32,090 nt of DNA from Candidatus Eiseniibacteriota bacterium (lineage in GTDB: Bacteria > Eisenbacteria > RBG-16-71-46). Both the position numbers and the translations under genes were made by a program. Below are positions 1 through 32,090 of this stretch, one piece after another. The stretch is taken from contig JBEBGT010000002.1 in assembly GCA_040081365.1 (NCBI GenBank), positions 1 through 32,090 on the forward strand. Reading direction: 5' to 3'. The number at the start of each line of letters is the position of its first letter. Position 1 is the first letter of the stretch. The notes under the pieces are model-generated. The model was not told where the DNA came from, did not search any database, and worked only from the letters and a program-made list of their open reading frames with translations.

Positions 1-28
1 AGATCCGCTCAATATCGCGCTCGCCGTC

Positions 29-355
29 ATGGCCGTGTTGCTGCTGGTGGTGGGCGGGCCCGTGCTCATGCGCCAGCTGCGCGGGCCCGAACCGCTGCCG
101 GGCTCGGTGGCCACGCTGCCCGTGGCCTCGGGGCAGGAACATCGCACGCTCAAGGTGTCGGGCATGATGTGCGCCAACTGCGTGCAGACCATCGGCGATG
201 CGCTGCAGGCCACGCCGGGCGTGGTCAGCGCCGACGTCGACCTGGAGGCCGGCCGGGCCGATGTGCTGTGTGAGAAGGCCCTCGCGGACACGGCGCTCTT
301 GGGCGCGGTGGCGCGTTCCGGCACGGACTATTCGGCCACCGTCGTCTCGCACTGA
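29..355 (+). CDS. Heavy-metal-associated (HMA) domain protein with an N-terminal hydrophobic segment; possibly 5'-partial
   Basis: The GMMCANC metal-binding motif (GMxCxxC) lies at nt 161-181 inside a ferredoxin-like HMA pattern (TLKVSGMMCANCVQTIGDALQATPGVVSADVDLEAGRADV). The N-terminal stretch LLLVVGGPVLM is hydrophobic. The reading frame is open from nt 2 with no stop, so the gene may begin left of the window. It sits immediately upstream of a P1B ATPase. Confidence 0.75.
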   Translation: MAVLLLVVGGPVLMRQLRGPEPLPGSVATLPVASGQEHRTLKVSGMMCANCVQTIGDALQATPGVVSADVDLEAGRADVLCEKALADTALLGAVARSGTDYSATVVSH

Positions 356-458
356 TCCGGGGCCGGGCCGTCATGGGGCCGTGAAGCCTCGTGAGCGACT
401 GGTCGCCACAGGTCGTAGTGAGCCCGTCCGGCCCAGCGCTTTGGGGTATCCTCGCCAG

Positions 459-2858
459 ATGACCACGCACCGCCATCTCCATCATGGTTCCGCCGGGGGC
501 GATGGCTCCGCCGGCGGCACGCACGTGCACGACGCACCCGTGCGGCCCGAGCACCTGCCGCTGCCCGCCGAGGGCGAGGGCTGCCTCGAGATCCTGGCCG
601 ACCGCCTGCGTGAGCGTCCGGGCATTGTCGCGATCGAGGCCGACTTCAAGGACAGCACGCTCATGGTGCGCTACCAGCCCACGCGCGTGTCGCCCGAGGA
701 ACTGAACGCCCTCGCCGACGAAGTCGGCGCGCTGTTCTCGCAGCGCGTGACCGCGTGCGAGAAGCGCGAGACGCTGGATGCTTGCGAGGCGTGCGCGATG
801 CGGCTCGGCCGGTTGGCGCCGGTGGCGGCGGCGGAGTTCCGCGCCAGTGCGACGCGCGGCCGCGTGTCGCTGTCGCGTCACCAGCAGCCGGACGACAGCA
901 TCGAAGTCGTGCGCCCGCTCACGAACAAGCCGTGGGGCGCGCGCCAGACGCACGAAGAGCAGGAAGAGCGTTCCGAGGGCAAGTCGATGGCCGTGTTGTC
1001 GGCGGCCTGCCTCGTGTTGTTCCTGACCGGGCTCGCGGCCGGGCAGTTCGGCGCGTCGCACGCGATCGTCGATGCGATCTACCTGGCCTCGGCCGCCGCC
1101 GGCGGCTGGTACACCGCGCGCAGCACGTTCGCCGCGCTCGCGCGCCGCGAGTTCGACGTCAATCTGCTCATGCTACTGGCGGCGGCGGGTGCCGCGATCA
1201 TCGGTTATGCGCCCGAAGCGGCCATGTTGATGTTCCTGTTCTCGTTGAGCAACACGCTCGAGGCCTACACCATGGGCCGCACGCGCCACGCCTTGAAGGC
1301 GCTGCTCGAGCTACGTCCGTCGCGCGCGCTGGTGCGCCGGCACGGGCGCGAGGTCGAGGTCGCGGCCGAAGACGTGCTCGTGGGCGAGACGGTCATCGTG
1401 AAGCCCGGCGAGGCGATCCCGGTGGACGGCACCGTCACGCTCGGCGAATCGCTGGTGGACCAGTCGAGCCTCACCGGCGAGTCCGTGCCGGTGTCGAAGG
1501 CACCCGGCGACAAGGTGTTCGCGGCCACGCTGAACCAGCAGGGTGCCATCGAGATGCTGGCCACGCGCGCGGCCGCGAACAGTGCGCTGGCGCGCATCGT
1601 GTCGCTGGTGCAGGAGGCACAGGAGAAGAAGTCGCGCGCCGAGGAGCTGGCGGAGGTCGCGGGCCGCTACTACACGATCATCGTCATGGTCGGCGCCGGG
1701 CTCATGCTGCTGCTGCCGCCGTTGGTGTTCCATCAGGAATGGCGCGCGTCGCTGTATCGCGCCATGACGCTGCTGGTGGTGGCGTCGCCGTGCGCGCTGG
1801 TGATCGCGACGCCCGCCACCGTGCTGTCGGCCATCGCGAACGCGGCCCGCAACGGCATCCTGTTCAAGGGCGGCGCGTTCCTCGAAGCACTGGGCCGCGT
1901 GCGCATCGTGGCGTTCGACAAGACCGGCACGCTCACGCACGGCCGCTTCGAGGTCACCGACGTGGTCGCGGTGGCCGGCGCCGACGAGCGCGCCATCCTC
2001 GACTGGGCCGCCAGCGCCGAGAAGCGTTCGCCGCATCCGTTGGCACAAGCCGTGGTGCGCGCCGCCGAGGCGCGCGGCATCATCGTGAAGCCGGCCGAGT
2101 CGCTCACGAACCACCTGGGCAAGGGCCTGAGCGCCATGGCGAACGGCGTGGCCATCGAAGTCGGCACCGCCGAGCTGTTCGCGTCGCTCGGGGTGACCCC
2201 GCCCGAGGCGGCGCTCGACGCCGTGCGGCGCTTCGCGAGTGAAGCGAAAACGCCCATGATCGTGCGCTGCGGTGCTGCCTGGGGTGTGATCGCCGCCGCC
2301 GACCGCGTACGTCCGAATGCCGCCGCCGTGGTGAAGTCGTTGCGCGCCGTGGGCGTGCAGCGCACCGCACTGCTGTCGGGTGACAGTGTGCAGACCGTGC
2401 AGGCGATCGGTGCGCAGACTGGCGTCGACGAACTGCACGGCCAGCTGTTGCCCGAAGACAAAGTGCGTGTCATTGCCGAACTCGAGCAGAAGTACGGGAG
2501 CGCGGCCATGCTCGGCGACGGCGTGAACGACGCGCCGGCGCTGGCGCGCGCGAGCGTCGGTATCGCCATGGGCGGCATCGGCAGCGACGCCGCCATGGAG
2601 AGCGCCGACATCGTGCTCATGGGCGACGACCTCGGCGCGCTGCCCTATGCCATCGGCCTCGCACAGCGGGCGCGCACCGTGGTCATCCAGAACCTGGTCA
2701 TCGCCACCGGTGTGATGCTCTTGCTGGTGACGTGGGTGTTCGCGGGCCAGTACACGCCGCTCGGCGCATTGAAGCTGCCCGTGGCGGTATCCGGCCACGA
2801 GGGCAGCACCGTGGTCGTCATCCTGAACGGCCTGCGCCTGTTGCGCGGCCGGCGCTAG
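459..2858 (+). CDS. Heavy-metal translocating P1B-type ATPase with P1B-4-like signatures (SPC / HEGST)
   Basis: DKTGTLT phosphorylation motif at nt 1917-1937. TGES actuator motif and GDGVNDAPAL hinge are present. The transmembrane SPC motif (VVASPCALVIATP) is at nt 1785-1793. HEGSTVVVILN in the last TM is at nt 2796 onward. I chose the start at ATG 459 (MTTHRHLHH...) because the longer ORF from 198 overlaps the HMA gene in another frame. The N-terminus is His-rich (HRHLHHGSAGGDGSAGGTHVH). Confidence 0.93.
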   Translation: MTTHRHLHHGSAGGDGSAGGTHVHDAPVRPEHLPLPAEGEGCLEILADRLRERPGIVAIEADFKDSTLMVRYQPTRVSPEELNALADEVGALFSQRVTACEKRETLDACEACAMRLGRLAPVAAAEFRASATRGRVSLSRHQQPDDSIEVVRPLTNKPWGARQTHEEQEERSEGKSMAVLSAACLVLFLTGLAAGQFGASHAIVDAIYLASAAAGGWYTARSTFAALARREFDVNLLMLLAAAGAAIIGYAPEAAMLMFLFSLSNTLEAYTMGRTRHALKALLELRPSRALVRRHGREVEVAAEDVLVGETVIVKPGEAIPVDGTVTLGESLVDQSSLTGESVPVSKAPGDKVFAATLNQQGAIEMLATRAAANSALARIVSLVQEAQEKKSRAEELAEVAGRYYTIIVMVGAGLMLLLPPLVFHQEWRASLYRAMTLLVVASPCALVIATPATVLSAIANAARNGILFKGGAFLEALGRVRIVAFDKTGTLTHGRFEVTDVVAVAGADERAILDWAASAEKRSPHPLAQAVVRAAEARGIIVKPAESLTNHLGKGLSAMANGVAIEVGTAELFASLGVTPPEAALDAVRRFASEAKTPMIVRCGAAWGVIAAADRVRPNAAAVVKSLRAVGVQRTALLSGDSVQTVQAIGAQTGVDELHGQLLPEDKVRVIAELEQKYGSAAMLGDGVNDAPALARASVGIAMGGIGSDAAMESADIVLMGDDLGALPYAIGLAQRARTVVIQNLVIATGVMLLLVTWVFAGQYTPLGALKLPVAVSGHEGSTVVVILNGLRLLRGRR

Positions 2859-2952
2859 CGCAGCGCGGTCACCACGATGTTGTCGTAGTACACCGTGCAC
2901 TGGGCGCTGCCACCCGTGTATGCCGGCAGCGCGATCGCGCCGGTGAGTCGCG
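2829..2952. repeat. Direct repeat copy A: convergent junction of the ATPase 3' end and a DUF1080-gene 3' end
   Basis: nt 2829-2854 match 8972-8997 with 1 mismatch. nt 2858-2952 match 9011-9105 with 7 mismatches in 95 nt (hand alignment). Between the two blocks, copy B reads tttgtaacgctca where copy A reads cta. Confidence 0.8.
2855..2952 (-). pseudogene. Relic 3' end (about 32 codons plus stop) of a DUF1080/LamG-like gene, paralogous to the CDS at 9008-9676
   Basis: The minus-strand translation reads ...TRLTGAIALPAYTGGSAQCTVYYDNIVVTALR*. The intact gene ends ...ARLTGAIALPAYTGGAAQCTVYYDNIVVTALR*. Upstream of about 2952 there is no matching coding sequence and no start codon. Its TAG (2857-2855) overlaps the ATPase TAG (2856-2858) within the palindrome GCTAGC. 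Confidence 0.6.
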
Positions 2953-2991
2953 TCGCAGTGGTGCCTCCTTGAGCGCTTCGGCCGCCCCGGC

Positions 2992-5772
2992 TCATGGCAG
3001 CAAGGTCAGCGTCCTCTGGTCTCGGTTGCGTCCCGCGATGACGCGATACAGGTACACTCCGGGCCTTACCGGCTCGCCCGAGTCGGCGCGGTGATTCCAG
3101 GGCACCGAGTGGCTGCCGGCCATGAAGTAGCGGTTGGCCAACACCGCAACGCGGCGGCCCTGGGCGTCGAAGATCTCGAGCCTCACCATGGCACCGGTCG
3201 GTAGTTCGAACTGGATGTGGGTGTCGGCCCGGAATGGGTTGGGTTGGTTCTGGAGAAGCGTGAACCCCGTGGCCGTCGGGACAGGGGCTGCTCTTGACTC
3301 GGCCGACGCACTCACCGAGCGGTAGGCACCGTTCGCGATGATGAACAGATCACGCACGAGGCCGGGTGCCGGTGGTACGGAGGCGAACTCGAGGGCGAGC
3401 GTGTCGCCGGACTCGAGCGTGGTCGTGCTGCCGTCCGCATCGAGCAGTGCCGTGCGCACATCGTCCAATCGAGAGTGGGAAGCGGTGATGAGCGGAAGGG
3501 GCCGTGGTGCGAGCGTTTCGCCCACCGGCAGAACGCGGCCGACGAAACGCAACTTGTGCCGACCCACGAACACCACGCGCAGCGGGCCATGGTCGAGCGT
3601 GTCGACCAGGAACTCGTCGAAGTCCTGGCGCGGGTACTTCCGCCTCACCGTGGTCCACGTCCCCGAGGCGTCCCGCCCCTGGATCAGGAGACCGGTCGAG
3701 TTCAGGATCGCCTCGTCGCGGTTCGTGACGGGCGAACCCGCCGCGAAGGCGGACGTGACCAGCCCGGATCCCATGCCGTCCTTGCCCCCGCCCGGATCGA
3801 TCTCGACCGGATCGAGCCCTTCGCCACCCGCGGGGGTAGCCGAAGGTGCGGCGACGGGGTCGGGCTCCATGAGCTCGACGTGCAGCGTGTCGCCCGGCTC
3901 GCCCACGAAGAACCTGTTCGGTGCGCCGCTGACAAGGTTGGTGATGTCCCGCCCACTCTGGGTGGTGACGCGGTACGGCGGTGTCCGCGTGGCGAGCACG
4001 ACGCGCTCGCCGAGCGCATAGGATCGCACGTCCGCGGCGTGATCCACATAGCCGAGTCGCACTTGGTCGAGCGTAGAAACCTCCGGTTCGTCCTCGTGGA
4101 TCCGGAGGCGATACCTGCCGTTCACGAGCTGTGGCGCGGACTTGAGCCGGTAACTGTCGGTACCGAGCGCACTCGAGAGCGAGCGGCCGAGGAGCGAGTT
4201 CTCGGCGTGCCAGCCAGAGGCGGTCCACGCGTCGAGGAGTGGGCAGCCACTCGGGCAGGTGGCGTCGACCACGTAGGGCCTGACATCCGTCGCGCTGGGA
4301 CAGGGTTGTGTGCTTGGCCAGCACCAATTGCTCGCCCACAACACTCGGTATCCGTCGCGTGAAGGAACGGCGTGTGGCTCGGCGCGATAGGGTTCTGGAA
4401 GCGTGCTTTGCCTGTGGTCGGAGTGCTGGTGGACGAAACGTTCGACGAGACCCTGACCATCCGTGCTGATGGCGACGATCTCGTCGTCGAAACGCTTCGT
4501 ACCTGGTGCCAGTGCGTCGTCGTAGGAGACGAAGCACCATCCGGACCTGTTCGAATTCCGGCACGACACGTGCATGGCCGGGGCTTCTCCTGCATATGTC
4601 GCAGGATTTGTCAGGGGAAGGTCTGGAGGCGAGAGCGTCAAGACCTCGCCAGTGTCCAGCCTGACTCGACGCACCCGGCCCAAAGCGTTGGCTGTGTTAG
4701 GACAGCCATTGATGCCGATGAGGACCGGCACGCCGCCGCCCAGAATCGTCATGTCCGCATGCTTGAGAGGATGCACCCACCCGTCGCTCGCGAGGGGCAG
4801 CAGGCTATCGCTCTGGCGTTTGCCACAGGCCACCGGAGTCGTCATCGGATGCGGAGCGAACGTCAGGGACTCCTGGTTGAAGTCGAACACGCGGATGCAC
4901 TCTGCATTCTCAGCAACACCTTGATCGGCATACTTGACCACCAGATAGTGCCCATCTGGGCTGATGGAGGACGCCCCGACCTTGCAGCCGTTGTTCGGGG
5001 CCAGGTTGCAGTCGGGCAGGGTCCACCCGAGATCCCCGATCCGACCCAGGAGCATGTCGACCGCGAACACGTGCGTCGTCCAGTGGTGAGTCGCAGTATC
5101 CTCGGTCGTGCGCCCGAGCGCGATCCAGCGTGCGTCGTCCGAGGGATTGCCTTTGCCGAGCCCGATGAATTTCGTGCTCCCCGCCGGGAACGTCCAGGAG
5201 CGGCCCGGCACCGTGAGCCCCGTGGTGACATCCACCCACTTGAGCTCGCTGCCCGCCGCATTGACATTGATCTGCATGGAGGGGTAGACGACGCTTGGAT
5301 GCCAGCGGTAGTCGTAGAGGTCGGGGTAGGGGTAGTTCGGGTTGCTGACGGGAGTGTAGGTGACACCATCGAGCAGTAGATGCGCAGGGCCTGGTCCTGA
5401 GAGTGAGCCAACGTTGCCGTTGTCGATTGCCAGCAACGTCCCCGTGGAGTTCCACGGTTGGATCGTGGAGTAGGTGTGGCGGACCTGCCCCTTCCAGTTG
5501 CAGGGCGCAGCGGAACACGGAGCGTACAGAGCAGCCGAGTCCCCGGCGATCCGGGTGACCATGCCTTGGAATGTCGGATCGGGGACAGGCGTCAGGTAGC
5601 CCGGTTTCGAAACGTTGGGCACCGTGATCGTCGCCTGGGAGTCCTTTGATGTGTTGCAGCTTTGTGATTGGGCGTTTGCGATCGGGGTCGAACCGACGGT
5701 GAAGCAGAGGGCCATCCCCAGCAGCGCACGGACGGGAGCGCGACGCACGACGATATCGAATCGGACGAGCAT
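2992..5772 (-). CDS. Secreted Cys-rich protein of unknown function with a FlgD-Ig-like (T9SS-type) C-terminal domain
   Basis: 926 aa ORF. The N-terminal signal peptide is ...LLGMALCFTVGSTPIANAQ. Many paired Cys occur in the first ~500 aa. The C-terminal ~88 aa (nt 2992-3258) read LLQNQPNPFRADTHIQFELPTGAMVRLEIFDAQGRRVAVL...GVYLYRVIAG, the pattern of FlgD-Ig-like/por-secretion-tail domains. Confidence 0.8.
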   Translation of the reverse strand: MLVRFDIVVRRAPVRALLGMALCFTVGSTPIANAQSQSCNTSKDSQATITVPNVSKPGYLTPVPDPTFQGMVTRIAGDSAALYAPCSAAPCNWKGQVRHTYSTIQPWNSTGTLLAIDNGNVGSLSGPGPAHLLLDGVTYTPVSNPNYPYPDLYDYRWHPSVVYPSMQINVNAAGSELKWVDVTTGLTVPGRSWTFPAGSTKFIGLGKGNPSDDARWIALGRTTEDTATHHWTTHVFAVDMLLGRIGDLGWTLPDCNLAPNNGCKVGASSISPDGHYLVVKYADQGVAENAECIRVFDFNQESLTFAPHPMTTPVACGKRQSDSLLPLASDGWVHPLKHADMTILGGGVPVLIGINGCPNTANALGRVRRVRLDTGEVLTLSPPDLPLTNPATYAGEAPAMHVSCRNSNRSGWCFVSYDDALAPGTKRFDDEIVAISTDGQGLVERFVHQHSDHRQSTLPEPYRAEPHAVPSRDGYRVLWASNWCWPSTQPCPSATDVRPYVVDATCPSGCPLLDAWTASGWHAENSLLGRSLSSALGTDSYRLKSAPQLVNGRYRLRIHEDEPEVSTLDQVRLGYVDHAADVRSYALGERVVLATRTPPYRVTTQSGRDITNLVSGAPNRFFVGEPGDTLHVELMEPDPVAAPSATPAGGEGLDPVEIDPGGGKDGMGSGLVTSAFAAGSPVTNRDEAILNSTGLLIQGRDASGTWTTVRRKYPRQDFDEFLVDTLDHGPLRVVFVGRHKLRFVGRVLPVGETLAPRPLPLITASHSRLDDVRTALLDADGSTTTLESGDTLALEFASVPPAPGLVRDLFIIANGAYRSVSASAESRAAPVPTATGFTLLQNQPNPFRADTHIQFELPTGAMVRLEIFDAQGRRVAVLANRYFMAGSHSVPWNHRADSGEPVRPGVYLYRVIAGRNRDQRTLTLLP

Positions 5773-6122
5773 GGTGGGTTCCCTCGCTCACGGGGGCTCG
5801 CCTTGCGAGCGATCCCCGCGTCTCTGGTGCGGCACATCATCTTGATTCGGAACGAGTGGTTCCGACTGGGACCAGTGGCTGCGTGTGCCTGTGGACAACA
5901 TCGTTCCGTGGCACCGAACGATAGGGAGGTGGCGGCCAAGTCCAAGGGGTCCGTTGGTTGACCTCGTAATAGAACAGGCGTCGCGAACCGGTTTCACATC
6001 CACGCACCTTCGATCGAGGTGATGGTCACTTGGGCGTATTCAGTCGGGCGGGTTTGCTGCGCTACTATCGCTGGTATCGAGTCGGGCCTGATGTCACGGT
6101 CGCGATCGGAGTCGCGAATCCC

Positions 6123-8945
6123 ATGCGGTATGGAGCGATGCAGATGGAGCTTCGCCAGACGCTCGTGATGGCCGCACTGATACTCATGCCGACCTGCGGG
6201 GCGACGGCCGAGCCGAGCCTGCGCTACATGCAGCCACGTACGATGGCGCCGCTGGCGGACTCCGCGAAGGATCGATTCGGCGAAGCAGCGCTCGATCCGT
6301 CATTGGAGCCTTGGCAGCGCGACATCCTCCAGCGGCTGGCTATGGGAGAACGGCCCGAGGCCTTCTGGCGCGCGGTCGGACCGCAGCAGTCAAGTCCTTC
6401 CGCCACGGGCGAAGGTGCCGAGACCTGGGTGCCGATTCCGGGGCCCGCGAGGACCGAACACAGTACGATCTACGACCCCGTGCGGAACCGGTTGATCGTA
6501 TTCGGGGGATTTACCGATACGAACCCCGTGTGCAATGACCTGTGGACGCTCAATCTGTCTGGCGAACCAGTGTGGACCGAGTTGCATCCCACAGGCCCCG
6601 TGCCTCCCGGCCGCTATGAGCACACCGCAATCTACGATCCGGTTCGAGATCGGATGATCGTGTTCGGCGGTGTTGAAGACCTTCCCTGTCAGCCCGGGCC
6701 AGGGACCTGTTTCGCACTCGCCAACGACACTTGGGCCTTGTCGCTGACAGAACTGCGTTGGACTGATTTGAGCTCCGCAAGCCCCGCTCCGACCAAGCGG
6801 ATGGCGCACACCGCCATTTACGACTCCGCACGCGATCGGATGGTCGTCTTCGGCGGGATGGCTTCCAGGGGGCGAGCGCTCAACGATGGTTGGAGTCTCA
6901 ATCTCTCGGGAACACCGGAATGGTCACTCATGATGGGCGCAGCCCCATTCCCCGGACGCAACGCGCACTCCGCGGTCTACGACAGCCGCAGGGGAAGCAT
7001 GGTGATATTCGGCGGTGTGGACTCCCGCGGACCGTGCGCAGATTCCTGGTCGCTGTCGTTCTCGGCGCTGACTTGGACTGCGATCATCCCCGCGGACACT
7101 ACTCATCCGCGTGAGCACTACCATCACTCGGCGATCTACGATCCTGTGAAGGACCGGATGCTCGTCTTCGGCGGCACGGATTGGTATCCTCCGCAGAACT
7201 ACAGGTCGCCGACAAAGGAGCAGTGGGAGTTGTCGCTGAGCTCGAACGTCTGGTCGCGGATCGACGCAGTCGGGGCGCCGCCTGGACGGATCCTGCACAC
7301 CGCGGCTTACGATCCCGTCGGTCGCCGGATGATCGTTTTCGGCGGCTCCGTCGACGACTACTGGAGGGACGGTCCGCGCCGCGGTGATACGTGGGCCTAT
7401 CACCTCGACGCGGGCACATGGTCGCAGGTCATCCCGACGAGCCGACCGCCCGAGGGCCGTGCCGGGCACGCGGCCATCTACGACCCCGTACGCCAGCGCA
7501 TGATCATCCACGGTGGCTACAACTCGAGCTGCGAGTGCTTCTTCGACGATACGTGGCAGCTCTCGCTCGGTCGGGCTCCGGTGTGGTCGCCGCTGGCAAC
7601 CGTGGGCCCGGGACCGGTCGCGCGGGCGGGTCATGTCGCGGTCTATGACCCGGCGGGTGATCGCATGATCATCTTCGGTGGCGAAGAGAAGTGCGAGGAC
7701 GGTGAGTACTGTAGTCGGCCGGGCAACGATGCCTGGGCACTGTTACTCGGCACGGCGACCCCGATGTGGTCGCCGTTGTCGCCGGCTGGCGAGCCGCCGT
7801 CCGTCCGCTCGGGGGCAACCGCCGTGTATGACCCCGTCGGCCAGCGCATGGTCGTTTACGGTGGCTTCGACTTCTACACGATCGCATCCGACGTGTGGGC
7901 GCTCGAGCTGTCGGGCTCACCGACATGGACGCCGCTCACGCCCGCGGGGGTGTGGCCGGGAGCTCGCGTGGGGCACAGTGCGATCTACGAGCCGGACGGC
8001 CGGCAGATGGTGGTGTTCGGTGGCTTCGGCGCTGGCAACGAGACGCTGGCGCTCGAGCTGGCCGCGACGCCGGTCTGGCGGGTGCTGGTGCCCGGCTCGG
8101 CGGGCGACCCCGGGCCGCCGCCGCCGCGCGCGGATCACTCGGCGGTCTACGACCCCATCGAGGGCCGCATGCTGCTCCATGGCTACGACGGCTACACGGG
8201 TGAGAACAACGACACGTGGGCGCTCACGTTCGGGCCCGGGCCGGCGTGGTCGCGCGTGGCGCTTTCCAACTCGCCGCCGTACGGCCGCGTGGACCATGCC
8301 GCGGTGTACGACCCCGTGTGGCGCCGGATGGTGGTGCATGCCGGCGACCGCGGCTATCTGTACGACACTTGGGCACTGCAGTCGGACGTCGGCATCCCGA
8401 CGCCGGTGGCGCTGGCGTTGGTGAGCGCAATCGTGAAGGACGTCGGTGTCGAGCTGGAGTGGTTCTCAGCTGACGCGCAGGCGCTCGAGGCCACACTCTA
8501 CCGGCGCACGGACGAGTCGGAGTGGCGAGCGCTGTCGAGCGTGTCGGCGGATGGCAGCGGGCACGTGCGCTTCGTGGATCGTGCGCCATGCGCGGGTGAA
8601 AGAGCCTGCTACCGGCTGGGCTACATCGAGCAGGGTGTCGAGCGGTTCAGTGCCGAGACGTGGGTGGAATTGCCCGCCCGCATGCTGGCGCTGGCCGGGC
8701 TGAGTCCGAACCCCGCCATGGGCGACCTGGTCGCGTCGTTCTCGTTAACGAGTGCGGCGCCGGCCCGGTTGTCATTGCTCGACGTGACGGGTCGCGCGGT
8801 GGCAGTGCGGGAGGTCGGGTCACTCGGCCCCGGGCGGCACACCGTCGCGCTCGGCCGCTCGAGTGGCGTCCCGGCCGGGGTCTACTGGTTGCGCCTGGCG
8901 CAGGGCGGGCGATCGTTGAGCGTGCGCGGGGTGGTGATGCGGTGA
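6123..8945 (+). CDS. Secreted Kelch-repeat protein (12 blades) with an Ig-like domain and a FlgD-Ig-like C-terminal domain
   Basis: There are twelve units of the form H[ST]A[IV]YDPxxxRM[IV]VFGG ... W between about nt 6450 and 8390. A signal-peptide-like segment (LVMAALILMPTCGATAEP) follows the ATGs at 6123, 6138 and 6144. The track ORF start at 6030 is a TTG with a non-signal-like leader. The C-terminal domain (nt 8681-8945) reads SPNPAMGDLVASFSL...LSLLDVTGRAVAV...GVYWLRLAQGG. Confidence 0.85.
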   Translation: MRYGAMQMELRQTLVMAALILMPTCGATAEPSLRYMQPRTMAPLADSAKDRFGEAALDPSLEPWQRDILQRLAMGERPEAFWRAVGPQQSSPSATGEGAETWVPIPGPARTEHSTIYDPVRNRLIVFGGFTDTNPVCNDLWTLNLSGEPVWTELHPTGPVPPGRYEHTAIYDPVRDRMIVFGGVEDLPCQPGPGTCFALANDTWALSLTELRWTDLSSASPAPTKRMAHTAIYDSARDRMVVFGGMASRGRALNDGWSLNLSGTPEWSLMMGAAPFPGRNAHSAVYDSRRGSMVIFGGVDSRGPCADSWSLSFSALTWTAIIPADTTHPREHYHHSAIYDPVKDRMLVFGGTDWYPPQNYRSPTKEQWELSLSSNVWSRIDAVGAPPGRILHTAAYDPVGRRMIVFGGSVDDYWRDGPRRGDTWAYHLDAGTWSQVIPTSRPPEGRAGHAAIYDPVRQRMIIHGGYNSSCECFFDDTWQLSLGRAPVWSPLATVGPGPVARAGHVAVYDPAGDRMIIFGGEEKCEDGEYCSRPGNDAWALLLGTATPMWSPLSPAGEPPSVRSGATAVYDPVGQRMVVYGGFDFYTIASDVWALELSGSPTWTPLTPAGVWPGARVGHSAIYEPDGRQMVVFGGFGAGNETLALELAATPVWRVLVPGSAGDPGPPPPRADHSAVYDPIEGRMLLHGYDGYTGENNDTWALTFGPGPAWSRVALSNSPPYGRVDHAAVYDPVWRRMVVHAGDRGYLYDTWALQSDVGIPTPVALALVSAIVKDVGVELEWFSADAQALEATLYRRTDESEWRALSSVSADGSGHVRFVDRAPCAGERACYRLGYIEQGVERFSAETWVELPARMLALAGLSPNPAMGDLVASFSLTSAAPARLSLLDVTGRAVAVREVGSLGPGRHTVALGRSSGVPAGVYWLRLAQGGRSLSVRGVVMR

Positions 8946-8971
8946 GGTCCGACAGGAGGCGCTCACGGTAG

Positions 8972-9004
8972 GGCCTGCGCCTGCTGCGCGGCCGGCGTTT
9001 GTAA
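8972..9004 (+). pseudogene. Relic of the last ~10 codons of a P1B ATPase gene
   Basis: ggc ctg cgc ctg ctg cgc ggc cgg cgt ttg taa translates as GLRLLRGRRL*. The intact ATPase ends GLRLLRGRR*. Similarity is lost upstream of 8972. Confidence 0.5.
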
Positions 9005-9105
9005 CGCTCAGCGCAGCGCGGTCACCACGATGTTGTCGTAGTACACCGTGCACTGCGCGGCGCCGCCGGTGTAGGCGGGCAGCGCGATCGCGCCGGTGAG
9101 TCGCG
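8972..9105. repeat. Direct repeat copy B of the ATPase-3'/DUF1080-3' convergent junction
   Basis: See copy A. This copy contains an 11-codon relic of the ATPase C-terminus followed by the true 3' end of the intact DUF1080 gene. Confidence 0.8.
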
Positions 9106-9676
9106 CGTTCTTCACTTCGGGGCGGTCCAGCTTGAGCTCGCCGTTCACGAACACGCGGAAGCGAGTGCCGCGTGCTTCCACGCGCACGTGGTTCCACGCG
9201 CCGTTCGCGTTGGTGGCCGAGGCGCGCCCGAGCGGCCATTCGCGGTGGTACATGAGCACGTCCTGGTAGCTGCCGCCGCGCAGGTCCACGCCGATGCCGG
9301 TGTCCTCGTGCACGCGCACCACCACGCCCTTGTCAACGCCGCGCATCATGCACACGTCCACGTCCACGGCGACGTCGGTCCACGACGTGTCGCCCGCGTA
9401 GATCAGCGAGCGCAGCTGCTTCTCGTCGGGTAGATCGGCGCGCAGCATGCCGCGCACCACGCTCCACACGCCGTCGCGGTCCGGCCGCCAGCGCTCGAGC
9501 TTGCCGCTCGAGAAGTCTTCGGCGAACAGCACGCCGGTCGCCGGCTTGTTGAAGCGCGGCGGAGTGCTGGGCAGCGCACGGCGCGTCTCATCCGGTGCGG
9601 CCCCGAGCAACAGGAGCGTCGCGCCGGCGAAGAGCGCGCTGCGGACGATTCGGGCATCCATACGGCTGCGGACCAT
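9008..9676 (-). CDS. Secreted DUF1080 / LamG-like (3-keto-disaccharide-hydrolase-fold) protein
   Basis: I chose the start at ATG 9676 (MVRSRMDARIVRSALFAGATLLLLGAAPDE, signal-peptide-like); ATG 9661 is also possible. The body (WRPDRDGVWSVVRGMLRA ... WNHVRVEARGTRFRVFVNGELK ... TVYYDNIVV) resembles jelly-roll DUF1080 proteins. The family call comes from memory of the pattern, not a search. Confidence 0.7.
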   Translation of the reverse strand: MVRSRMDARIVRSALFAGATLLLLGAAPDETRRALPSTPPRFNKPATGVLFAEDFSSGKLERWRPDRDGVWSVVRGMLRADLPDEKQLRSLIYAGDTSWTDVAVDVDVCMMRGVDKGVVVRVHEDTGIGVDLRGGSYQDVLMYHREWPLGRASATNANGAWNHVRVEARGTRFRVFVNGELKLDRPEVKNARLTGAIALPAYTGGAAQCTVYYDNIVVTALR

Positions 9677-9829
9677 GGCACCCTCCGGGAACGGAGTCCA
9701 CCCGGACCCCGGTCCACCGGGAGTATCGGCGCTCGGACACCCGAGCACGAGGGGGGCGGGGCCCGCCGGGAACGCCGCTTTTCTGCCAAGCGCGGATGGT
9801 CCGCACGCCGCCACCGGCGCACCGGATGG

Positions 9830-9851
9830 GCGGGCGGCCCGAGCCGCCCGC
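9830..9851 (-). terminator. GC-rich stem-loop 8 nt downstream of the barrel-gene stop (candidate operon terminator, no U-tract)
   Basis: gcgggcggc (9830-9838), ccga loop, gccgcccgc (9843-9851): a perfect 9-bp stem. No T/U run follows on the transcribed strand, so it is not a canonical intrinsic terminator. Confidence 0.3.
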
Positions 9852-9859
9852 GGCCAGCC

Positions 9860-12031
9860 CTACAGCCGCACGCTCACGCCCGCCTGCAACTGGCGCGTGG
9901 TGCCGGTCTGGCCCTTCTGCTGTTCCCAGCCACCGTTCACGTACCAACGGCCACCGACCGCCAGATCGAGGTCGATACCCTGCCAGCGCTCGGTCTCCTC
10001 GAACCCCGTGGCACGGTCGCGCGTGCGGCGCGTGCCCGCGTTGAACTCGAAGTGCGACTGGCCGAGCGGATCGAACCCGGCGCCGAACGACGACAGCGCA
10101 CTTTCGGTGCCCGGGCTCGTGAACGCCGAGATGCGCGTGCGCACGCTGCACTGCCAGCGCGTCAGCCGGTACACCTCACCGCTCACCGACCAGGTGTCGG
10201 AGTGATCGCCACCTGAACCGGTGCGGTACTCGGCGCTGCTGCGGATGTGCTGCTTCAACTCGAGCGTGGTGCCGCCCCAGGCGCCCTGGCGGTAGCGATC
10301 GTCGAAGTCGGTCTCGGGCGTCTCGCGGTCGCGCCACAACCGCACGCTGCGGCGATTGTCGTAGCCCGACTGCAGCGCGAGCTGGGGCGTGATCGGCACG
10401 CGCATGGTCGCGAACGTGCTGGTCCACGCCAGCATGGGCTCGCCCATGTCGCGCTTCCAGCCCGTGTTGAGGTCGAGCTCCTGCGCCACCGACGCGCTCG
10501 CGCCCTTCGCGAACCACCAGCCCTGCGCGAATGCGAAGTCGCGGTTCACCGCGGCACCCCGGCGCGAGGTCACGCCGCCCACCGACACCGACCAGCGCTG
10601 TGCGGCGAGCGGCTTCTGGTGCCACTCCGCGAATGCGCCGCCTTCCACCAGATCACCCGACCAACCGAAGCGCAGCGGCTCGGGCTGCGTCCCCGCGAAC
10701 GCTCCATAGGTGTGGCGCTGATCGCCCACTTCGAGCAGGGCGCCGTCGAACAGGCTGATCGACGCCAGCGTGGGTGACGACTGCCGGCCGAGCGTGAAGC
10801 GCCGCCGGTCGTTCTTGTCGCGGAACGTGGTGGAGGCGCGATACACGCGCGAGAACTGGTCGACCACGGTGCCGGCATCGCCCGTGCGCACGGTGCGGCG
10901 CGCGCGCACGTCGATCGAGGCGTCCATGTGGCCGCCCATGCCGTCGCGTGCATCGGCACGCAGGTCGAGCGCGGGCTGCTGGTAGCGGCTGCCGGTGGAC
11001 TCCACGCTCAGCCAGCGGCCACCGAGACGGCCGCGCAGGCGCGAGCTGCGACGCGCGGCGCGACCCTTGGGCGGCGTGAGTACGGCGGCCACGCGGATCG
11101 AGTCGCCGCGCGCACTGGCCGTGCGCAGGCTATCCTCGGTGGCGGCCTGCCGGCGAAAGTCGCTGCGATAGCGCGCCACATCGCCCAGCGCGATGGCGGC
11201 GCGCGTCCACAGCGTGTCGCACGACGCACGCTTCGACGACACGAACGTCACCCGCAACCGTGCGATCGTCTGCCCGTCGCGCAGTACCTCGACCGTGTCA
11301 CCCGCGGTGAGGCCGTCCATCTGGCCGGCGTCGACGTAGGCGCTGGCACCCGCCAGGTAGCTGATGCGCGATGTGCGCAGCGTCGCGCCACCACTCGTCG
11401 CGTTCGCGCGCGGAGCGGCACTGGCCGCGGCCGGTGATGATGCCGGCTTCGAGGTGGCCGGCGCGGGCTCCGGGTTCGTGCGCACGACTGGCGCCGCCGG
11501 CCTGGCCGCCACCGGCAACGGCGCGGGGGCGACCGCCGTGGGCACGCTCGGCGTGCGGGCCGGGCGGGTCGCGGCGGCCGAGGTTTCGCTCGGCACCGCG
11601 CCGGGGGCCTTCGTCTGCACGACGGCCGCAGGGGTACGCACCGGCGGCGTCACCGTGGCTGGAACGGGCGCCGGAGTCGTCGCGATCGGCTTCGCGGCGA
11701 CCGGAACGGTGGGTGCGGGAGAGGCGGGCGCCGCCGGCGGCACCGGCTTCACGCCCGCCGTCGATGCGTTCGTCGCGGAGCTGTCCGCCACCACCGCGGG
11801 TACGGGGCCGGCGGTCTTCGGCTTCACGTTCGTGCTCGACCACACGACATTGGCGGGTGCAGCGGGCTTGGCCTTGGTGCTGTCCGGCTTCGCGGCCGGC
11901 TTCTTGAACTGCGCGCTCGACCACACCACGGTCGCGGCCGGGGCGGTGCCGAACGACACGGTGAGCAATGCCGCCGTGATCAGGGCGGTGAGGGCTGGTG
12001 CGAGTGCGGGTCGGTCCATGGCGCGCCTCAT
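9860..12031 (-). CDS. Putative outer-membrane beta-barrel protein with a long N-terminal Pro/Ala-rich linker
   Basis: ATG 12031 overlaps the upstream cytochrome stop (ATGA, 12028-12031). Signal peptide: MRRAMDRPALAPALTALITAALLTVSFGTAPAA. A Pro/Ala/Thr/Val-rich region of ~185 aa lies at nt 11356-11914. It is followed by a small beta-rich domain and then ~440 aa of alternating hydrophobic/polar strand-like segments rich in G, R, W and Y (e.g. RWSVSVGGVTS, FAFAQGWWFAK, RWYVNGGWEQQ). The protein ends GVSVRL, not a classical C-terminal Phe. The longer track ORF (to 12946) is a frame-shadow of the cytochrome gene. Confidence 0.72.
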   Translation of the reverse strand: MRRAMDRPALAPALTALITAALLTVSFGTAPAATVVWSSAQFKKPAAKPDSTKAKPAAPANVVWSSTNVKPKTAGPVPAVVADSSATNASTAGVKPVPPAAPASPAPTVPVAAKPIATTPAPVPATVTPPVRTPAAVVQTKAPGAVPSETSAAATRPARTPSVPTAVAPAPLPVAARPAAPVVRTNPEPAPATSKPASSPAAASAAPRANATSGGATLRTSRISYLAGASAYVDAGQMDGLTAGDTVEVLRDGQTIARLRVTFVSSKRASCDTLWTRAAIALGDVARYRSDFRRQAATEDSLRTASARGDSIRVAAVLTPPKGRAARRSSRLRGRLGGRWLSVESTGSRYQQPALDLRADARDGMGGHMDASIDVRARRTVRTGDAGTVVDQFSRVYRASTTFRDKNDRRRFTLGRQSSPTLASISLFDGALLEVGDQRHTYGAFAGTQPEPLRFGWSGDLVEGGAFAEWHQKPLAAQRWSVSVGGVTSRRGAAVNRDFAFAQGWWFAKGASASVAQELDLNTGWKRDMGEPMLAWTSTFATMRVPITPQLALQSGYDNRRSVRLWRDRETPETDFDDRYRQGAWGGTTLELKQHIRSSAEYRTGSGGDHSDTWSVSGEVYRLTRWQCSVRTRISAFTSPGTESALSSFGAGFDPLGQSHFEFNAGTRRTRDRATGFEETERWQGIDLDLAVGGRWYVNGGWEQQKGQTGTTRQLQAGVSVRL

Positions 12032-13971
12032 CGGGTATGACACGAATAACAGGCCGTGCTCGTGTAGCTGTAGCCGCTGCGGCCCCGGTGGTGTCCGTCG
12101 GTCACGGCCTTGTCCGAATGCGGGTGACAGCTGAGGCAGTTGAATGTCGCGAAGTTCGTGGGCGAGCTGTGGCAGTCGGTGCACGAGTTCCACCGCCCGG
12201 CGTGACCGCGCGAGTAGATGCGGAAGTACTGCGTGTCGTGATTGAACGTCGCGCCGCTCCATCGGGTGGTGTTGTGGCAGCTTGCACACGCGGTCGCCGT
12301 GAATCCCGCAGCCGGGTGGTTCGGTACCGCGGTGCTGTAGTCGGTCATGTGGCACGACTGGCAGGTGGTGGGCTTGCCCTTGTAGATGCCATCGGCGTGA
12401 CAGCTCTGGCAGGTGGTGGCGATGTGCGCGCCGGTGAGCGGGAACAGCGTCGTGCTGTGGTTGAACGCGCCCCCGACCCAGGTGGTGGTGCCGTGGCAGC
12501 TCGCACACGACGCACTCGGGAATGCCGCGGGGGTGTGCGTGGGTACCGCCGTGGAGTAGTCCGTCGCGTGGCACGCGAAGCACGCCATGGGTTTGCCCTT
12601 GTAAACGCCGTCCCCGTGGCAGTCGGTGCACAGCGTGGTGCGATGCGCGCCGGTGAGCGCGAACGCGGTGGTGTTGTGATCGAACACCGCGCCCGCCCAA
12701 GTGGTGGTGTTGTGGCAGCTCGCGCATGCGCTGCTCGGGAACCCGGTGGGGCTGTGGGTCGGGATCGCGCCGGTATAGTCGGCCTGGTGGCAGCTGATGC
12801 ACGTGCCGGACTTGCCATTGTAGACGCCGTCGGAATGACAGCTCTGGCAGGTCGTCGTGCGGTGTGCGCCCGTGAGCGGGAAACTCGTGGCGTTGTGGTC
12901 GAACGTGGCACCCACGAAGGACGTCGTGTTGTGGCAGCTCGTGCACGATGCGGCCGCGAAGCCCGATGCCAGATGGGGCGGCTGCGCGCGGTCATAGTCG
13001 ACCTGGTGGCAGGCGATGCATGCCGTCGGCTTGCCGTTGAACACGCCGTCGGAGTGACAGCTCTGGCACGTCGTGCTGCGGTGCGCACCGGTGAGCGGGA
13101 ATGACGTCGTACTGTGGTCGAACGCCGACCCGGCCCAGCCCGTGGTGTTGTGACACGTCGCGCAGGCGCTGGCCGCGAAGCCCGACGCGGCGTGCGGGGG
13201 CTGGGCGCGGTTGTAGTCCAACTGGTGGCACGACGCGCAGTCCTTGGGCGTGCCCCGGTAGCGGCCGCCGGTGTGGCAGCTCTCGCACGATGTGGTGACG
13301 TGCGTGCCGGTGAGCGGGAAGCCCGAGCGCTGGTGGTCGAACTTGGCGTTCTCCCACGTGCCCGCCGCGTGGCAGGCCTGGCAATCGGTGGGGAAGCCGC
13401 CGCCGGCGTGGTCGGGATTCTTCGCGTTCCGATACTCGTCCATGTGACACGAGCGGCATTCGGCTTGTGTGTTCACGAACTGCAGCTGGCCCTGCGAGCT
13501 GGGCTTGTGGCAGCCCTCGCAGTCGAGCGCGGCGTGCCCGCCCGTGAGCGGGAAGCGCGTGAGCTGATGGGCGCGCACCATGGGGCCGCGGTCCACGAAG
13601 CTGCGCGCCGAATGGCAGCGCGAGCAGTCGGTGCCCATCTCACCACGGTGCGGATCCTGATGGCACGAGGCGCACTGCGTCTGCGACGCCGCGAAGTCGA
13701 GCGACGTGTGGCAGCCCAGGCACGACGCGGCGGCGTGCGCGCCGTCCAGGCGGAAGCCGAACTTGCCGTGGTCGAACTTGCTGCTGATCTTCGCCGGCTT
13801 CCAGCCATCGGAGCCGTGGCAGAGTTCACACGCCTCGCGGTACTTGCCGTGCGGGTTCTCGACGCGCGGGCGCGCTGCAGCCCACGCGCTACCCAGCGCG
13901 ATCAGCGGCAGCACGACCAGGGCGATGGCGAGCAGCCATCGGGTCGGGCGCGGGTCAAGGTCGGGCAGCAT
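12028..13971 (-). CDS. Multihaem c-type cytochrome, 25 CxxCH motifs in 647 aa
   Basis: I counted 25 CxxCH motifs in the translation. The N-terminal signal/anchor is RWLLAIALVVLPLIALGSAWAAA. c7/c3-like context motifs recur (F[DN]H...FPLTGAH...CxxCH). A GGAGG Shine-Dalgarno sequence lies 7 nt upstream of ATG 13971, inside the end of the upstream gene. Confidence 0.95.
   Translation of the reverse strand: MLPDLDPRPTRWLLAIALVVLPLIALGSAWAAARPRVENPHGKYREACELCHGSDGWKPAKISSKFDHGKFGFRLDGAHAAASCLGCHTSLDFAASQTQCASCHQDPHRGEMGTDCSRCHSARSFVDRGPMVRAHQLTRFPLTGGHAALDCEGCHKPSSQGQLQFVNTQAECRSCHMDEYRNAKNPDHAGGGFPTDCQACHAAGTWENAKFDHQRSGFPLTGTHVTTSCESCHTGGRYRGTPKDCASCHQLDYNRAQPPHAASGFAASACATCHNTTGWAGSAFDHSTTSFPLTGAHRSTTCQSCHSDGVFNGKPTACIACHQVDYDRAQPPHLASGFAAASCTSCHNTTSFVGATFDHNATSFPLTGAHRTTTCQSCHSDGVYNGKSGTCISCHQADYTGAIPTHSPTGFPSSACASCHNTTTWAGAVFDHNTTAFALTGAHRTTLCTDCHGDGVYKGKPMACFACHATDYSTAVPTHTPAAFPSASCASCHGTTTWVGGAFNHSTTLFPLTGAHIATTCQSCHADGIYKGKPTTCQSCHMTDYSTAVPNHPAAGFTATACASCHNTTRWSGATFNHDTQYFRIYSRGHAGRWNSCTDCHSSPTNFATFNCLSCHPHSDKAVTDGHHRGRSGYSYTSTACYSCHTR
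12289..13383 (-). repeat. Five exact-period (73 aa / 219 nt) tandem trihaem modules inside the 25-haem cytochrome, plus a partial sixth
   Basis: The first Cys of each module falls at residues 197, 270, 343, 416, 489 and 562, a constant 73-residue spacing. Module consensus: CxxCHNTTxWxGAxFDHxxTxFPLTGAHxxTxCQSCHxDGVYxGKPxxCxxCHxxDYxxAxPxHxxxGFxxxx. Confidence 0.9.
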
Positions 13972-13974
13972 GGG

Positions 13975-15882
13975 TCACCTCCCGGGGCGGGACTGCGCGC
14001 GCGAACGCGGCTTGCGATCGCGCGGAGGACTGGTGGTGCCGCGCGGGGCCGAGGCATCCGGCGCCGCGGGCGCATGGCACTGCTCACAACGGGTCGCGGT
14101 GGGCCGGTACACGATGGCCATGGTGCCGTCGCTCATGCGGCCGTTGCGATGGCACGCGGCGCACGGCGTGCGCGAGTGCGCACCCTGCAGCCGGAACGCC
14201 GAGTCGCGATCGTGGTCGAACTTGCGCGCCCCGATGAACGTGTTGAAGTCATGGCACGATTCACACGCGCCCTTGTCCTTGCGCACCGCGAACTGGCCGT
14301 GGTGCGTGTCGTCGTGGCAGTCCTTGCAGATGCGTGCCTTGCTGTCGAACTTGAGCGCGCGTAGTTCGGTGCTGCCCTTGAGCGTCGAACCGCCCGGCGC
14401 CTTATCGAGCTCGGCGTGGCACTTCTGGCATGGCACGGCCATGTGTGCGCCCTCGAGCGGGAACACGCAATCCGCGTGCGCGCGGCCGTCGTAGGTGGAC
14501 GGCTGGAATGCCGCCATGGAGTGGCAGGCGAGGCACGCCGCCTGATGCGGACGCAGCCCGCCCGGCGAGAACCGCCCCGCGTGGGGATCGCTGTGGCAGT
14601 CGATGCACGCCGCGCGCGCCGGCCGCATGCGCACGCGCGCCGGGCCGAGTAGCGCGGCTTCGCCGCTGCGCTCCGCCGCACGCGTGTGACACTTGCCGCA
14701 GGCCGTGTTGGCGTGCGCGCCGTCGAGCGGGTACTTGGTGCGCTGATGCTCGGGCACCGGCCAGGTCGAGGGTGAGAACGCCTTCACGTCGTGACAGGTG
14801 GCGCAGTCCGTGGGCTTGCCTGCCACCGTGGCCGTGCCCTGGTGCGCGTCCTTGTGGCAGTCCATGCAGCGCGCGAACTTGGGACGTTGACCGCCGAAGC
14901 GGGCTTCGTGGCAGCCCTCGCACTTCACGTTCGCGTGCGCGCCGCGCAATGGGTACTTGGTCTGCTCGTGGTCGAAGCCCGAGCGGTTGACCGCCTTCCA
15001 GTCGCTGGTCACGTGGCACTTGGCGCACGCACCCTTGAACCGGCCGGCATGCGGGTCCTTGTGGCACGAGATGCAATCGTTGTGCGCCACGGGCTTCCAG
15101 CGTGGCTTCCAGGCGCCCTTGGCGTCGCGACCGCTGTTCACCCCGGCCGTGGCATGGCAGGCCGCGCAGGCGGGCTTCTGGTGCGCACCCGTGAGTGGGT
15201 ATTTCGTGAGCGCGTGGTCGAAGCCGGGCGCGGGACTCCAGCGGATCTGCGAGTGGCACGAGGCGCAATCCTTGCCGAGCGCATTGTCATGCACGTCGCG
15301 ATGACAGGAGACGCACGTGGTCTCGAGGCCCAACCACGAGCGGGTGCGGTCCTTCACGCGCAGCAACGGTGCAGCTGGCGAGCGGTGCAGCGCGGGCTTG
15401 TGACAATCGCGACAGGCGAGCGAGCCATGTTTGCCCTCGAGCACGAAGCCGGCCTGCGCGTGATCGAACTTCTCCGGCGCGCCGCCTTCCCAGGCCACGA
15501 GCGCGAACGCCCGGCCACCATGGTCGGGATGGCACGACGCGCAGGCGAGCGTGGTCTTGCGTGCGTGAAAGCCGCGCTGGTTGGATCTCATCCAACCCAC
15601 CTCGGTGTGGCAATCCAGGCAGCGCTGGTCCATGCCGGCCTTGCCGCTGCCGTTCGGGTGGCAGTTGAAGCACGCCGTGGTGCCATCGAGTGAGGCATGG
15701 GGCGCGGACAGCGGGCCGGGCGAGACCTGGGCGTGCGCTCCCGCGGGCAGTCCCAGCAGCAGGCCCAGCGCGCACGCCGGTCCTGCGCCGCGCGCCCGCC
15801 ACGGGCCGCGGCCGTGCCGTGGTCGGCCCGGGGGCCTGGTCCTGGATGACGTGCCGTCGTGCGGGTCATGAGCCGCGCTCAT
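13975..15882 (-). CDS. Multihaem c-type cytochrome, 20 CxxCH motifs in 635 aa
   Basis: I counted 20 CxxCH motifs. The signal-peptide-like N-terminus is ...GPACALGLLLGLPAGAHAQ. ATG 15882 overlaps the upstream stop (ATGA, 15879-15882). The stop at 13975 lies 3 nt before the next gene's ATG. Confidence 0.93.
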   Translation of the reverse strand: MSAAHDPHDGTSSRTRPPGRPRHGRGPWRARGAGPACALGLLLGLPAGAHAQVSPGPLSAPHASLDGTTACFNCHPNGSGKAGMDQRCLDCHTEVGWMRSNQRGFHARKTTLACASCHPDHGGRAFALVAWEGGAPEKFDHAQAGFVLEGKHGSLACRDCHKPALHRSPAAPLLRVKDRTRSWLGLETTCVSCHRDVHDNALGKDCASCHSQIRWSPAPGFDHALTKYPLTGAHQKPACAACHATAGVNSGRDAKGAWKPRWKPVAHNDCISCHKDPHAGRFKGACAKCHVTSDWKAVNRSGFDHEQTKYPLRGAHANVKCEGCHEARFGGQRPKFARCMDCHKDAHQGTATVAGKPTDCATCHDVKAFSPSTWPVPEHQRTKYPLDGAHANTACGKCHTRAAERSGEAALLGPARVRMRPARAACIDCHSDPHAGRFSPGGLRPHQAACLACHSMAAFQPSTYDGRAHADCVFPLEGAHMAVPCQKCHAELDKAPGGSTLKGSTELRALKFDSKARICKDCHDDTHHGQFAVRKDKGACESCHDFNTFIGARKFDHDRDSAFRLQGAHSRTPCAACHRNGRMSDGTMAIVYRPTATRCEQCHAPAAPDASAPRGTTSPPRDRKPRSRAQSRPGR

Positions 15883-17312
15883 CCGGCCATCCGGTCGCTG
15901 CCGGAGTCGTCAGCGGCCAGCGCCTTCTTCACGATGCGCACACCGCAGCGCTCGACGAACGGGTAGGGGGCTTCGCCACCGATGCGCACGATGACATCGT
16001 CGGCCGGCACCACGACGTCGCCCGCTGCCGTGGTGAGCACGGCATCGTGCGCGCGGATCTCGCGCACCTGGCTGCCGAGCAGCAGCCGCACGTGCCCCGA
16101 CTTCACCGCCGCGTCGATCTTCGCGCGATTGCGGTCCTTCACGCGCCCGAACTCGGCGCCGCGGTACGACAGCGTGACGCGCGTGCCGTCCTGGTTGGCC
16201 AGGCCGACCGCGGACTCCACGGCGCTGTCACCCCCGCCCACCACCAGCACGGCGCGACCGGCGAACGCCTCCATCTCGACGATGTCGTAGAACACGTGCC
16301 CCTGGGCCTCGCCCGTCACGCCCAGCCGGCGCGGCGTACCACGGCGGCCCAGCGCCAGGACCACGCGCCGTGCCCGGAACCCGTGTTCGGCGGTGCGCAC
16401 CACGAAGTGCGCGCCTTCGCGCGTCACCGACTCCACGCGCGAGCCGGTGCGCACTTGCAGCCCTGTGCGCGTGATGATCGTCTGCCACACCTGCACGAGC
16501 GATTCCTTGGAGGCGTCCGACACCCAGAGGTCGCCGTACACCGGCACGCGCAGTGGTTCGGCGAACAGTACCTTGTGGCGCGGGTAGCGCGCGATGGTGT
16601 CCGCGAGCGTGCCCTGCTCCAGCACCGTGTAGCGCAGCTGGCTTGCCAGGGCTTCGAGTCCGGCTGACAGCCCGGCGGGGCCCGAGCCGACCACGACCAC
16701 GTCGAGGACGCCGGCTTCGGCCGGCGTGCGTTCCGCGCGCAACGAGGCCGCCACATGTTCCATGGCGAGCTTGCCTTCGTTGATGGCGTTCTTGATGAGC
16801 CCGCGGCCGCCGAGCTCGCCCACCACGTAGAGCCCGGGCACGTCGCGCGATTCGAAGTGCTCGTTCAGGTTGGGCACTTCCACGGTCTGCACGGCCTCGC
16901 CCGCCGTGACGAAGATCGCGCCCACGGGGCAGGCTGCCACGCAGTCGCCGTGGCCCTTGCACGCGGCCAGGTTCACCAGCGCGATCTTGTTCACGATGCT
17001 CAGTGCGCCGGGTTCGGGGCACGCGTCCACGCACGTGCCGCAACCCGCGCACTGATCGGCACGCACGATGGCATGCAGTGCGCCGCCGTCCTGGCCGGCC
17101 GCCACCGGTGTGGCGAGCGGGGCGCTGACGACCGCGAACGCCTGGAGCGGCGCCCGGCACGACGGGCAATGCGTGCTGCCGCTGGCGACCTGCGCGCGAC
17201 ACCGCGGGCAGGCCGTGCTCGCCGCCACCACACTGCCGCGTTGGCGGATGTGCTGGACGACGAACAGGGCGGTCAGGACGACGACGCCGAGCGTGGTGGG
17301 CCATTGCTGCAT
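15879..17312 (-). CDS. Membrane-anchored Zn-ribbon / 2x FeS (ferredoxin-type) / FAD-NAD(P)-binding oxidoreductase
   Basis: ATG 17312 (MQQWPTTLGVVVLTALFVVQHI, one TM helix) lies 1 nt after the upstream stop. The Zn-ribbon is CPRCx10CPSC. The ferredoxin motifs are CAGCGTCVDACP and CKGHGDCVAACP. The dinucleotide folds are DVVVVGSGPAGLSAG and AVLVVGGGDSAVESA. The track ORF start at 17540 overlaps the upstream gene and was rejected. Confidence 0.88.
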   Translation of the reverse strand: MQQWPTTLGVVVLTALFVVQHIRQRGSVVAASTACPRCRAQVASGSTHCPSCRAPLQAFAVVSAPLATPVAAGQDGGALHAIVRADQCAGCGTCVDACPEPGALSIVNKIALVNLAACKGHGDCVAACPVGAIFVTAGEAVQTVEVPNLNEHFESRDVPGLYVVGELGGRGLIKNAINEGKLAMEHVAASLRAERTPAEAGVLDVVVVGSGPAGLSAGLEALASQLRYTVLEQGTLADTIARYPRHKVLFAEPLRVPVYGDLWVSDASKESLVQVWQTIITRTGLQVRTGSRVESVTREGAHFVVRTAEHGFRARRVVLALGRRGTPRRLGVTGEAQGHVFYDIVEMEAFAGRAVLVVGGGDSAVESAVGLANQDGTRVTLSYRGAEFGRVKDRNRAKIDAAVKSGHVRLLLGSQVREIRAHDAVLTTAAGDVVVPADDVIVRIGGEAPYPFVERCGVRIVKKALAADDSGSDRMAG

Positions 17313-17313
17313 G

Positions 17314-18426
17314 TCACGGCCCCCCGAACACGTCGAGCCGAACGCCCCCCACCCACACCGCCACCGCCACGTGGATGATGACGGCGAACAGTGCGGTGAG
17401 CGCGAACGGCCGGTGCGCCACATGCCACCACGCGAACACCCGGCGCGTGGCCTCGAGCGCGCGCAACTGCTGGGCCAGCGCCATCTCGGTGCGGGCCAGC
17501 TTGAGCGCGTTGTCGAGCTCGTCGCCATGCAACGCTTCATGCCCCGCGCTGCCGTGTGCCCACTGCTTGGACAACCGGCGCAGCGTGCGCCAGCGCGTCC
17601 AGTCGTCCGAGGCCAGACGCAGGAACGTCTTCACGAGCCCGAGCCCCTCGTACGGGCGCGGGTCGAGCGCCAGGTCACGCTCGAGTTCCTGCGGCGTGAA
17701 TCCGGTGGCGACCGCGAGGTTCGTGAGCAGCGCGCGGCGCTGGCTGCCCGCCTCCTCGAGCGACAGCTCGAGCCCCGAACGGCTGCGCGGGATGTGCGTG
17801 TACAGGTAGCGCCCGACGATGCCCGACAGCGACACGATCACCATGGCGAGCATGCCCATGCCGATCAGCCCGTCGAAGTGCCAGCCCGCGTGCACCGCCG
17901 CGATCCCCGGCAGCGCCAGGCCCATGACGATATGCACGTTCATCCAGCCACCCAGCGCGCCGGTCCACGACAGCCACTTGGCCATCTTGCGCAGCGGGTA
18001 GAGCCACATGAACACGAACAGCGCCAGGGCGAGCACGCCGAACGCCAACCCCACCGGGCCGGACGACTTGAGCAGTCCGTGCAGCGGGTGACGCAGCCGC
18101 ATGGCCTCCGGCGCGAGGTAGTAGGGCAGCCCCCACGCGGTGACCAGCGCGGTGAGCCCCACGAGCACGAACAGCGGTAGGCCCGTTGCCGGATCGCGCT
18201 GCGATTCGGCCGCGGGCGCCGGGCTCACGACTCGCAGGGCAGGCGCGGCCTGCCCGCCGTCCGCGGCGGAGTGCTCCGCGTGGCCGGATCGGGGCGGCAG
18301 TGCGCCGTGCGAAATGAGTGGGGTCGAGGACAGTTTCGTGGCCTTCCGCAAGGGTTGTCGGGCGGGGTGGCAAGGAACCACAACGACTTGGGCCTCAAAG
18401 GGCCCGAGCCGCCGGCGAGAGGGCAA
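17314..18426 (-). CDS. Integral membrane protein (about 5 TM) with two Hx13H pairs; candidate dihaem b-type electron-transfer subunit
   Basis: Predicted TM helices lie at about aa 82-104, 123-145, 160-181, 186-207 and 333-358. The His pairs are H165/H179 in TM3 and H338/H352 in TM5, each with 13 intervening residues. The start is uncertain: 18426 is a TTG and only the longest option, and the first ~80 aa are not membrane-like. The stop is at 17314. Confidence 0.7.
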   Translation of the reverse strand: MPSRRRLGPFEAQVVVVPCHPARQPLRKATKLSSTPLISHGALPPRSGHAEHSAADGGQAAPALRVVSPAPAAESQRDPATGLPLFVLVGLTALVTAWGLPYYLAPEAMRLRHPLHGLLKSSGPVGLAFGVLALALFVFMWLYPLRKMAKWLSWTGALGGWMNVHIVMGLALPGIAAVHAGWHFDGLIGMGMLAMVIVSLSGIVGRYLYTHIPRSRSGLELSLEEAGSQRRALLTNLAVATGFTPQELERDLALDPRPYEGLGLVKTFLRLASDDWTRWRTLRRLSKQWAHGSAGHEALHGDELDNALKLARTEMALAQQLRALEATRRVFAWWHVAHRPFALTALFAVIIHVAVAVWVGGVRLDVFGGP

Positions 18427-18762
18427 AAGTGGTGCCGGGAAACCATCATCCGTGCATAATCAACTAGTACCGCTTCAAATGAGTCATAGTTCCCACAAAT
18501 GGCGTAAGATTATGTGTTCCATCACGTTTACGACCATGCCGGGTCAGCTCCGGTTTCCGGTGCGGCCAAGATCGTCGGTTGTTTTCGGCAACTCATGTAA
18601 GACGTTGGGACCACGTCGAGCGGTCGCCGGATTCCGGTCCCAATGCCTCCCACCCACGATCTTCGCCGCACAACCTAAGTGCTTGCAGCGGGCCCGTTCC
18701 GGGCCTTTCGGAGCGCCCCTCCCCGGTTGGAGGCCGCCCCGCCGCGTGCTAGCTTGGGTTCC
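18427..18762. promoter_or_regulatory. Divergent intergenic region with a locally AT-richer core (about 18440-18560); presumed promoters for the electron-transfer cluster and arginase
   Basis: This is the only stretch in the window that is visibly not GC-rich (e.g. catcatccgtgcataatcaactagtaccgcttcaaatgagtcatagttcccacaaatggcgtaagattatgtgttcc). It lies between divergent gene starts. I could not confidently identify a specific -35/-10 or operator. Confidence 0.3.
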
Positions 18763-19683
18763 ATGGCCAAGAAACGTCGCAACATCGGCATCATCGGAGT
18801 GCCCATCGACCTCGGCGCGGGTCGTCGTGGTGTCGACATGGGCCCGTCCGCGATCCGTATCGCCGACCTCGAGAAGCGCCTGGAAGAACTCGGGCACAAG
18901 GTCGAGGACTATGGCGATCTCGACGTGATGATCCCCGAGACGCAGAAGGTCGGCACCGGCAAGATGCGCTACAAGAAGCCCATCCTGTCGGCGTGCAAGG
19001 ACCTCATGAAGGCCGTCGACAAGTGCCTCACCGAGGGCCGCATGCCCTTGGTGCTGGGCGGTGATCACAGCATCGCGATCGGGTCCGTGGCCGGCTCCAC
19101 CAACTACTACGCGCGTCAGGGCGAGTCGCTGGGCTTGATCTGGTTCGATGCCCACGGCGACGCCAACACGCCCGAGACCACGCCGAGCGGCAACATCCAC
19201 GGCATGTCGTTGGCGGTGTCGCTCGGTTTCGGCGACCCCGACCTGGTGGGCATGGGCGGTCGCTCACCCAAGGTGCAGCCGCGCAACACGGTGCTCATCG
19301 GCATCCGCGATCTCGACAACGGCGAGCGCGACTTCCTCAAGAAGAGCGGCGTGACGTGCTACACCATGCGCGACCTCGATGAACGCGGCATGCGCGACGT
19401 GCTCGACGAGGCGATCCGCGCCGCCAGCGACGGCACGGCGGGCATCCACCTGTCGTTCGATCTCGACGTGGTGGACCCCGAGGACGCGCCCGGCACCGGT
19501 ACGCCGGTGTGGGGCGGCATCAGCTACCGCGAGGCGCACCTGGCCATGGAGATGTTCAACGACCGCGCGAACATCGTGGCGCTGGACCTGGTCGAGGTGA
19601 ACCCGGTGCTCGATTCGCAGAACATGACCGGGATCCTCGCCGCCGAACTCGCACAGAGCGCGCTGGGCAAGACGATCCTGTAG
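18763..19683 (+). CDS. rocF: Arginase (ureohydrolase family)
   Basis: The N-terminus IGIIGVPIDLGAGRRGVDMGPSAIR closely resembles bacterial arginases. The Mn-binding motifs GGDHSIAIGS, DAHGDANT and SFDLDVVDP are present. I chose the start at ATG 18763 (MAKKRRNIG...). Confidence 0.92.
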   Translation: MAKKRRNIGIIGVPIDLGAGRRGVDMGPSAIRIADLEKRLEELGHKVEDYGDLDVMIPETQKVGTGKMRYKKPILSACKDLMKAVDKCLTEGRMPLVLGGDHSIAIGSVAGSTNYYARQGESLGLIWFDAHGDANTPETTPSGNIHGMSLAVSLGFGDPDLVGMGGRSPKVQPRNTVLIGIRDLDNGERDFLKKSGVTCYTMRDLDERGMRDVLDEAIRAASDGTAGIHLSFDLDVVDPEDAPGTGTPVWGGISYREAHLAMEMFNDRANIVALDLVEVNPVLDSQNMTGILAAELAQSALGKTIL

Positions 19684-19699
19684 CGCTTCGCGCCGGGGC

Positions 19700-21766
19700 T
19701 CAGCTCGGCAGTACCACAAAGCGCGCGACGCGCACGCCGTAGGGCGTCACGAGCCGGGCGAAGTACATACCGGCTTCGGCGCTGGCCGGTACCGACATCT
19801 CGTGCCGTGCGGGGCTCGAGGCGCCCACGTGGTCGCGCGCCAACACGCGACCGGCCAGATCCATCAGCTCGAGCGTCGCGCCCGCGCTCCCGTCGGGGAG
19901 CTCGAATGCCAGGCGCCCGCCGCGGTTCACACGCGTGCCCAGCGTGCGGAACACTCGTGCACGCGGGGCATCCTGCCCCGCCACCGTGGGCAGGATGTGC
20001 ACGGGCCGGACCTCGCGAACGAAGTTCCCCGTCGTGTCGTACACGCGCATGATGATGATGAAGTCGGTGCCGGACCCACGAGACCAGATCTCGGGGCCGG
20101 CCCCGAGTGGCGTTTCGCCTTCCGCCGTGAGCTGTCCCCACTCCACCAGATAGGGCCCGACTCCGCCGAGCACATCCGCCTGGAACCGGCCCTGTTGCGC
20201 GGGGCCCAGTTCCCCGGGACCACGGATGGCGACCGACATCGCGGTACCGGTGACCACGGTCTTCGTCGCCGTCACGGTCTGCCCCACGGCATCGGTGTAG
20301 GTCATCTCGACGATCATCGTGCCGCCGCGGCTCTGGGCACCGATCGTGGCGGCGTTGTCCCGCCCGCGGATGATGACGCCGTTCTGGACCCGCCAATGGA
20401 GCTGGGCCGGCAGGATGCCGGTGCCGCCCGTGAGCAGATAGCCGAAGTCGCCGATGGTGCCGGCGGGCAAGGCCGTCGGGCCCAGGATGACGATGCCCGG
20501 CAGGCGCAGGCCAGGCTGGTCGCCGGCATAGACGTTGATGAGTGGGGAACTCACGACGTCGGTGTGTCCCAGTCGGTCGGTGATGCTCGCCTCCAGCACG
20601 CCGGTGCTCGCGAGTATGCAGGTCACGGTGTCGGTCGTGCTCTCGAGCGGCACCAGGCCGCCGCTCGCGGGCCGGAACGCCCACGAGAACGTGAACGGCC
20701 CGGGGCCGCAGCGGTGGCGGAGCTCGTAGCGCACGGGGTCGGTGGACCATGCCCAGGCTGGGCCGAGTACCGCGAGATTCGAGACCGGACCGGAGCCGAG
20801 GCCGCGGCTCCGGAACACGTCCTCGATGATGCCGAGATGCGCGCCCCCGTAGCGTTCAGCGTCCGCCCAGCGGACCGCGTCGGCGTAGCACGTCATGCAG
20901 CGCAGCGGATGGGTCTCGACCGCGGCGAACGCGAGTTCATCCGCGAGCTCCCCGATCTGCGCGCGCAGATCGAGCAGCGCACCGTTGATGATGCGTCCTT
21001 TGGAATACGGATCCGCCGGCAGCAAGTCCCAGCGCAGGTAGTTGTATTCCGCGGCCGTCGATTGGATGTCGTGATAACCCGCGGGCGGTGCCGAGTACTC
21101 GCCGATCCGGGTGTCGCCTTGCACGACCGCGGCGAAATAGTCCGCGATACCCTCGGCCACGGGCTGGGCTTCGCCCCGGTCGAGCGGGTAGGCCTCGGTC
21201 GGCATGCGCGGGTTGAACACGGCGTGTGTGAGCTCGTGCACGATGATGTCGGCGTCCTTCGTGTCCGCGAACCGGCCGCCGAGTCCGGTGCCGATCGTCG
21301 ACGCGGGCTCGATCACGCCCGAGAACGACCCGATGCCGACCTGGATGTTCACGCGGATGGGCAACTCCGCGAGCTCGAGTCCGTAGCGCTGCAGGCGTCC
21401 GAGGAATCGCTGCGCGTGATACATGACGTTCACCTGGTCGAACCGGAGGTCGTCCACCCCGAACGGCAGGTAGTCGAAGTCCCCGTTCGTGGTGGGCACT
21501 GCCCGGGGGGCCGCGGTCACCGACAATCCCGGGGCGAGCAGCAAGTCCCCGGGCGGGGACAGGAAGAGTGTGCACGGGAGTGCGGGTGAGAACGCATTCG
21601 GGCTCGCGGCGCGGCCGAGCACGGGAATGGTCGGCCCGGGGAAGACCGGAGCGAACGCGAATGCCGGCCGGATCGATGTCACGCTGCCAGCGAGAACCCA
21701 GAGCACTGCGGAGAACGCGCGAAGTCGACGAGCAGGACCCACGAACAAGGGAAACCTCGGAACCAT
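19700..21766 (-). CDS. Secreted thermolysin-like (gluzincin, M4/M36-like) zinc metalloprotease with a FlgD-Ig-like C-terminal domain
   Basis: The HELTHAV (HExxH) motif is followed by the AEGIADYFAAV third-ligand Glu motif, analogous to thermolysin HELTHAV...EAISDIFG. The signal peptide starts at ATG 21766 (MVPRFPLFVGPARRLRAFSAVLWVLAGSVTS). The C-terminal ~85 aa (nt 19700-19957) read LAFELPDGSAGATLELMDLAGRVLA...GMYFARLV. Confidence 0.85.
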   Translation of the reverse strand: MVPRFPLFVGPARRLRAFSAVLWVLAGSVTSIRPAFAFAPVFPGPTIPVLGRAASPNAFSPALPCTLFLSPPGDLLLAPGLSVTAAPRAVPTTNGDFDYLPFGVDDLRFDQVNVMYHAQRFLGRLQRYGLELAELPIRVNIQVGIGSFSGVIEPASTIGTGLGGRFADTKDADIIVHELTHAVFNPRMPTEAYPLDRGEAQPVAEGIADYFAAVVQGDTRIGEYSAPPAGYHDIQSTAAEYNYLRWDLLPADPYSKGRIINGALLDLRAQIGELADELAFAAVETHPLRCMTCYADAVRWADAERYGGAHLGIIEDVFRSRGLGSGPVSNLAVLGPAWAWSTDPVRYELRHRCGPGPFTFSWAFRPASGGLVPLESTTDTVTCILASTGVLEASITDRLGHTDVVSSPLINVYAGDQPGLRLPGIVILGPTALPAGTIGDFGYLLTGGTGILPAQLHWRVQNGVIIRGRDNAATIGAQSRGGTMIVEMTYTDAVGQTVTATKTVVTGTAMSVAIRGPGELGPAQQGRFQADVLGGVGPYLVEWGQLTAEGETPLGAGPEIWSRGSGTDFIIIMRVYDTTGNFVREVRPVHILPTVAGQDAPRARVFRTLGTRVNRGGRLAFELPDGSAGATLELMDLAGRVLARDHVGASSPARHEMSVPASAEAGMYFARLVTPYGVRVARFVVLPS

Positions 21767-21917
21767 CGGTCGAACGCCCGGTCCGGGGGAAGTCGTCGCA
21801 AGCGAGCCTAGTGCGGGCCCGGACCTCGGACAAGACCTGATTTCATACCCACGGGCCCGGTCGCAACTCCCCGACACCGCAACTCGTTGCGGCCGAAATG
21901 GACCGGGTGGGCCGCTC

Positions 21918-23615
21918 TCAGGCGCGCGTGCGGGTGACGAGGGCCGCGAGCGCGCGGCGGAGCCTCGGGTGCGCGTCGAACTGGCGCGCGAATGCGTCCT
22001 CGCGCCGGCCGCCCTTGGCGCGGATCACGCCCGCGAGCGCCTGGCGGTCCGCCTTGCTCCAGCGTGCGAGGCCGGGCAACAGGACCACGAGCGGCGCCCA
22101 ACGCTGCCACGCCGTGCGCTCCTCGGCGCTCCATCCGGCCAGCGTCACCCCGAGCCGGGCACGCGCCTCGCGTTCGCAGACCGCTCCGGCACGGGCTCGA
22201 TCGCCGGCGAAGCGCTCGGTGATCATGTGCGTCACCGCGATGCCGGCCGAGGGCAGCGCGAGTTCGCCGATCACGTCGTCGCGCTCCGTGCCGGTCATGC
22301 TCCAGTACAGGTTCGTGCGCGCCAGGCGGCGCAGGGTGGCGGGGCCGGTGCGATAGCCCGGCGTGCGCTGCATGCGCGCGAGCTCGCGCTGCATGAGCGC
22401 ACGGGTCGCGCGCGCGCGTGGCCGGAAGCCGAGCTTCTGGTAGAACCACCACGCGCCGGACTCGATGGCCTCTTCGTTGTGGTCGCCCAGCTGGTAGGGG
22501 TAGATCGTGAACGTGTCCGTGCCGAACAGCGCGCGCGTCATGCCCACGACCTTGCCGTACACCGGGCCGGCCTCGGCGCCGCGGAACGTGTCGAACACGT
22601 TGAACGCGATCTCGGCCGAACCATACAACGCGCTCGTGAGCACATAGCCCACCGGCACGCCGTTCTTGAGCGTGAGGAAGCCGTACACGCTCTCAAGCAG
22701 CAGCCGGCGCTCGGGCCGTGCGCCGATCATGAGGAAGCTCAAGCCATCGCCGCAGTCGACGTGGCGCACATCGCGCGCATCGCCCCACGCGAACACATCG
22801 AGGTCGCGCGTGCGCGTGACCATGGCCTCCATGGTCAGCGTCAGGGCGCGCTCGCCGTCGCGCACCGAGAGCGGCGTGATGCGCCGCGGTGGTGTGGCCG
22901 CAGCCTGCACCAGGTCGGGCCGGCCGCCGAACGCACCGCGCTGGAAGTGCATGACTCGCACCGGCCAGCGCGAGAGCGTGCGCGACGGCGTGGGATCGCC
23001 GCGGCGCGCGGCACCGTCGCCGCGCAGCCGGTAGGGCAGGCCCAGCCCGTCGTGCACGCGTTCGAACACGGCGTCGTCCGGCAGCCGCGCCGAGAGCTGC
23101 CGCGCCACGAACGCGCCGTCGGCTTCGCCGGCGGCCTTGAGCCGGGCCAGCCAGTCACGCAGGCCGTAGTCGTATTCGTCGAGGCCGGGAACCTCGGCGT
23201 CATGCGCCAGTTGCGGCAGCCAGTCCTCGAGCGCCGCCGTGTCGTCGAACGCGGTCCAGTCCAGCTCCAGGCGCTCCGGCCAACGCGCCGCCAGCCGGCG
23301 CGCGGTGGGCGCGAAGAACGCGAACCGGATGTCGGCACCCGCGATGCCCGTGTCGGCGAGACGTACGTGCCGCGAACGCACGTCGGCGCGCTGCGCGAAC
23401 GTGGCCAGTGCCCGCTCGGCCACCGCGAGCGTGGCGCGGTCGTCGGGGTACGCGCGCGCGGCGAGCAGGCATTCGTGCAGGCGCTCGATCAGCGCCACCG
23501 AACCGAGTCGCGCGCGCAGCACGCGCCGGAACGCAGCGCGCCGCTCGCGCGCCGCGGCGGCGCCGAACGTCCAGCGCAGCGCCTCCAGCCGCGCCAGCTC
23601 GCGCGCGGTGTTCAC
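21918..23615 (-). CDS. Hypothetical protein (565 aa) with a GNAT-like segment
   Basis: Long ORF with ordinary amino-acid composition. Its GTG start at 23615 overlaps the upstream stop (GTGA). The segment GVPVGYVLTSALYGSAEIAFNVFDTFRG...EEAIESGAWWFYQKLGFRP resembles the acetyl-CoA-binding end of GNAT folds. I do not firmly recognise a family. Confidence 0.65.
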   Translation of the reverse strand: MNTARELARLEALRWTFGAAAARERRAAFRRVLRARLGSVALIERLHECLLAARAYPDDRATLAVAERALATFAQRADVRSRHVRLADTGIAGADIRFAFFAPTARRLAARWPERLELDWTAFDDTAALEDWLPQLAHDAEVPGLDEYDYGLRDWLARLKAAGEADGAFVARQLSARLPDDAVFERVHDGLGLPYRLRGDGAARRGDPTPSRTLSRWPVRVMHFQRGAFGGRPDLVQAAATPPRRITPLSVRDGERALTLTMEAMVTRTRDLDVFAWGDARDVRHVDCGDGLSFLMIGARPERRLLLESVYGFLTLKNGVPVGYVLTSALYGSAEIAFNVFDTFRGAEAGPVYGKVVGMTRALFGTDTFTIYPYQLGDHNEEAIESGAWWFYQKLGFRPRARATRALMQRELARMQRTPGYRTGPATLRRLARTNLYWSMTGTERDDVIGELALPSAGIAVTHMITERFAGDRARAGAVCEREARARLGVTLAGWSAEERTAWQRWAPLVVLLPGLARWSKADRQALAGVIRAKGGRREDAFARQFDAHPRLRRALAALVTRTRA

Positions 23616-23848
23616 AACACCGCCGGCGCCGCGTTGCCAGTGCTGTCGATCGGCGCTTCGACCGGCACCCAGCCCTCGTCGGGCACCAGCATGTCGGCGT
23701 CGCCCGAGAAGCGGTCCAGGCGCACCAGCACGATGTTGCCGTCCACGGTCATGTGGTCATAGCGCCAGCGCGTGGGCCACACGAACAGCAGAAACGCCAG
23801 CGCCAGCGCCGCGGCCAGCATGGCGAAGAAGGCCCCGAGCTTCAGCAT
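23612..23848 (-). CDS. Small single-pass membrane protein (78 aa)
   Basis: MLKLGAFFAMLAAALALAFLLFVW forms a TM helix. ATG 23848 overlaps the peptidase stop by 1 nt (TGATG). Its own stop overlaps the next gene's GTG. Confidence 0.55.
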   Translation of the reverse strand: MLKLGAFFAMLAAALALAFLLFVWPTRWRYDHMTVDGNIVLVRLDRFSGDADMLVPDEGWVPVEAPIDSTGNAAPAVL

Positions 23849-25824
23849 CACTTCACCCAGCGGTCGAACCACGCGGCTTGGCGCGTGAACCAGTCCGCGC
23901 GGTGCCGGGGTTCGCGCAGGCCGTGGCCCTCGCGCGGGTAGTGCACGAACTGTGTGGGCACGCCCAGCGCTTTCAGCGACTGATACGTCTCCTGCGCCTG
24001 CGGATACGGGATGCGCACGTCGGCTTCACCGTTCAGCACCAGCGTGGGCGTCTTGGCGTGGGCGATGTGCGCGATCGGCGAGCGGGAGCGCCACTGGTCG
24101 AACGACTCCCACGGCTTGCCATTGAACTCGAACGCGCGGTACTGGTGAATATCGCTCTGCGCCCACAACGCGGGCAGGTCGGGCGCCCCGGCCGAGACGA
24201 TGGCGGCGTCGTAGCGCAGCGTCTGCGTGATGGCCCACGCGCTCAGGTAGCCGCCATAGCTGTGCCCGAACACGCCCAGCTTGCCGGCATCCGCGAGCCC
24301 CATGGCGATCAGCGCATCGACGCCGGTCTCCACGTCGCGCCAGTCCTGACCGCCCCAGTCGGCGCGCTTGCGCACCATGAACGCGGTGCCATAGCCACCA
24401 CTGGAACGGAAGTTGGGCAGGAACACCTGATAGCCCTTGGCGGCCATGAACTGCGCCATGACGTTGAGCCCGACGCCGTAGCGCGTCTGGTAGGGCCCGC
24501 CATGCAGCAGCACGAGCGTCTTGAGCGCGCCTTTCTCGGGGGAACCCGCCGGGCGCACGAGCACGCCTTCCACGGTCACGCCGTCGTCACTCTTCCACTG
24601 CACCGTGCGCGTGGGCGCGAACGCGCACGCGGCGATGCTGGCGTTCACCGCCGACACGGCGCGTGGGGATGCGTTCATCGCGTCCGCCACGTTCAGCTCG
24701 CCCGGTTGGTTCCAGCGCGACATCACATACGCCGCGCGGCCGCCGGGGCCCACGATCGGCGCGCCCGCCGCCTCGCCCTGCAGGTCGAGCCCCAGCTGCA
24801 CCGCGCCGCCGGTACGCGCCACGGTGGCCACGCGCACCGAGGCACCCTGCTGGCTGAAGAAGTGGAGCGAGTCCGAGGTGGCGTTCCATGCCGGCGTGTA
24901 CGCGTCCTCGTCGAACGCCTCGGTGAGCGGCCGCGGCGGCCCACCCACGGCGGGCGCGACCCACAGCAGCGCCTTGTCCACGTGCTTCGTGCGATCGCTG
25001 GTGCCCGCCCATGCCAGCCACTTGCCGTCGGGCGACCATGCGTAGCCGTTCTCCGGCAGGGCGCCCACCTTGCGCAGGGTACCGCCGGCGGCCGGCACGA
25101 TGGCGATGTCGGACTCGTTGCCATGGTCCATCGCACCCGTGGGGTTCCACACGAACGCGATGCTCTTGGAGTCCGGTGACCACTTCGGGCTCGCCACCAT
25201 GAACGCGCCCTGCGTGATGCGACGCGGCTGGCCCGACGCCAGGTCGAGCACCCACAGGTGATTGAACTGCGGGATCTCGTCCTCCACCACGTGATCCCAC
25301 TTCTTCTTGCGCCAGTCCTTCGCCTGCTTGCTCAGTGTGTCGAGCAGGGTGAACGCGATGCTCTTGCCGTCGGGCGACCAGCGGAACTCGCCCACGCTCT
25401 CGTTGAGCGTGGTCAACTTCCAGGGCTCGCCGCCTCGGAGCGGCAGCAGGTAGATGCTCGGCTTGCCCTCTTCGCTGTCGCGCGCGGACAGGAACGCCAC
25501 CGTGTCACCGCCCGGCGAGAACTGGGGCGCATAGTCGTTCTTCGCATGGCGGGTCAGCGCGCGGGACGTGTTGCTGGCCGCATCCCACAGCCAGATGTCC
25601 TGGTTCGTCGTGTTCTCCGCCGTGTCGGGCGCTTGCACGGTGAACGCGATGCGCTTGCCGTCGCGTGACCACACCGGGGCCTGCACCTGGCGCAGCGTGA
25701 GCGCGTGCTCCAGCCCGAACGCCGGCCTGGCGGCCGGCTTGGGCGCGGTCTCGGCCGCGAAGCTGGGGAGGGCGACGAACCACAAGGCGGCGAACACGGC
25801 GGACCAGCGCGAACGAGCGTGCAT
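23848..25824 (-). CDS. S9 family serine peptidase (prolyl oligopeptidase / acylaminoacyl-peptidase type) with an N-terminal beta-propeller
   Basis: Signal peptide: SAVFAALWFVALPSFAAE. TolB/DPP-IV-like propeller repeats are present (WSPDGKxIAF). The catalytic Ser motif is GHSYGGY, with downstream GEADVRIP (Asp) and REGHGL (His). Confidence 0.92.
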   Translation of the reverse strand: MHARSRWSAVFAALWFVALPSFAAETAPKPAARPAFGLEHALTLRQVQAPVWSRDGKRIAFTVQAPDTAENTTNQDIWLWDAASNTSRALTRHAKNDYAPQFSPGGDTVAFLSARDSEEGKPSIYLLPLRGGEPWKLTTLNESVGEFRWSPDGKSIAFTLLDTLSKQAKDWRKKKWDHVVEDEIPQFNHLWVLDLASGQPRRITQGAFMVASPKWSPDSKSIAFVWNPTGAMDHGNESDIAIVPAAGGTLRKVGALPENGYAWSPDGKWLAWAGTSDRTKHVDKALLWVAPAVGGPPRPLTEAFDEDAYTPAWNATSDSLHFFSQQGASVRVATVARTGGAVQLGLDLQGEAAGAPIVGPGGRAAYVMSRWNQPGELNVADAMNASPRAVSAVNASIAACAFAPTRTVQWKSDDGVTVEGVLVRPAGSPEKGALKTLVLLHGGPYQTRYGVGLNVMAQFMAAKGYQVFLPNFRSSGGYGTAFMVRKRADWGGQDWRDVETGVDALIAMGLADAGKLGVFGHSYGGYLSAWAITQTLRYDAAIVSAGAPDLPALWAQSDIHQYRAFEFNGKPWESFDQWRSRSPIAHIAHAKTPTLVLNGEADVRIPYPQAQETYQSLKALGVPTQFVHYPREGHGLREPRHRADWFTRQAAWFDRWVK

Positions 25825-25927
25825 GGGGGGCTCCGGGCGACACGGGACACACGGGACCGAATGGGCGGACCAGCATCGAACCGGGGCAGGGTAGCAGATG
25901 GCCCGGCGTGCCCGTGCATCGCGCCGG

Positions 25928-25951
25928 CCCGCGCCGCCCGGGCGGCGCGGG
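25928..25951. other. 24-nt perfect GC palindrome in the intergenic region
   Basis: cccgcgccgcccgggcggcgcggg equals its own reverse complement. It lies between the stop of the CDS at 25978-26346 and the start of the peptidase gene. No U-tract is present. Confidence 0.3.
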
Positions 25952-25977
25952 GCCGCCCGGGAAGCGCGAGCGTGGCG

Positions 25978-26346
25978 TCAGCGGCCCTCGCCGCTCGTCC
26001 CGGTCTTGCGGACGACGCGGTGCGCCACCGGGTGACCGGCTTCGTCGCGCCAGTACACGGTCACGCGGGCGTCCTTCTCGATCTCGCCCGTGGACCGCAG
26101 GCTGGCCGCGCGGGCGAACACCATCTGCTTCGGCGTCTTGCCCGCCTTCTCCACCGTGATCGACGAGCCGTCGATCGCGACCACCGTGCCGGTGAACTGG
26201 CGGTAGCCGGCGGCCTTGCTCGGCGCGGACGTCGCGGCGTGCGGCGTGCGCTTGGGCGCGGCCTCGGCGTTCGTGACCCCACCGGCGAGCGGGCCCACGA
26301 GCAGCGCGGCCAGTGCCAGCGGCGCGAACATGCGTGCGTGCTTCAT
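25978..26346 (-). CDS. Small secreted protein (122 aa), unknown function
   Basis: ATG 26346 is preceded by GGAGGTGAT (a strong Shine-Dalgarno sequence). Signal peptide: MKHARMFAPLALAALLVGPLAGGVTNAEA. The mature part is beta-rich (FTGTVVAIDGSSITVEKAGK...RVTVYWRDEAG). Confidence 0.65.
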   Translation of the reverse strand: MKHARMFAPLALAALLVGPLAGGVTNAEAAPKRTPHAATSAPSKAAGYRQFTGTVVAIDGSSITVEKAGKTPKQMVFARAASLRSTGEIEKDARVTVYWRDEAGHPVAHRVVRKTGTSGEGR

Positions 26347-26599
26347 GCGTATCACCTCCCCTCGAGTGACACGGGGGTGAGGCGAGCATCCGGCGGGACG
26401 GCCGCACCGGTCAATGAGAAATCGTCGCGACAACCGCGTGAACAGTCGCGCACGCGTCGTCGTCAGTGCGCAGGCTGCACGCACGCAACCGGCTGTGGCC
26501 TCGCGCGTGCACGCGCCGTGAAGCGCGTGGACGGCCGGGCCCGGCGCGCGACCCGCACCGGCGTGCGCGCTTCGTTCACGCCGGGCACGGCGCTCGGGG

Positions 26600-26911
26600 T
26601 CAGCGCGCGCGACGCTTCTGGGGTGAGCGCTCTCGCACGGGCGCGGCCACCGTGCGCTTGCGCTCGGCGGTGTAGGCCCACCACGGCTTCGCGGGTGCGC
26701 CCTCCATGAACCGGATCACGGACAGGAACACGTCGATCACGCACGGGTCGTGGCGCTGTCCCGTCTTCCGGCACAGGCGCTCGTAGAGCCGGTAGGCATC
26801 CTGCCCCACGAGCTCTGCTGGTTGTTCGAACCCGAGCAGGCGAAGATCCCCCGCCGTCGCAGGACCGACGTTGGGGATCTGCTCGAACGTCGTGTAGTCC
26901 GCGCGCTTCAT
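26600..26911 (-). CDS. Helix-hairpin-helix domain protein (Cdd1 / TfoX-C-like)
   Basis: FEQIPNVGPATAGDLRLLGF is an HhH motif, followed by the conserved-looking DPCVIDVFLSVIRFMEG. ATG 26911 overlaps the HDAC stop (ATGA). Confidence 0.7.
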   Translation of the reverse strand: MKRADYTTFEQIPNVGPATAGDLRLLGFEQPAELVGQDAYRLYERLCRKTGQRHDPCVIDVFLSVIRFMEGAPAKPWWAYTAERKRTVAAPVRERSPQKRRAR

Positions 26912-27867
26912 GGGGTGATCCCTCCCGAGGGCAGTAAGGTCGCGGCGGGCCGCCGCTCCCGGGCGGCACGCATCGCACGCCACACGTTGACGTGCGCTTC
27001 GACCGTGCTCTCGATGGGCTGGCCGTAGCCGCCGCCGAGCGTCACGCACACGGGCAAGCCGCGTTCCTCCAACCATGCGAACACGCGACGGTCGCGCTCG
27101 GCGAGCCCCGCGTGCGTCATGCGCAACCGGCCCAGCCGGTCGGTGTGCAGTGCGTCGACGCCCGCCTGATAGTACACGACGTCGGGTGCATGGGCCGTGA
27201 GCGCGGCAGGAACGTGCGCGTCGAGCGCGGCCAGCAGCTCATCGTCGCCCACGCCATCACCCAGCTCCACGTCAAGCGTGCTGATCTCCTTGCGCATCGG
27301 GTAGTTGTGCCGGGCATGCAGCGAGAACGTGAACACGCTCGCATCGTGCGCGAAGCACGCGGCCGTGCCATTGCCCTGATGCACATCCAGGTCGAGCACG
27401 AATGGCCGCGCCGCGAGCCCGTCGCGGCGCAGCAGCGCCACACTCACCGCCACGTCATTGAACAGGCAGTACGCCTCGCCGCGATCGGGGAACGCGTGGT
27501 GCGTGCCGCCCGCCAGGTTACCCGCCACGCCGTGCACCAACGCGGCGCGCGCGGCCTCGACCGTGCCGTAGAGCGCGGCGCGGGCGCGTGCCACCAGCGC
27601 GTCGGACCATGGCAATCCCAGCTTCCGTACCTCGGTGTCACTCCACGTACCCGCCAACGTGCGCGTCACGTAGTCGTCCGCGTGTGCCGCACGCAACCAC
27701 GACTCCGGTGCGACCTCCGACCGCGTGAGCCACTCCGGTGCGAGCACACCCTCGGCCAGCAGCCGTTCACGCACCAGCGTGTACTTGGCCAGTGGGAACG
27801 GGTGCGCGGCCGGCAGCGGGAACGCATGGTGATCGCTCGCCCATGCCAGCAACGGCCGCGCGCTCAC
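26908..27867 (-). CDS. Histone deacetylase-family (class II-like / AcuC-like) Zn-dependent deacetylase
   Basis: GGTHHAFPDRGEAYCLFNDVAV (His-His pair), DLDVHQGNGTA (Zn ligands) and TLGGGYG (catalytic Tyr) are present. GTG 27867 overlaps the photolyase stop (GTGA). The longer track ORF to 28437 is the wrong frame across the photolyase gene. Confidence 0.9.
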   Translation of the reverse strand: MSARPLLAWASDHHAFPLPAAHPFPLAKYTLVRERLLAEGVLAPEWLTRSEVAPESWLRAAHADDYVTRTLAGTWSDTEVRKLGLPWSDALVARARAALYGTVEAARAALVHGVAGNLAGGTHHAFPDRGEAYCLFNDVAVSVALLRRDGLAARPFVLDLDVHQGNGTAACFAHDASVFTFSLHARHNYPMRKEISTLDVELGDGVGDDELLAALDAHVPAALTAHAPDVVYYQAGVDALHTDRLGRLRMTHAGLAERDRRVFAWLEERGLPVCVTLGGGYGQPIESTVEAHVNVWRAMRAARERRPAATLLPSGGITP

Positions 27868-29300
27868 TTGCCCTTCACCTCGCCGTACATGGCCAGCGCC
27901 AGCTCGCGGCGTTCGGAATGGTCGACGATCGGCTGCGGGTAGGTGTCCCCCAGCACGACACCGGCCGCACCCAGGACGAGCGGCGCGGCCTCCCACGGCC
28001 GGTGCACCACGTCGTCCGGCAGGCCGGCGATCTCGGGGCACCATTGCTTCACGTACGTGCCGTGCGGATCGAAGCGCATGCCCTGCGTGACCGGGTTGAA
28101 GATCCGGAAGTACGGCGCGGCGTCGGTGCCCGTGCCCGCGGACCACTGCCAGCCGCCGTTGTTGCTGGCGAGGTCGCCGTCGACCAGGTGGTTCATGAAC
28201 CAGCGCTCGCCGCGCCGCCAGTCGAGCAGCAGGTCTTTGGTGAGGAAACTGGCGACGATCATGCGCACGCGGTTGTGCATGAGCCCGGTGGCCAGCAGTT
28301 CTCGCATGCCGGCGTCCACGATCGGGTAGCCCGTGCGGCCCGCGCACCACGCGGCGAACTCGGCGTCGGTGCCGTGCCAGCGCAGCGCGTCGTACTCGCG
28401 TCGGAACGCACCGTGCTCGACGTGCGGGAAGTGCCACAGCACGTGCGCGAAGAAGTCGCGCCAGCGCAGTTCCTGCACGAACTTGGTCGCGGGTTCCAGT
28501 AGCAGCCTATCGGCGGCGGCCACCGCGCGCGTGCCGTGCGCCACGCGCCGGATGCCGATCGTGCCGAACTTGAGATCCGCCGACAGCGCCGACGTGGCGG
28601 GCACGCTGGGGAAGTCGCGATGGGTGGCGTACGCCACCAGGCCCTGCGGCCGGGACGACACCACGCCGAGGAAGTGGCTCAGCCGGTCGTTCGCGTGCGA
28701 CTCACCGGCGGGCCACGGCGCGCTCTTCGGTTCGGTGAACCCCAGCCGTTCGAGTGTGGCCAGCCGCGGCGACGGCAGCTCGTGCGCGGCCAGCTTCTCC
28801 ACGCGCGCGTGCGGCGAGGCCATGGGCAGTTGCTCGCAAGCCTTCTTGAACGGCGTGTACACGGTGTAGGGCGTGCCCGCGCCGCTCTTCACCATGCCGG
28901 GCGGTGTGAGCAGCCGGTCGTGGAAGCGCTTGACGCGCACGCCCGCGGCGACGAGCGCCGCCTCGACGCGCCCATCACGCGCTCGCAGCGCGGGCTCGTA
29001 CTCGTCGTTCCAGTACACGGCGTCGGCGCCGGCCTGCTGCGCCGCGCGCACCACCGTGAGCGCGGGGTCGCCATGCGCGAGCGCCAGCCTTGAGCCGCGC
29101 GCCGCGATGGCCGCCGAGAGTTCCGTGAGCGCACCGAGCACGAAGCGCACGCGGGTGGCCGCCATGTCGGGTCGCGCGAACCACTCCGGGTCGCTGGCGT
29201 AGAACGGCACGACGTCGTGCTGCGCGTCGTGCGCGGCTTCCGAGAGCGCGGGGTTGTCGTCGAGCCGGAGGTCCTTCCGGAACCAGTGCAGGATGCGCAT
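27864..29300 (-). CDS. phrB: Deoxyribodipyrimidine photolyase (cryptochrome/photolyase family, class I-like)
   Basis: The N-terminus MRILHWFRKDLRLDDNPAL is typical of the family. The FAD-binding region is TGYPIVDAGMRELLATGLMHNRVRMIVASFLTKDLLLDWRRGERWFMNHLVDGDLASNNGGWQWSAGTGTDAAPYFRIFNP. Confidence 0.95.
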   Translation of the reverse strand: MRILHWFRKDLRLDDNPALSEAAHDAQHDVVPFYASDPEWFARPDMAATRVRFVLGALTELSAAIAARGSRLALAHGDPALTVVRAAQQAGADAVYWNDEYEPALRARDGRVEAALVAAGVRVKRFHDRLLTPPGMVKSGAGTPYTVYTPFKKACEQLPMASPHARVEKLAAHELPSPRLATLERLGFTEPKSAPWPAGESHANDRLSHFLGVVSSRPQGLVAYATHRDFPSVPATSALSADLKFGTIGIRRVAHGTRAVAAADRLLLEPATKFVQELRWRDFFAHVLWHFPHVEHGAFRREYDALRWHGTDAEFAAWCAGRTGYPIVDAGMRELLATGLMHNRVRMIVASFLTKDLLLDWRRGERWFMNHLVDGDLASNNGGWQWSAGTGTDAAPYFRIFNPVTQGMRFDPHGTYVKQWCPEIAGLPDDVVHRPWEAAPLVLGAAGVVLGDTYPQPIVDHSERRELALAMYGEVKGK

Positions 29301-29309
29301 GGGCCGAGT

Positions 29310-29708
29310 CTACGGGAACCGGATGAGCGCCGTGGGTGCCGGGCCAGCGGGCAAGCGCTGACCGCACTGCTCGGGGCTCAGGCAGTCGCAGCCCAGCGAG
29401 GACTCGAGCAGCTCATGCATGGCCCGGAAGCGGTCGATGGCCTGCTCGAGCTCGGTGAGCTTGCGCGCGGCGAGCGTGCGCATGCGCTTCGAGTACGGCC
29501 GGCCCGAGAACAACTGGCGGATCTCCGCGAGCGAGAATCCACAGCCGCGCGCGAACGTGATCACGCGCAATCGCGCCAGCACCGATTCCGGGTAACGACG
29601 GCGGCCGCTCACGCGTTCGGGTGCGGTGAGCAGTCCGATGCGTTCGTAGTAGCGCAGGGCCGAGCTCTCGAGCCCGGCACGCCGGGCGACTTCGCCGATG
29701 GTGAGCAT
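29310..29708 (-). CDS. MerR-family transcriptional regulator, SoxR-like, with three of the four cluster cysteines
   Basis: The HTH region IGEVARRAGLESSALRYYERIGLL...SGRRRY resembles SoxR ([23 protein letters not shown]...GNQRRY). The C-terminal motif SLGCDCLSPEQC (nt 29364-29399) aligns with SoxR CIGCGCLSRSDC. The start is ATG 29708. Confidence 0.88.
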   Translation of the reverse strand: MLTIGEVARRAGLESSALRYYERIGLLTAPERVSGRRRYPESVLARLRVITFARGCGFSLAEIRQLFSGRPYSKRMRTLAARKLTELEQAIDRFRAMHELLESSLGCDCLSPEQCGQRLPAGPAPTALIRFP

Positions 29709-29722
29709 GGCCCCAGCATGCC

Positions 29723-29753
29723 TTGACTTGAAGTGCGCTTCAACTCGTAGCGT
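29723..29753 (+). promoter_or_regulatory. MerR-type promoter/operator: -35 TTGACT, 19-nt spacer containing the dyad TTGAAG-N4-CTTCAA, -10 TAGCGT
   Basis: TTGACT is at 29723-29728 and TAGCGT at 29748-29753, with a 19-nt spacer at 29729-47. The perfect 6-bp inverted repeat is TTGAAG (29728-33) and CTTCAA (29738-43). The element lies 15 nt from the MerR-like gene's start codon and faces the divergent gene at 29861. Confidence 0.6.
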
Positions 29754-29860
29754 CCGTGTCGATGGTGGCCGGGACCACACGCGCCGCCGTTCCATGAACC
29801 GGTCTGCCGCGCGGGCGCGCGAGCGGTGCGGTCGTGGCCCTCTCGGGATTCGGAGAACCC

Positions 29861-30220
29861 ATGCGCCACGGGTGGCTGGCCTTGCTCCTCACGTTCATGC
29901 CCATGCTGGCCGTTGCCGGCGAGACGCCGTACGCCTGCAACATGCGGGCGCTCGGCAAGGCGGAGCGCGCCCGGCACGAGGCGCTCTCGAAGCAATTGTT
30001 CGCCCGCGTGGCCGAGCAGCGCGAGCTTGCCGACGGCTATGCGCTCCGGCTGCCGCACGACCGCCTGGTGCCGGCGGCGCAGTGGGCCGAGCTCGAACGC
30101 AAGTGCTGCCCGTTCCTCACGTTCACGATCGAGAGCGAACGCGATGGCGGCGCGGTGTGGCTGCGCATCACCGCGGCACCGGATGCCAAGGCGTTCATGA
30201 AGGAAGAGCTGGGGCTATGA
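29861..30220 (+). CDS. Small secreted Cys-containing protein (119 aa), unknown function
   Basis: ATG 29861 opens MRHGWLALLLTFMPMLAVAGE, a signal peptide. Conserved-looking Cys are at YACNM and KCCPF. The gene is divergent from the SoxR-like regulator and downstream of the MerR-type promoter. Confidence 0.6.
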   Translation: MRHGWLALLLTFMPMLAVAGETPYACNMRALGKAERARHEALSKQLFARVAEQRELADGYALRLPHDRLVPAAQWAELERKCCPFLTFTIESERDGGAVWLRITAAPDAKAFMKEELGL

Positions 30221-30712
30221 CGCGCGCTCGATGCGGCAACTGAAGCAACCGGGCTTAGCGTTGTGCGCGTGCACGTAGGCCACGTCGGGCTCGGCGAACA
30301 TCCCACACACGACCGTCGCGAACTCGCGGCCCTCGGCGACGGTGGCCGCGAGCAGCATGTCGCTGTCGTCATAGGCGCGAATGGACAGGAGCCGGGTGGC
30401 CACGACGTCCGGCACCTCGCCGGCGGCGAGCGTGCGCTCCGCGGCGGCTTCGCGCACATAGACCGGGCCCGAGGCCCGGTAGGGGCCGGCCACGTCGTGG
30501 TGCACGTGGCTCAGCAGGATCAGCGTCTCGCCGGGTTCGGCATCGGCGAGGCTCACGCGGCACGGATAGCCGGGGTTGCTGTCAGCGACCACGCGGCGCA
30601 TCCCGCGTGTCGCGAGCTCGGAGTCGGTGAGCGCGAACAGTGGCGCGAACGGCGCGAGCGGCAGGCCGATGATGCGGAACGAAGTGGTCGGGGGTGCGGT
30701 CGTGGCAGACAT
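30215..30712 (-). CDS. DUF1203 family protein
   Basis: The NPGYPCRVSL motif and the overall ~165 aa length match my recollection of DUF1203. The 3' ends overlap convergently by 6 nt with the preceding gene. Confidence 0.65.
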   Translation of the reverse strand: MSATTAPPTTSFRIIGLPLAPFAPLFALTDSELATRGMRRVVADSNPGYPCRVSLADAEPGETLILLSHVHHDVAGPYRASGPVYVREAAAERTLAAGEVPDVVATRLLSIRAYDDSDMLLAATVAEGREFATVVCGMFAEPDVAYVHAHNAKPGCFSCRIERAS

Positions 30713-30737
30713 GGGAGCTCCGGAGAAGAAGTCGAGG

Positions 30738-31292
30738 TCAGAGTGGTAGCGAGCCCTGTTCGGCGAGCGCGGTGAAGCGCGCTCGTTCGTGCTGGAGCAG
30801 CCACTGCTTCATGGGCAGCCCGCCGCCGTAGCCCCACAGCGTGCCGTCGGCGGCGATGACGCGATGGCACGGGATGAACAGCGCCAGGATGTTGGCCCCG
30901 TTGGCTGCGGCGACGGCCCGCACTGCCGTGGGGTGATCGATCGCGGCGGCGAGCTGCGCATACGACAACGTCTCGCCGGCCTTCACCGCACGCAACCGCG
31001 TCCAGCAACGCCGTTGGAACGCGGTGCCGGTGATGCGCAGCGGTTGTTCGTCGAGCGCGGCGAACTCACCGGCGAAATAGCGCTCCAGGCGCGTGGCGGC
31101 CCCGGCGGCGTCCGGGGCGCAGCGCGTGTTGAACGCGCCCAAGTGGCGGGCCAGGAACTTCTCGTGCCGTAGCTCCGGGCCATGGCGGCCGTCGAGCGTG
31201 ACACCGACGAGGTCGTGCTCCAACCCATAGAGCCCGATGGGGCCCACGGGCGTGTGCGCGATCGTGAGGTCGAGCATGAGTGAGGTCTTCAT
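30738..31292 (-). CDS. ogt: Methylated-DNA--protein-cysteine methyltransferase
   Basis: The active site is IPCHRVI, with upstream TAFQRRCWTRLRAVKAGETLSYAQLA and downstream GYGGGLPMKQWLLQHE. ATG 31292 overlaps the alkA stop (ATGA). Confidence 0.92.
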   Translation of the reverse strand: MKTSLMLDLTIAHTPVGPIGLYGLEHDLVGVTLDGRHGPELRHEKFLARHLGAFNTRCAPDAAGAATRLERYFAGEFAALDEQPLRITGTAFQRRCWTRLRAVKAGETLSYAQLAAAIDHPTAVRAVAAANGANILALFIPCHRVIAADGTLWGYGGGLPMKQWLLQHERARFTALAEQGSLPL

Positions 31293-32090
31293 CGCGGGGC
31301 CTTTCGTGCCGAACGCGCTCTTGAACGAGTGGCGTGTGTTGGAGTGATCGCGGGCCGCGCCCGGCGGGGCTTGCGGCCGGTGCTCGGTGCCAGCTTCGGT
31401 TCGGTCCACAGCGCGAGCACCGCGTACGAACGCCACGGCCGCCAACGCTCCGCGCGCTCGCGCACCTGGCGCTCGCTCGGCAGCACGCCGCGCACGGCCA
31501 GCGCCTGGCGCACGCCCAGGTCGCCGGCGGGGAATGCGTCGGGCTCGCCCAGCGCGCGCATGGCCAGGTATTGCGCGGTCCAATCGCCGATGCCGGGCAG
31601 GGACACCAGCTTCGCCACCGCATCGTCGAGATCGCGGAACGCACCCAGGTCGAGCGCGCCGCTCGCCACCGCGGCCGCGAAGCCGCGCAGTGCCGCTGCG
31701 CGTGAACGCGTGAGGCCCAGCGTCTCGAGCGGTGCGGCCGCCACGGCGGCGGGTGTGGGGAACACGTGCGTGAGCGCGCCAGCCGGCGCATGCAGCGGTG
31801 CGCCGGCGGCGGCCACCAGCCGGCCCGCCAGCGTGCGGGCGGCCGCCACGCTCACCTGCTGGCCGAGCAGTGCGCGCACGCCGGCTTCGAACGCGTCGAA
31901 CGCGCCCGGCACGCGCACGACGCGGCCCTTGAACGCACGCGCGAGCCGGGGGTCGCGCGACAGCGCGGCCGCGATCGCCACCACGTCGGCATCGAGATCG
32001 AACATGCGCGAGACGCGGCTCAGGACGCGTGGCAATGCTGCGGCCGCGGTGGCCGGCAGGCGCAGTTCCACGCCATCGGTGCGTGCGCGC
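31289..32090 (-). CDS. alkA: DNA-3-methyladenine glycosylase II (HhH-GPD superfamily), 5'-truncated by the window edge
   Basis: The HhH-GPD region is LVSLPGIGDWTAQYLAMRALGEPDAFPAGDLGVRQAL, with QQVSVAAARTLAGRL upstream. The frame stays open from the track start (GTG 32071) to nt 32089, so the gene continues beyond the window. Confidence 0.85.
   Translation of the reverse strand, partial: RARTDGVELRLPATAAAALPRVLSRVSRMFDLDADVVAIAAALSRDPRLARAFKGRVVRVPGAFDAFEAGVRALLGQQVSVAAARTLAGRLVAAAGAPLHAPAGALTHVFPTPAAVAAAPLETLGLTRSRAAALRGFAAAVASGALDLGAFRDLDDAVAKLVSLPGIGDWTAQYLAMRALGEPDAFPAGDLGVRQALAVRGVLPSERQVRERAERWRPWRSYAVLALWTEPKLAPSTGRKPRRARPAITPTHATRSRARSARKAPR

Follow-up and report, generated by a model that had tools for sequence, protein, structure and literature searches.

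PCC3 and PCC4 are putative porin-cytochrome c clusters that have been defined bioinformatically (He et al. 2017; PMC5566968). PCC3, which is carried, for example, by Sideroxydans lithotrophicus ES-1 and Leptothrix cholodnii SP-6 (PMC5566968) and was further analysed in Gallionellaceae in 2023, was discovered in neutrophilic Fe(II) oxidizers, and its candidacy as an iron oxidase has been discussed. The proteobacterial cluster is described as four genes, with no flavoprotein among them. The inner-membrane protein (IMP) of PCC3 and PCC4 is recognized by five transmembrane (TM) helices, an SGXXG motif and two WX3HX13H motifs, and has been modelled as interacting with quinones (PMC5566968). A published OmbB HMM search caught a Burkholderiales cluster that is PCC3-like in appearance and encodes cytochromes with 24 and 49 haems. 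There are no experimental data on function for the cluster described here or for any PCC3-type cluster (PMC10734462; bioRxiv 10.1101/2025.02.27.639646).

Here we show that a five-gene cluster (G1 to G5) of Candidatus Eiseniibacteriota has a PCC3-type layout, as judged from its parts list, motifs and arrangement, without direct sequence comparison with PCC3 proteins. As in PCC3, a porin is combined with one fixed and one variable cytochrome, and the inner-membrane protein G1 equals the IMP motif for motif; thus, the architecture has a precedent, a point that the initial annotation overlooked or overstated. The under-described member of the cluster is G2, a membrane-anchored iron-sulfur flavoprotein.

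Organization of the gene cluster

Five genes on the minus strand occupy positions 9860-18426 of the window (the whole 32,090-nucleotide stretch of DNA that was analysed): G1 (17314..18426, with the ORF drawn to its longest start), G2 (15879..17312), G3 (13975..15882) and G4 (12028..13971), which encode secreted cytochromes c with 20 and 25 haem motifs, respectively, and G5 (9860..12031), which encodes an outer-membrane protein of 723 aa. The tight packing noted initially is present in every detail: G1 and G2 are separated by a single nucleotide at 17313 (TGA-C-ATG), G2 and G3 share an ATGA stop/start overlap at 15879-15882, the G3/G4 junction GGGAGGTGACCCATG is a 3-nt gap at 13972-13974 with a GGAGG Shine-Dalgarno sequence inside G3, and a second ATGA overlap joins G4 and G5 at 12028-12031 (all on the minus strand). 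Gene callers place the start of G5 at the second ATG (12019; 719 aa), which turns the last overlap into an 8-nt gap.

The only sizeable non-coding gap adjoining the cluster is the divergent intergenic region 18427..18678, presumably the operon promoter region; no sigma-70-type consensus was found in it, and it separates G1 from a divergent arginase gene on the plus strand (18679-19683), a neighbour that is kept only within Eisenbacteria-type loci. At the other end, the reported GC-rich hairpin GGGCGGC-UCGG-GCCGCCC exists (9832..9849, minus strand, 11 nt past the G5 stop codon), but shuffled versions of the region fold just as stably (z = 0.2) and no T-run follows it, and it is probably not a meaningful terminator. 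Besides arginase, the flanks in the window encode a DUF1080-type protein, a Kelch protein, a P-type ATPase and peptidases. No catalytic reductase subunit, periplasmic hydrogenase or formate dehydrogenase is encoded near the cluster in the window, and no carbon-fixation or terminal-oxidase genes adjoin it there.

The two cytochromes and the barrel

G3 and G4 contain signal peptides (...AHA/QVSPGPL in G3) and exactly 20 and 25 CxxCH motifs in 635 and 647 aa, respectively, in agreement with the initial counts; fewer than one such motif would be expected in 1282 aa from composition alone. The density is 26-32 aa per haem. Both match Cytochrome_C7 (1.6e-26 for G3, 4.7e-32 for G4), and G4, which consists of 73-aa trihaem repeats with a motif spacing of 32/16/25 over about six rounds, also matches Mtrc-MtrF_II-IV_dom (1.1e-13). 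The scores against the following family models are all far below the curated cut-offs: 34-42 bits against 192 for MtrA/DmsE, 25 against 209 for OmcA/MtrC, 34-41 against 400 for HmcA, and 34 against 325 for the GSU2203-family decahaem model. The sequences carry no lipoprotein signal. Among related loci, G3 counterparts have 20 haems in 17 of 42 cases and 23 in another 20, whereas G4 counterparts range from 0 to 61 haems, mostly 3n+1. In two loci (L008 and L025), a protein of the G3 type is the only cytochrome adjoining the barrel, so that G3 alone suffices there; four barrel loci hold only a G4-type cytochrome. Accordingly labelled 'fixed' and 'variable', G3 is a candidate for a periplasm-spanning wire and G4 for its cell-surface extension.

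G5 (minus strand) opens with a signal peptide and a Pro/Ala-rich linker (11387-12031), followed by a small β-domain (11162-11386); a helix and a disordered segment then lead to a β-barrel (9863-11041) of about 22 strands. The protein has no Pfam or NCBIfam match, including none to MtrB_PioB. In the AF2 model of the conserved C-terminal 508 aa (pLDDT 82; 34-sequence alignment), the small β-domain is followed by 22 barrel strands beginning at residue 116 of this core. All 50 matches listed in a Foldseek search of the PDB with this core are bacterial membrane β-barrel proteins, with PapC/FimD usher pores, Occ/OprD porins (OccK) and AlgE at the top (E 5e-9 to 1e-6), and the family consensus ends in ...RF. 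The G5 product is thus predicted to be a transmembrane β-barrel. The barrel had also been described as much larger than those of known conduits and as carrying a Pro/Ala linker; the linker is there (about 175 aa), but it is confined to the closest relatives (homologues mostly have 520-560 aa), and the barrel itself, whose roughly 22 strands take up about 390 aa, is not much larger than known ones, the other parts of the 723 aa being signal peptide, linker and the small N-terminal domain.

The inner-membrane module

The start of G1 is ambiguous (TTG 18426, GTG 18381, TTG 18351 or GTG 18228); from the homologous sequences, 18351 or 18228 is probably correct. The protein of about 300 aa is modelled as entirely helical (AF2, pLDDT 85), with five helices long enough to cross the membrane; TM4 and TM5 are separated by a conserved helical insert of about 120 aa on the cytoplasmic side. 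An excess of lysine and arginine on the predicted inside (31 vs 4 outside) indicates an N-in/C-out topology. The two Hx13H pairs recognized previously, H90/H104 and H263/H277, sit on the parallel TM3 and TM5 and are invariant (in 43 and 40 aligned homologues). W86x3H90, W259x3H263 and S126-G-x-x-G130 are conserved as well, and 86 of the 101 full-length family representatives retain the motif set. G1 has no Pfam or NCBIfam match, including Ferric_reduct (PF01794), and no detectable fold or sequence relative among PDB structures, including NOX, FRE and cytochrome b. Its identification as a di-haem b protein is a prediction from motifs and topology only, and haem binding is inferred. In one family member, the G1 domain shows weak similarity to Ni_hydr_CYTB (E 9e-4); no quinone-site motif was identified.

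In G2, a TM helix at the N terminus is accompanied by a zinc ribbon, a Fer4 dicluster (2x[4Fe-4S]) domain (Fer4_10, 2.5e-9) and a Pyr_redox_3 domain (1.7e-41), in line with its original description as a membrane-anchored FeS/FAD-NAD(P) oxidoreductase; its best relatives in the PDB are YpdA/Bdr and TrxR-type ferredoxin-NADP reductases (FNRs). Across 50 sequences, the FeS ligands CxxCxxCxxxCP are 98-100% conserved and CxxHxxCxxxCP 100%. Conservation extends to the FAD and NAD(P)H motifs GSGPAG, GGGDSAVES and SYRG..F.R and, within the family, to the TM anchor; the redox-active CxxC is absent from the TrxR/YpdA-type domain, and none is conserved. G1 and G2 are at most 4 bases apart, or overlap, in many loci, but no genuine fusion was found: three apparent ones look like frameshifted gene calls. 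In an independent metagenome study, a ferredoxin-NADP reductase gene lies beside 7 of the 11 PCCs of one group (PMC13264449).

Conservation across bacterial phyla

Co-conservation was counted in 46 related loci that extend 7 kb or more upstream of the barrel gene. A multihaem cytochrome adjoins the barrel in all 46, G1 is present in 42, and G1 together with G2 in 40; that is, 40 of the 42 loci with G1 also hold G2, across phyla and in three gene arrangements. G2 follows G1, lies divergently upstream or follows the barrel gene, and the set still stays together. Gene order and flanks vary among Eisenbacteria, Gemmatimonadota, Acidobacteriota, Krumholzibacteriia and a Bacteroidota isolate, and the layout with G2 recurs in at least five bacterial phyla. 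The five-gene order is identical in the cultured Bacteroidota isolate Sunxiuqinia sp. A32 and in locus L090 (HMM scores 1.3e-43 and 2.5e-89, respectively, for the barrel, and 6e-49 and 4e-55 for G1). There are also satellite pairs of barrel and cytochrome only. G1 without G2 was seen twice: in L051 the full 10 kb is present on both sides, whereas in L069 a divergent upstream G2 could be cut off by the end of the locus. The carriers belong to soil, sediment and wastewater lineages of Eisenbacteria, Gemmatimonadota, Acidobacteriota and Bacteroidota.

The initial annotation had inferred a trans-envelope electron conduit, an interpretation that would have been refuted had G5 not been predicted as a barrel, had the five genes not been co-localized elsewhere, or had the cytochromes had close homologues with a periplasm-only function or a catalytic reductase subunit nearby. 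None of the three refuted it, and the interpretation as a whole is supported. What the analysis establishes is the structure of the genes, their motifs and domain families, the folds predicted for the products and the conserved state of the module; electron transfer and its direction remain inferences for which there are no experimental data.

Proposed electron path and its alternatives

That the cluster encodes a trans-envelope porin-cytochrome conduit appears highly probable to us. The best explanation for the whole, which we hold with only slightly more confidence than doubt, is that the five genes form one operon for a PCC3-type porin-cytochrome complex that spans the cell envelope and is fed from the cytoplasm by an NAD(P)H-type flavoprotein of its own, in place of, or on top of, the quinone pool. 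G2, tethered to the membrane by its single TM helix and with its domains facing the cytoplasm, would pass a hydride from NAD(P)H, the inferred donor, to FAD; electrons would then move one at a time over two [4Fe-4S] clusters, with the invariant histidine of CxxHxxCxxxCP as a ligand of one cluster. G1 would stack two b-haems across the inner membrane, with H90/H263 on the cytoplasmic and H104/H277 on the periplasmic side, in a geometry akin to the NOX/FRE or cytochrome b core; its cytoplasmic insert is the likely docking site of G2, contacts between the proteins being inferred. The 20-haem G3 would then bridge the periplasm, the G5 barrel would admit a cytochrome through the outer membrane (which of the two is a matter of inference), and the 25-haem G4 would lengthen the wire on the surface, with lineage-specific changes in length by whole trihaem modules. 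The chain would run from NAD(P)H via FAD, FeS, two haems b and about 45 haems c to the cell surface; the likeliest net flow is outward, towards Fe(III)/Mn(IV) minerals, humic substances, electrodes or partner cells. If so, NAD(P)+ would be regenerated without a coupling site.

The presence of G2 suggests a quinone-independent, NOX-like route, but whether G2 is the functional electron-entry partner of G1 is evenly poised. The same conduit could instead have G1 as a quinol/quinone-active cytochrome b, with G2 as an accessory enzyme, involved, for example, in poising or repair of the system or in an unrelated redox reaction of the cytoplasm. This is the published IMP model (He et al. 2017, PMC5566968), which is not excluded, and the four-gene proteobacterial PCC3 without a flavoprotein, the weak Ni_hydr_CYTB similarity, L051 and possibly L069 are compatible with it. 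We nevertheless consider it unlikely: G2 accompanies G1 almost throughout, across phyla and arrangements, and retains its anchor and invariant FeS ligands; the large conserved cytoplasmic domain of G1 would be superfluous in an enzyme that deals with quinones only; and no quinone-site motif was identified.

Outward flow is no firmer than an even bet and is argued on thermodynamics and membrane potential only, because TrxR-type FNRs are reversible, as are Mtr/Mto-type conduits. Given this reversibility and the discovery of PCC3 in Fe(II) oxidizers, where inward flow has been hypothesized for it, electrons might run inward, from Fe(II), reduced minerals, Fe(0) or cathodes through G1 to quinones, or via G2 to NAD(P)+. 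Such flow through a transmembrane di-haem would, however, oppose the membrane potential, and we infer that the cluster, which encodes no coupling site, could not easily bridge the gap between Fe(II)/Fe(III) couples and NAD(P)+/NAD(P)H, the former lying at much more positive potentials; together with the lack of adjoining carbon-fixation or terminal-oxidase genes in the window and the soil, sediment and wastewater lineages of the identified carriers, this makes the inward direction improbable. A periplasm-only, Hmc/Tmc-like complex exchanging electrons between a cytochrome pool and cytoplasmic NAD(P)(H), with G5 an unrelated porin or anchor that is not traversed, can draw on weak HmcA-like and c3/c7-like matches, on the shared combination of components and on the lack of any model of a cytochrome threading the barrel, but is very hard to reconcile with the constant pairing of barrel and cytochrome despite shuffled order, including the satellite pairs, with the HmcA scores, with the absence of a hydrogenase or formate dehydrogenase nearby, and with variable cytochromes of up to 61-64 haems, which fit the periplasm poorly.

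Comparison with known systems

Among the Hmc/Tmc complexes of sulfate reducers, Hmc joins a multihaem cytochrome c and a membrane cytochrome b to an FeS protein in the cytoplasm; it differs from the present cluster in having no barrel and in using HdrD-like proteins where the cluster has a TrxR-like cytoplasmic subunit. Flavin-based extracellular electron transfer in Listeria (Ndh2-EetA/EetB-PplA) demonstrates that a dedicated NADH dehydrogenase can serve an extracellular branch alone, although there the quinone pool is used and there is no outer membrane. The proposed path from NAD(P)H through flavin and two bis-His b-haems on the TM3/TM5 Hx13H pairs to an outside acceptor, electrogenic and quinone-independent, resembles that of the NOX/FRE ferric-reductase-domain enzymes of eukaryotes and bacteria. 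G1, however, has neither a PF01794 match nor a fold match and has five rather than six TM helices; the dehydrogenase domain of NOX/FRE is fused and of the FNR type, whereas the flavoprotein here is a polypeptide on its own, belongs to the TrxR type and contains FeS clusters; and NOX/FRE reduce O2 or Fe(III) directly, not a cytochrome c wire.

MtrCAB of Shewanella and MtoAB/PioAB likewise combine a periplasmic multihaem cytochrome and an outer-membrane β-barrel with an optional surface cytochrome, and MtoAB/PioAB lack the second cytochrome, as do some of the related loci. MtrCAB, however, has 10 and 10 haems, compared with 20 and 25 here, and a barrel of 26 strands, compared with about 22; G5 does not match MtrB_PioB, and inner-membrane entry is not through CymA/NapC. 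The Geobacter clusters (OmaB-OmbB-OmcB, ExtABCD and others) share a barrel of about 20 strands and multihaem cytochromes made of c7/c3-like units, but not the inner-membrane partner: as the initial annotation had concluded, the cluster encodes no CymA/NapC, ImcH or CbcL, nor any Cbc-type quinol dehydrogenase.

The resemblance to PCC3, likewise known from genomes only, extends to each component. The porin has 22 predicted strands in L. cholodnii and about 22 in G5; the 'periplasmic' cytochrome is nearly fixed (21-27 haems in PCC3, 20 or 23 here), whereas the 'extracellular' one is very variable (10-85 and 0-64 haems, respectively); in both systems, each haem takes up about 26-32 aa, and there are internal repeats about 60-73 aa long; and the IMP, like G1, has about 300 aa and five TM helices, with SGXXG on TM4 and WX3HX13H on TM3 and TM5. 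The two differ in hosts, which are Proteobacteria for PCC3 and Eisenbacteria, Gemmatimonadota, Acidobacteriota, Krumholzibacteriia and Bacteroidota here, and in gene content: PCC3 comprises four genes with a quinone-linked model, whereas the cluster described here adds, in nearly all loci with G1, a fifth member, the TM-anchored FeS/FAD-NAD(P)H protein.

Organization of the gene cluster

With a G+C content of about 70%, the window contains many long open reading frames on both strands that are spurious. The five real genes lie on the minus strand, at 9860-18426, and encode, in the order of transcription, a protein with five transmembrane (TM) helices (G1, 17314-18426), an FeS/FAD-NAD(P)H protein (G2, 15879-17312), a 20-haem cytochrome (G3, 13975-15882), a 25-haem cytochrome (G4, 12028-13971), and a barrel protein (G5, 9860-12031). 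Inspection of the sequence confirmed the tight packing described in the initial annotation: the G1 stop and G2 start codons are separated by 1 nt at 17313 (TGA-C-ATG), ATGA overlaps join G2 to G3 (15879-15882) and G4 to G5 (12028-12031), and G3 and G4 are spaced by 3 nt, with GGAGG located within the 3' end of G3. G1 lacks an ATG; the candidate start codons are TTG at 18426, GTG at 18381, TTG at 18351, and GTG at 18228, and the homologues of G1 start near TTG 18351 or GTG 18228. The recorded gene call for G5 starts at the second ATG, yielding a 719-aa product. The hairpin reported 3' of G5 does exist (9832-9849), but it is no more stable than composition-matched shuffles (z = 0.2) and lacks a T-tract. 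Neither a sigma-70 consensus nor an intrinsic terminator was found in the scanned operon ends.

The neighbouring genes were rejected as members of the system. The downstream DUF1080/3-keto-disaccharide-hydrolase gene (9008-9814), the arginase gene (18679-19683), and the P-type ATPase gene (198-2858) flank every locus of the Eisenbacteria type and are absent from the loci of Gemmatimonadota, Acidobacteriota, and Bacteroidota, so their conservation is lineage synteny. No catalytic reductase is encoded in the window. Between the DUF1080 and ATPase genes, which are adjacent in other Eisenbacteria loci, the window carries two large genes (2992-8945), one for a 926-aa protein whose C-terminal domain is of the FlgD_ig type and one for a Kelch β-propeller protein of 971 aa. 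The G+C content drops to about 63% at 4000-7000, compared with about 70% elsewhere, suggesting an insertion or a variable region.

Conservation of the five-gene module

Relatives of G5 number 56 in a large protein collection, none of them annotated, and a scan of one genome per GTDB species identified 143 genomes with a G5 relative. Eighty loci were retained, all from metagenome-assembled genomes of Candidatus Eisenbacteria, Gemmatimonadota, Acidobacteriota (including Terriglobia and Polarisedimenticolia), and Krumholzibacteriia. The fetched loci were searched with the proteins of the window, and haem motifs were counted; the tally was limited to the 46 non-redundant loci in which the sequence upstream of the barrel gene extends for 7 kb or more. 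A cytochrome with at least 8 haems is encoded directly upstream of the barrel in all 46 loci, G1 is present in 42, and G1 together with G2 in 40, so the expected co-localisation of these genes in other genomes was borne out.

In the Eisenbacteria-type loci, where the flanks are conserved as well, synteny alone is a weak argument. In other phyla, the Eisenbacteria-type flanks are absent and the gene order is changed. The G2 gene directly follows G1 in some loci (L007, L061, and L081, among others), is divergent upstream in others (L038, L041, L072, L082, L083, and L086), and follows the barrel gene in still others (L004, L046, L057, L077, and L092). Satellite pairs, which consist of a barrel and one cytochrome, were also detected (L039, L065, L074, and L084). 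For two of these, which have a 13-18-haem cytochrome and lack G1, G2, and G3, a full cluster is located elsewhere in the genome (L074 with L081 in Terriglobia, and L039 with L051 in Acidobacteria).

A second search, with 40 distant G1 representatives as queries, yielded matches from Calditrichaeota, Prolixibacteraceae, Thermoanaerobaculia, and the isolate Sunxiuqinia sp. A32. The Sunxiuqinia locus (L089) encodes a G1-like protein, an FeS/FAD protein, 20-haem and 13-haem cytochromes, and a 530-aa protein ending in ...KRF. The same order is found in L090, with 20 and 36 haems, and the same gene set in L092, from Thermoanaerobaculia, with the flavoprotein encoded last; the Calditrichaeota contig (L091) stops after the first cytochrome. 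The barrel HMM matched the Sunxiuqinia (1.3e-43) and L090 (2.5e-89) proteins over the full length and also matched the 965-aa barrel of locus L006 (5e-40). From these matches, we infer that the five-part module is one homologous system represented in at least five phyla: it is common to Eisenbacteria, Gemmatimonadota, Acidobacteriota, Krumholzibacteriia, and Bacteroidota, and probably extends to Calditrichota.

The barrel protein and the multihaem cytochromes

G5 has no Pfam or NCBIfam match. The protein consists of a signal peptide, a Pro/Ala-rich stretch of about 175 aa, and a conserved 508-aa part; the Pro/Ala linker is found only in the closest relatives, and most homologues are 520-560 aa long. 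The prediction of a β-barrel was upheld by an AF2 model (pLDDT 82, from a 34-sequence alignment), in which a six-strand β-domain, a helix, and a disordered stretch precede 22 long antiparallel strands. Of the 231 matches at E <= 1e-3 in a Foldseek comparison with the PDB, the 50 listed are all bacterial membrane β-barrel proteins; PapC/FimD usher pores, OccK/OprD porins, and AlgE rank highest among these 50 (TM-scores of about 0.3-0.45). At its C-terminus, the family consensus has ...RF, the signal that usually directs insertion into the outer membrane. The barrel had been described as much larger than those of known conduits; this is not the case, as its roughly 22 strands make a barrel of ordinary size.

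A distant version of the module in L006 (L006:4681-7578 and L006:7578-8384) has a single 55-haem cytochrome of 1402 aa, a 965-aa barrel protein that carries an AMIN domain at its N-terminus, and an additional secreted protein of 268 aa without a family match. The AMIN domain occupies the place of the Pro/Ala linker and the small β-domain of G5.

The haem-motif counts given in the initial annotation are exact, with 20 CxxCH motifs in G3 and 25 in G4, and no CxxxCH or CxxxxCH variants were found in either protein. The only Pfam matches of the two cytochromes are generic c7/c3 models; both fall far below the curated cut-offs for MtrA/DmsE, OmcA/MtrC, HmcA, and GSU2203, and neither has a meaningful relative in the PDB. 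Both carry a cleavable signal peptide and neither has a lipobox. G4 is indeed built of trihaem modules: a CxxCH spacing of 32/16/25 is repeated about six times, giving 73-aa modules and 25.9 aa per haem. G3 is less regular, with 31.8 aa per haem.

The haem number of the first cytochrome is nearly constant, 20 in 17 loci and 23 in 20 loci (37 of 42), whereas the cytochrome adjacent to the barrel varies in the tally from absent to 61 haems, with 64 (L060) and 55 (L006) in loci outside it. The variable counts are mostly of the form 3n+1 (13, 16, 19, 22, 25, 28, 31, 34, 43, 49, 52, 55, 58, 61, and 64), a series that the 25 haems and 73-aa trihaem repeats of G4 fit. Judging from these counts and spacings, the variable wire seems to lengthen and shorten in steps of complete 73-aa trihaem modules and, ranging from 0 to more than 60 haems, would be a natural series for the study of protein-wire length evolution. 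In L008 and L025, a G3-type cytochrome stands alone beside the barrel, from which we infer that G3 is the periplasm-spanning member and can reach the barrel; G4 would be a surface extension evolving by gain and loss of modules. In the satellite pairs, G4-type proteins pair with a barrel as well.

Directly after the cleavage site, the mature N-terminus of G3 has the motif Q-[IV]-S-P-G-x-L-x-x-A-H, which is conserved from Eisenbacteria to Bacteroidota and the L090 lineage. This motif may interact with the RLRHPLH loop that G1 exposes to the periplasm or may provide a distal haem ligand.

The inner-membrane protein and the flavoprotein

The AF2 model of G1 (pLDDT 85) contains five membrane-length helices, as originally proposed, and, between TM4 and TM5, an insert of about 120 aa that is also helical. 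The distribution of Lys and Arg, 31 on one side versus 4 on the other, indicates an N-in/C-out topology, with the insert in the cytoplasm. The two predicted Hx13H pairs, H90/H104 in TM3 and H263/H277 in TM5, are invariant in 43 close and 40 distant homologues and belong to the motifs W86xxxH90x13H104 and W259xxxH263x13H277, which are accompanied by S126GxxG130. TM3 and TM5 are parallel, so that the His pairs could ligate one haem near each membrane face.

G1 has no Pfam match at E <= 0.01 and no NCBIfam match; a Foldseek search of the PDB with the model returned nothing below E 0.7, and a profile search of PDB sequences returned only a chance match, PsaF (E 0.26). Accordingly, fold and profile searches of the PDB revealed no structural link to NOX, cytochrome b, or FdnI, and no Pfam, fold, or PDB sequence match places G1 in the Ferric_reduct (PF01794) superfamily of NOX, FRE, and MsrQ. 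G1 is an analogue rather than a demonstrated member of the ferric-reductase-domain proteins, with which it has only the pattern of Hx13H on TM3 and TM5 in common.

The G1 family is large and anonymous. With the G1 profile, 2,710 of 1.84 billion representative proteins were detected at E <= 1e-3, and 1,508 of them also met E <= 1e-10; each of the approximately 2,700 members represents a cluster at 50% identity. Of the 101 full-length representatives among the best 150, 86 retain SGXXG and both WX3HX13H motifs, and the cluster members that were looked up are annotated only as 'hypothetical protein'. Three apparent G1-G2 fusions (P0204, P0321, and P0111) contain both sets of domains, but TM5 is missing and the two sets are separated by garbled low-complexity sequence; frameshift or assembly artefacts are the most likely explanation, and such entries could mislead surveys of domain architecture. 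Four other family members (P0283, P0286, P0215, and P0312) have long N-terminal extensions without a confident Pfam domain and without haem motifs; the only matches, below threshold, are to Ni_hydr_CYTB in P0283 and DUF6572 in P0215.

G2 matches Pyr_redox_3 (1.7e-41) and Pyr_redox_2 (2.5e-22) and contains a Fer4 dicluster domain and a zinc ribbon. Its N-terminal hydrophobic helix is followed by HIRQR, which places the remainder of the protein in the cytoplasm. The nearest relatives with solved structures are YpdA/Bdr (7A76, 2.6e-27; 7A7B) and ferredoxin-NADP reductases (FNR) of the TrxR type (2ZBW, 3AB1). As a YpdA bacillithiol-disulfide reductase (TIGR04018), G2 scores only 155.4 bits versus the equivalog cut-off of 339.9, and it differs from YpdA in having a TM anchor, a zinc ribbon, and a ferredoxin domain. 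In an alignment of G2 with 49 homologues from the related loci (50 sequences), the TM helix is present throughout, and the cluster motif CxxCxxCxxxCP is 98-100% conserved. The second motif, CxxHxxCxxxCP (residues 118-129), has His in 50 of 50 sequences, implying a putative His-ligated [4Fe-4S] cluster. Such clusters are typical of the points at which electrons exit from one protein to another.

The conserved GSGPAG (FAD), GGGDSAVES (NAD(P)H), and SYRG..F.R motifs are found in G2, and there is no conserved Cys in the flavoprotein domain of the alignment. Thus, G2 has the defining features of the TrxR-type FNR/YpdA family, namely, a fold with two dinucleotide-binding domains and FAD and NAD(P)H motifs without a redox-active CxxC, and this combination points to an FNR-like enzyme rather than a disulfide reductase. 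On these sequence features, G2 is predicted to be a membrane-tethered FNR-like enzyme fused to a ferredoxin domain.

Electron entry and direction of transfer

The initial reading of the cluster, a complete electron path across the envelope, withstands the tests posed by the barrel, by co-localisation, and by the absence of catalytic neighbours, although function remains inferred. We consider it very probable that the cluster encodes a trans-envelope conduit. We are far less certain how electrons enter it. In the scheme we propose, G2 would take electrons from NAD(P)H and relay them through its FAD and two FeS clusters to the inner haem in G1. This entry step is favoured by the near-universal linkage of G1 and G2, which persists in three gene arrangements, by translational coupling in many loci, and by the TM anchor and invariant, putatively His-ligated cluster of G2 together with the conserved cytoplasmic domain of G1. 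The case is weakened by the lack of a true G1-G2 fusion, of an interaction model, and of biochemistry, and on balance we hold the step to be an even call. A link of G1 to quinones instead is not excluded; He et al. likened the His pattern of the corresponding proteobacterial protein to those of NOX/FRE and cytochrome b and proposed such a role (PMC5566968). More tentatively, and with some doubt, G1 and G2 could be an unrecognised split NOX-like module with a new family of di-haem b proteins, in which case the five genes would form a quinone-independent NAD(P)H:extracellular-acceptor oxidoreductase.

Outward transfer would follow the membrane potential and be downhill in redox terms, with NAD(P)H as the donor and Fe(III), Mn(IV), humics, or O2 as the acceptor. 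Inward transfer, from Fe(II) to NAD(P)+, would run against both, and the cluster contains no coupling site. Export of reducing equivalents is therefore favoured, an argument that is thermodynamic, not evidential.

If correct, export of NAD(P)H electrons by this module would be a major overlooked extracellular electron-transfer (EET) route in soils and sediments, bearing on reductant disposal and on the cycling of Fe, Mn, and humics by abundant heterotrophs of soil, sediment, and wastewater. The module is of interest for its conserved partner of the NAD(P)H type, the large and anonymous G1 family, its breadth in abundant soil and sediment phyla, and the existence of a cultured carrier, Sunxiuqinia sp. 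A32, which opens the hypothesis to experiment.

Comparison with known systems

Porin-cytochrome conduits mediate electron exchange of Gram-negative bacteria with minerals, electrodes, and partner cells. To our knowledge, experimental work has been confined to the Mtr and Geobacter Pcc types, and the PCC3 type is widespread and untested. The cluster does not belong to MtrCAB/MtoAB/PioAB, given that the barrel has no Pfam or NCBIfam match and the scores for the MtrA/DmsE decahaem family (TIGR03508) are 41.9 and 33.7 bits versus 192.2; nor is OmcA/MtrC represented (TIGR03507, 25.3 bits versus 209.3). The inner-membrane partner had been judged not to be of the CymA/NapC type, and there is no NapC/CymA-like gene in the window. 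Nor does the cluster match the Hmc/Tmc complexes, with NF045713 (HmcA) scores of 33.6 and 40.6 bits versus 400 and no HmcB-F-like genes. For Geobacter Pcc, the GSU2203-family decahaem model (NF041028), the only related curated model compared, gave 33.7 bits versus 325; the comparison included no OmbB/Ext porin model, and a published OmbB HMM has recovered one PCC3-like cluster.

The closest resemblance is to PCC3, defined by He et al. 2017 in iron oxidisers and other Proteobacteria. Its components are a porin, two cytochromes termed 'extracellular' and 'periplasmic' (medians of 34 and 21 haems, respectively), and a conserved hypothetical protein of the inner membrane, which is about 300 aa long and has five TM segments, SGXXG on TM4, and WX3HX13H on TM3 and TM5 (PMC5566968). 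The porin of L. cholodnii has 22 strands, and the 21-24-haem cytochromes consist of 7-8 repeats of about 60-66 aa (He et al. supplement, PMC5566968). In Gallionellaceae, many members of which have PCC3, the periplasmic cytochromes have 21, 24, or 27 haems and the extracellular ones 10-35 (PMC10734462). The present cluster has a porin with adjacent multihaem cytochromes (the barrel of about 22 strands, with G4 and G5 overlapping or abutting), one cytochrome near the almost constant size of 21-27 haems and one of the highly variable kind, both with a low aa:haem ratio (G3, 20 haems; G4, 25 haems), and an inner-membrane protein, G1, with exactly matching motifs. Hence, the cluster is a variant of the purely predicted PCC3 kind and not categorically new; architecture and motifs are shared, and homology to proteobacterial PCC3 has not been shown.

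No flavoprotein was reported in PCC3 by He et al., who described 412-425-aa 'other redox proteins' beside shorter proteins resembling the inner-membrane protein in porin-less clusters (PMC5566968). PCC3 is still called functionally unverified (PMC10734462; bioRxiv 10.1101/2025.02.27.639646). In a 2026 metagenome study, 7 of the 11 PCCs in one group had a ferredoxin-NADP reductase gene nearby, and functional coupling was suggested (PMC13264449); apart from this passing remark, we found no functional study of the module in the literature searched.

The approximately 140 species-level relatives make PCC3-like architecture common well outside Proteobacteria, its inner-membrane protein belongs to a large unannotated family, and an FeS flavoprotein of the NAD(P)H type is the near-constant partner of that protein in these lineages. 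Direct export of NAD(P)H electrons is a testable alternative to the quinone-linked model and, if true, would supply the long-missing inner-membrane step of PCC3/PCC4. Such export would follow a NOX/FRE-like principle, with a purpose analogous to that of the dedicated NADH dehydrogenase in the EET branch of Listeria.

Follow-up and report, generated by a model that had tools for sequence, protein, structure and literature searches.

A 25-haem cytochrome of 73-residue cassettes as the probable variable-length wire of a PCC3-like operon in Eisenbacteria

The window, a stretch of 32,090 nucleotides of a Candidatus Eiseniibacteriota genome (contig JBEBGT010000002.1), encodes on its reverse strand a 25-haem c-type cytochrome, here called cytB, whose central part consists of five tandem trihaem cassettes (Table 1). 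We consider it probable (about 0.7) that cytB serves as the haem-wire subunit, variable in length, of a trans-envelope electron conduit of the porin-cytochrome type, similar to PCC3.

Table 1. Features of the cytB operon and of the cytB protein (positions in the window)
Feature	Position	Strand	Remarks
DUF1080 / 3-keto-disaccharide-hydrolase-fold protein	9008..9814	-	Pfam PF06439; directly downstream of the barrel gene
Outer-membrane protein (barrel)	9860..12031	-	AF2 and Foldseek; ATG overlaps the cytB stop (ATGA)
cytB, 25-haem c-type cytochrome	12028..13971	-	ORF and CxxCH count
cytB, C-terminal four-haem domain	12031..12288	-	residues 562-647
cytB, cassette W5, trihaem	12289..12507	-	residues 489-561
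cytB, cassette W4, trihaem	12508..12726	-	residues 416-488; internal, variable
cytB, cassette W3, trihaem	12727..12945	-	residues 343-415; internal, variable
cytB, cassette W2, trihaem	12946..13164	-	residues 270-342; internal, variable
cytB, cassette W1, trihaem	13165..13383	-	residues 197-269; anchored, retained even in 13-haem orthologues
cytB, N-terminal six-haem domain	13384..13878	-	residues 32-196; non-periodic
cytB, putative Sec signal peptide	13879..13971	-	residues 1-31, A-W-A/A; read by eye
cytA, 20-haem cytochrome	13975..15882	-	635 aa; irregular trihaem-like modules
Membrane-anchored Fer4/FAD oxidoreductase	15879..17312	-	Pfam; ATGA overlap with cytA
Inner-membrane protein (IMP)	17314..18228	-	~300 aa, 5 TM helices; hydropathy and motifs; start codon uncertain

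Haem motifs and domain layout of cytB

Re-translation of cytB gave 647 aa with 25 CxxCH motifs. The five tandem 73-residue trihaem cassettes that the first-pass annotation had reported were recovered exactly at 12289..13383, and its six N-terminal and four C-terminal flanking motifs were all located. The first Cys of the motifs is found at residues 48, 84, 100, 116, 151 and 172 in the N-terminal block, at 197/229/245, 270/302/318, 343/375/391, 416/448/464 and 489/521/537 in the cassettes, and at 562, 597, 612 and 641 in the C-terminal block. These motifs account for all 50 cysteines of cytB. The sequence contains 52 His for 25 haems and each CxxCH can be paired with a conserved candidate for the sixth ligand; cytB probably carries 25 bis-His haems.

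The distribution of ligands bears on the possibility that cytB is a catalytic multihaem enzyme, e.g. one that reduces or oxidises a soluble substrate, the cassettes only feeding an active-site haem. Weak similarity to HmcA, DmsE and MtrC-type proteins, some of them parts of enzyme complexes, was detected with NCBIfam and Pfam models. All scores were far under the cut-offs, namely 33.7 bits for TIGR03508 (MtrA/DmsE; cut-off 192.2) and 25.3 bits for TIGR03507 (MtrC/OmcA; cut-off 209.3); overall, the DmsE/MtrA and MtrC families reached 25-42 bits at cut-offs of 192-209, which indicates no significant relationship. CxxCK or CXnCH variants and non-cytochrome domains were not found in the cytB sequence. 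Due to the conserved sixth-ligand candidate at every haem, a catalytic function was rejected as highly improbable.

Residues 1-31 are probably a Sec signal peptide, and the AF2 model has a hydrophobic helix at residues 7-31. By eye, a lipobox Cys is absent from this region and cytA has a putative Sec-type signal peptide as well. No secretion-system gene was found near the operon. The N-terminal six-haem domain, which includes a PMVRAHQL motif, is the best-conserved part of cytB among its orthologues (47-87% identity). The C-terminal four-haem domain (34-77% identity) starts in the cassette register and diverges in its later part.

The Pfam model Cytochrome_C7 (PF14522) matched cytB in seven stretches with 110.1 bits (E 4.7e-32; gathering threshold 24.8 bits), residues 339-396 aligning in cassette register with model positions 12-67. 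A search of the PDB with the whole protein gave no match at E ≤ 0.01, and a profile of 26 cassettes retrieved motif-level matches only (reaction-centre cytochromes, OmcS). AF2 modelling from a 30-sequence alignment, haems not included, yielded a low-confidence structure (pLDDT 63.9, pTM 0.29), for which Foldseek returned no PDB match.

Regularity and age of the cassettes

The Cys spacing is 32-16-25, adding up to 73, in all five cassettes, as the first-pass annotation had claimed. In-register identity between cassettes amounts to 44-63% on amino acid and 60-71% on nucleotide level, as opposed to only 5-26% amino acid identity for the 73-aa blocks which flank the array in the same register. Tandem Repeats Finder reported a period of 219 nt with 4.3 copies, 71% matches and a score of 621. 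The five-cassette periodicity is far beyond chance. The same annotation's perfectly conserved register is accurate for cytB, and 73 aa is also the most frequent period of the family, but periods of relatives range from 66 to 78 aa, with 76 aa in many Gemmatimonadales. Each cassette contains three further His (in P-x-H, F-D/N-H and G-A/T-H), invariant or nearly so in 30 homologues, in agreement with the three distal-ligand candidates proposed per module; a conserved Met was not found in the cassette of these homologues.

The longest exact DNA stretch common to cytB cassettes measures 11-17 nt. Values for dS were 0.6-1.2 and for dN/dS 0.25-0.9; the latter is saturated and biased by the codon usage at 70% GC and can only be read as indicating old copies. 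Since the cassettes are old, the array is no hot recombination substrate at present. The suggestion that the cassettes serve as such a substrate thus applies poorly to cytB today. In other family members, recently duplicated cassettes of up to 97% amino acid identity do occur, among them units of stride two (146 aa). The array appears to evolve through tandem duplication and deletion of units of one or two cassettes.

Operon and partner proteins

The genes are joined by gaps of 1-4 nt or by ATGA overlaps. Between the cytA stop and the cytB ATG there are 3 nt, with GGGAGG upstream. Synteny of the five genes (IMP, Fer4/FAD, cytA, cytB, barrel) is conserved across the orthologous loci. Judged by these junctions, cytB is translationally coupled within a five-gene operon. 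A promoter and terminator scan of 8800..18800 was uninformative.

The IMP displays WX3HX13H on TM3 and TM5 (W-MNV-H-x13-H and W-HVA-H-x13-H) and SGxxG on TM4 (SG-IV-G), conserved to at least 90% in 33 homologues. Weak Pfam hints were obtained for Ni_hydr_CYTB (E 0.039) and Ferric_reduct (E 6.7). The IMP probably holds two b haems and acts as a ferric-reductase-like electron carrier across the membrane. The Fer4/FAD oxidoreductase, whose gene adjoins the IMP gene in 30+ loci, comprises an N-terminal TM helix, a zinc ribbon, a 2x[4Fe-4S] ferredoxin domain and an FAD/NAD(P)-binding Pyr_redox_3 domain.

The outer-membrane protein has no Pfam match. It is composed of a signal peptide, a Pro/Ala/Thr-rich extension of ~190 aa, a small beta domain and a 22-strand beta-barrel. 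The part encoded by 9860..11431 was modelled by AF2 with 22 antiparallel strands (pLDDT 83.6, pTM 0.65), and Foldseek matched this model to usher, OprD and AlgE barrels (E 4e-9 to 1e-6). Its 252 homologues share a family consensus ending in ...R-F. The DUF1080 gene is kept downstream in Eisenbacteria-type loci (~15 loci, 57-71% identity); whether its product is part of the electron-transfer system is uncertain.

Comparison with PCC3 clusters

PCC3 clusters have been predicted only, without biochemical characterisation (He et al. 2017, PMC5566968; Hoover et al. 2023, PMC10734462). Their cytochromes are rich in repeats and variable in haem number, with 22-39 aa per haem (median 26), one being predicted as extracellular and the other as periplasmic (PMC5566968). 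One has an approximately constant 21-27 haems in trihaem repeats of 66-70 aa, the other 10-85 haems (PMC5566968, PMC10734462). The IMP of PCC3 and PCC4 has ~300 aa and five TM helices, with SGxxG on TM4 and WX3HX13H on TM3 and TM5 (PMC5566968).

The operon in the window has the same composition: an outer-membrane barrel, supported by AF2 (22 strands) and Foldseek, the L. cholodnii porin being likewise predicted with 22 strands; two very large multihaem cytochromes; and a five-TM IMP with SGxxG and two WX3HX13H motifs, a signature which PCC4 IMPs share and which does not separate PCC3 from PCC4. The cytochromes are Thr/Ser/Ala/Gly-rich and repeat-built, with 73-aa trihaem repeats in cytB and few residues per haem (25.9 aa in cytB, 31.8 aa in cytA; near 26 in PCC3), one of them being almost fixed in size and the other highly variable. 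The differences concern the host, as loci of the window type occur in MAGs of Eisenbacteria, Gemmatimonadota and Krumholzibacteriota type, whereas PCC3 was described in Proteobacteria; the Fer4/FAD gene between IMP and cytochromes, which is not described for PCC3; and the regular 73-aa trihaem unit, which here sits in the variable, porin-adjacent cytochrome. By its repeat type (~67-73-aa trihaem units), cytB resembles the periplasmic cytochrome of PCC3, but by gene position and length variability the extracellular one.

Loci of the same gene layout were found in Qipengyuania (ex-Erythrobacter) and lichen Sphingomonas, with identities of 28% for IMP, 41% for Fer4/FAD and 33% for cytA. The Fer4/FAD gene is adjacent in the examined alphaproteobacterial loci as well. 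A profile of the cytB cassette aligned with the 67-68-aa cassettes of these clusters at an hhalign probability of 99.8% (E 6e-28), and by this profile comparison the two are clearly homologous. Named Sideroxydans or Leptothrix entries were not present among the top 120 IMP homologues retrieved with the Qipengyuania IMP. Judged by its architecture and motifs, and by way of the alphaproteobacterial loci as a bridge, the operon matches the PCC3 type, the proteins of Sideroxydans ES-1 and Leptothrix cholodnii being compared by description only. Porin-cytochrome clusters with repeat-built multihaem cytochromes that differ in haem number had already been described in 2017 (PCC3, PMC5566968).

Cassette number among orthologues

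Related loci were searched with nine close cytB sequences as seeds, and the cassette series was taken from 45 species-representative loci of Eisenbacteria, Gemmatimonadales and Krumholzibacteriia. Close orthologues of cytB (60-89% identity) are 501, 574, 647 and ~797 aa long and differ by whole 73-aa blocks. In the orthologous operons, cytB comprises 1-12 cassettes (13-46 haems), which confirms the cassette as unit of length variation. The first cassette of every orthologue has W1 as its best match. For 94 of 120 cytB homologues the haem count equals 10+3n, and each additional haem takes 23.9 aa (r = 0.98). cytA is constant across the orthologous operons, with either 20 or 23 haems.

These numbers are relevant for the reading implied by the first-pass annotation, in which cytB is a rigid periplasm-spanning strut whose cassette number is tuned to bridge inner and outer membrane exactly. 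A linear chain of 25 haems would measure ~22-25 nm, as estimated from ~1 nm per haem in MtrA, and this is comparable to the periplasm; furthermore, a periplasm-spanning role has been proposed for the periplasmic PCC3 cytochromes with 21-27 haems, and the cassette type of cytB matches these proteins. However, between related MAGs, cytB of orthologous operons varies more than three-fold in length, and one fixed gap cannot require both a variable cytB and a fixed cytA. A bridge of constant length would more plausibly be cytA. We regard the strut as unlikely.

The wider family includes over 7,400 homologues (E ≤ 1e-10, 90% identity level) and 5,123 clusters at 50% identity (E ≤ 1e-3), annotated as hypothetical throughout. 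Its members have up to 94 haems; with 25 haems, cytB is small for this family. The family is absent from papers on extracellular electron transfer clusters of peat Acidobacteriota/Verrucomicrobiota, on MHCscan and on Ca. Effluviviacota. The 40-haem cytochrome of Anaeromyxobacter equals 10+3x10 and was considered, by haem count, as a possible member. As judged from the sequences, cytB belongs, as a small representative, to a very large class of 'haem wire' proteins built of repeats and encoded in porin-cytochrome clusters, a class which is uncharacterised but has been noticed before.

Comparison with Geobacter polymers and MtrCAB

The c7-type polymers of Geobacter sulfurreducens are GSU1996, GSU0592 (12 haems) and GSU2210 (27 haems), with structure 3OV0. 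Like cytB, these polymers are single chains of tandem trihaem domains of ~70-80 aa, four in the case of GSU1996, and in Geobacter they form a 'nanowire' with the haems in linear order. In the cassette, the distal His and the three CxxCH motifs follow one another as in c7 (hhalign alignment to PpcA), and both fall under PF14522. The hhalign probability is only 9.9%, however, and the haem spacing is 24/14 residues in PpcA as opposed to 32/16 in cytB. A fragment of two cassettes scored 14.3 bits (E 0.035) with TIGR04257 (nanowire_3heme; cut-off 40), and whole cytB gave no listed match even at E ≤ 10; the organisation thus differs from the GSU1996 family, as had been claimed. GSU1996 has one His-Met haem per domain, whereas the haems of cytB appear to be all bis-His, each cassette having six invariant or near-invariant His. 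Moreover, the GSU1996 type stands alone, while cytB is embedded in an operon with porin and IMP. The cassette resembles c7/GSU1996 domains only distantly.

For GSU1996, GSU0592 and GSU2210 a function as electron capacitor has been proposed in the literature, as it has for the 40-haem Anaeromyxobacter protein, PCC3 and other giant multihaem cytochromes. In the case of cytB, 25 electrons would be stored per molecule in the periplasm, the cassette number setting capacity and not reach, and such an element would tolerate unrestricted changes in cassette number. Through-conduction is suggested instead by the tight linkage of cytB to the barrel and IMP genes and by their translational coupling, while the conserved domains at both termini hint at two ends for specific docking. 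We regard a pure capacitor as unlikely, if slightly less so than the strut. Storage and conduction can coexist.

MtrCAB, MtoAB and OmbB-OmaB-OmcB of Geobacter follow the same functional logic, i.e. electron transport across the outer membrane by multihaem cytochromes together with a beta-barrel. In contrast to the operon in the window, they have constant numbers of 8-12 haems, lack a cassette array and include neither an FRD-like IMP nor a Fer4/FAD partner.

Proposed mechanism

In the preferred reading, a variable-length haem wire in a PCC3-like conduit, electrons would be exchanged between the two putative b haems of the IMP and a cytoplasmic NAD(P)H/FAD/Fe-S module, the role of the Fer4/FAD protein being taken solely from gene adjacency. 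Beyond the IMP, they would move, in one direction or the other, along cytA and then cytB and either reach the barrel or traverse it, a metal oxide, humics, Fe(II) or another cell being candidate partners. Docking may take place at the conserved end domains of cytB, and each internal cassette would contribute about three closely packed haems, or roughly 2.5-3 nm of wire. The unconstrained length of cytB next to a fixed cytA makes it most likely that one end of cytB is free, in which case the protein would serve as a porin-proximal, outward-reaching (or storage) element and not as a strut over a fixed gap.

A more specific version is offered tentatively. The operon could be a quinone-independent, NOX/FRE-like split trans-envelope electron exporter, in which the membrane-anchored NAD(P)H/FAD/2x[4Fe-4S] protein feeds the dihaem-b ferric-reductase-like IMP. 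The IMP would pass the electrons on to cytA, a fixed 20-haem periplasmic bridge, and from there to cytB, a haem wire on the cell surface. Each lineage would adjust the reach of cytB in three-haem quanta by duplication and deletion of cassettes, with 13-46 haems in the orthologues and up to 94 in the family.

Significance

The cytB family occurs in abundant uncultured phyla of soil, groundwater and wastewater. If the operons are working conduits, extracellular electron transfer (or uptake) would extend to Eisenbacteria and Gemmatimonadota, and the conserved Fer4/FAD partner of the ferric-reductase-like IMP may show how PCC3-type systems are linked to cytoplasmic metabolism. The natural series of 1-12 cassettes between the same end domains is a ready-made experiment on haem number versus conduction, storage and reach, and can also serve as a template when synthetic protein wires of a given length are designed. 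Should the tentative exporter version be true, the array would act as a molecular 'extension lead' that is tunable by genetic means and widespread among the uncultured soil and sediment phyla Eisenbacteria, Gemmatimonadota and Krumholzibacteriota.

Trihaem cassettes of cytB

The translated cytB gene, which encodes the 25-haem cytochrome, yields 647 residues with 25 CxxCH motifs and no variant haem motif. All 50 cysteines fall within CxxCH motifs, and 52 histidines are present. Between residues 197 and 561 the CxxCH spacing 32-16-25 is repeated, and the first Cys of successive modules is found at residues 197, 270, 343, 416, 489 and 562, exactly as the first-pass annotation had claimed; its placement of the five 73-residue cassettes also matched. 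The pairwise comparison of cassettes proposed there gave 44-63% identity at the protein and 60-71% at the DNA level, while 73-residue blocks flanking the array in the same register reached merely 5-26%. Tandem Repeats Finder independently reported a period of 219 nt (4.3 copies, score 621). The periodic pattern is real and chance is excluded. The register is perfectly conserved within cytB but not across the family, in which the mode is 73 residues, the range 66-78, and many Gemmatimonadales have 76.

Each cassette contains six invariant or near-invariant histidines: every CxxCH supplies one, and the others sit in the contexts P-x-H, F-D/N-H and G-A-H. No conserved Met was found when cassettes were compared across homologues. 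On these grounds, all cytB haems are probably bis-His ligated. The haem-free AlphaFold2 model of cytB was of low confidence (pLDDT 63.9, pTM 0.29).

Pfam PF14522 (Cytochrome c7 and related) matched cytB with 110 bits over seven stretches, in the same cassette register as the first-pass annotation. The GSU1996-type domain model TIGR04257 scored 14.3 bits, below its cut-off of 40. A profile of 26 cassettes aligned collinearly with PpcA (sequence verified against 1OS6), at a probability of just 9.9%. Kinship to the Geobacter c7 proteins is remote. A PDB sequence search with both cytB and the profile returned no solved structure. Against the 67-68-residue trihaem cassettes in the 21-haem cytochromes of Qipengyuania vulgaris and Sphingomonas sp. 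PAMC 26617, the profile gave 99.8% probability (E 6e-28), the main difference being the linker which bears the first distal His.

Family size and length variation

More than 7,400 cytB homologues were found at E ≤ 1e-10 in a 90%-clustered database, and the family comprises 5,123 representative clusters at E ≤ 1e-3 in a 50%-clustered library. All source names among the matches listed were "hypothetical protein" or evident misannotation. Among the best 120 of the >7,400 homologues, each additional haem goes with a gain of 23.9 residues (r = 0.98), and 94 have a haem count of 10+3n (19, 22, 25 ... 46). The closest relatives (60-89% identity) are 501, 574, 647 and about 797 aa long; their N- and C-terminal domains align well and they differ by whole 73-residue blocks. 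Copy number, also proposed for comparison, was determined over 45 species-representative genome loci, mostly MAGs of Candidatus Eisenbacteria, Gemmatimonadales and Krumholzibacteriia; orthologues hold 1 to 12 cassettes. The cassette is thereby strongly supported as the unit of length variation. The first cassette, W1 (residues 197-269), was retained in every orthologue compared. Internal cassettes lack clean one-to-one orthology even between orthologues 82% identical overall, which is consistent with, but does not prove, recombination among them.

The largest member found, P0241, packs 94 haems into 2,321 residues; P0242 and P0245 carry 81 and 79 CxxCH motifs in a single polypeptide, and all three have ~25 residues per haem. 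In the Eisenbacteria MAG loci L007, L009, L011, L013 and L015 a second, long cytB paralogue with 40-46 haems was seen; in the same locus, tblastn gave no match for the IMP, the Fer4/FAD protein or the barrel.

The cassettes had been regarded as a substrate for expansion and contraction. The cytB of the window is a poor substrate of this kind at present, as its copies are old: pairwise dS is 0.6-1.2 and exact DNA matches are no longer than 11-17 nt. In other members (P0091, P0092, P0029, L007, L005, P0069 and others) intra-protein cassette identity reaches 90-97%. Stride-two (146-residue) identity there often exceeds that between neighbours, which indicates that units of two cassettes, with six haems, were recently duplicated in tandem.

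Operon and neighbouring genes

The cytB operon is tightly packed, with junctions of 1-4 nt gaps or ATGA overlaps, and encodes, in order, the inner-membrane protein IMP, the Fer4/FAD protein, cytA, cytB and a 723-aa protein (table).

Features of the cytB operon and its surroundings (window coordinates)
Feature	Position	Strand	Remarks
IMP, about 300 aa	17314..18228	-	5 hydrophobic helices
Fer4/FAD oxidoreductase, TM-anchored	15879..17312	-	zinc ribbon, 2x[4Fe-4S], Pyr_redox_3 FAD/NAD(P) domain
cytA		-	20 haems, irregular trihaem-like modules
cytB	12028..13971	-	25 haems
Cassettes W1-W5	12289..13383	-	five 73-residue cassettes
Barrel protein, 723 aa	9860..12031	-	no Pfam domain matched
Low-complexity stretch of barrel protein	about 11431..11960	-	~190 residues, Pro/Ala/Thr/Val-rich
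DUF1080 / 3-keto-disaccharide-hydrolase-fold protein	9008..9814	-	follows barrel gene
Kelch-repeat protein, 971 aa	6030..8945	+
Protein with C-terminal FlgD_ig-like domain, 926 aa	2992..5772	-
Low-G+C stretch	4001..7000		G+C 0.63, about 0.71 elsewhere

In IMP, WX3HX13H motifs on helices 3 and 5 and SGxxG on helix 4 are ≥ 90% conserved (33 homologues). NCBI records list some homologues (P0436, P0485) as "pyridine nucleotide-disulfide oxidoreductase", a name probably transferred from the adjacent or fused Fer4/FAD gene. The C-terminal 390 residues of the 723-aa protein were modelled confidently by AlphaFold2 as a 22-strand beta-barrel (pLDDT 83.6), for which Foldseek found outer-membrane ushers, OprD and AlgE barrels. 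Its low-complexity stretch, between signal peptide and folded domains, is limited to the closest relatives (709-768 aa); most homologues have 520-560 aa.

Synteny of the five genes extends to about thirty loci of three phyla; across these operons cytA has 20 or 23 haems and cytB 13 to 42. The DUF1080 gene keeps its position in Eisenbacteria-type loci (57-71% identity) but not in Gemmatimonadales. The low-G+C stretch spans the FlgD_ig-like protein and the start of the Kelch-repeat gene; DNA acquisition, or else a base composition peculiar to secreted repeat proteins, may explain the dip.

Comparison with PCC3

The porin-cytochrome cluster PCC3 was defined bioinformatically (He et al. 2017, PMC5566968). 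Besides the porin it has two cytochromes, one termed "periplasmic" (median 21 haems, repeats of 66-70 residues) and one termed "extracellular" (10-85 haems). Its inner-membrane protein, 300 residues long, has five helices, SGxxG and two WX3HX13H motifs, which were taken to be ferric-reductase-like sites where two b haems bind. Low residue number per haem (median 26), small-residue composition, internal repeats and variable haem numbers were all noted in that paper. Periplasmic subunits with 21, 24 or 27 haems have been described, and periplasm-spanning and capacitor roles discussed (Hoover et al. 2023, PMC10734462). The cytB operon shares the barrel, two large repeat cytochromes and the five-helix WX3HX13H/SGxxG membrane protein, whereas the Fer4/FAD gene is not described as a cluster part in these PCC3 papers. 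On its match to the published features, the operon is best filed as PCC3-like.

PCC3 has been reported from lichen-associated Alphaproteobacteria and an Erythrobacter (PMC5566968); the bridging loci found here are likewise from a lichen Sphingomonas and Qipengyuania (formerly Erythrobacter). In these, L046 (Q. vulgaris DSM 17792, 5392..12197) and L050 (Sphingomonas sp. PAMC 26617, 7444..13935), a compact version was observed. Beside Fer4/FAD and IMP it encodes two cytochromes, one with 21 haems and cassettes of 67-68 aa and one with 5 haems, and an outer-membrane protein of 606-717 aa.

Proposed function and significance

The Fer4/FAD gene is always adjacent to the IMP gene, in the window, L046, L050, L051 and about 30 other loci. 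This adjacency spans Gemmatimonadales, Qipengyuania, Sphingomonas and another proteobacterial locus, with both genes pointing the same way in Eisenbacteria-type loci but diverging in those of Gemmatimonadales and Alphaproteobacteria. Such gene order suggests that both proteins could form a split NOX/FRE-like input module passing electrons from NAD(P)H to the haem chain. cytB would act as a haem wire that docks to partners through its conserved ends, each internal cassette adding three haems. Across orthologous operons cytB differs more than three-fold in length, whereas cytA is constant. cytB is therefore unlikely to span a fixed gap; a free end reaching outward and/or a charge store would be more likely.

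The idea of single-chain trihaem-domain "nanowires" dates to GSU1996, GSU0592 and GSU2210, and uncharacterised cytochromes with >100 haem motifs are on record in surveys. cytB ranks as a modest member of its class, which is very large and had been noticed before without experimental study. Of the new points, the most useful are the clean series from 1 to 12 cassettes with end domains that stay fixed, the variable cytB beside a partner cytochrome that is constant, and the Fer4/FAD protein as a conserved partner. The hosts of L046 and L050 are cultured aerobic Alphaproteobacteria and possible experimental models.

Follow-up and report, generated by a model that had tools for sequence, protein, structure and literature searches.

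A minus-strand operon of Candidatus Eiseniibacteriota encodes a membrane protein with two pairs of intramembrane histidines next to a flavoprotein and two multihaem cytochromes, raising the question of how electrons would pass from the cytoplasm into the cytochromes. The operon lies in a 32,090-nucleotide stretch of contig JBEBGT010000002.1, and this stretch is referred to here as the window. The first-pass annotation had read the membrane protein as a ferric reductase/NOX-like dihaem b fold which, together with the adjacent flavoprotein, would form a split NOX-type module.

Gene organization of the operon

The genes of the operon abut or overlap (1–4 nt), and the locus is composed of the following features.

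9008–9814, minus strand: DUF1080 gene (3-keto-disaccharide hydrolase-like), last in the operon (Pfam E 1.2e-11)
9860–12031, minus strand: outer-membrane protein, 723 aa (AlphaFold2 (AF2), Foldseek)
12028–13971, minus strand: MHC2, multihaem cytochrome c; 25 CxxCH motifs in repeated c7-type units (Cytochrome_C7 E 4.7e-32)
13975–15882, minus strand: MHC1, multihaem cytochrome c; 20 CxxCH motifs, Sec-type signal peptide (Cytochrome_C7 E 1.6e-26)
15879–17312, minus strand: membrane-anchored FeS flavoprotein, 477 aa (Pyr_redox_3 E 1.7e-41, Fer4_10 E 2.5e-9)
17314–18228, stop included, minus strand: gene for a putative dihaem b-type cytochrome with five transmembrane (TM) helices, 304 aa (open reading frame, translation)
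18229–18678, no strand: intergenic region between the operon and the divergent arginase gene, presumed promoter site
18679–19683, plus strand: arginase gene, divergent

The open reading frame of the b-cytochrome reaches a TTG at 18426, and numbering from this codon gives H165, H179, H338 and H352. Translating the same coordinates on the plus strand yielded no plausible protein. The motifs quoted in that numbering by the first-pass annotation, NVH165-IVMGLALPGIAAV-H179 and H338-RPFALTALFAVII-H352, proved exact. The NCBI call on the contig is a 304-aa protein starting at GTG 18228 (database entry P0394), and the true start probably lies downstream of TTG 18426. A further possible start is TTG 18351 (345 aa). 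The 304-aa numbering is used below, in which the four histidines are H99, H113, H272 and H286.

The b-cytochrome stop codon is separated by 1 nt from the flavoprotein start (...ccg TGA c ATG cag...), and the flavoprotein stop overlaps the MHC1 start by 4 nt. The intergenic region contains an AT-richer stretch at about 18450–18530 and gave neither a sigma-70 consensus match nor an Rfam match; promoter, terminator and Rfam scans across the operon returned nothing informative. The DUF1080 gene was seen solely in the window and in the syntenic locus L005, which has the same divergent arginase, and is a clade-specific accessory outside the conserved core.

Orthologues of MHC1 were found at 82 loci with 35–52% identity, and 48 of the 57 complete ones have exactly 20 CxxCH motifs. 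MHC2, with orthologues at 79 loci, also matches domain II/IV of MtrC/MtrF (E 1.1e-13). The 723-aa outer-membrane protein, which has no Pfam match, is composed of a signal peptide, a Pro/Ala/Thr-rich linker of ~200 aa, a small beta domain and a beta-barrel of ~22 strands. The AF2 model of its C-terminal 509 aa (pLDDT 86) shows 22 long strands, and Foldseek matched it to the PapC usher pore (E 2.8e-9) and many porins, with 278 matches at E≤1e-3. At the level of a predicted structure, AF2 and Foldseek thus confirm the beta-barrel fold.

Topology and histidines of the b-cytochrome

Five TM helices were identified in the b-cytochrome from the AF2 model (pLDDT 88, DSSP) and from hydropathy, the modeled helices spanning residues 13–32, 58–75, 92–113, 120–144 and 236–293. 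The segments and codons of interest are listed below.

17881–17955, minus strand: TM3, residues 92–116, with H99 and H113 (x13)
17437–17796, minus strand: TM4–TM5 loop of ~120 residues (145–264), helical and Arg-rich (AF2, hydropathy)
17347–17436, minus strand: TM5, residues 265–294, W-H269-x2-H272-x-P-F...H286, with H272 and H286 spaced x13
17932–34 (H99), 17890–92 (H113), 17413–15 (H272) and 17371–73 (H286), minus strand: histidine codons

TM3 and TM5 are predicted to run parallel because a single helix, TM4, separates them. This arrangement, with TM4 and a soluble loop of ~120 residues in between, had been proposed from the sequence and was borne out by the AF2 model and hydropathy. The loop has a mean hydropathy of -0.35, averages 20 K+R residues and has K/R-rich flanks, and the model places helices within it at 157–175, 179–186, 198–225 and from 236 onwards; it may serve as a docking surface for the flavoprotein. 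The charge distribution predicts that the N-terminus, the TM2–3 loop and the TM4–TM5 loop are cytoplasmic. Mean K+R counts on the inside are 2.65 for the N-terminus, 5.0 for the TM2–3 loop (net +4.95) and 2.2 and 3.3 for the flanks of the long loop, and those on the outside are 2.8 (net +1), 1.0 and 0.4. The C-terminus lies ~10 residues past TM5 throughout the family.

On shuffling of the sequence, which contains 12 histidines, at least two H-x13-H pairs arose in 1124 of 20,000 trials (5.6%), so the histidine pattern of a single sequence is not compelling. The real evidence for the pairs is their conservation rather than this pattern. All four histidines are invariant in 74 of 74 homologues with 24–60% identity, passing the conservation check set by the first-pass annotation and establishing the geometry at the sequence level, and they account for four of only 10 invariant alignment columns. 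The remaining histidines are mostly unconserved (1–7 of 74), with H47 (38/74), H50 (50/74) and H269 (70/74) as partial exceptions.

Relationship to known haem b families

Relatives of the b-cytochrome number at least 914 close ones and 2702 clusters at 50% identity, none of them named. No curated Pfam family matches the b-cytochrome significantly, and no solved relative was found among PDB sequences or by Foldseek. The sole Pfam match of the window protein is to Ni_hydr_CYTB (PF01292; E 0.04, 14.1 bits vs a cut-off of 30.1) and covers TM5 only (model positions 127–169); it has no match to Ferric_reduct (PF01794) at E≤0.1 and none to the DUF4405 model (PF14358). Among 74 relatives, matches at E≤0.1 were obtained to DUF4405 (39/74), Ferric_reduct (23/74), Ni_hydr_CYTB (18/74) and PepSY_TM (3/74), and any further family was matched by at most two. 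The Ni_hydr_CYTB and Ferric_reduct matches are all sub-threshold, the highest of the latter being P0347 with 25.5 bits vs a cut-off of 28. Two relatives pass the DUF4405 gathering score of 26.7 (P0186 with 27.2 bits and P0284 with 27.3 bits), and some database relatives carry a precomputed PF14358 annotation. Positions 1–58 of Ferric_reduct and 11–62 of DUF4405 align with TM2–TM3 of the relatives, and positions 41–63 of DUF4405 and 132–164 of Ni_hydr_CYTB align with TM5.

Searches beyond Pfam did not reveal a closer relative. When the complete AF2 model was compared with the PDB by Foldseek, a check suggested by the first-pass annotation, the only structures returned were F-BAR domains, sensor domains and terpene synthases, none of them similar (best E 0.45); the loop helices probably dominate this comparison. 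Profile searches of PDB sequences with two family alignments gave nothing relevant, and a loop-deleted TM-core profile matched nothing in the same sequences except its inserted GS linker. By hhalign, the family profile had insignificant matches to the single E. coli sequences of MsrQ (E 0.12) and YodB (E 0.21). The MsrQ alignment pairs the TM5 histidines with the MsrQ histidine pair via a one-residue gap. Two apparent b-cytochrome–flavoprotein fusions in the Pfam results, P0147 and P0258, were rejected as frameshift read-throughs with out-of-frame text in place of TM5.

Because the relatives repeatedly match DUF4405, Ferric_reduct and cytochrome b561 below threshold, its sequence places the b-cytochrome remotely within the dihaem cytochrome b group. 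[quoted passage not shown] The FRD/NOX-like fold originally proposed therefore holds in part: the invariant histidine pairs, the parallel helices and the weak matches to haem b families favor it, whereas the sub-threshold profile, five TM helices instead of six and a TM5 spacing of 13 instead of the 12 of NOX count against it.

The partner flavoprotein

The gene 1 nt downstream had been described as an FAD/NAD(P)-binding FeS protein with its own membrane anchor, and its domains and TM helix confirm this. The following elements were located.

about 17238–17294, minus strand: N-terminal TM helix
16914–17069, minus strand: ferredoxin domain (2xFeS)
16665–16703, minus strand: FAD motif GxGxxG, reading GSGPAG
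16209–16256, minus strand: NAD(P)H motif GGGDSA

The TM anchor and the FAD, NAD(P)H and FeS motifs are kept in 56 aligned homologues; the flavoprotein also carries a clade-specific CxxC...CxxC insert. Among 43 homologues carrying the full first FeS motif, K+R averages 0.26 before the helix and 6.1 after it, which predicts an N-out/C-in orientation, and a twin-arginine-like match was present in only one of the 43. Given the K+R distribution in both proteins, the flavoprotein domains and the TM4–TM5 loop are predicted to be cytoplasmic, so the expectation that they share one side of the membrane was upheld.

The flavoprotein scores 155.4 bits against YpdA (TIGR04018), below the equivalog cut-off of 339.9, and differs from YpdA in its additional N-terminal TM helix and FeS domain. 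At the position that we take to be the essential Cys of YpdA, no Cys is present. A conserved redox-active Cys pair is also lacking, C456 being the sole Cys outside the FeS/Zn motifs. By sequence comparison, the flavoprotein is a TrxR/YpdA-type two-Rossmann enzyme with FeS clusters, unrelated to the FNR-like domain of NOX.

Conservation and spread of the gene cluster

The b-cytochrome, flavoprotein, MHC1 and MHC2 genes lie on one strand in all 46 related loci whose flanking DNA was long enough, making the flavoprotein and the multihaem cytochromes obligate neighbours and supporting the proposed cytochrome-operon setting. Forty of these 46 loci also encode a homologue of the ~22-strand barrel. 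Multihaem cytochromes c are thus co-encoded with a large outer-membrane barrel, the hallmark of porin-cytochrome conduits. In 32 of the 46, the flavoprotein gene is found at the operon end, 4–8 kb from the b-cytochrome gene. As this is the distance in most lineages, adjacency of the two genes is not the rule and a 'split NOX gene' is not general; together with the non-FNR-like dehydrogenase, this argues against the split NOX-type module first envisaged.

Scanning 185,579 species genomes with an alignment narrower than the diverse family alignment identified at least 597 loci. Carriers belong to Calditrichota, Ignavibacteria, Zixibacteria, Acidobacteriota, Gemmatimonadota, KSB1, Krumholzibacteriia, Bacteroidota and Eisenbacteria, and all those seen are metagenome-assembled genomes. 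Literature searches yielded neither a description of the module nor physiological data. The histidine geometry and the constant company of the flavoprotein, cytochrome and barrel genes suggest a widespread, undescribed route for the export of cytoplasmic electrons.

Proposed electron route and alternative explanations

The data as a whole are best explained by a conduit that exports electrons from NAD(P)H through haem b to multihaem cytochromes, a reading to which we assign a probability of about 55%. We infer that the b-cytochrome binds haem, that it forms a physical complex with the flavoprotein, that NAD(P)H is the donor, that electrons flow outward and that the quinone pool takes no part. 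In the protein, taken to be a b-type cytochrome of the inner membrane with five helices, one haem b would be ligated close to the cytoplasmic face by H99 and H272 and a second close to the periplasmic face by H113 and H286, the two forming a ~20 Å wire across the inner membrane. The flavoprotein, tethered by its one N-out/C-in helix, would hold FAD, the NAD(P)H site and the two FeS clusters in the cytoplasm and would probably dock on the cytoplasmic TM4–TM5 loop. Electrons would pass from NAD(P)H to FAD, the two FeS clusters, the inner haem b and the outer haem b, onward to the periplasmic 20-haem and then the 25-haem cytochrome, and would finally reach an extracellular acceptor by passing through the ~22-strand outer-membrane barrel or along it. 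Considering that such electron export builds no proton-motive force, the conduit is likely to serve as a redox vent or acceptor route that re-oxidizes NAD(P)H; a purely respiratory role is doubtful, as no energy would be conserved by exporting electrons from NAD(P)H.

More tentatively, and with somewhat less than even odds, the locus may encode a complete quinone-independent wire across the envelope, in which a new dihaem b family and the flavoprotein constitute an inner-membrane NAD(P)H:cytochrome c oxidoreductase. The 20- and 25-haem cytochromes and the outer-membrane barrel would then be fed directly. The b-cytochrome C-terminus and the flavoprotein N-terminus would both be periplasmic, and the flavoprotein anchor could take the place of the sixth helix that the b-cytochrome lacks, so that two non-NOX parts would assemble into a NOX-like architecture.

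The b-cytochrome could instead be a quinol dehydrogenase, functionally similar to CymA, ImcH or CbcL, that passes electrons from menaquinol to the periplasmic multihaem cytochromes, with the flavoprotein as an alternative or regulatory input or serving another cytoplasmic reaction. The characterized Gram-negative routes of extracellular electron transfer all begin at a quinol oxidase, and the flavoprotein gene is non-adjacent in the 32 loci noted above. Quinone interaction also has precedents among dihaem b proteins, namely cytochrome b561, FdnI and MsrQ. MsrQ was recently reported to carry ubiquinone (PMC12525009). We nevertheless consider this explanation unlikely, given that the flavoprotein is present on the same strand in all 46 loci and its own anchor is always oriented to place it by the cytoplasmic loop, that no quinone-site motif was identified, and that the conserved 120-residue cytoplasmic helical domain would serve no obvious purpose in a quinol oxidase.

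Two further explanations carry less weight. Inward flow, from extracellular or periplasmic donors through the cytochromes and the haems b to the flavoprotein and a cytoplasmic acceptor, has a parallel in the MtoAB and PioAB porin-cytochrome conduits of iron oxidizers, and the flavoprotein resembles YpdA/TrxR, a class often reducing small cytoplasmic substrates; however, flow to NAD(P)+ would be strongly uphill and against the membrane potential, and the redox-active Cys pair is missing. Periplasmic detoxification or repair resembling MsrPQ would be in keeping with MsrQ supplying a periplasmic repair enzyme, although a 20-haem and 25-haem pair with a 22-strand barrel far exceeds that need. Inward flow and a periplasmic purpose are, taken together, improbable. 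It is very improbable indeed that the four histidines bind another metal or are structural, in a protein acting as a transporter, sensor or cytochrome assembly factor. The window protein does lack a significant family or structure match, and its histidine pattern arises by chance at the shuffling frequency given above, but two absolutely conserved intramembrane pairs with x13 spacing on parallel helices, recurrent independent matches to three haem b families and essentially no others, and obligate linkage to redox proteins all speak for haem.

To our knowledge, extracellular electron transfer in Gram-negative bacteria starts at quinol oxidases, for example CymA, ImcH and CbcL. In the export conduit proposed here, electrons would enter elsewhere, at a dihaem b protein working together with an NAD(P)H flavoprotein. 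The phyla that carry it abound in soils, sediments and bioreactors and have no known genetic model for metal reduction. Should the more tentative quinone-independent wire be real, fermentative and organotrophic bacteria of Acidobacteriota, Gemmatimonadota, Eisenbacteria and the Fibrobacterota-Chlorobiota-Bacteroidota (FCB) group could dump cytoplasmic reducing power on minerals or humics, bypassing the respiratory chain. Confirmation would define a new haem b family, supply a marker for iron and humic reduction now missed by gene-based surveys, and offer a compact NAD(P)H-to-electrode module for synthetic biology.

Comparison with known systems

DUF4405, along with the related PepSY_TM, is the best-matching curated family. 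A purified DUF4405 protein binds haem b, with four central histidines modeled as in MsrQ and PepSY-like proteins; these proteins, described as six-TM, are associated with ApbE flavinylation clusters and have a proposed role in moving electrons across the cytoplasmic membrane (PMC11334425). The b-cytochrome likewise has four central membrane histidines but differs in having one TM helix fewer, five in all, and a cytoplasmic insert of 120 residues, and it is encoded with an FeS flavoprotein and multihaem cytochromes.

Among FRD proteins (NOX, FRE, SpNOX/csNOX5, STEAP, MsrQ/YedZ), the canonical histidines of NOX2 are H101, H115, H209 and H222 (PMC3591440). The x13 spacing of the TM3 pair is matched by H99/H113, the TM5 pair likewise lies parallel to TM3, and the cytoplasmic TM4–TM5 loop resembles loop D of NOX. 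As proposed here, a cytoplasmic NAD(P)H flavoprotein would feed electrons outward as in NOX and FRE. In contrast, the TM5 spacing is 13 (H272/H286) rather than 12 (NOX2 H209/H222), and there are five TM helices rather than six. The long forms of NOX and FRE have an FNR-like dehydrogenase fused after TM6, whereas the dehydrogenase here is a separate Pyr_redox_3/YpdA-like polypeptide. The proposed module would also set two FeS clusters between flavin and haem and would have a multihaem cytochrome as acceptor rather than O2, an Fe3+ chelate or MsrP.

A bacterial precedent for a split arrangement is provided by E. coli MsrQ and Fre: the haem b protein sits in the membrane, the NAD(P)H flavoprotein is a distinct cytoplasmic polypeptide, and together they supply electrons to a partner in the periplasm. 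MsrQ probably binds only one haem, since the first canonical TM3 histidine is replaced by Arg (PMC3591440). A recent study describes MsrQ as a flavocytochrome that has an FMN site (PMC12525009). Unlike the anchored flavoprotein encoded with the b-cytochrome, Fre is a soluble protein and its gene is not linked to that of MsrQ.

In cytochrome b of the bc1 and b6f complexes, H-x13-H pairs on the parallel helices B and D ligate two haems b stacked across the membrane. One study suggests that the FRD may have originated from cytochrome b (PMC3591440). The predicted histidine geometry of the b-cytochrome is the same, but there is no sequence match, and cytochrome b is a quinol/quinone enzyme of eight helices with Rieske and cytochrome c1 partners, unlike the five-helix protein.

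Wiring from cytochrome c to the cytoplasm has a precedent in sulfate reducers, where the membrane b-type cytochromes of Tmc, Hmc and Qmo join periplasmic multihaem cytochromes c to cytoplasmic FeS proteins and flavoproteins. However, these b subunits are NarI/HdrE-type with other histidine spacing, electrons flow inward to sulfate/sulfite reduction and there is no outer-membrane barrel; no homology of the b-cytochrome to them was detected.

Finally, the locus shares with the porin-cytochrome conduits, MtrCAB with CymA and the Geobacter Pcc/Ext systems with ImcH and CbcL, the encoding of multihaem cytochromes and a large barrel in one cluster. Those conduits have about 10 haems per cytochrome, compared with the 20 and 25 found here, and their entry module is a quinol-oxidizing c-type or b/c-type protein, whereas the entry module proposed for this locus is a dihaem b family acting with an NAD(P)H flavoprotein.

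Organization of the b-cytochrome gene cluster

Five abutting or overlapping genes on the minus strand (overlaps of 1-4 nt) encode a putative dihaem b protein, a redox flavoprotein, two multihaem cytochromes c and an outer-membrane barrel. The features of the window are as follows.

198-2858, plus: P-type ATPase
2992-5772, minus: 926-aa protein with an FlgD-Ig-like C-terminus
6030-8945, plus: Kelch beta-propeller protein
9008-9814, minus: DUF1080 (3-keto-disaccharide hydrolase-like) gene at the operon end, only in the Eisenbacteria clade
9860-12031, minus: 723-aa outer-membrane protein (barrel)
12028-13971, minus: multihaem cytochrome MHC2
13975-15882, minus: multihaem cytochrome MHC1
15879-17312, minus: 477-aa membrane-anchored flavoprotein
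17314-18228, minus: b-cytochrome, with five predicted transmembrane (TM) segments
18679-19683, plus: divergent arginase
19700-21877, minus: M36-like metallopeptidase
21918-23615, minus: 565-aa protein
23848-25824, minus: ORF, S9-type peptidase by eye; the syntenic locus L005 has a Peptidase_S9 gene

L005 also has the arginase and ATPase as neighbours. Owing to a G+C content of ~70%, both strands of the window contain long, overlapping spurious ORFs. The plus-strand translation of 17314-18426 was rejected as not being a protein. The motifs described in the first-pass annotation, NVH165-x13-H179 and H338-x13-H352, are exact in the minus-strand ORF counted from TTG 18426. The database entry for the window's own contig (P0394) starts at GTG 18228 and has 304 aa, which numbers the four histidines H99, H113, H272 and H286. 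However, the true start may instead be TTG 18351 (345 aa), since the translated minus strand of 18229-18426 contains 'SSTPLISHG', resembling the N-terminus 'MSTAPLISHP' of a homologue with 76% identity (P0005), and two members of the database cluster have 342 aa. As first noted, a single base separates the b-cytochrome stop codon from the flavoprotein ATG. Two apparent b-cytochrome-flavoprotein fusions (P0147 and P0258) were rejected as frameshift read-throughs with TM5 replaced by out-of-frame text, and prove nothing past adjacency. Such gene calls are a hazard of high-GC metagenome assemblies.

Conserved histidine pairs on parallel helices

The b-cytochrome contains 12 histidines, and at least two H-x13-H pairs appeared in 5.6% of shuffles; in a single sequence the pattern could arise by chance, and the evidence for it is evolutionary. 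All four histidines are kept in 20 homologues of at least 55% identity, and they account for four of the ten invariant columns in 74 homologues with identity down to 24%. H269, within a W-H-x2-H-x-P-F motif, is present in 70 of the 74, and the other histidines mostly occur in 1-7, with H47 (38/74) and H50 (50/74) intermediate.

An AlphaFold2 model made from 80 homologues (mean pLDDT 88) placed helices at 13-32, 58-75, 92-113 and 120-144, followed by three soluble helices and a long helix at 236-293, of which the last ~30 residues are hydrophobic. Hydropathy across the 74 aligned homologues agreed, giving five TM segments and a hydrophilic loop averaging 116 residues. With one helix between them, TM3 and TM5 run parallel, as had been proposed. 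Family-average K+R counts were 2.65 for the N-terminal flank, 5.0 (net +4.95) for the TM2-TM3 loop and 2.2 and 3.3 for the two ends of the long loop, all predicted to be cytoplasmic, and 2.8 (net +1) for the TM1-TM2 loop, 1.0 for the TM3-TM4 loop and 0.4 for the C-terminus, all predicted to be periplasmic. The positive-inside rule would thus put the N-terminus and long loop in the cytoplasm and the C-terminus in the periplasm. H99 and H272 would then be ~6-7 residues inside the cytoplasmic face, with H113 and H286 close to the periplasmic face. Judging from geometry, the 13 intervening residues would span ~21 Å of helix, as is usual for two stacked haems b; the b-cytochrome is a candidate haem-binding protein.

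Family placement of the b-cytochrome

Pfam and NCBIfam gave no significant match for the window b-cytochrome, whose sole hit, to Ni_hydr_CYTB over TM5, had E 0.04. Profile searches against all PDB sequences returned no match for the family, and Foldseek with the AlphaFold2 model retrieved unrelated helical proteins only. The relatives, at least 914 close ones and 2702 at the 50%-cluster level, are named only 'hypothetical protein' or 'uncharacterized protein'. When 74 relatives were scanned singly against Pfam, DUF4405 (39), Ferric_reduct (23), Ni_hydr_CYTB (18) and PepSY_TM (3) were found, with every remaining family occurring once or twice. Two relatives reached the DUF4405 gathering score, and one scored 25.5 bits for Ferric_reduct against the 28 required. 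The matched regions appear mutually consistent across relatives, TM2-TM3 being covered by Ferric_reduct positions 1-58 and DUF4405 positions 11-62, and TM5 by DUF4405 positions 41-63 and Ni_hydr_CYTB positions 132-164. We take these families to share a single Pfam clan, that of the two-haem cytochromes.

Haem b binding was shown in a 2024 study for a DUF4405 protein after purification, with the four central histidines placed as in MsrQ and PepSY-like proteins (PMC11334425). In the canonical ferric reductase domain (FRD), the ligands of NOX2 are H101/H115 on TM3 and H209/H222 on TM5 (PMC3591440). The b-cytochrome has the same TM3 spacing; however, its TM5 spacing is 13 rather than 12, it has five helices rather than six, and it carries a large insert in its counterpart of NOX loop D. 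The ferric-reductase/NOX-like fold initially suggested is partly supported, by the TM3 spacing and the general ligand geometry, whereas TM5 spacing and helix number depart from FRD. We conclude that the b-cytochrome is a new family inside the dihaem b group, with FRD-like and cytochrome-b-like ligand geometry and DUF4405 as its nearest family, and that membership in FRD, cytochrome b or DUF4405 is not demonstrable.

The partner flavoprotein

The flavoprotein matched Pyr_redox_3 (E 1.7e-41) and 4Fe-4S dicluster models; its best NCBIfam match, YpdA, fell far under the cut-off. Among 56 homologues from related loci, the FAD GxGxxG and NAD(P)H GGGDSAVE motifs are conserved and no conserved redox cysteine pair was found. 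An N-terminal hydrophobic helix is common to the homologues (mean hydropathy 2.33, n=43), in agreement with the FAD/NAD(P)-binding FeS protein with its own anchor originally described. In the same 43, the stretch before the helix is almost uncharged and the K+R after it is 6.1, which indicates a cytoplasmic catalytic part, on the same predicted side as the long loop, as anticipated; a twin-arginine-like match precedes it in only 1/43.

The second FeS motif, at residues 118-129 in the ferredoxin domain (16914-17069, minus), reads C-x2-H-x2-C-x3-C-P (CKGHGDCVAACP), with a histidine in place of the usual second cysteine. The pattern 'C.GHG.C..aCP', histidine included, is at least 90% conserved in the 56 homologues, which suggests a His-ligated [4Fe-4S] or a [3Fe-4S] cluster, plausibly the exit point towards haem. 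In the first FeS motif, the second cysteine is missing in many distant homologues. A Zn-ribbon-like CPRC-x10-CPSC insert (17157-17210, minus; residues 35-52) follows the TM anchor and precedes the ferredoxin domain; it is confined to the window and L005, its relative from Eisenbacteria, and is absent in the other phyla.

Multihaem cytochromes and outer-membrane barrel

MHC1 and MHC2 contain 20 and 25 CxxCH motifs in the window, and the hydrophobic stretch at the start of each looks like a signal peptide. Exactly 20 motifs are present in 48 of 57 complete MHC1 orthologues from many phyla (the window and L003-L085), and MHC1 represents a conserved 20-haem family without a curated model. The second cytochrome is enormous in some lineages (loci L013, L023, L027, L033-L036, L043, L049 and L078), with 46-73 CxxCH in single ORFs.

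In the 723-aa outer-membrane protein, a signal peptide and a linker precede a C-terminal domain, for which the model (pLDDT 86) shows 22 long strands and a small beta domain. Usher pores and porins are matched by this domain (best E 2.8e-9; 278 hits at E<=1e-3). The linker (within 11390-12031, minus), ~200 residues of low complexity rich in Pro/Ala/Thr/Val, separates the signal peptide from the folded domains and is absent in most homologues (520-580 aa).

Distribution of the cluster

Scanning a single genome from each species turned up at least 597 loci. The best 80 were from Calditrichota, Ignavibacteria, Zixibacteria, Acidobacteriota (Thermoanaerobaculia, Vicinamibacteria and Holophagae), Gemmatimonadota, KSB1, Krumholzibacteriia, Bacteroidota, Polyangiaceae and others. 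Every carrier observed is an uncultured genome, and close homologues of the window proteins are labeled Candidatus Eisenbacteria or Eiseniibacteriota. Enough flanking sequence (at least 8.9 kb downstream and 1.5 kb upstream) was available for 46 loci, and every one of them carries the b-cytochrome, flavoprotein (38-45% identity), MHC1 and MHC2 on a single strand; the outer-membrane protein was detectable in 40. Most often (32/46) the genes run b-cytochrome, MHC1, MHC2, barrel, flavoprotein. The flavoprotein is the second gene in the window and L005 and lies directly upstream of the b-cytochrome in other lineages, and an MHC1-type cytochrome directly follows the b-cytochrome in most. Independent gene-context look-ups found the same partners around homologues at 26%, 34% and 55% identity. 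Downstream of the cluster, L003 encodes a multihaem cytochrome fused to a Ni_hydr_CYTB domain (18084-18876; CbcL-like), indicating that a candidate entry module of the conventional, quinol-oxidising type is present in this organism as well.

A proposed path for electron export

Sequence analysis establishes the conserved ligand geometry, on which side loop and flavoprotein lie, the domain content and the obligate gene co-occurrence. The parts fit one single cytoplasm-to-surface path. Electrons would pass from NAD(P)H to FAD, the FeS clusters, the inner haem, the outer haem, the periplasmic cytochromes and the outer-membrane barrel. The proteins would form a physical complex, and the b-cytochrome end and flavoprotein start are both predicted to be periplasmic, so the flavoprotein helix could be a sixth helix and, speculatively, complete an FRD-like bundle.

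As far as the sequence tells, the b-cytochrome may alternatively be a quinol oxidase. According to a recent report, MsrQ, the closest bacterial analogue, contains ubiquinone (PMC12525009). In the proposed path, NAD(P)H would be the electron donor and transfer would be independent of quinones. Outward flow would be favoured thermodynamically because NAD(P)+ reduction from outside is uphill and against the membrane potential; by moving charge without proton pumping, it would act as a redox vent instead of a coupling site.

Full-text literature searches, and papers on Caldithrix, Melioribacter, DUF4405, the evolution of FRD, bioanode genomes and multihaem cytochromes from peat, did not describe the membrane family, its flavoprotein pairing or the five-gene cluster; with incomplete coverage, this amounts to missing evidence and no more. 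Dihaem wires across membranes, electron export fed by NAD(P)H (NOX, FRE and MsrQ/Fre) and porin-cytochrome conduits are already known; what is new is the b-cytochrome family and the way the parts are combined.
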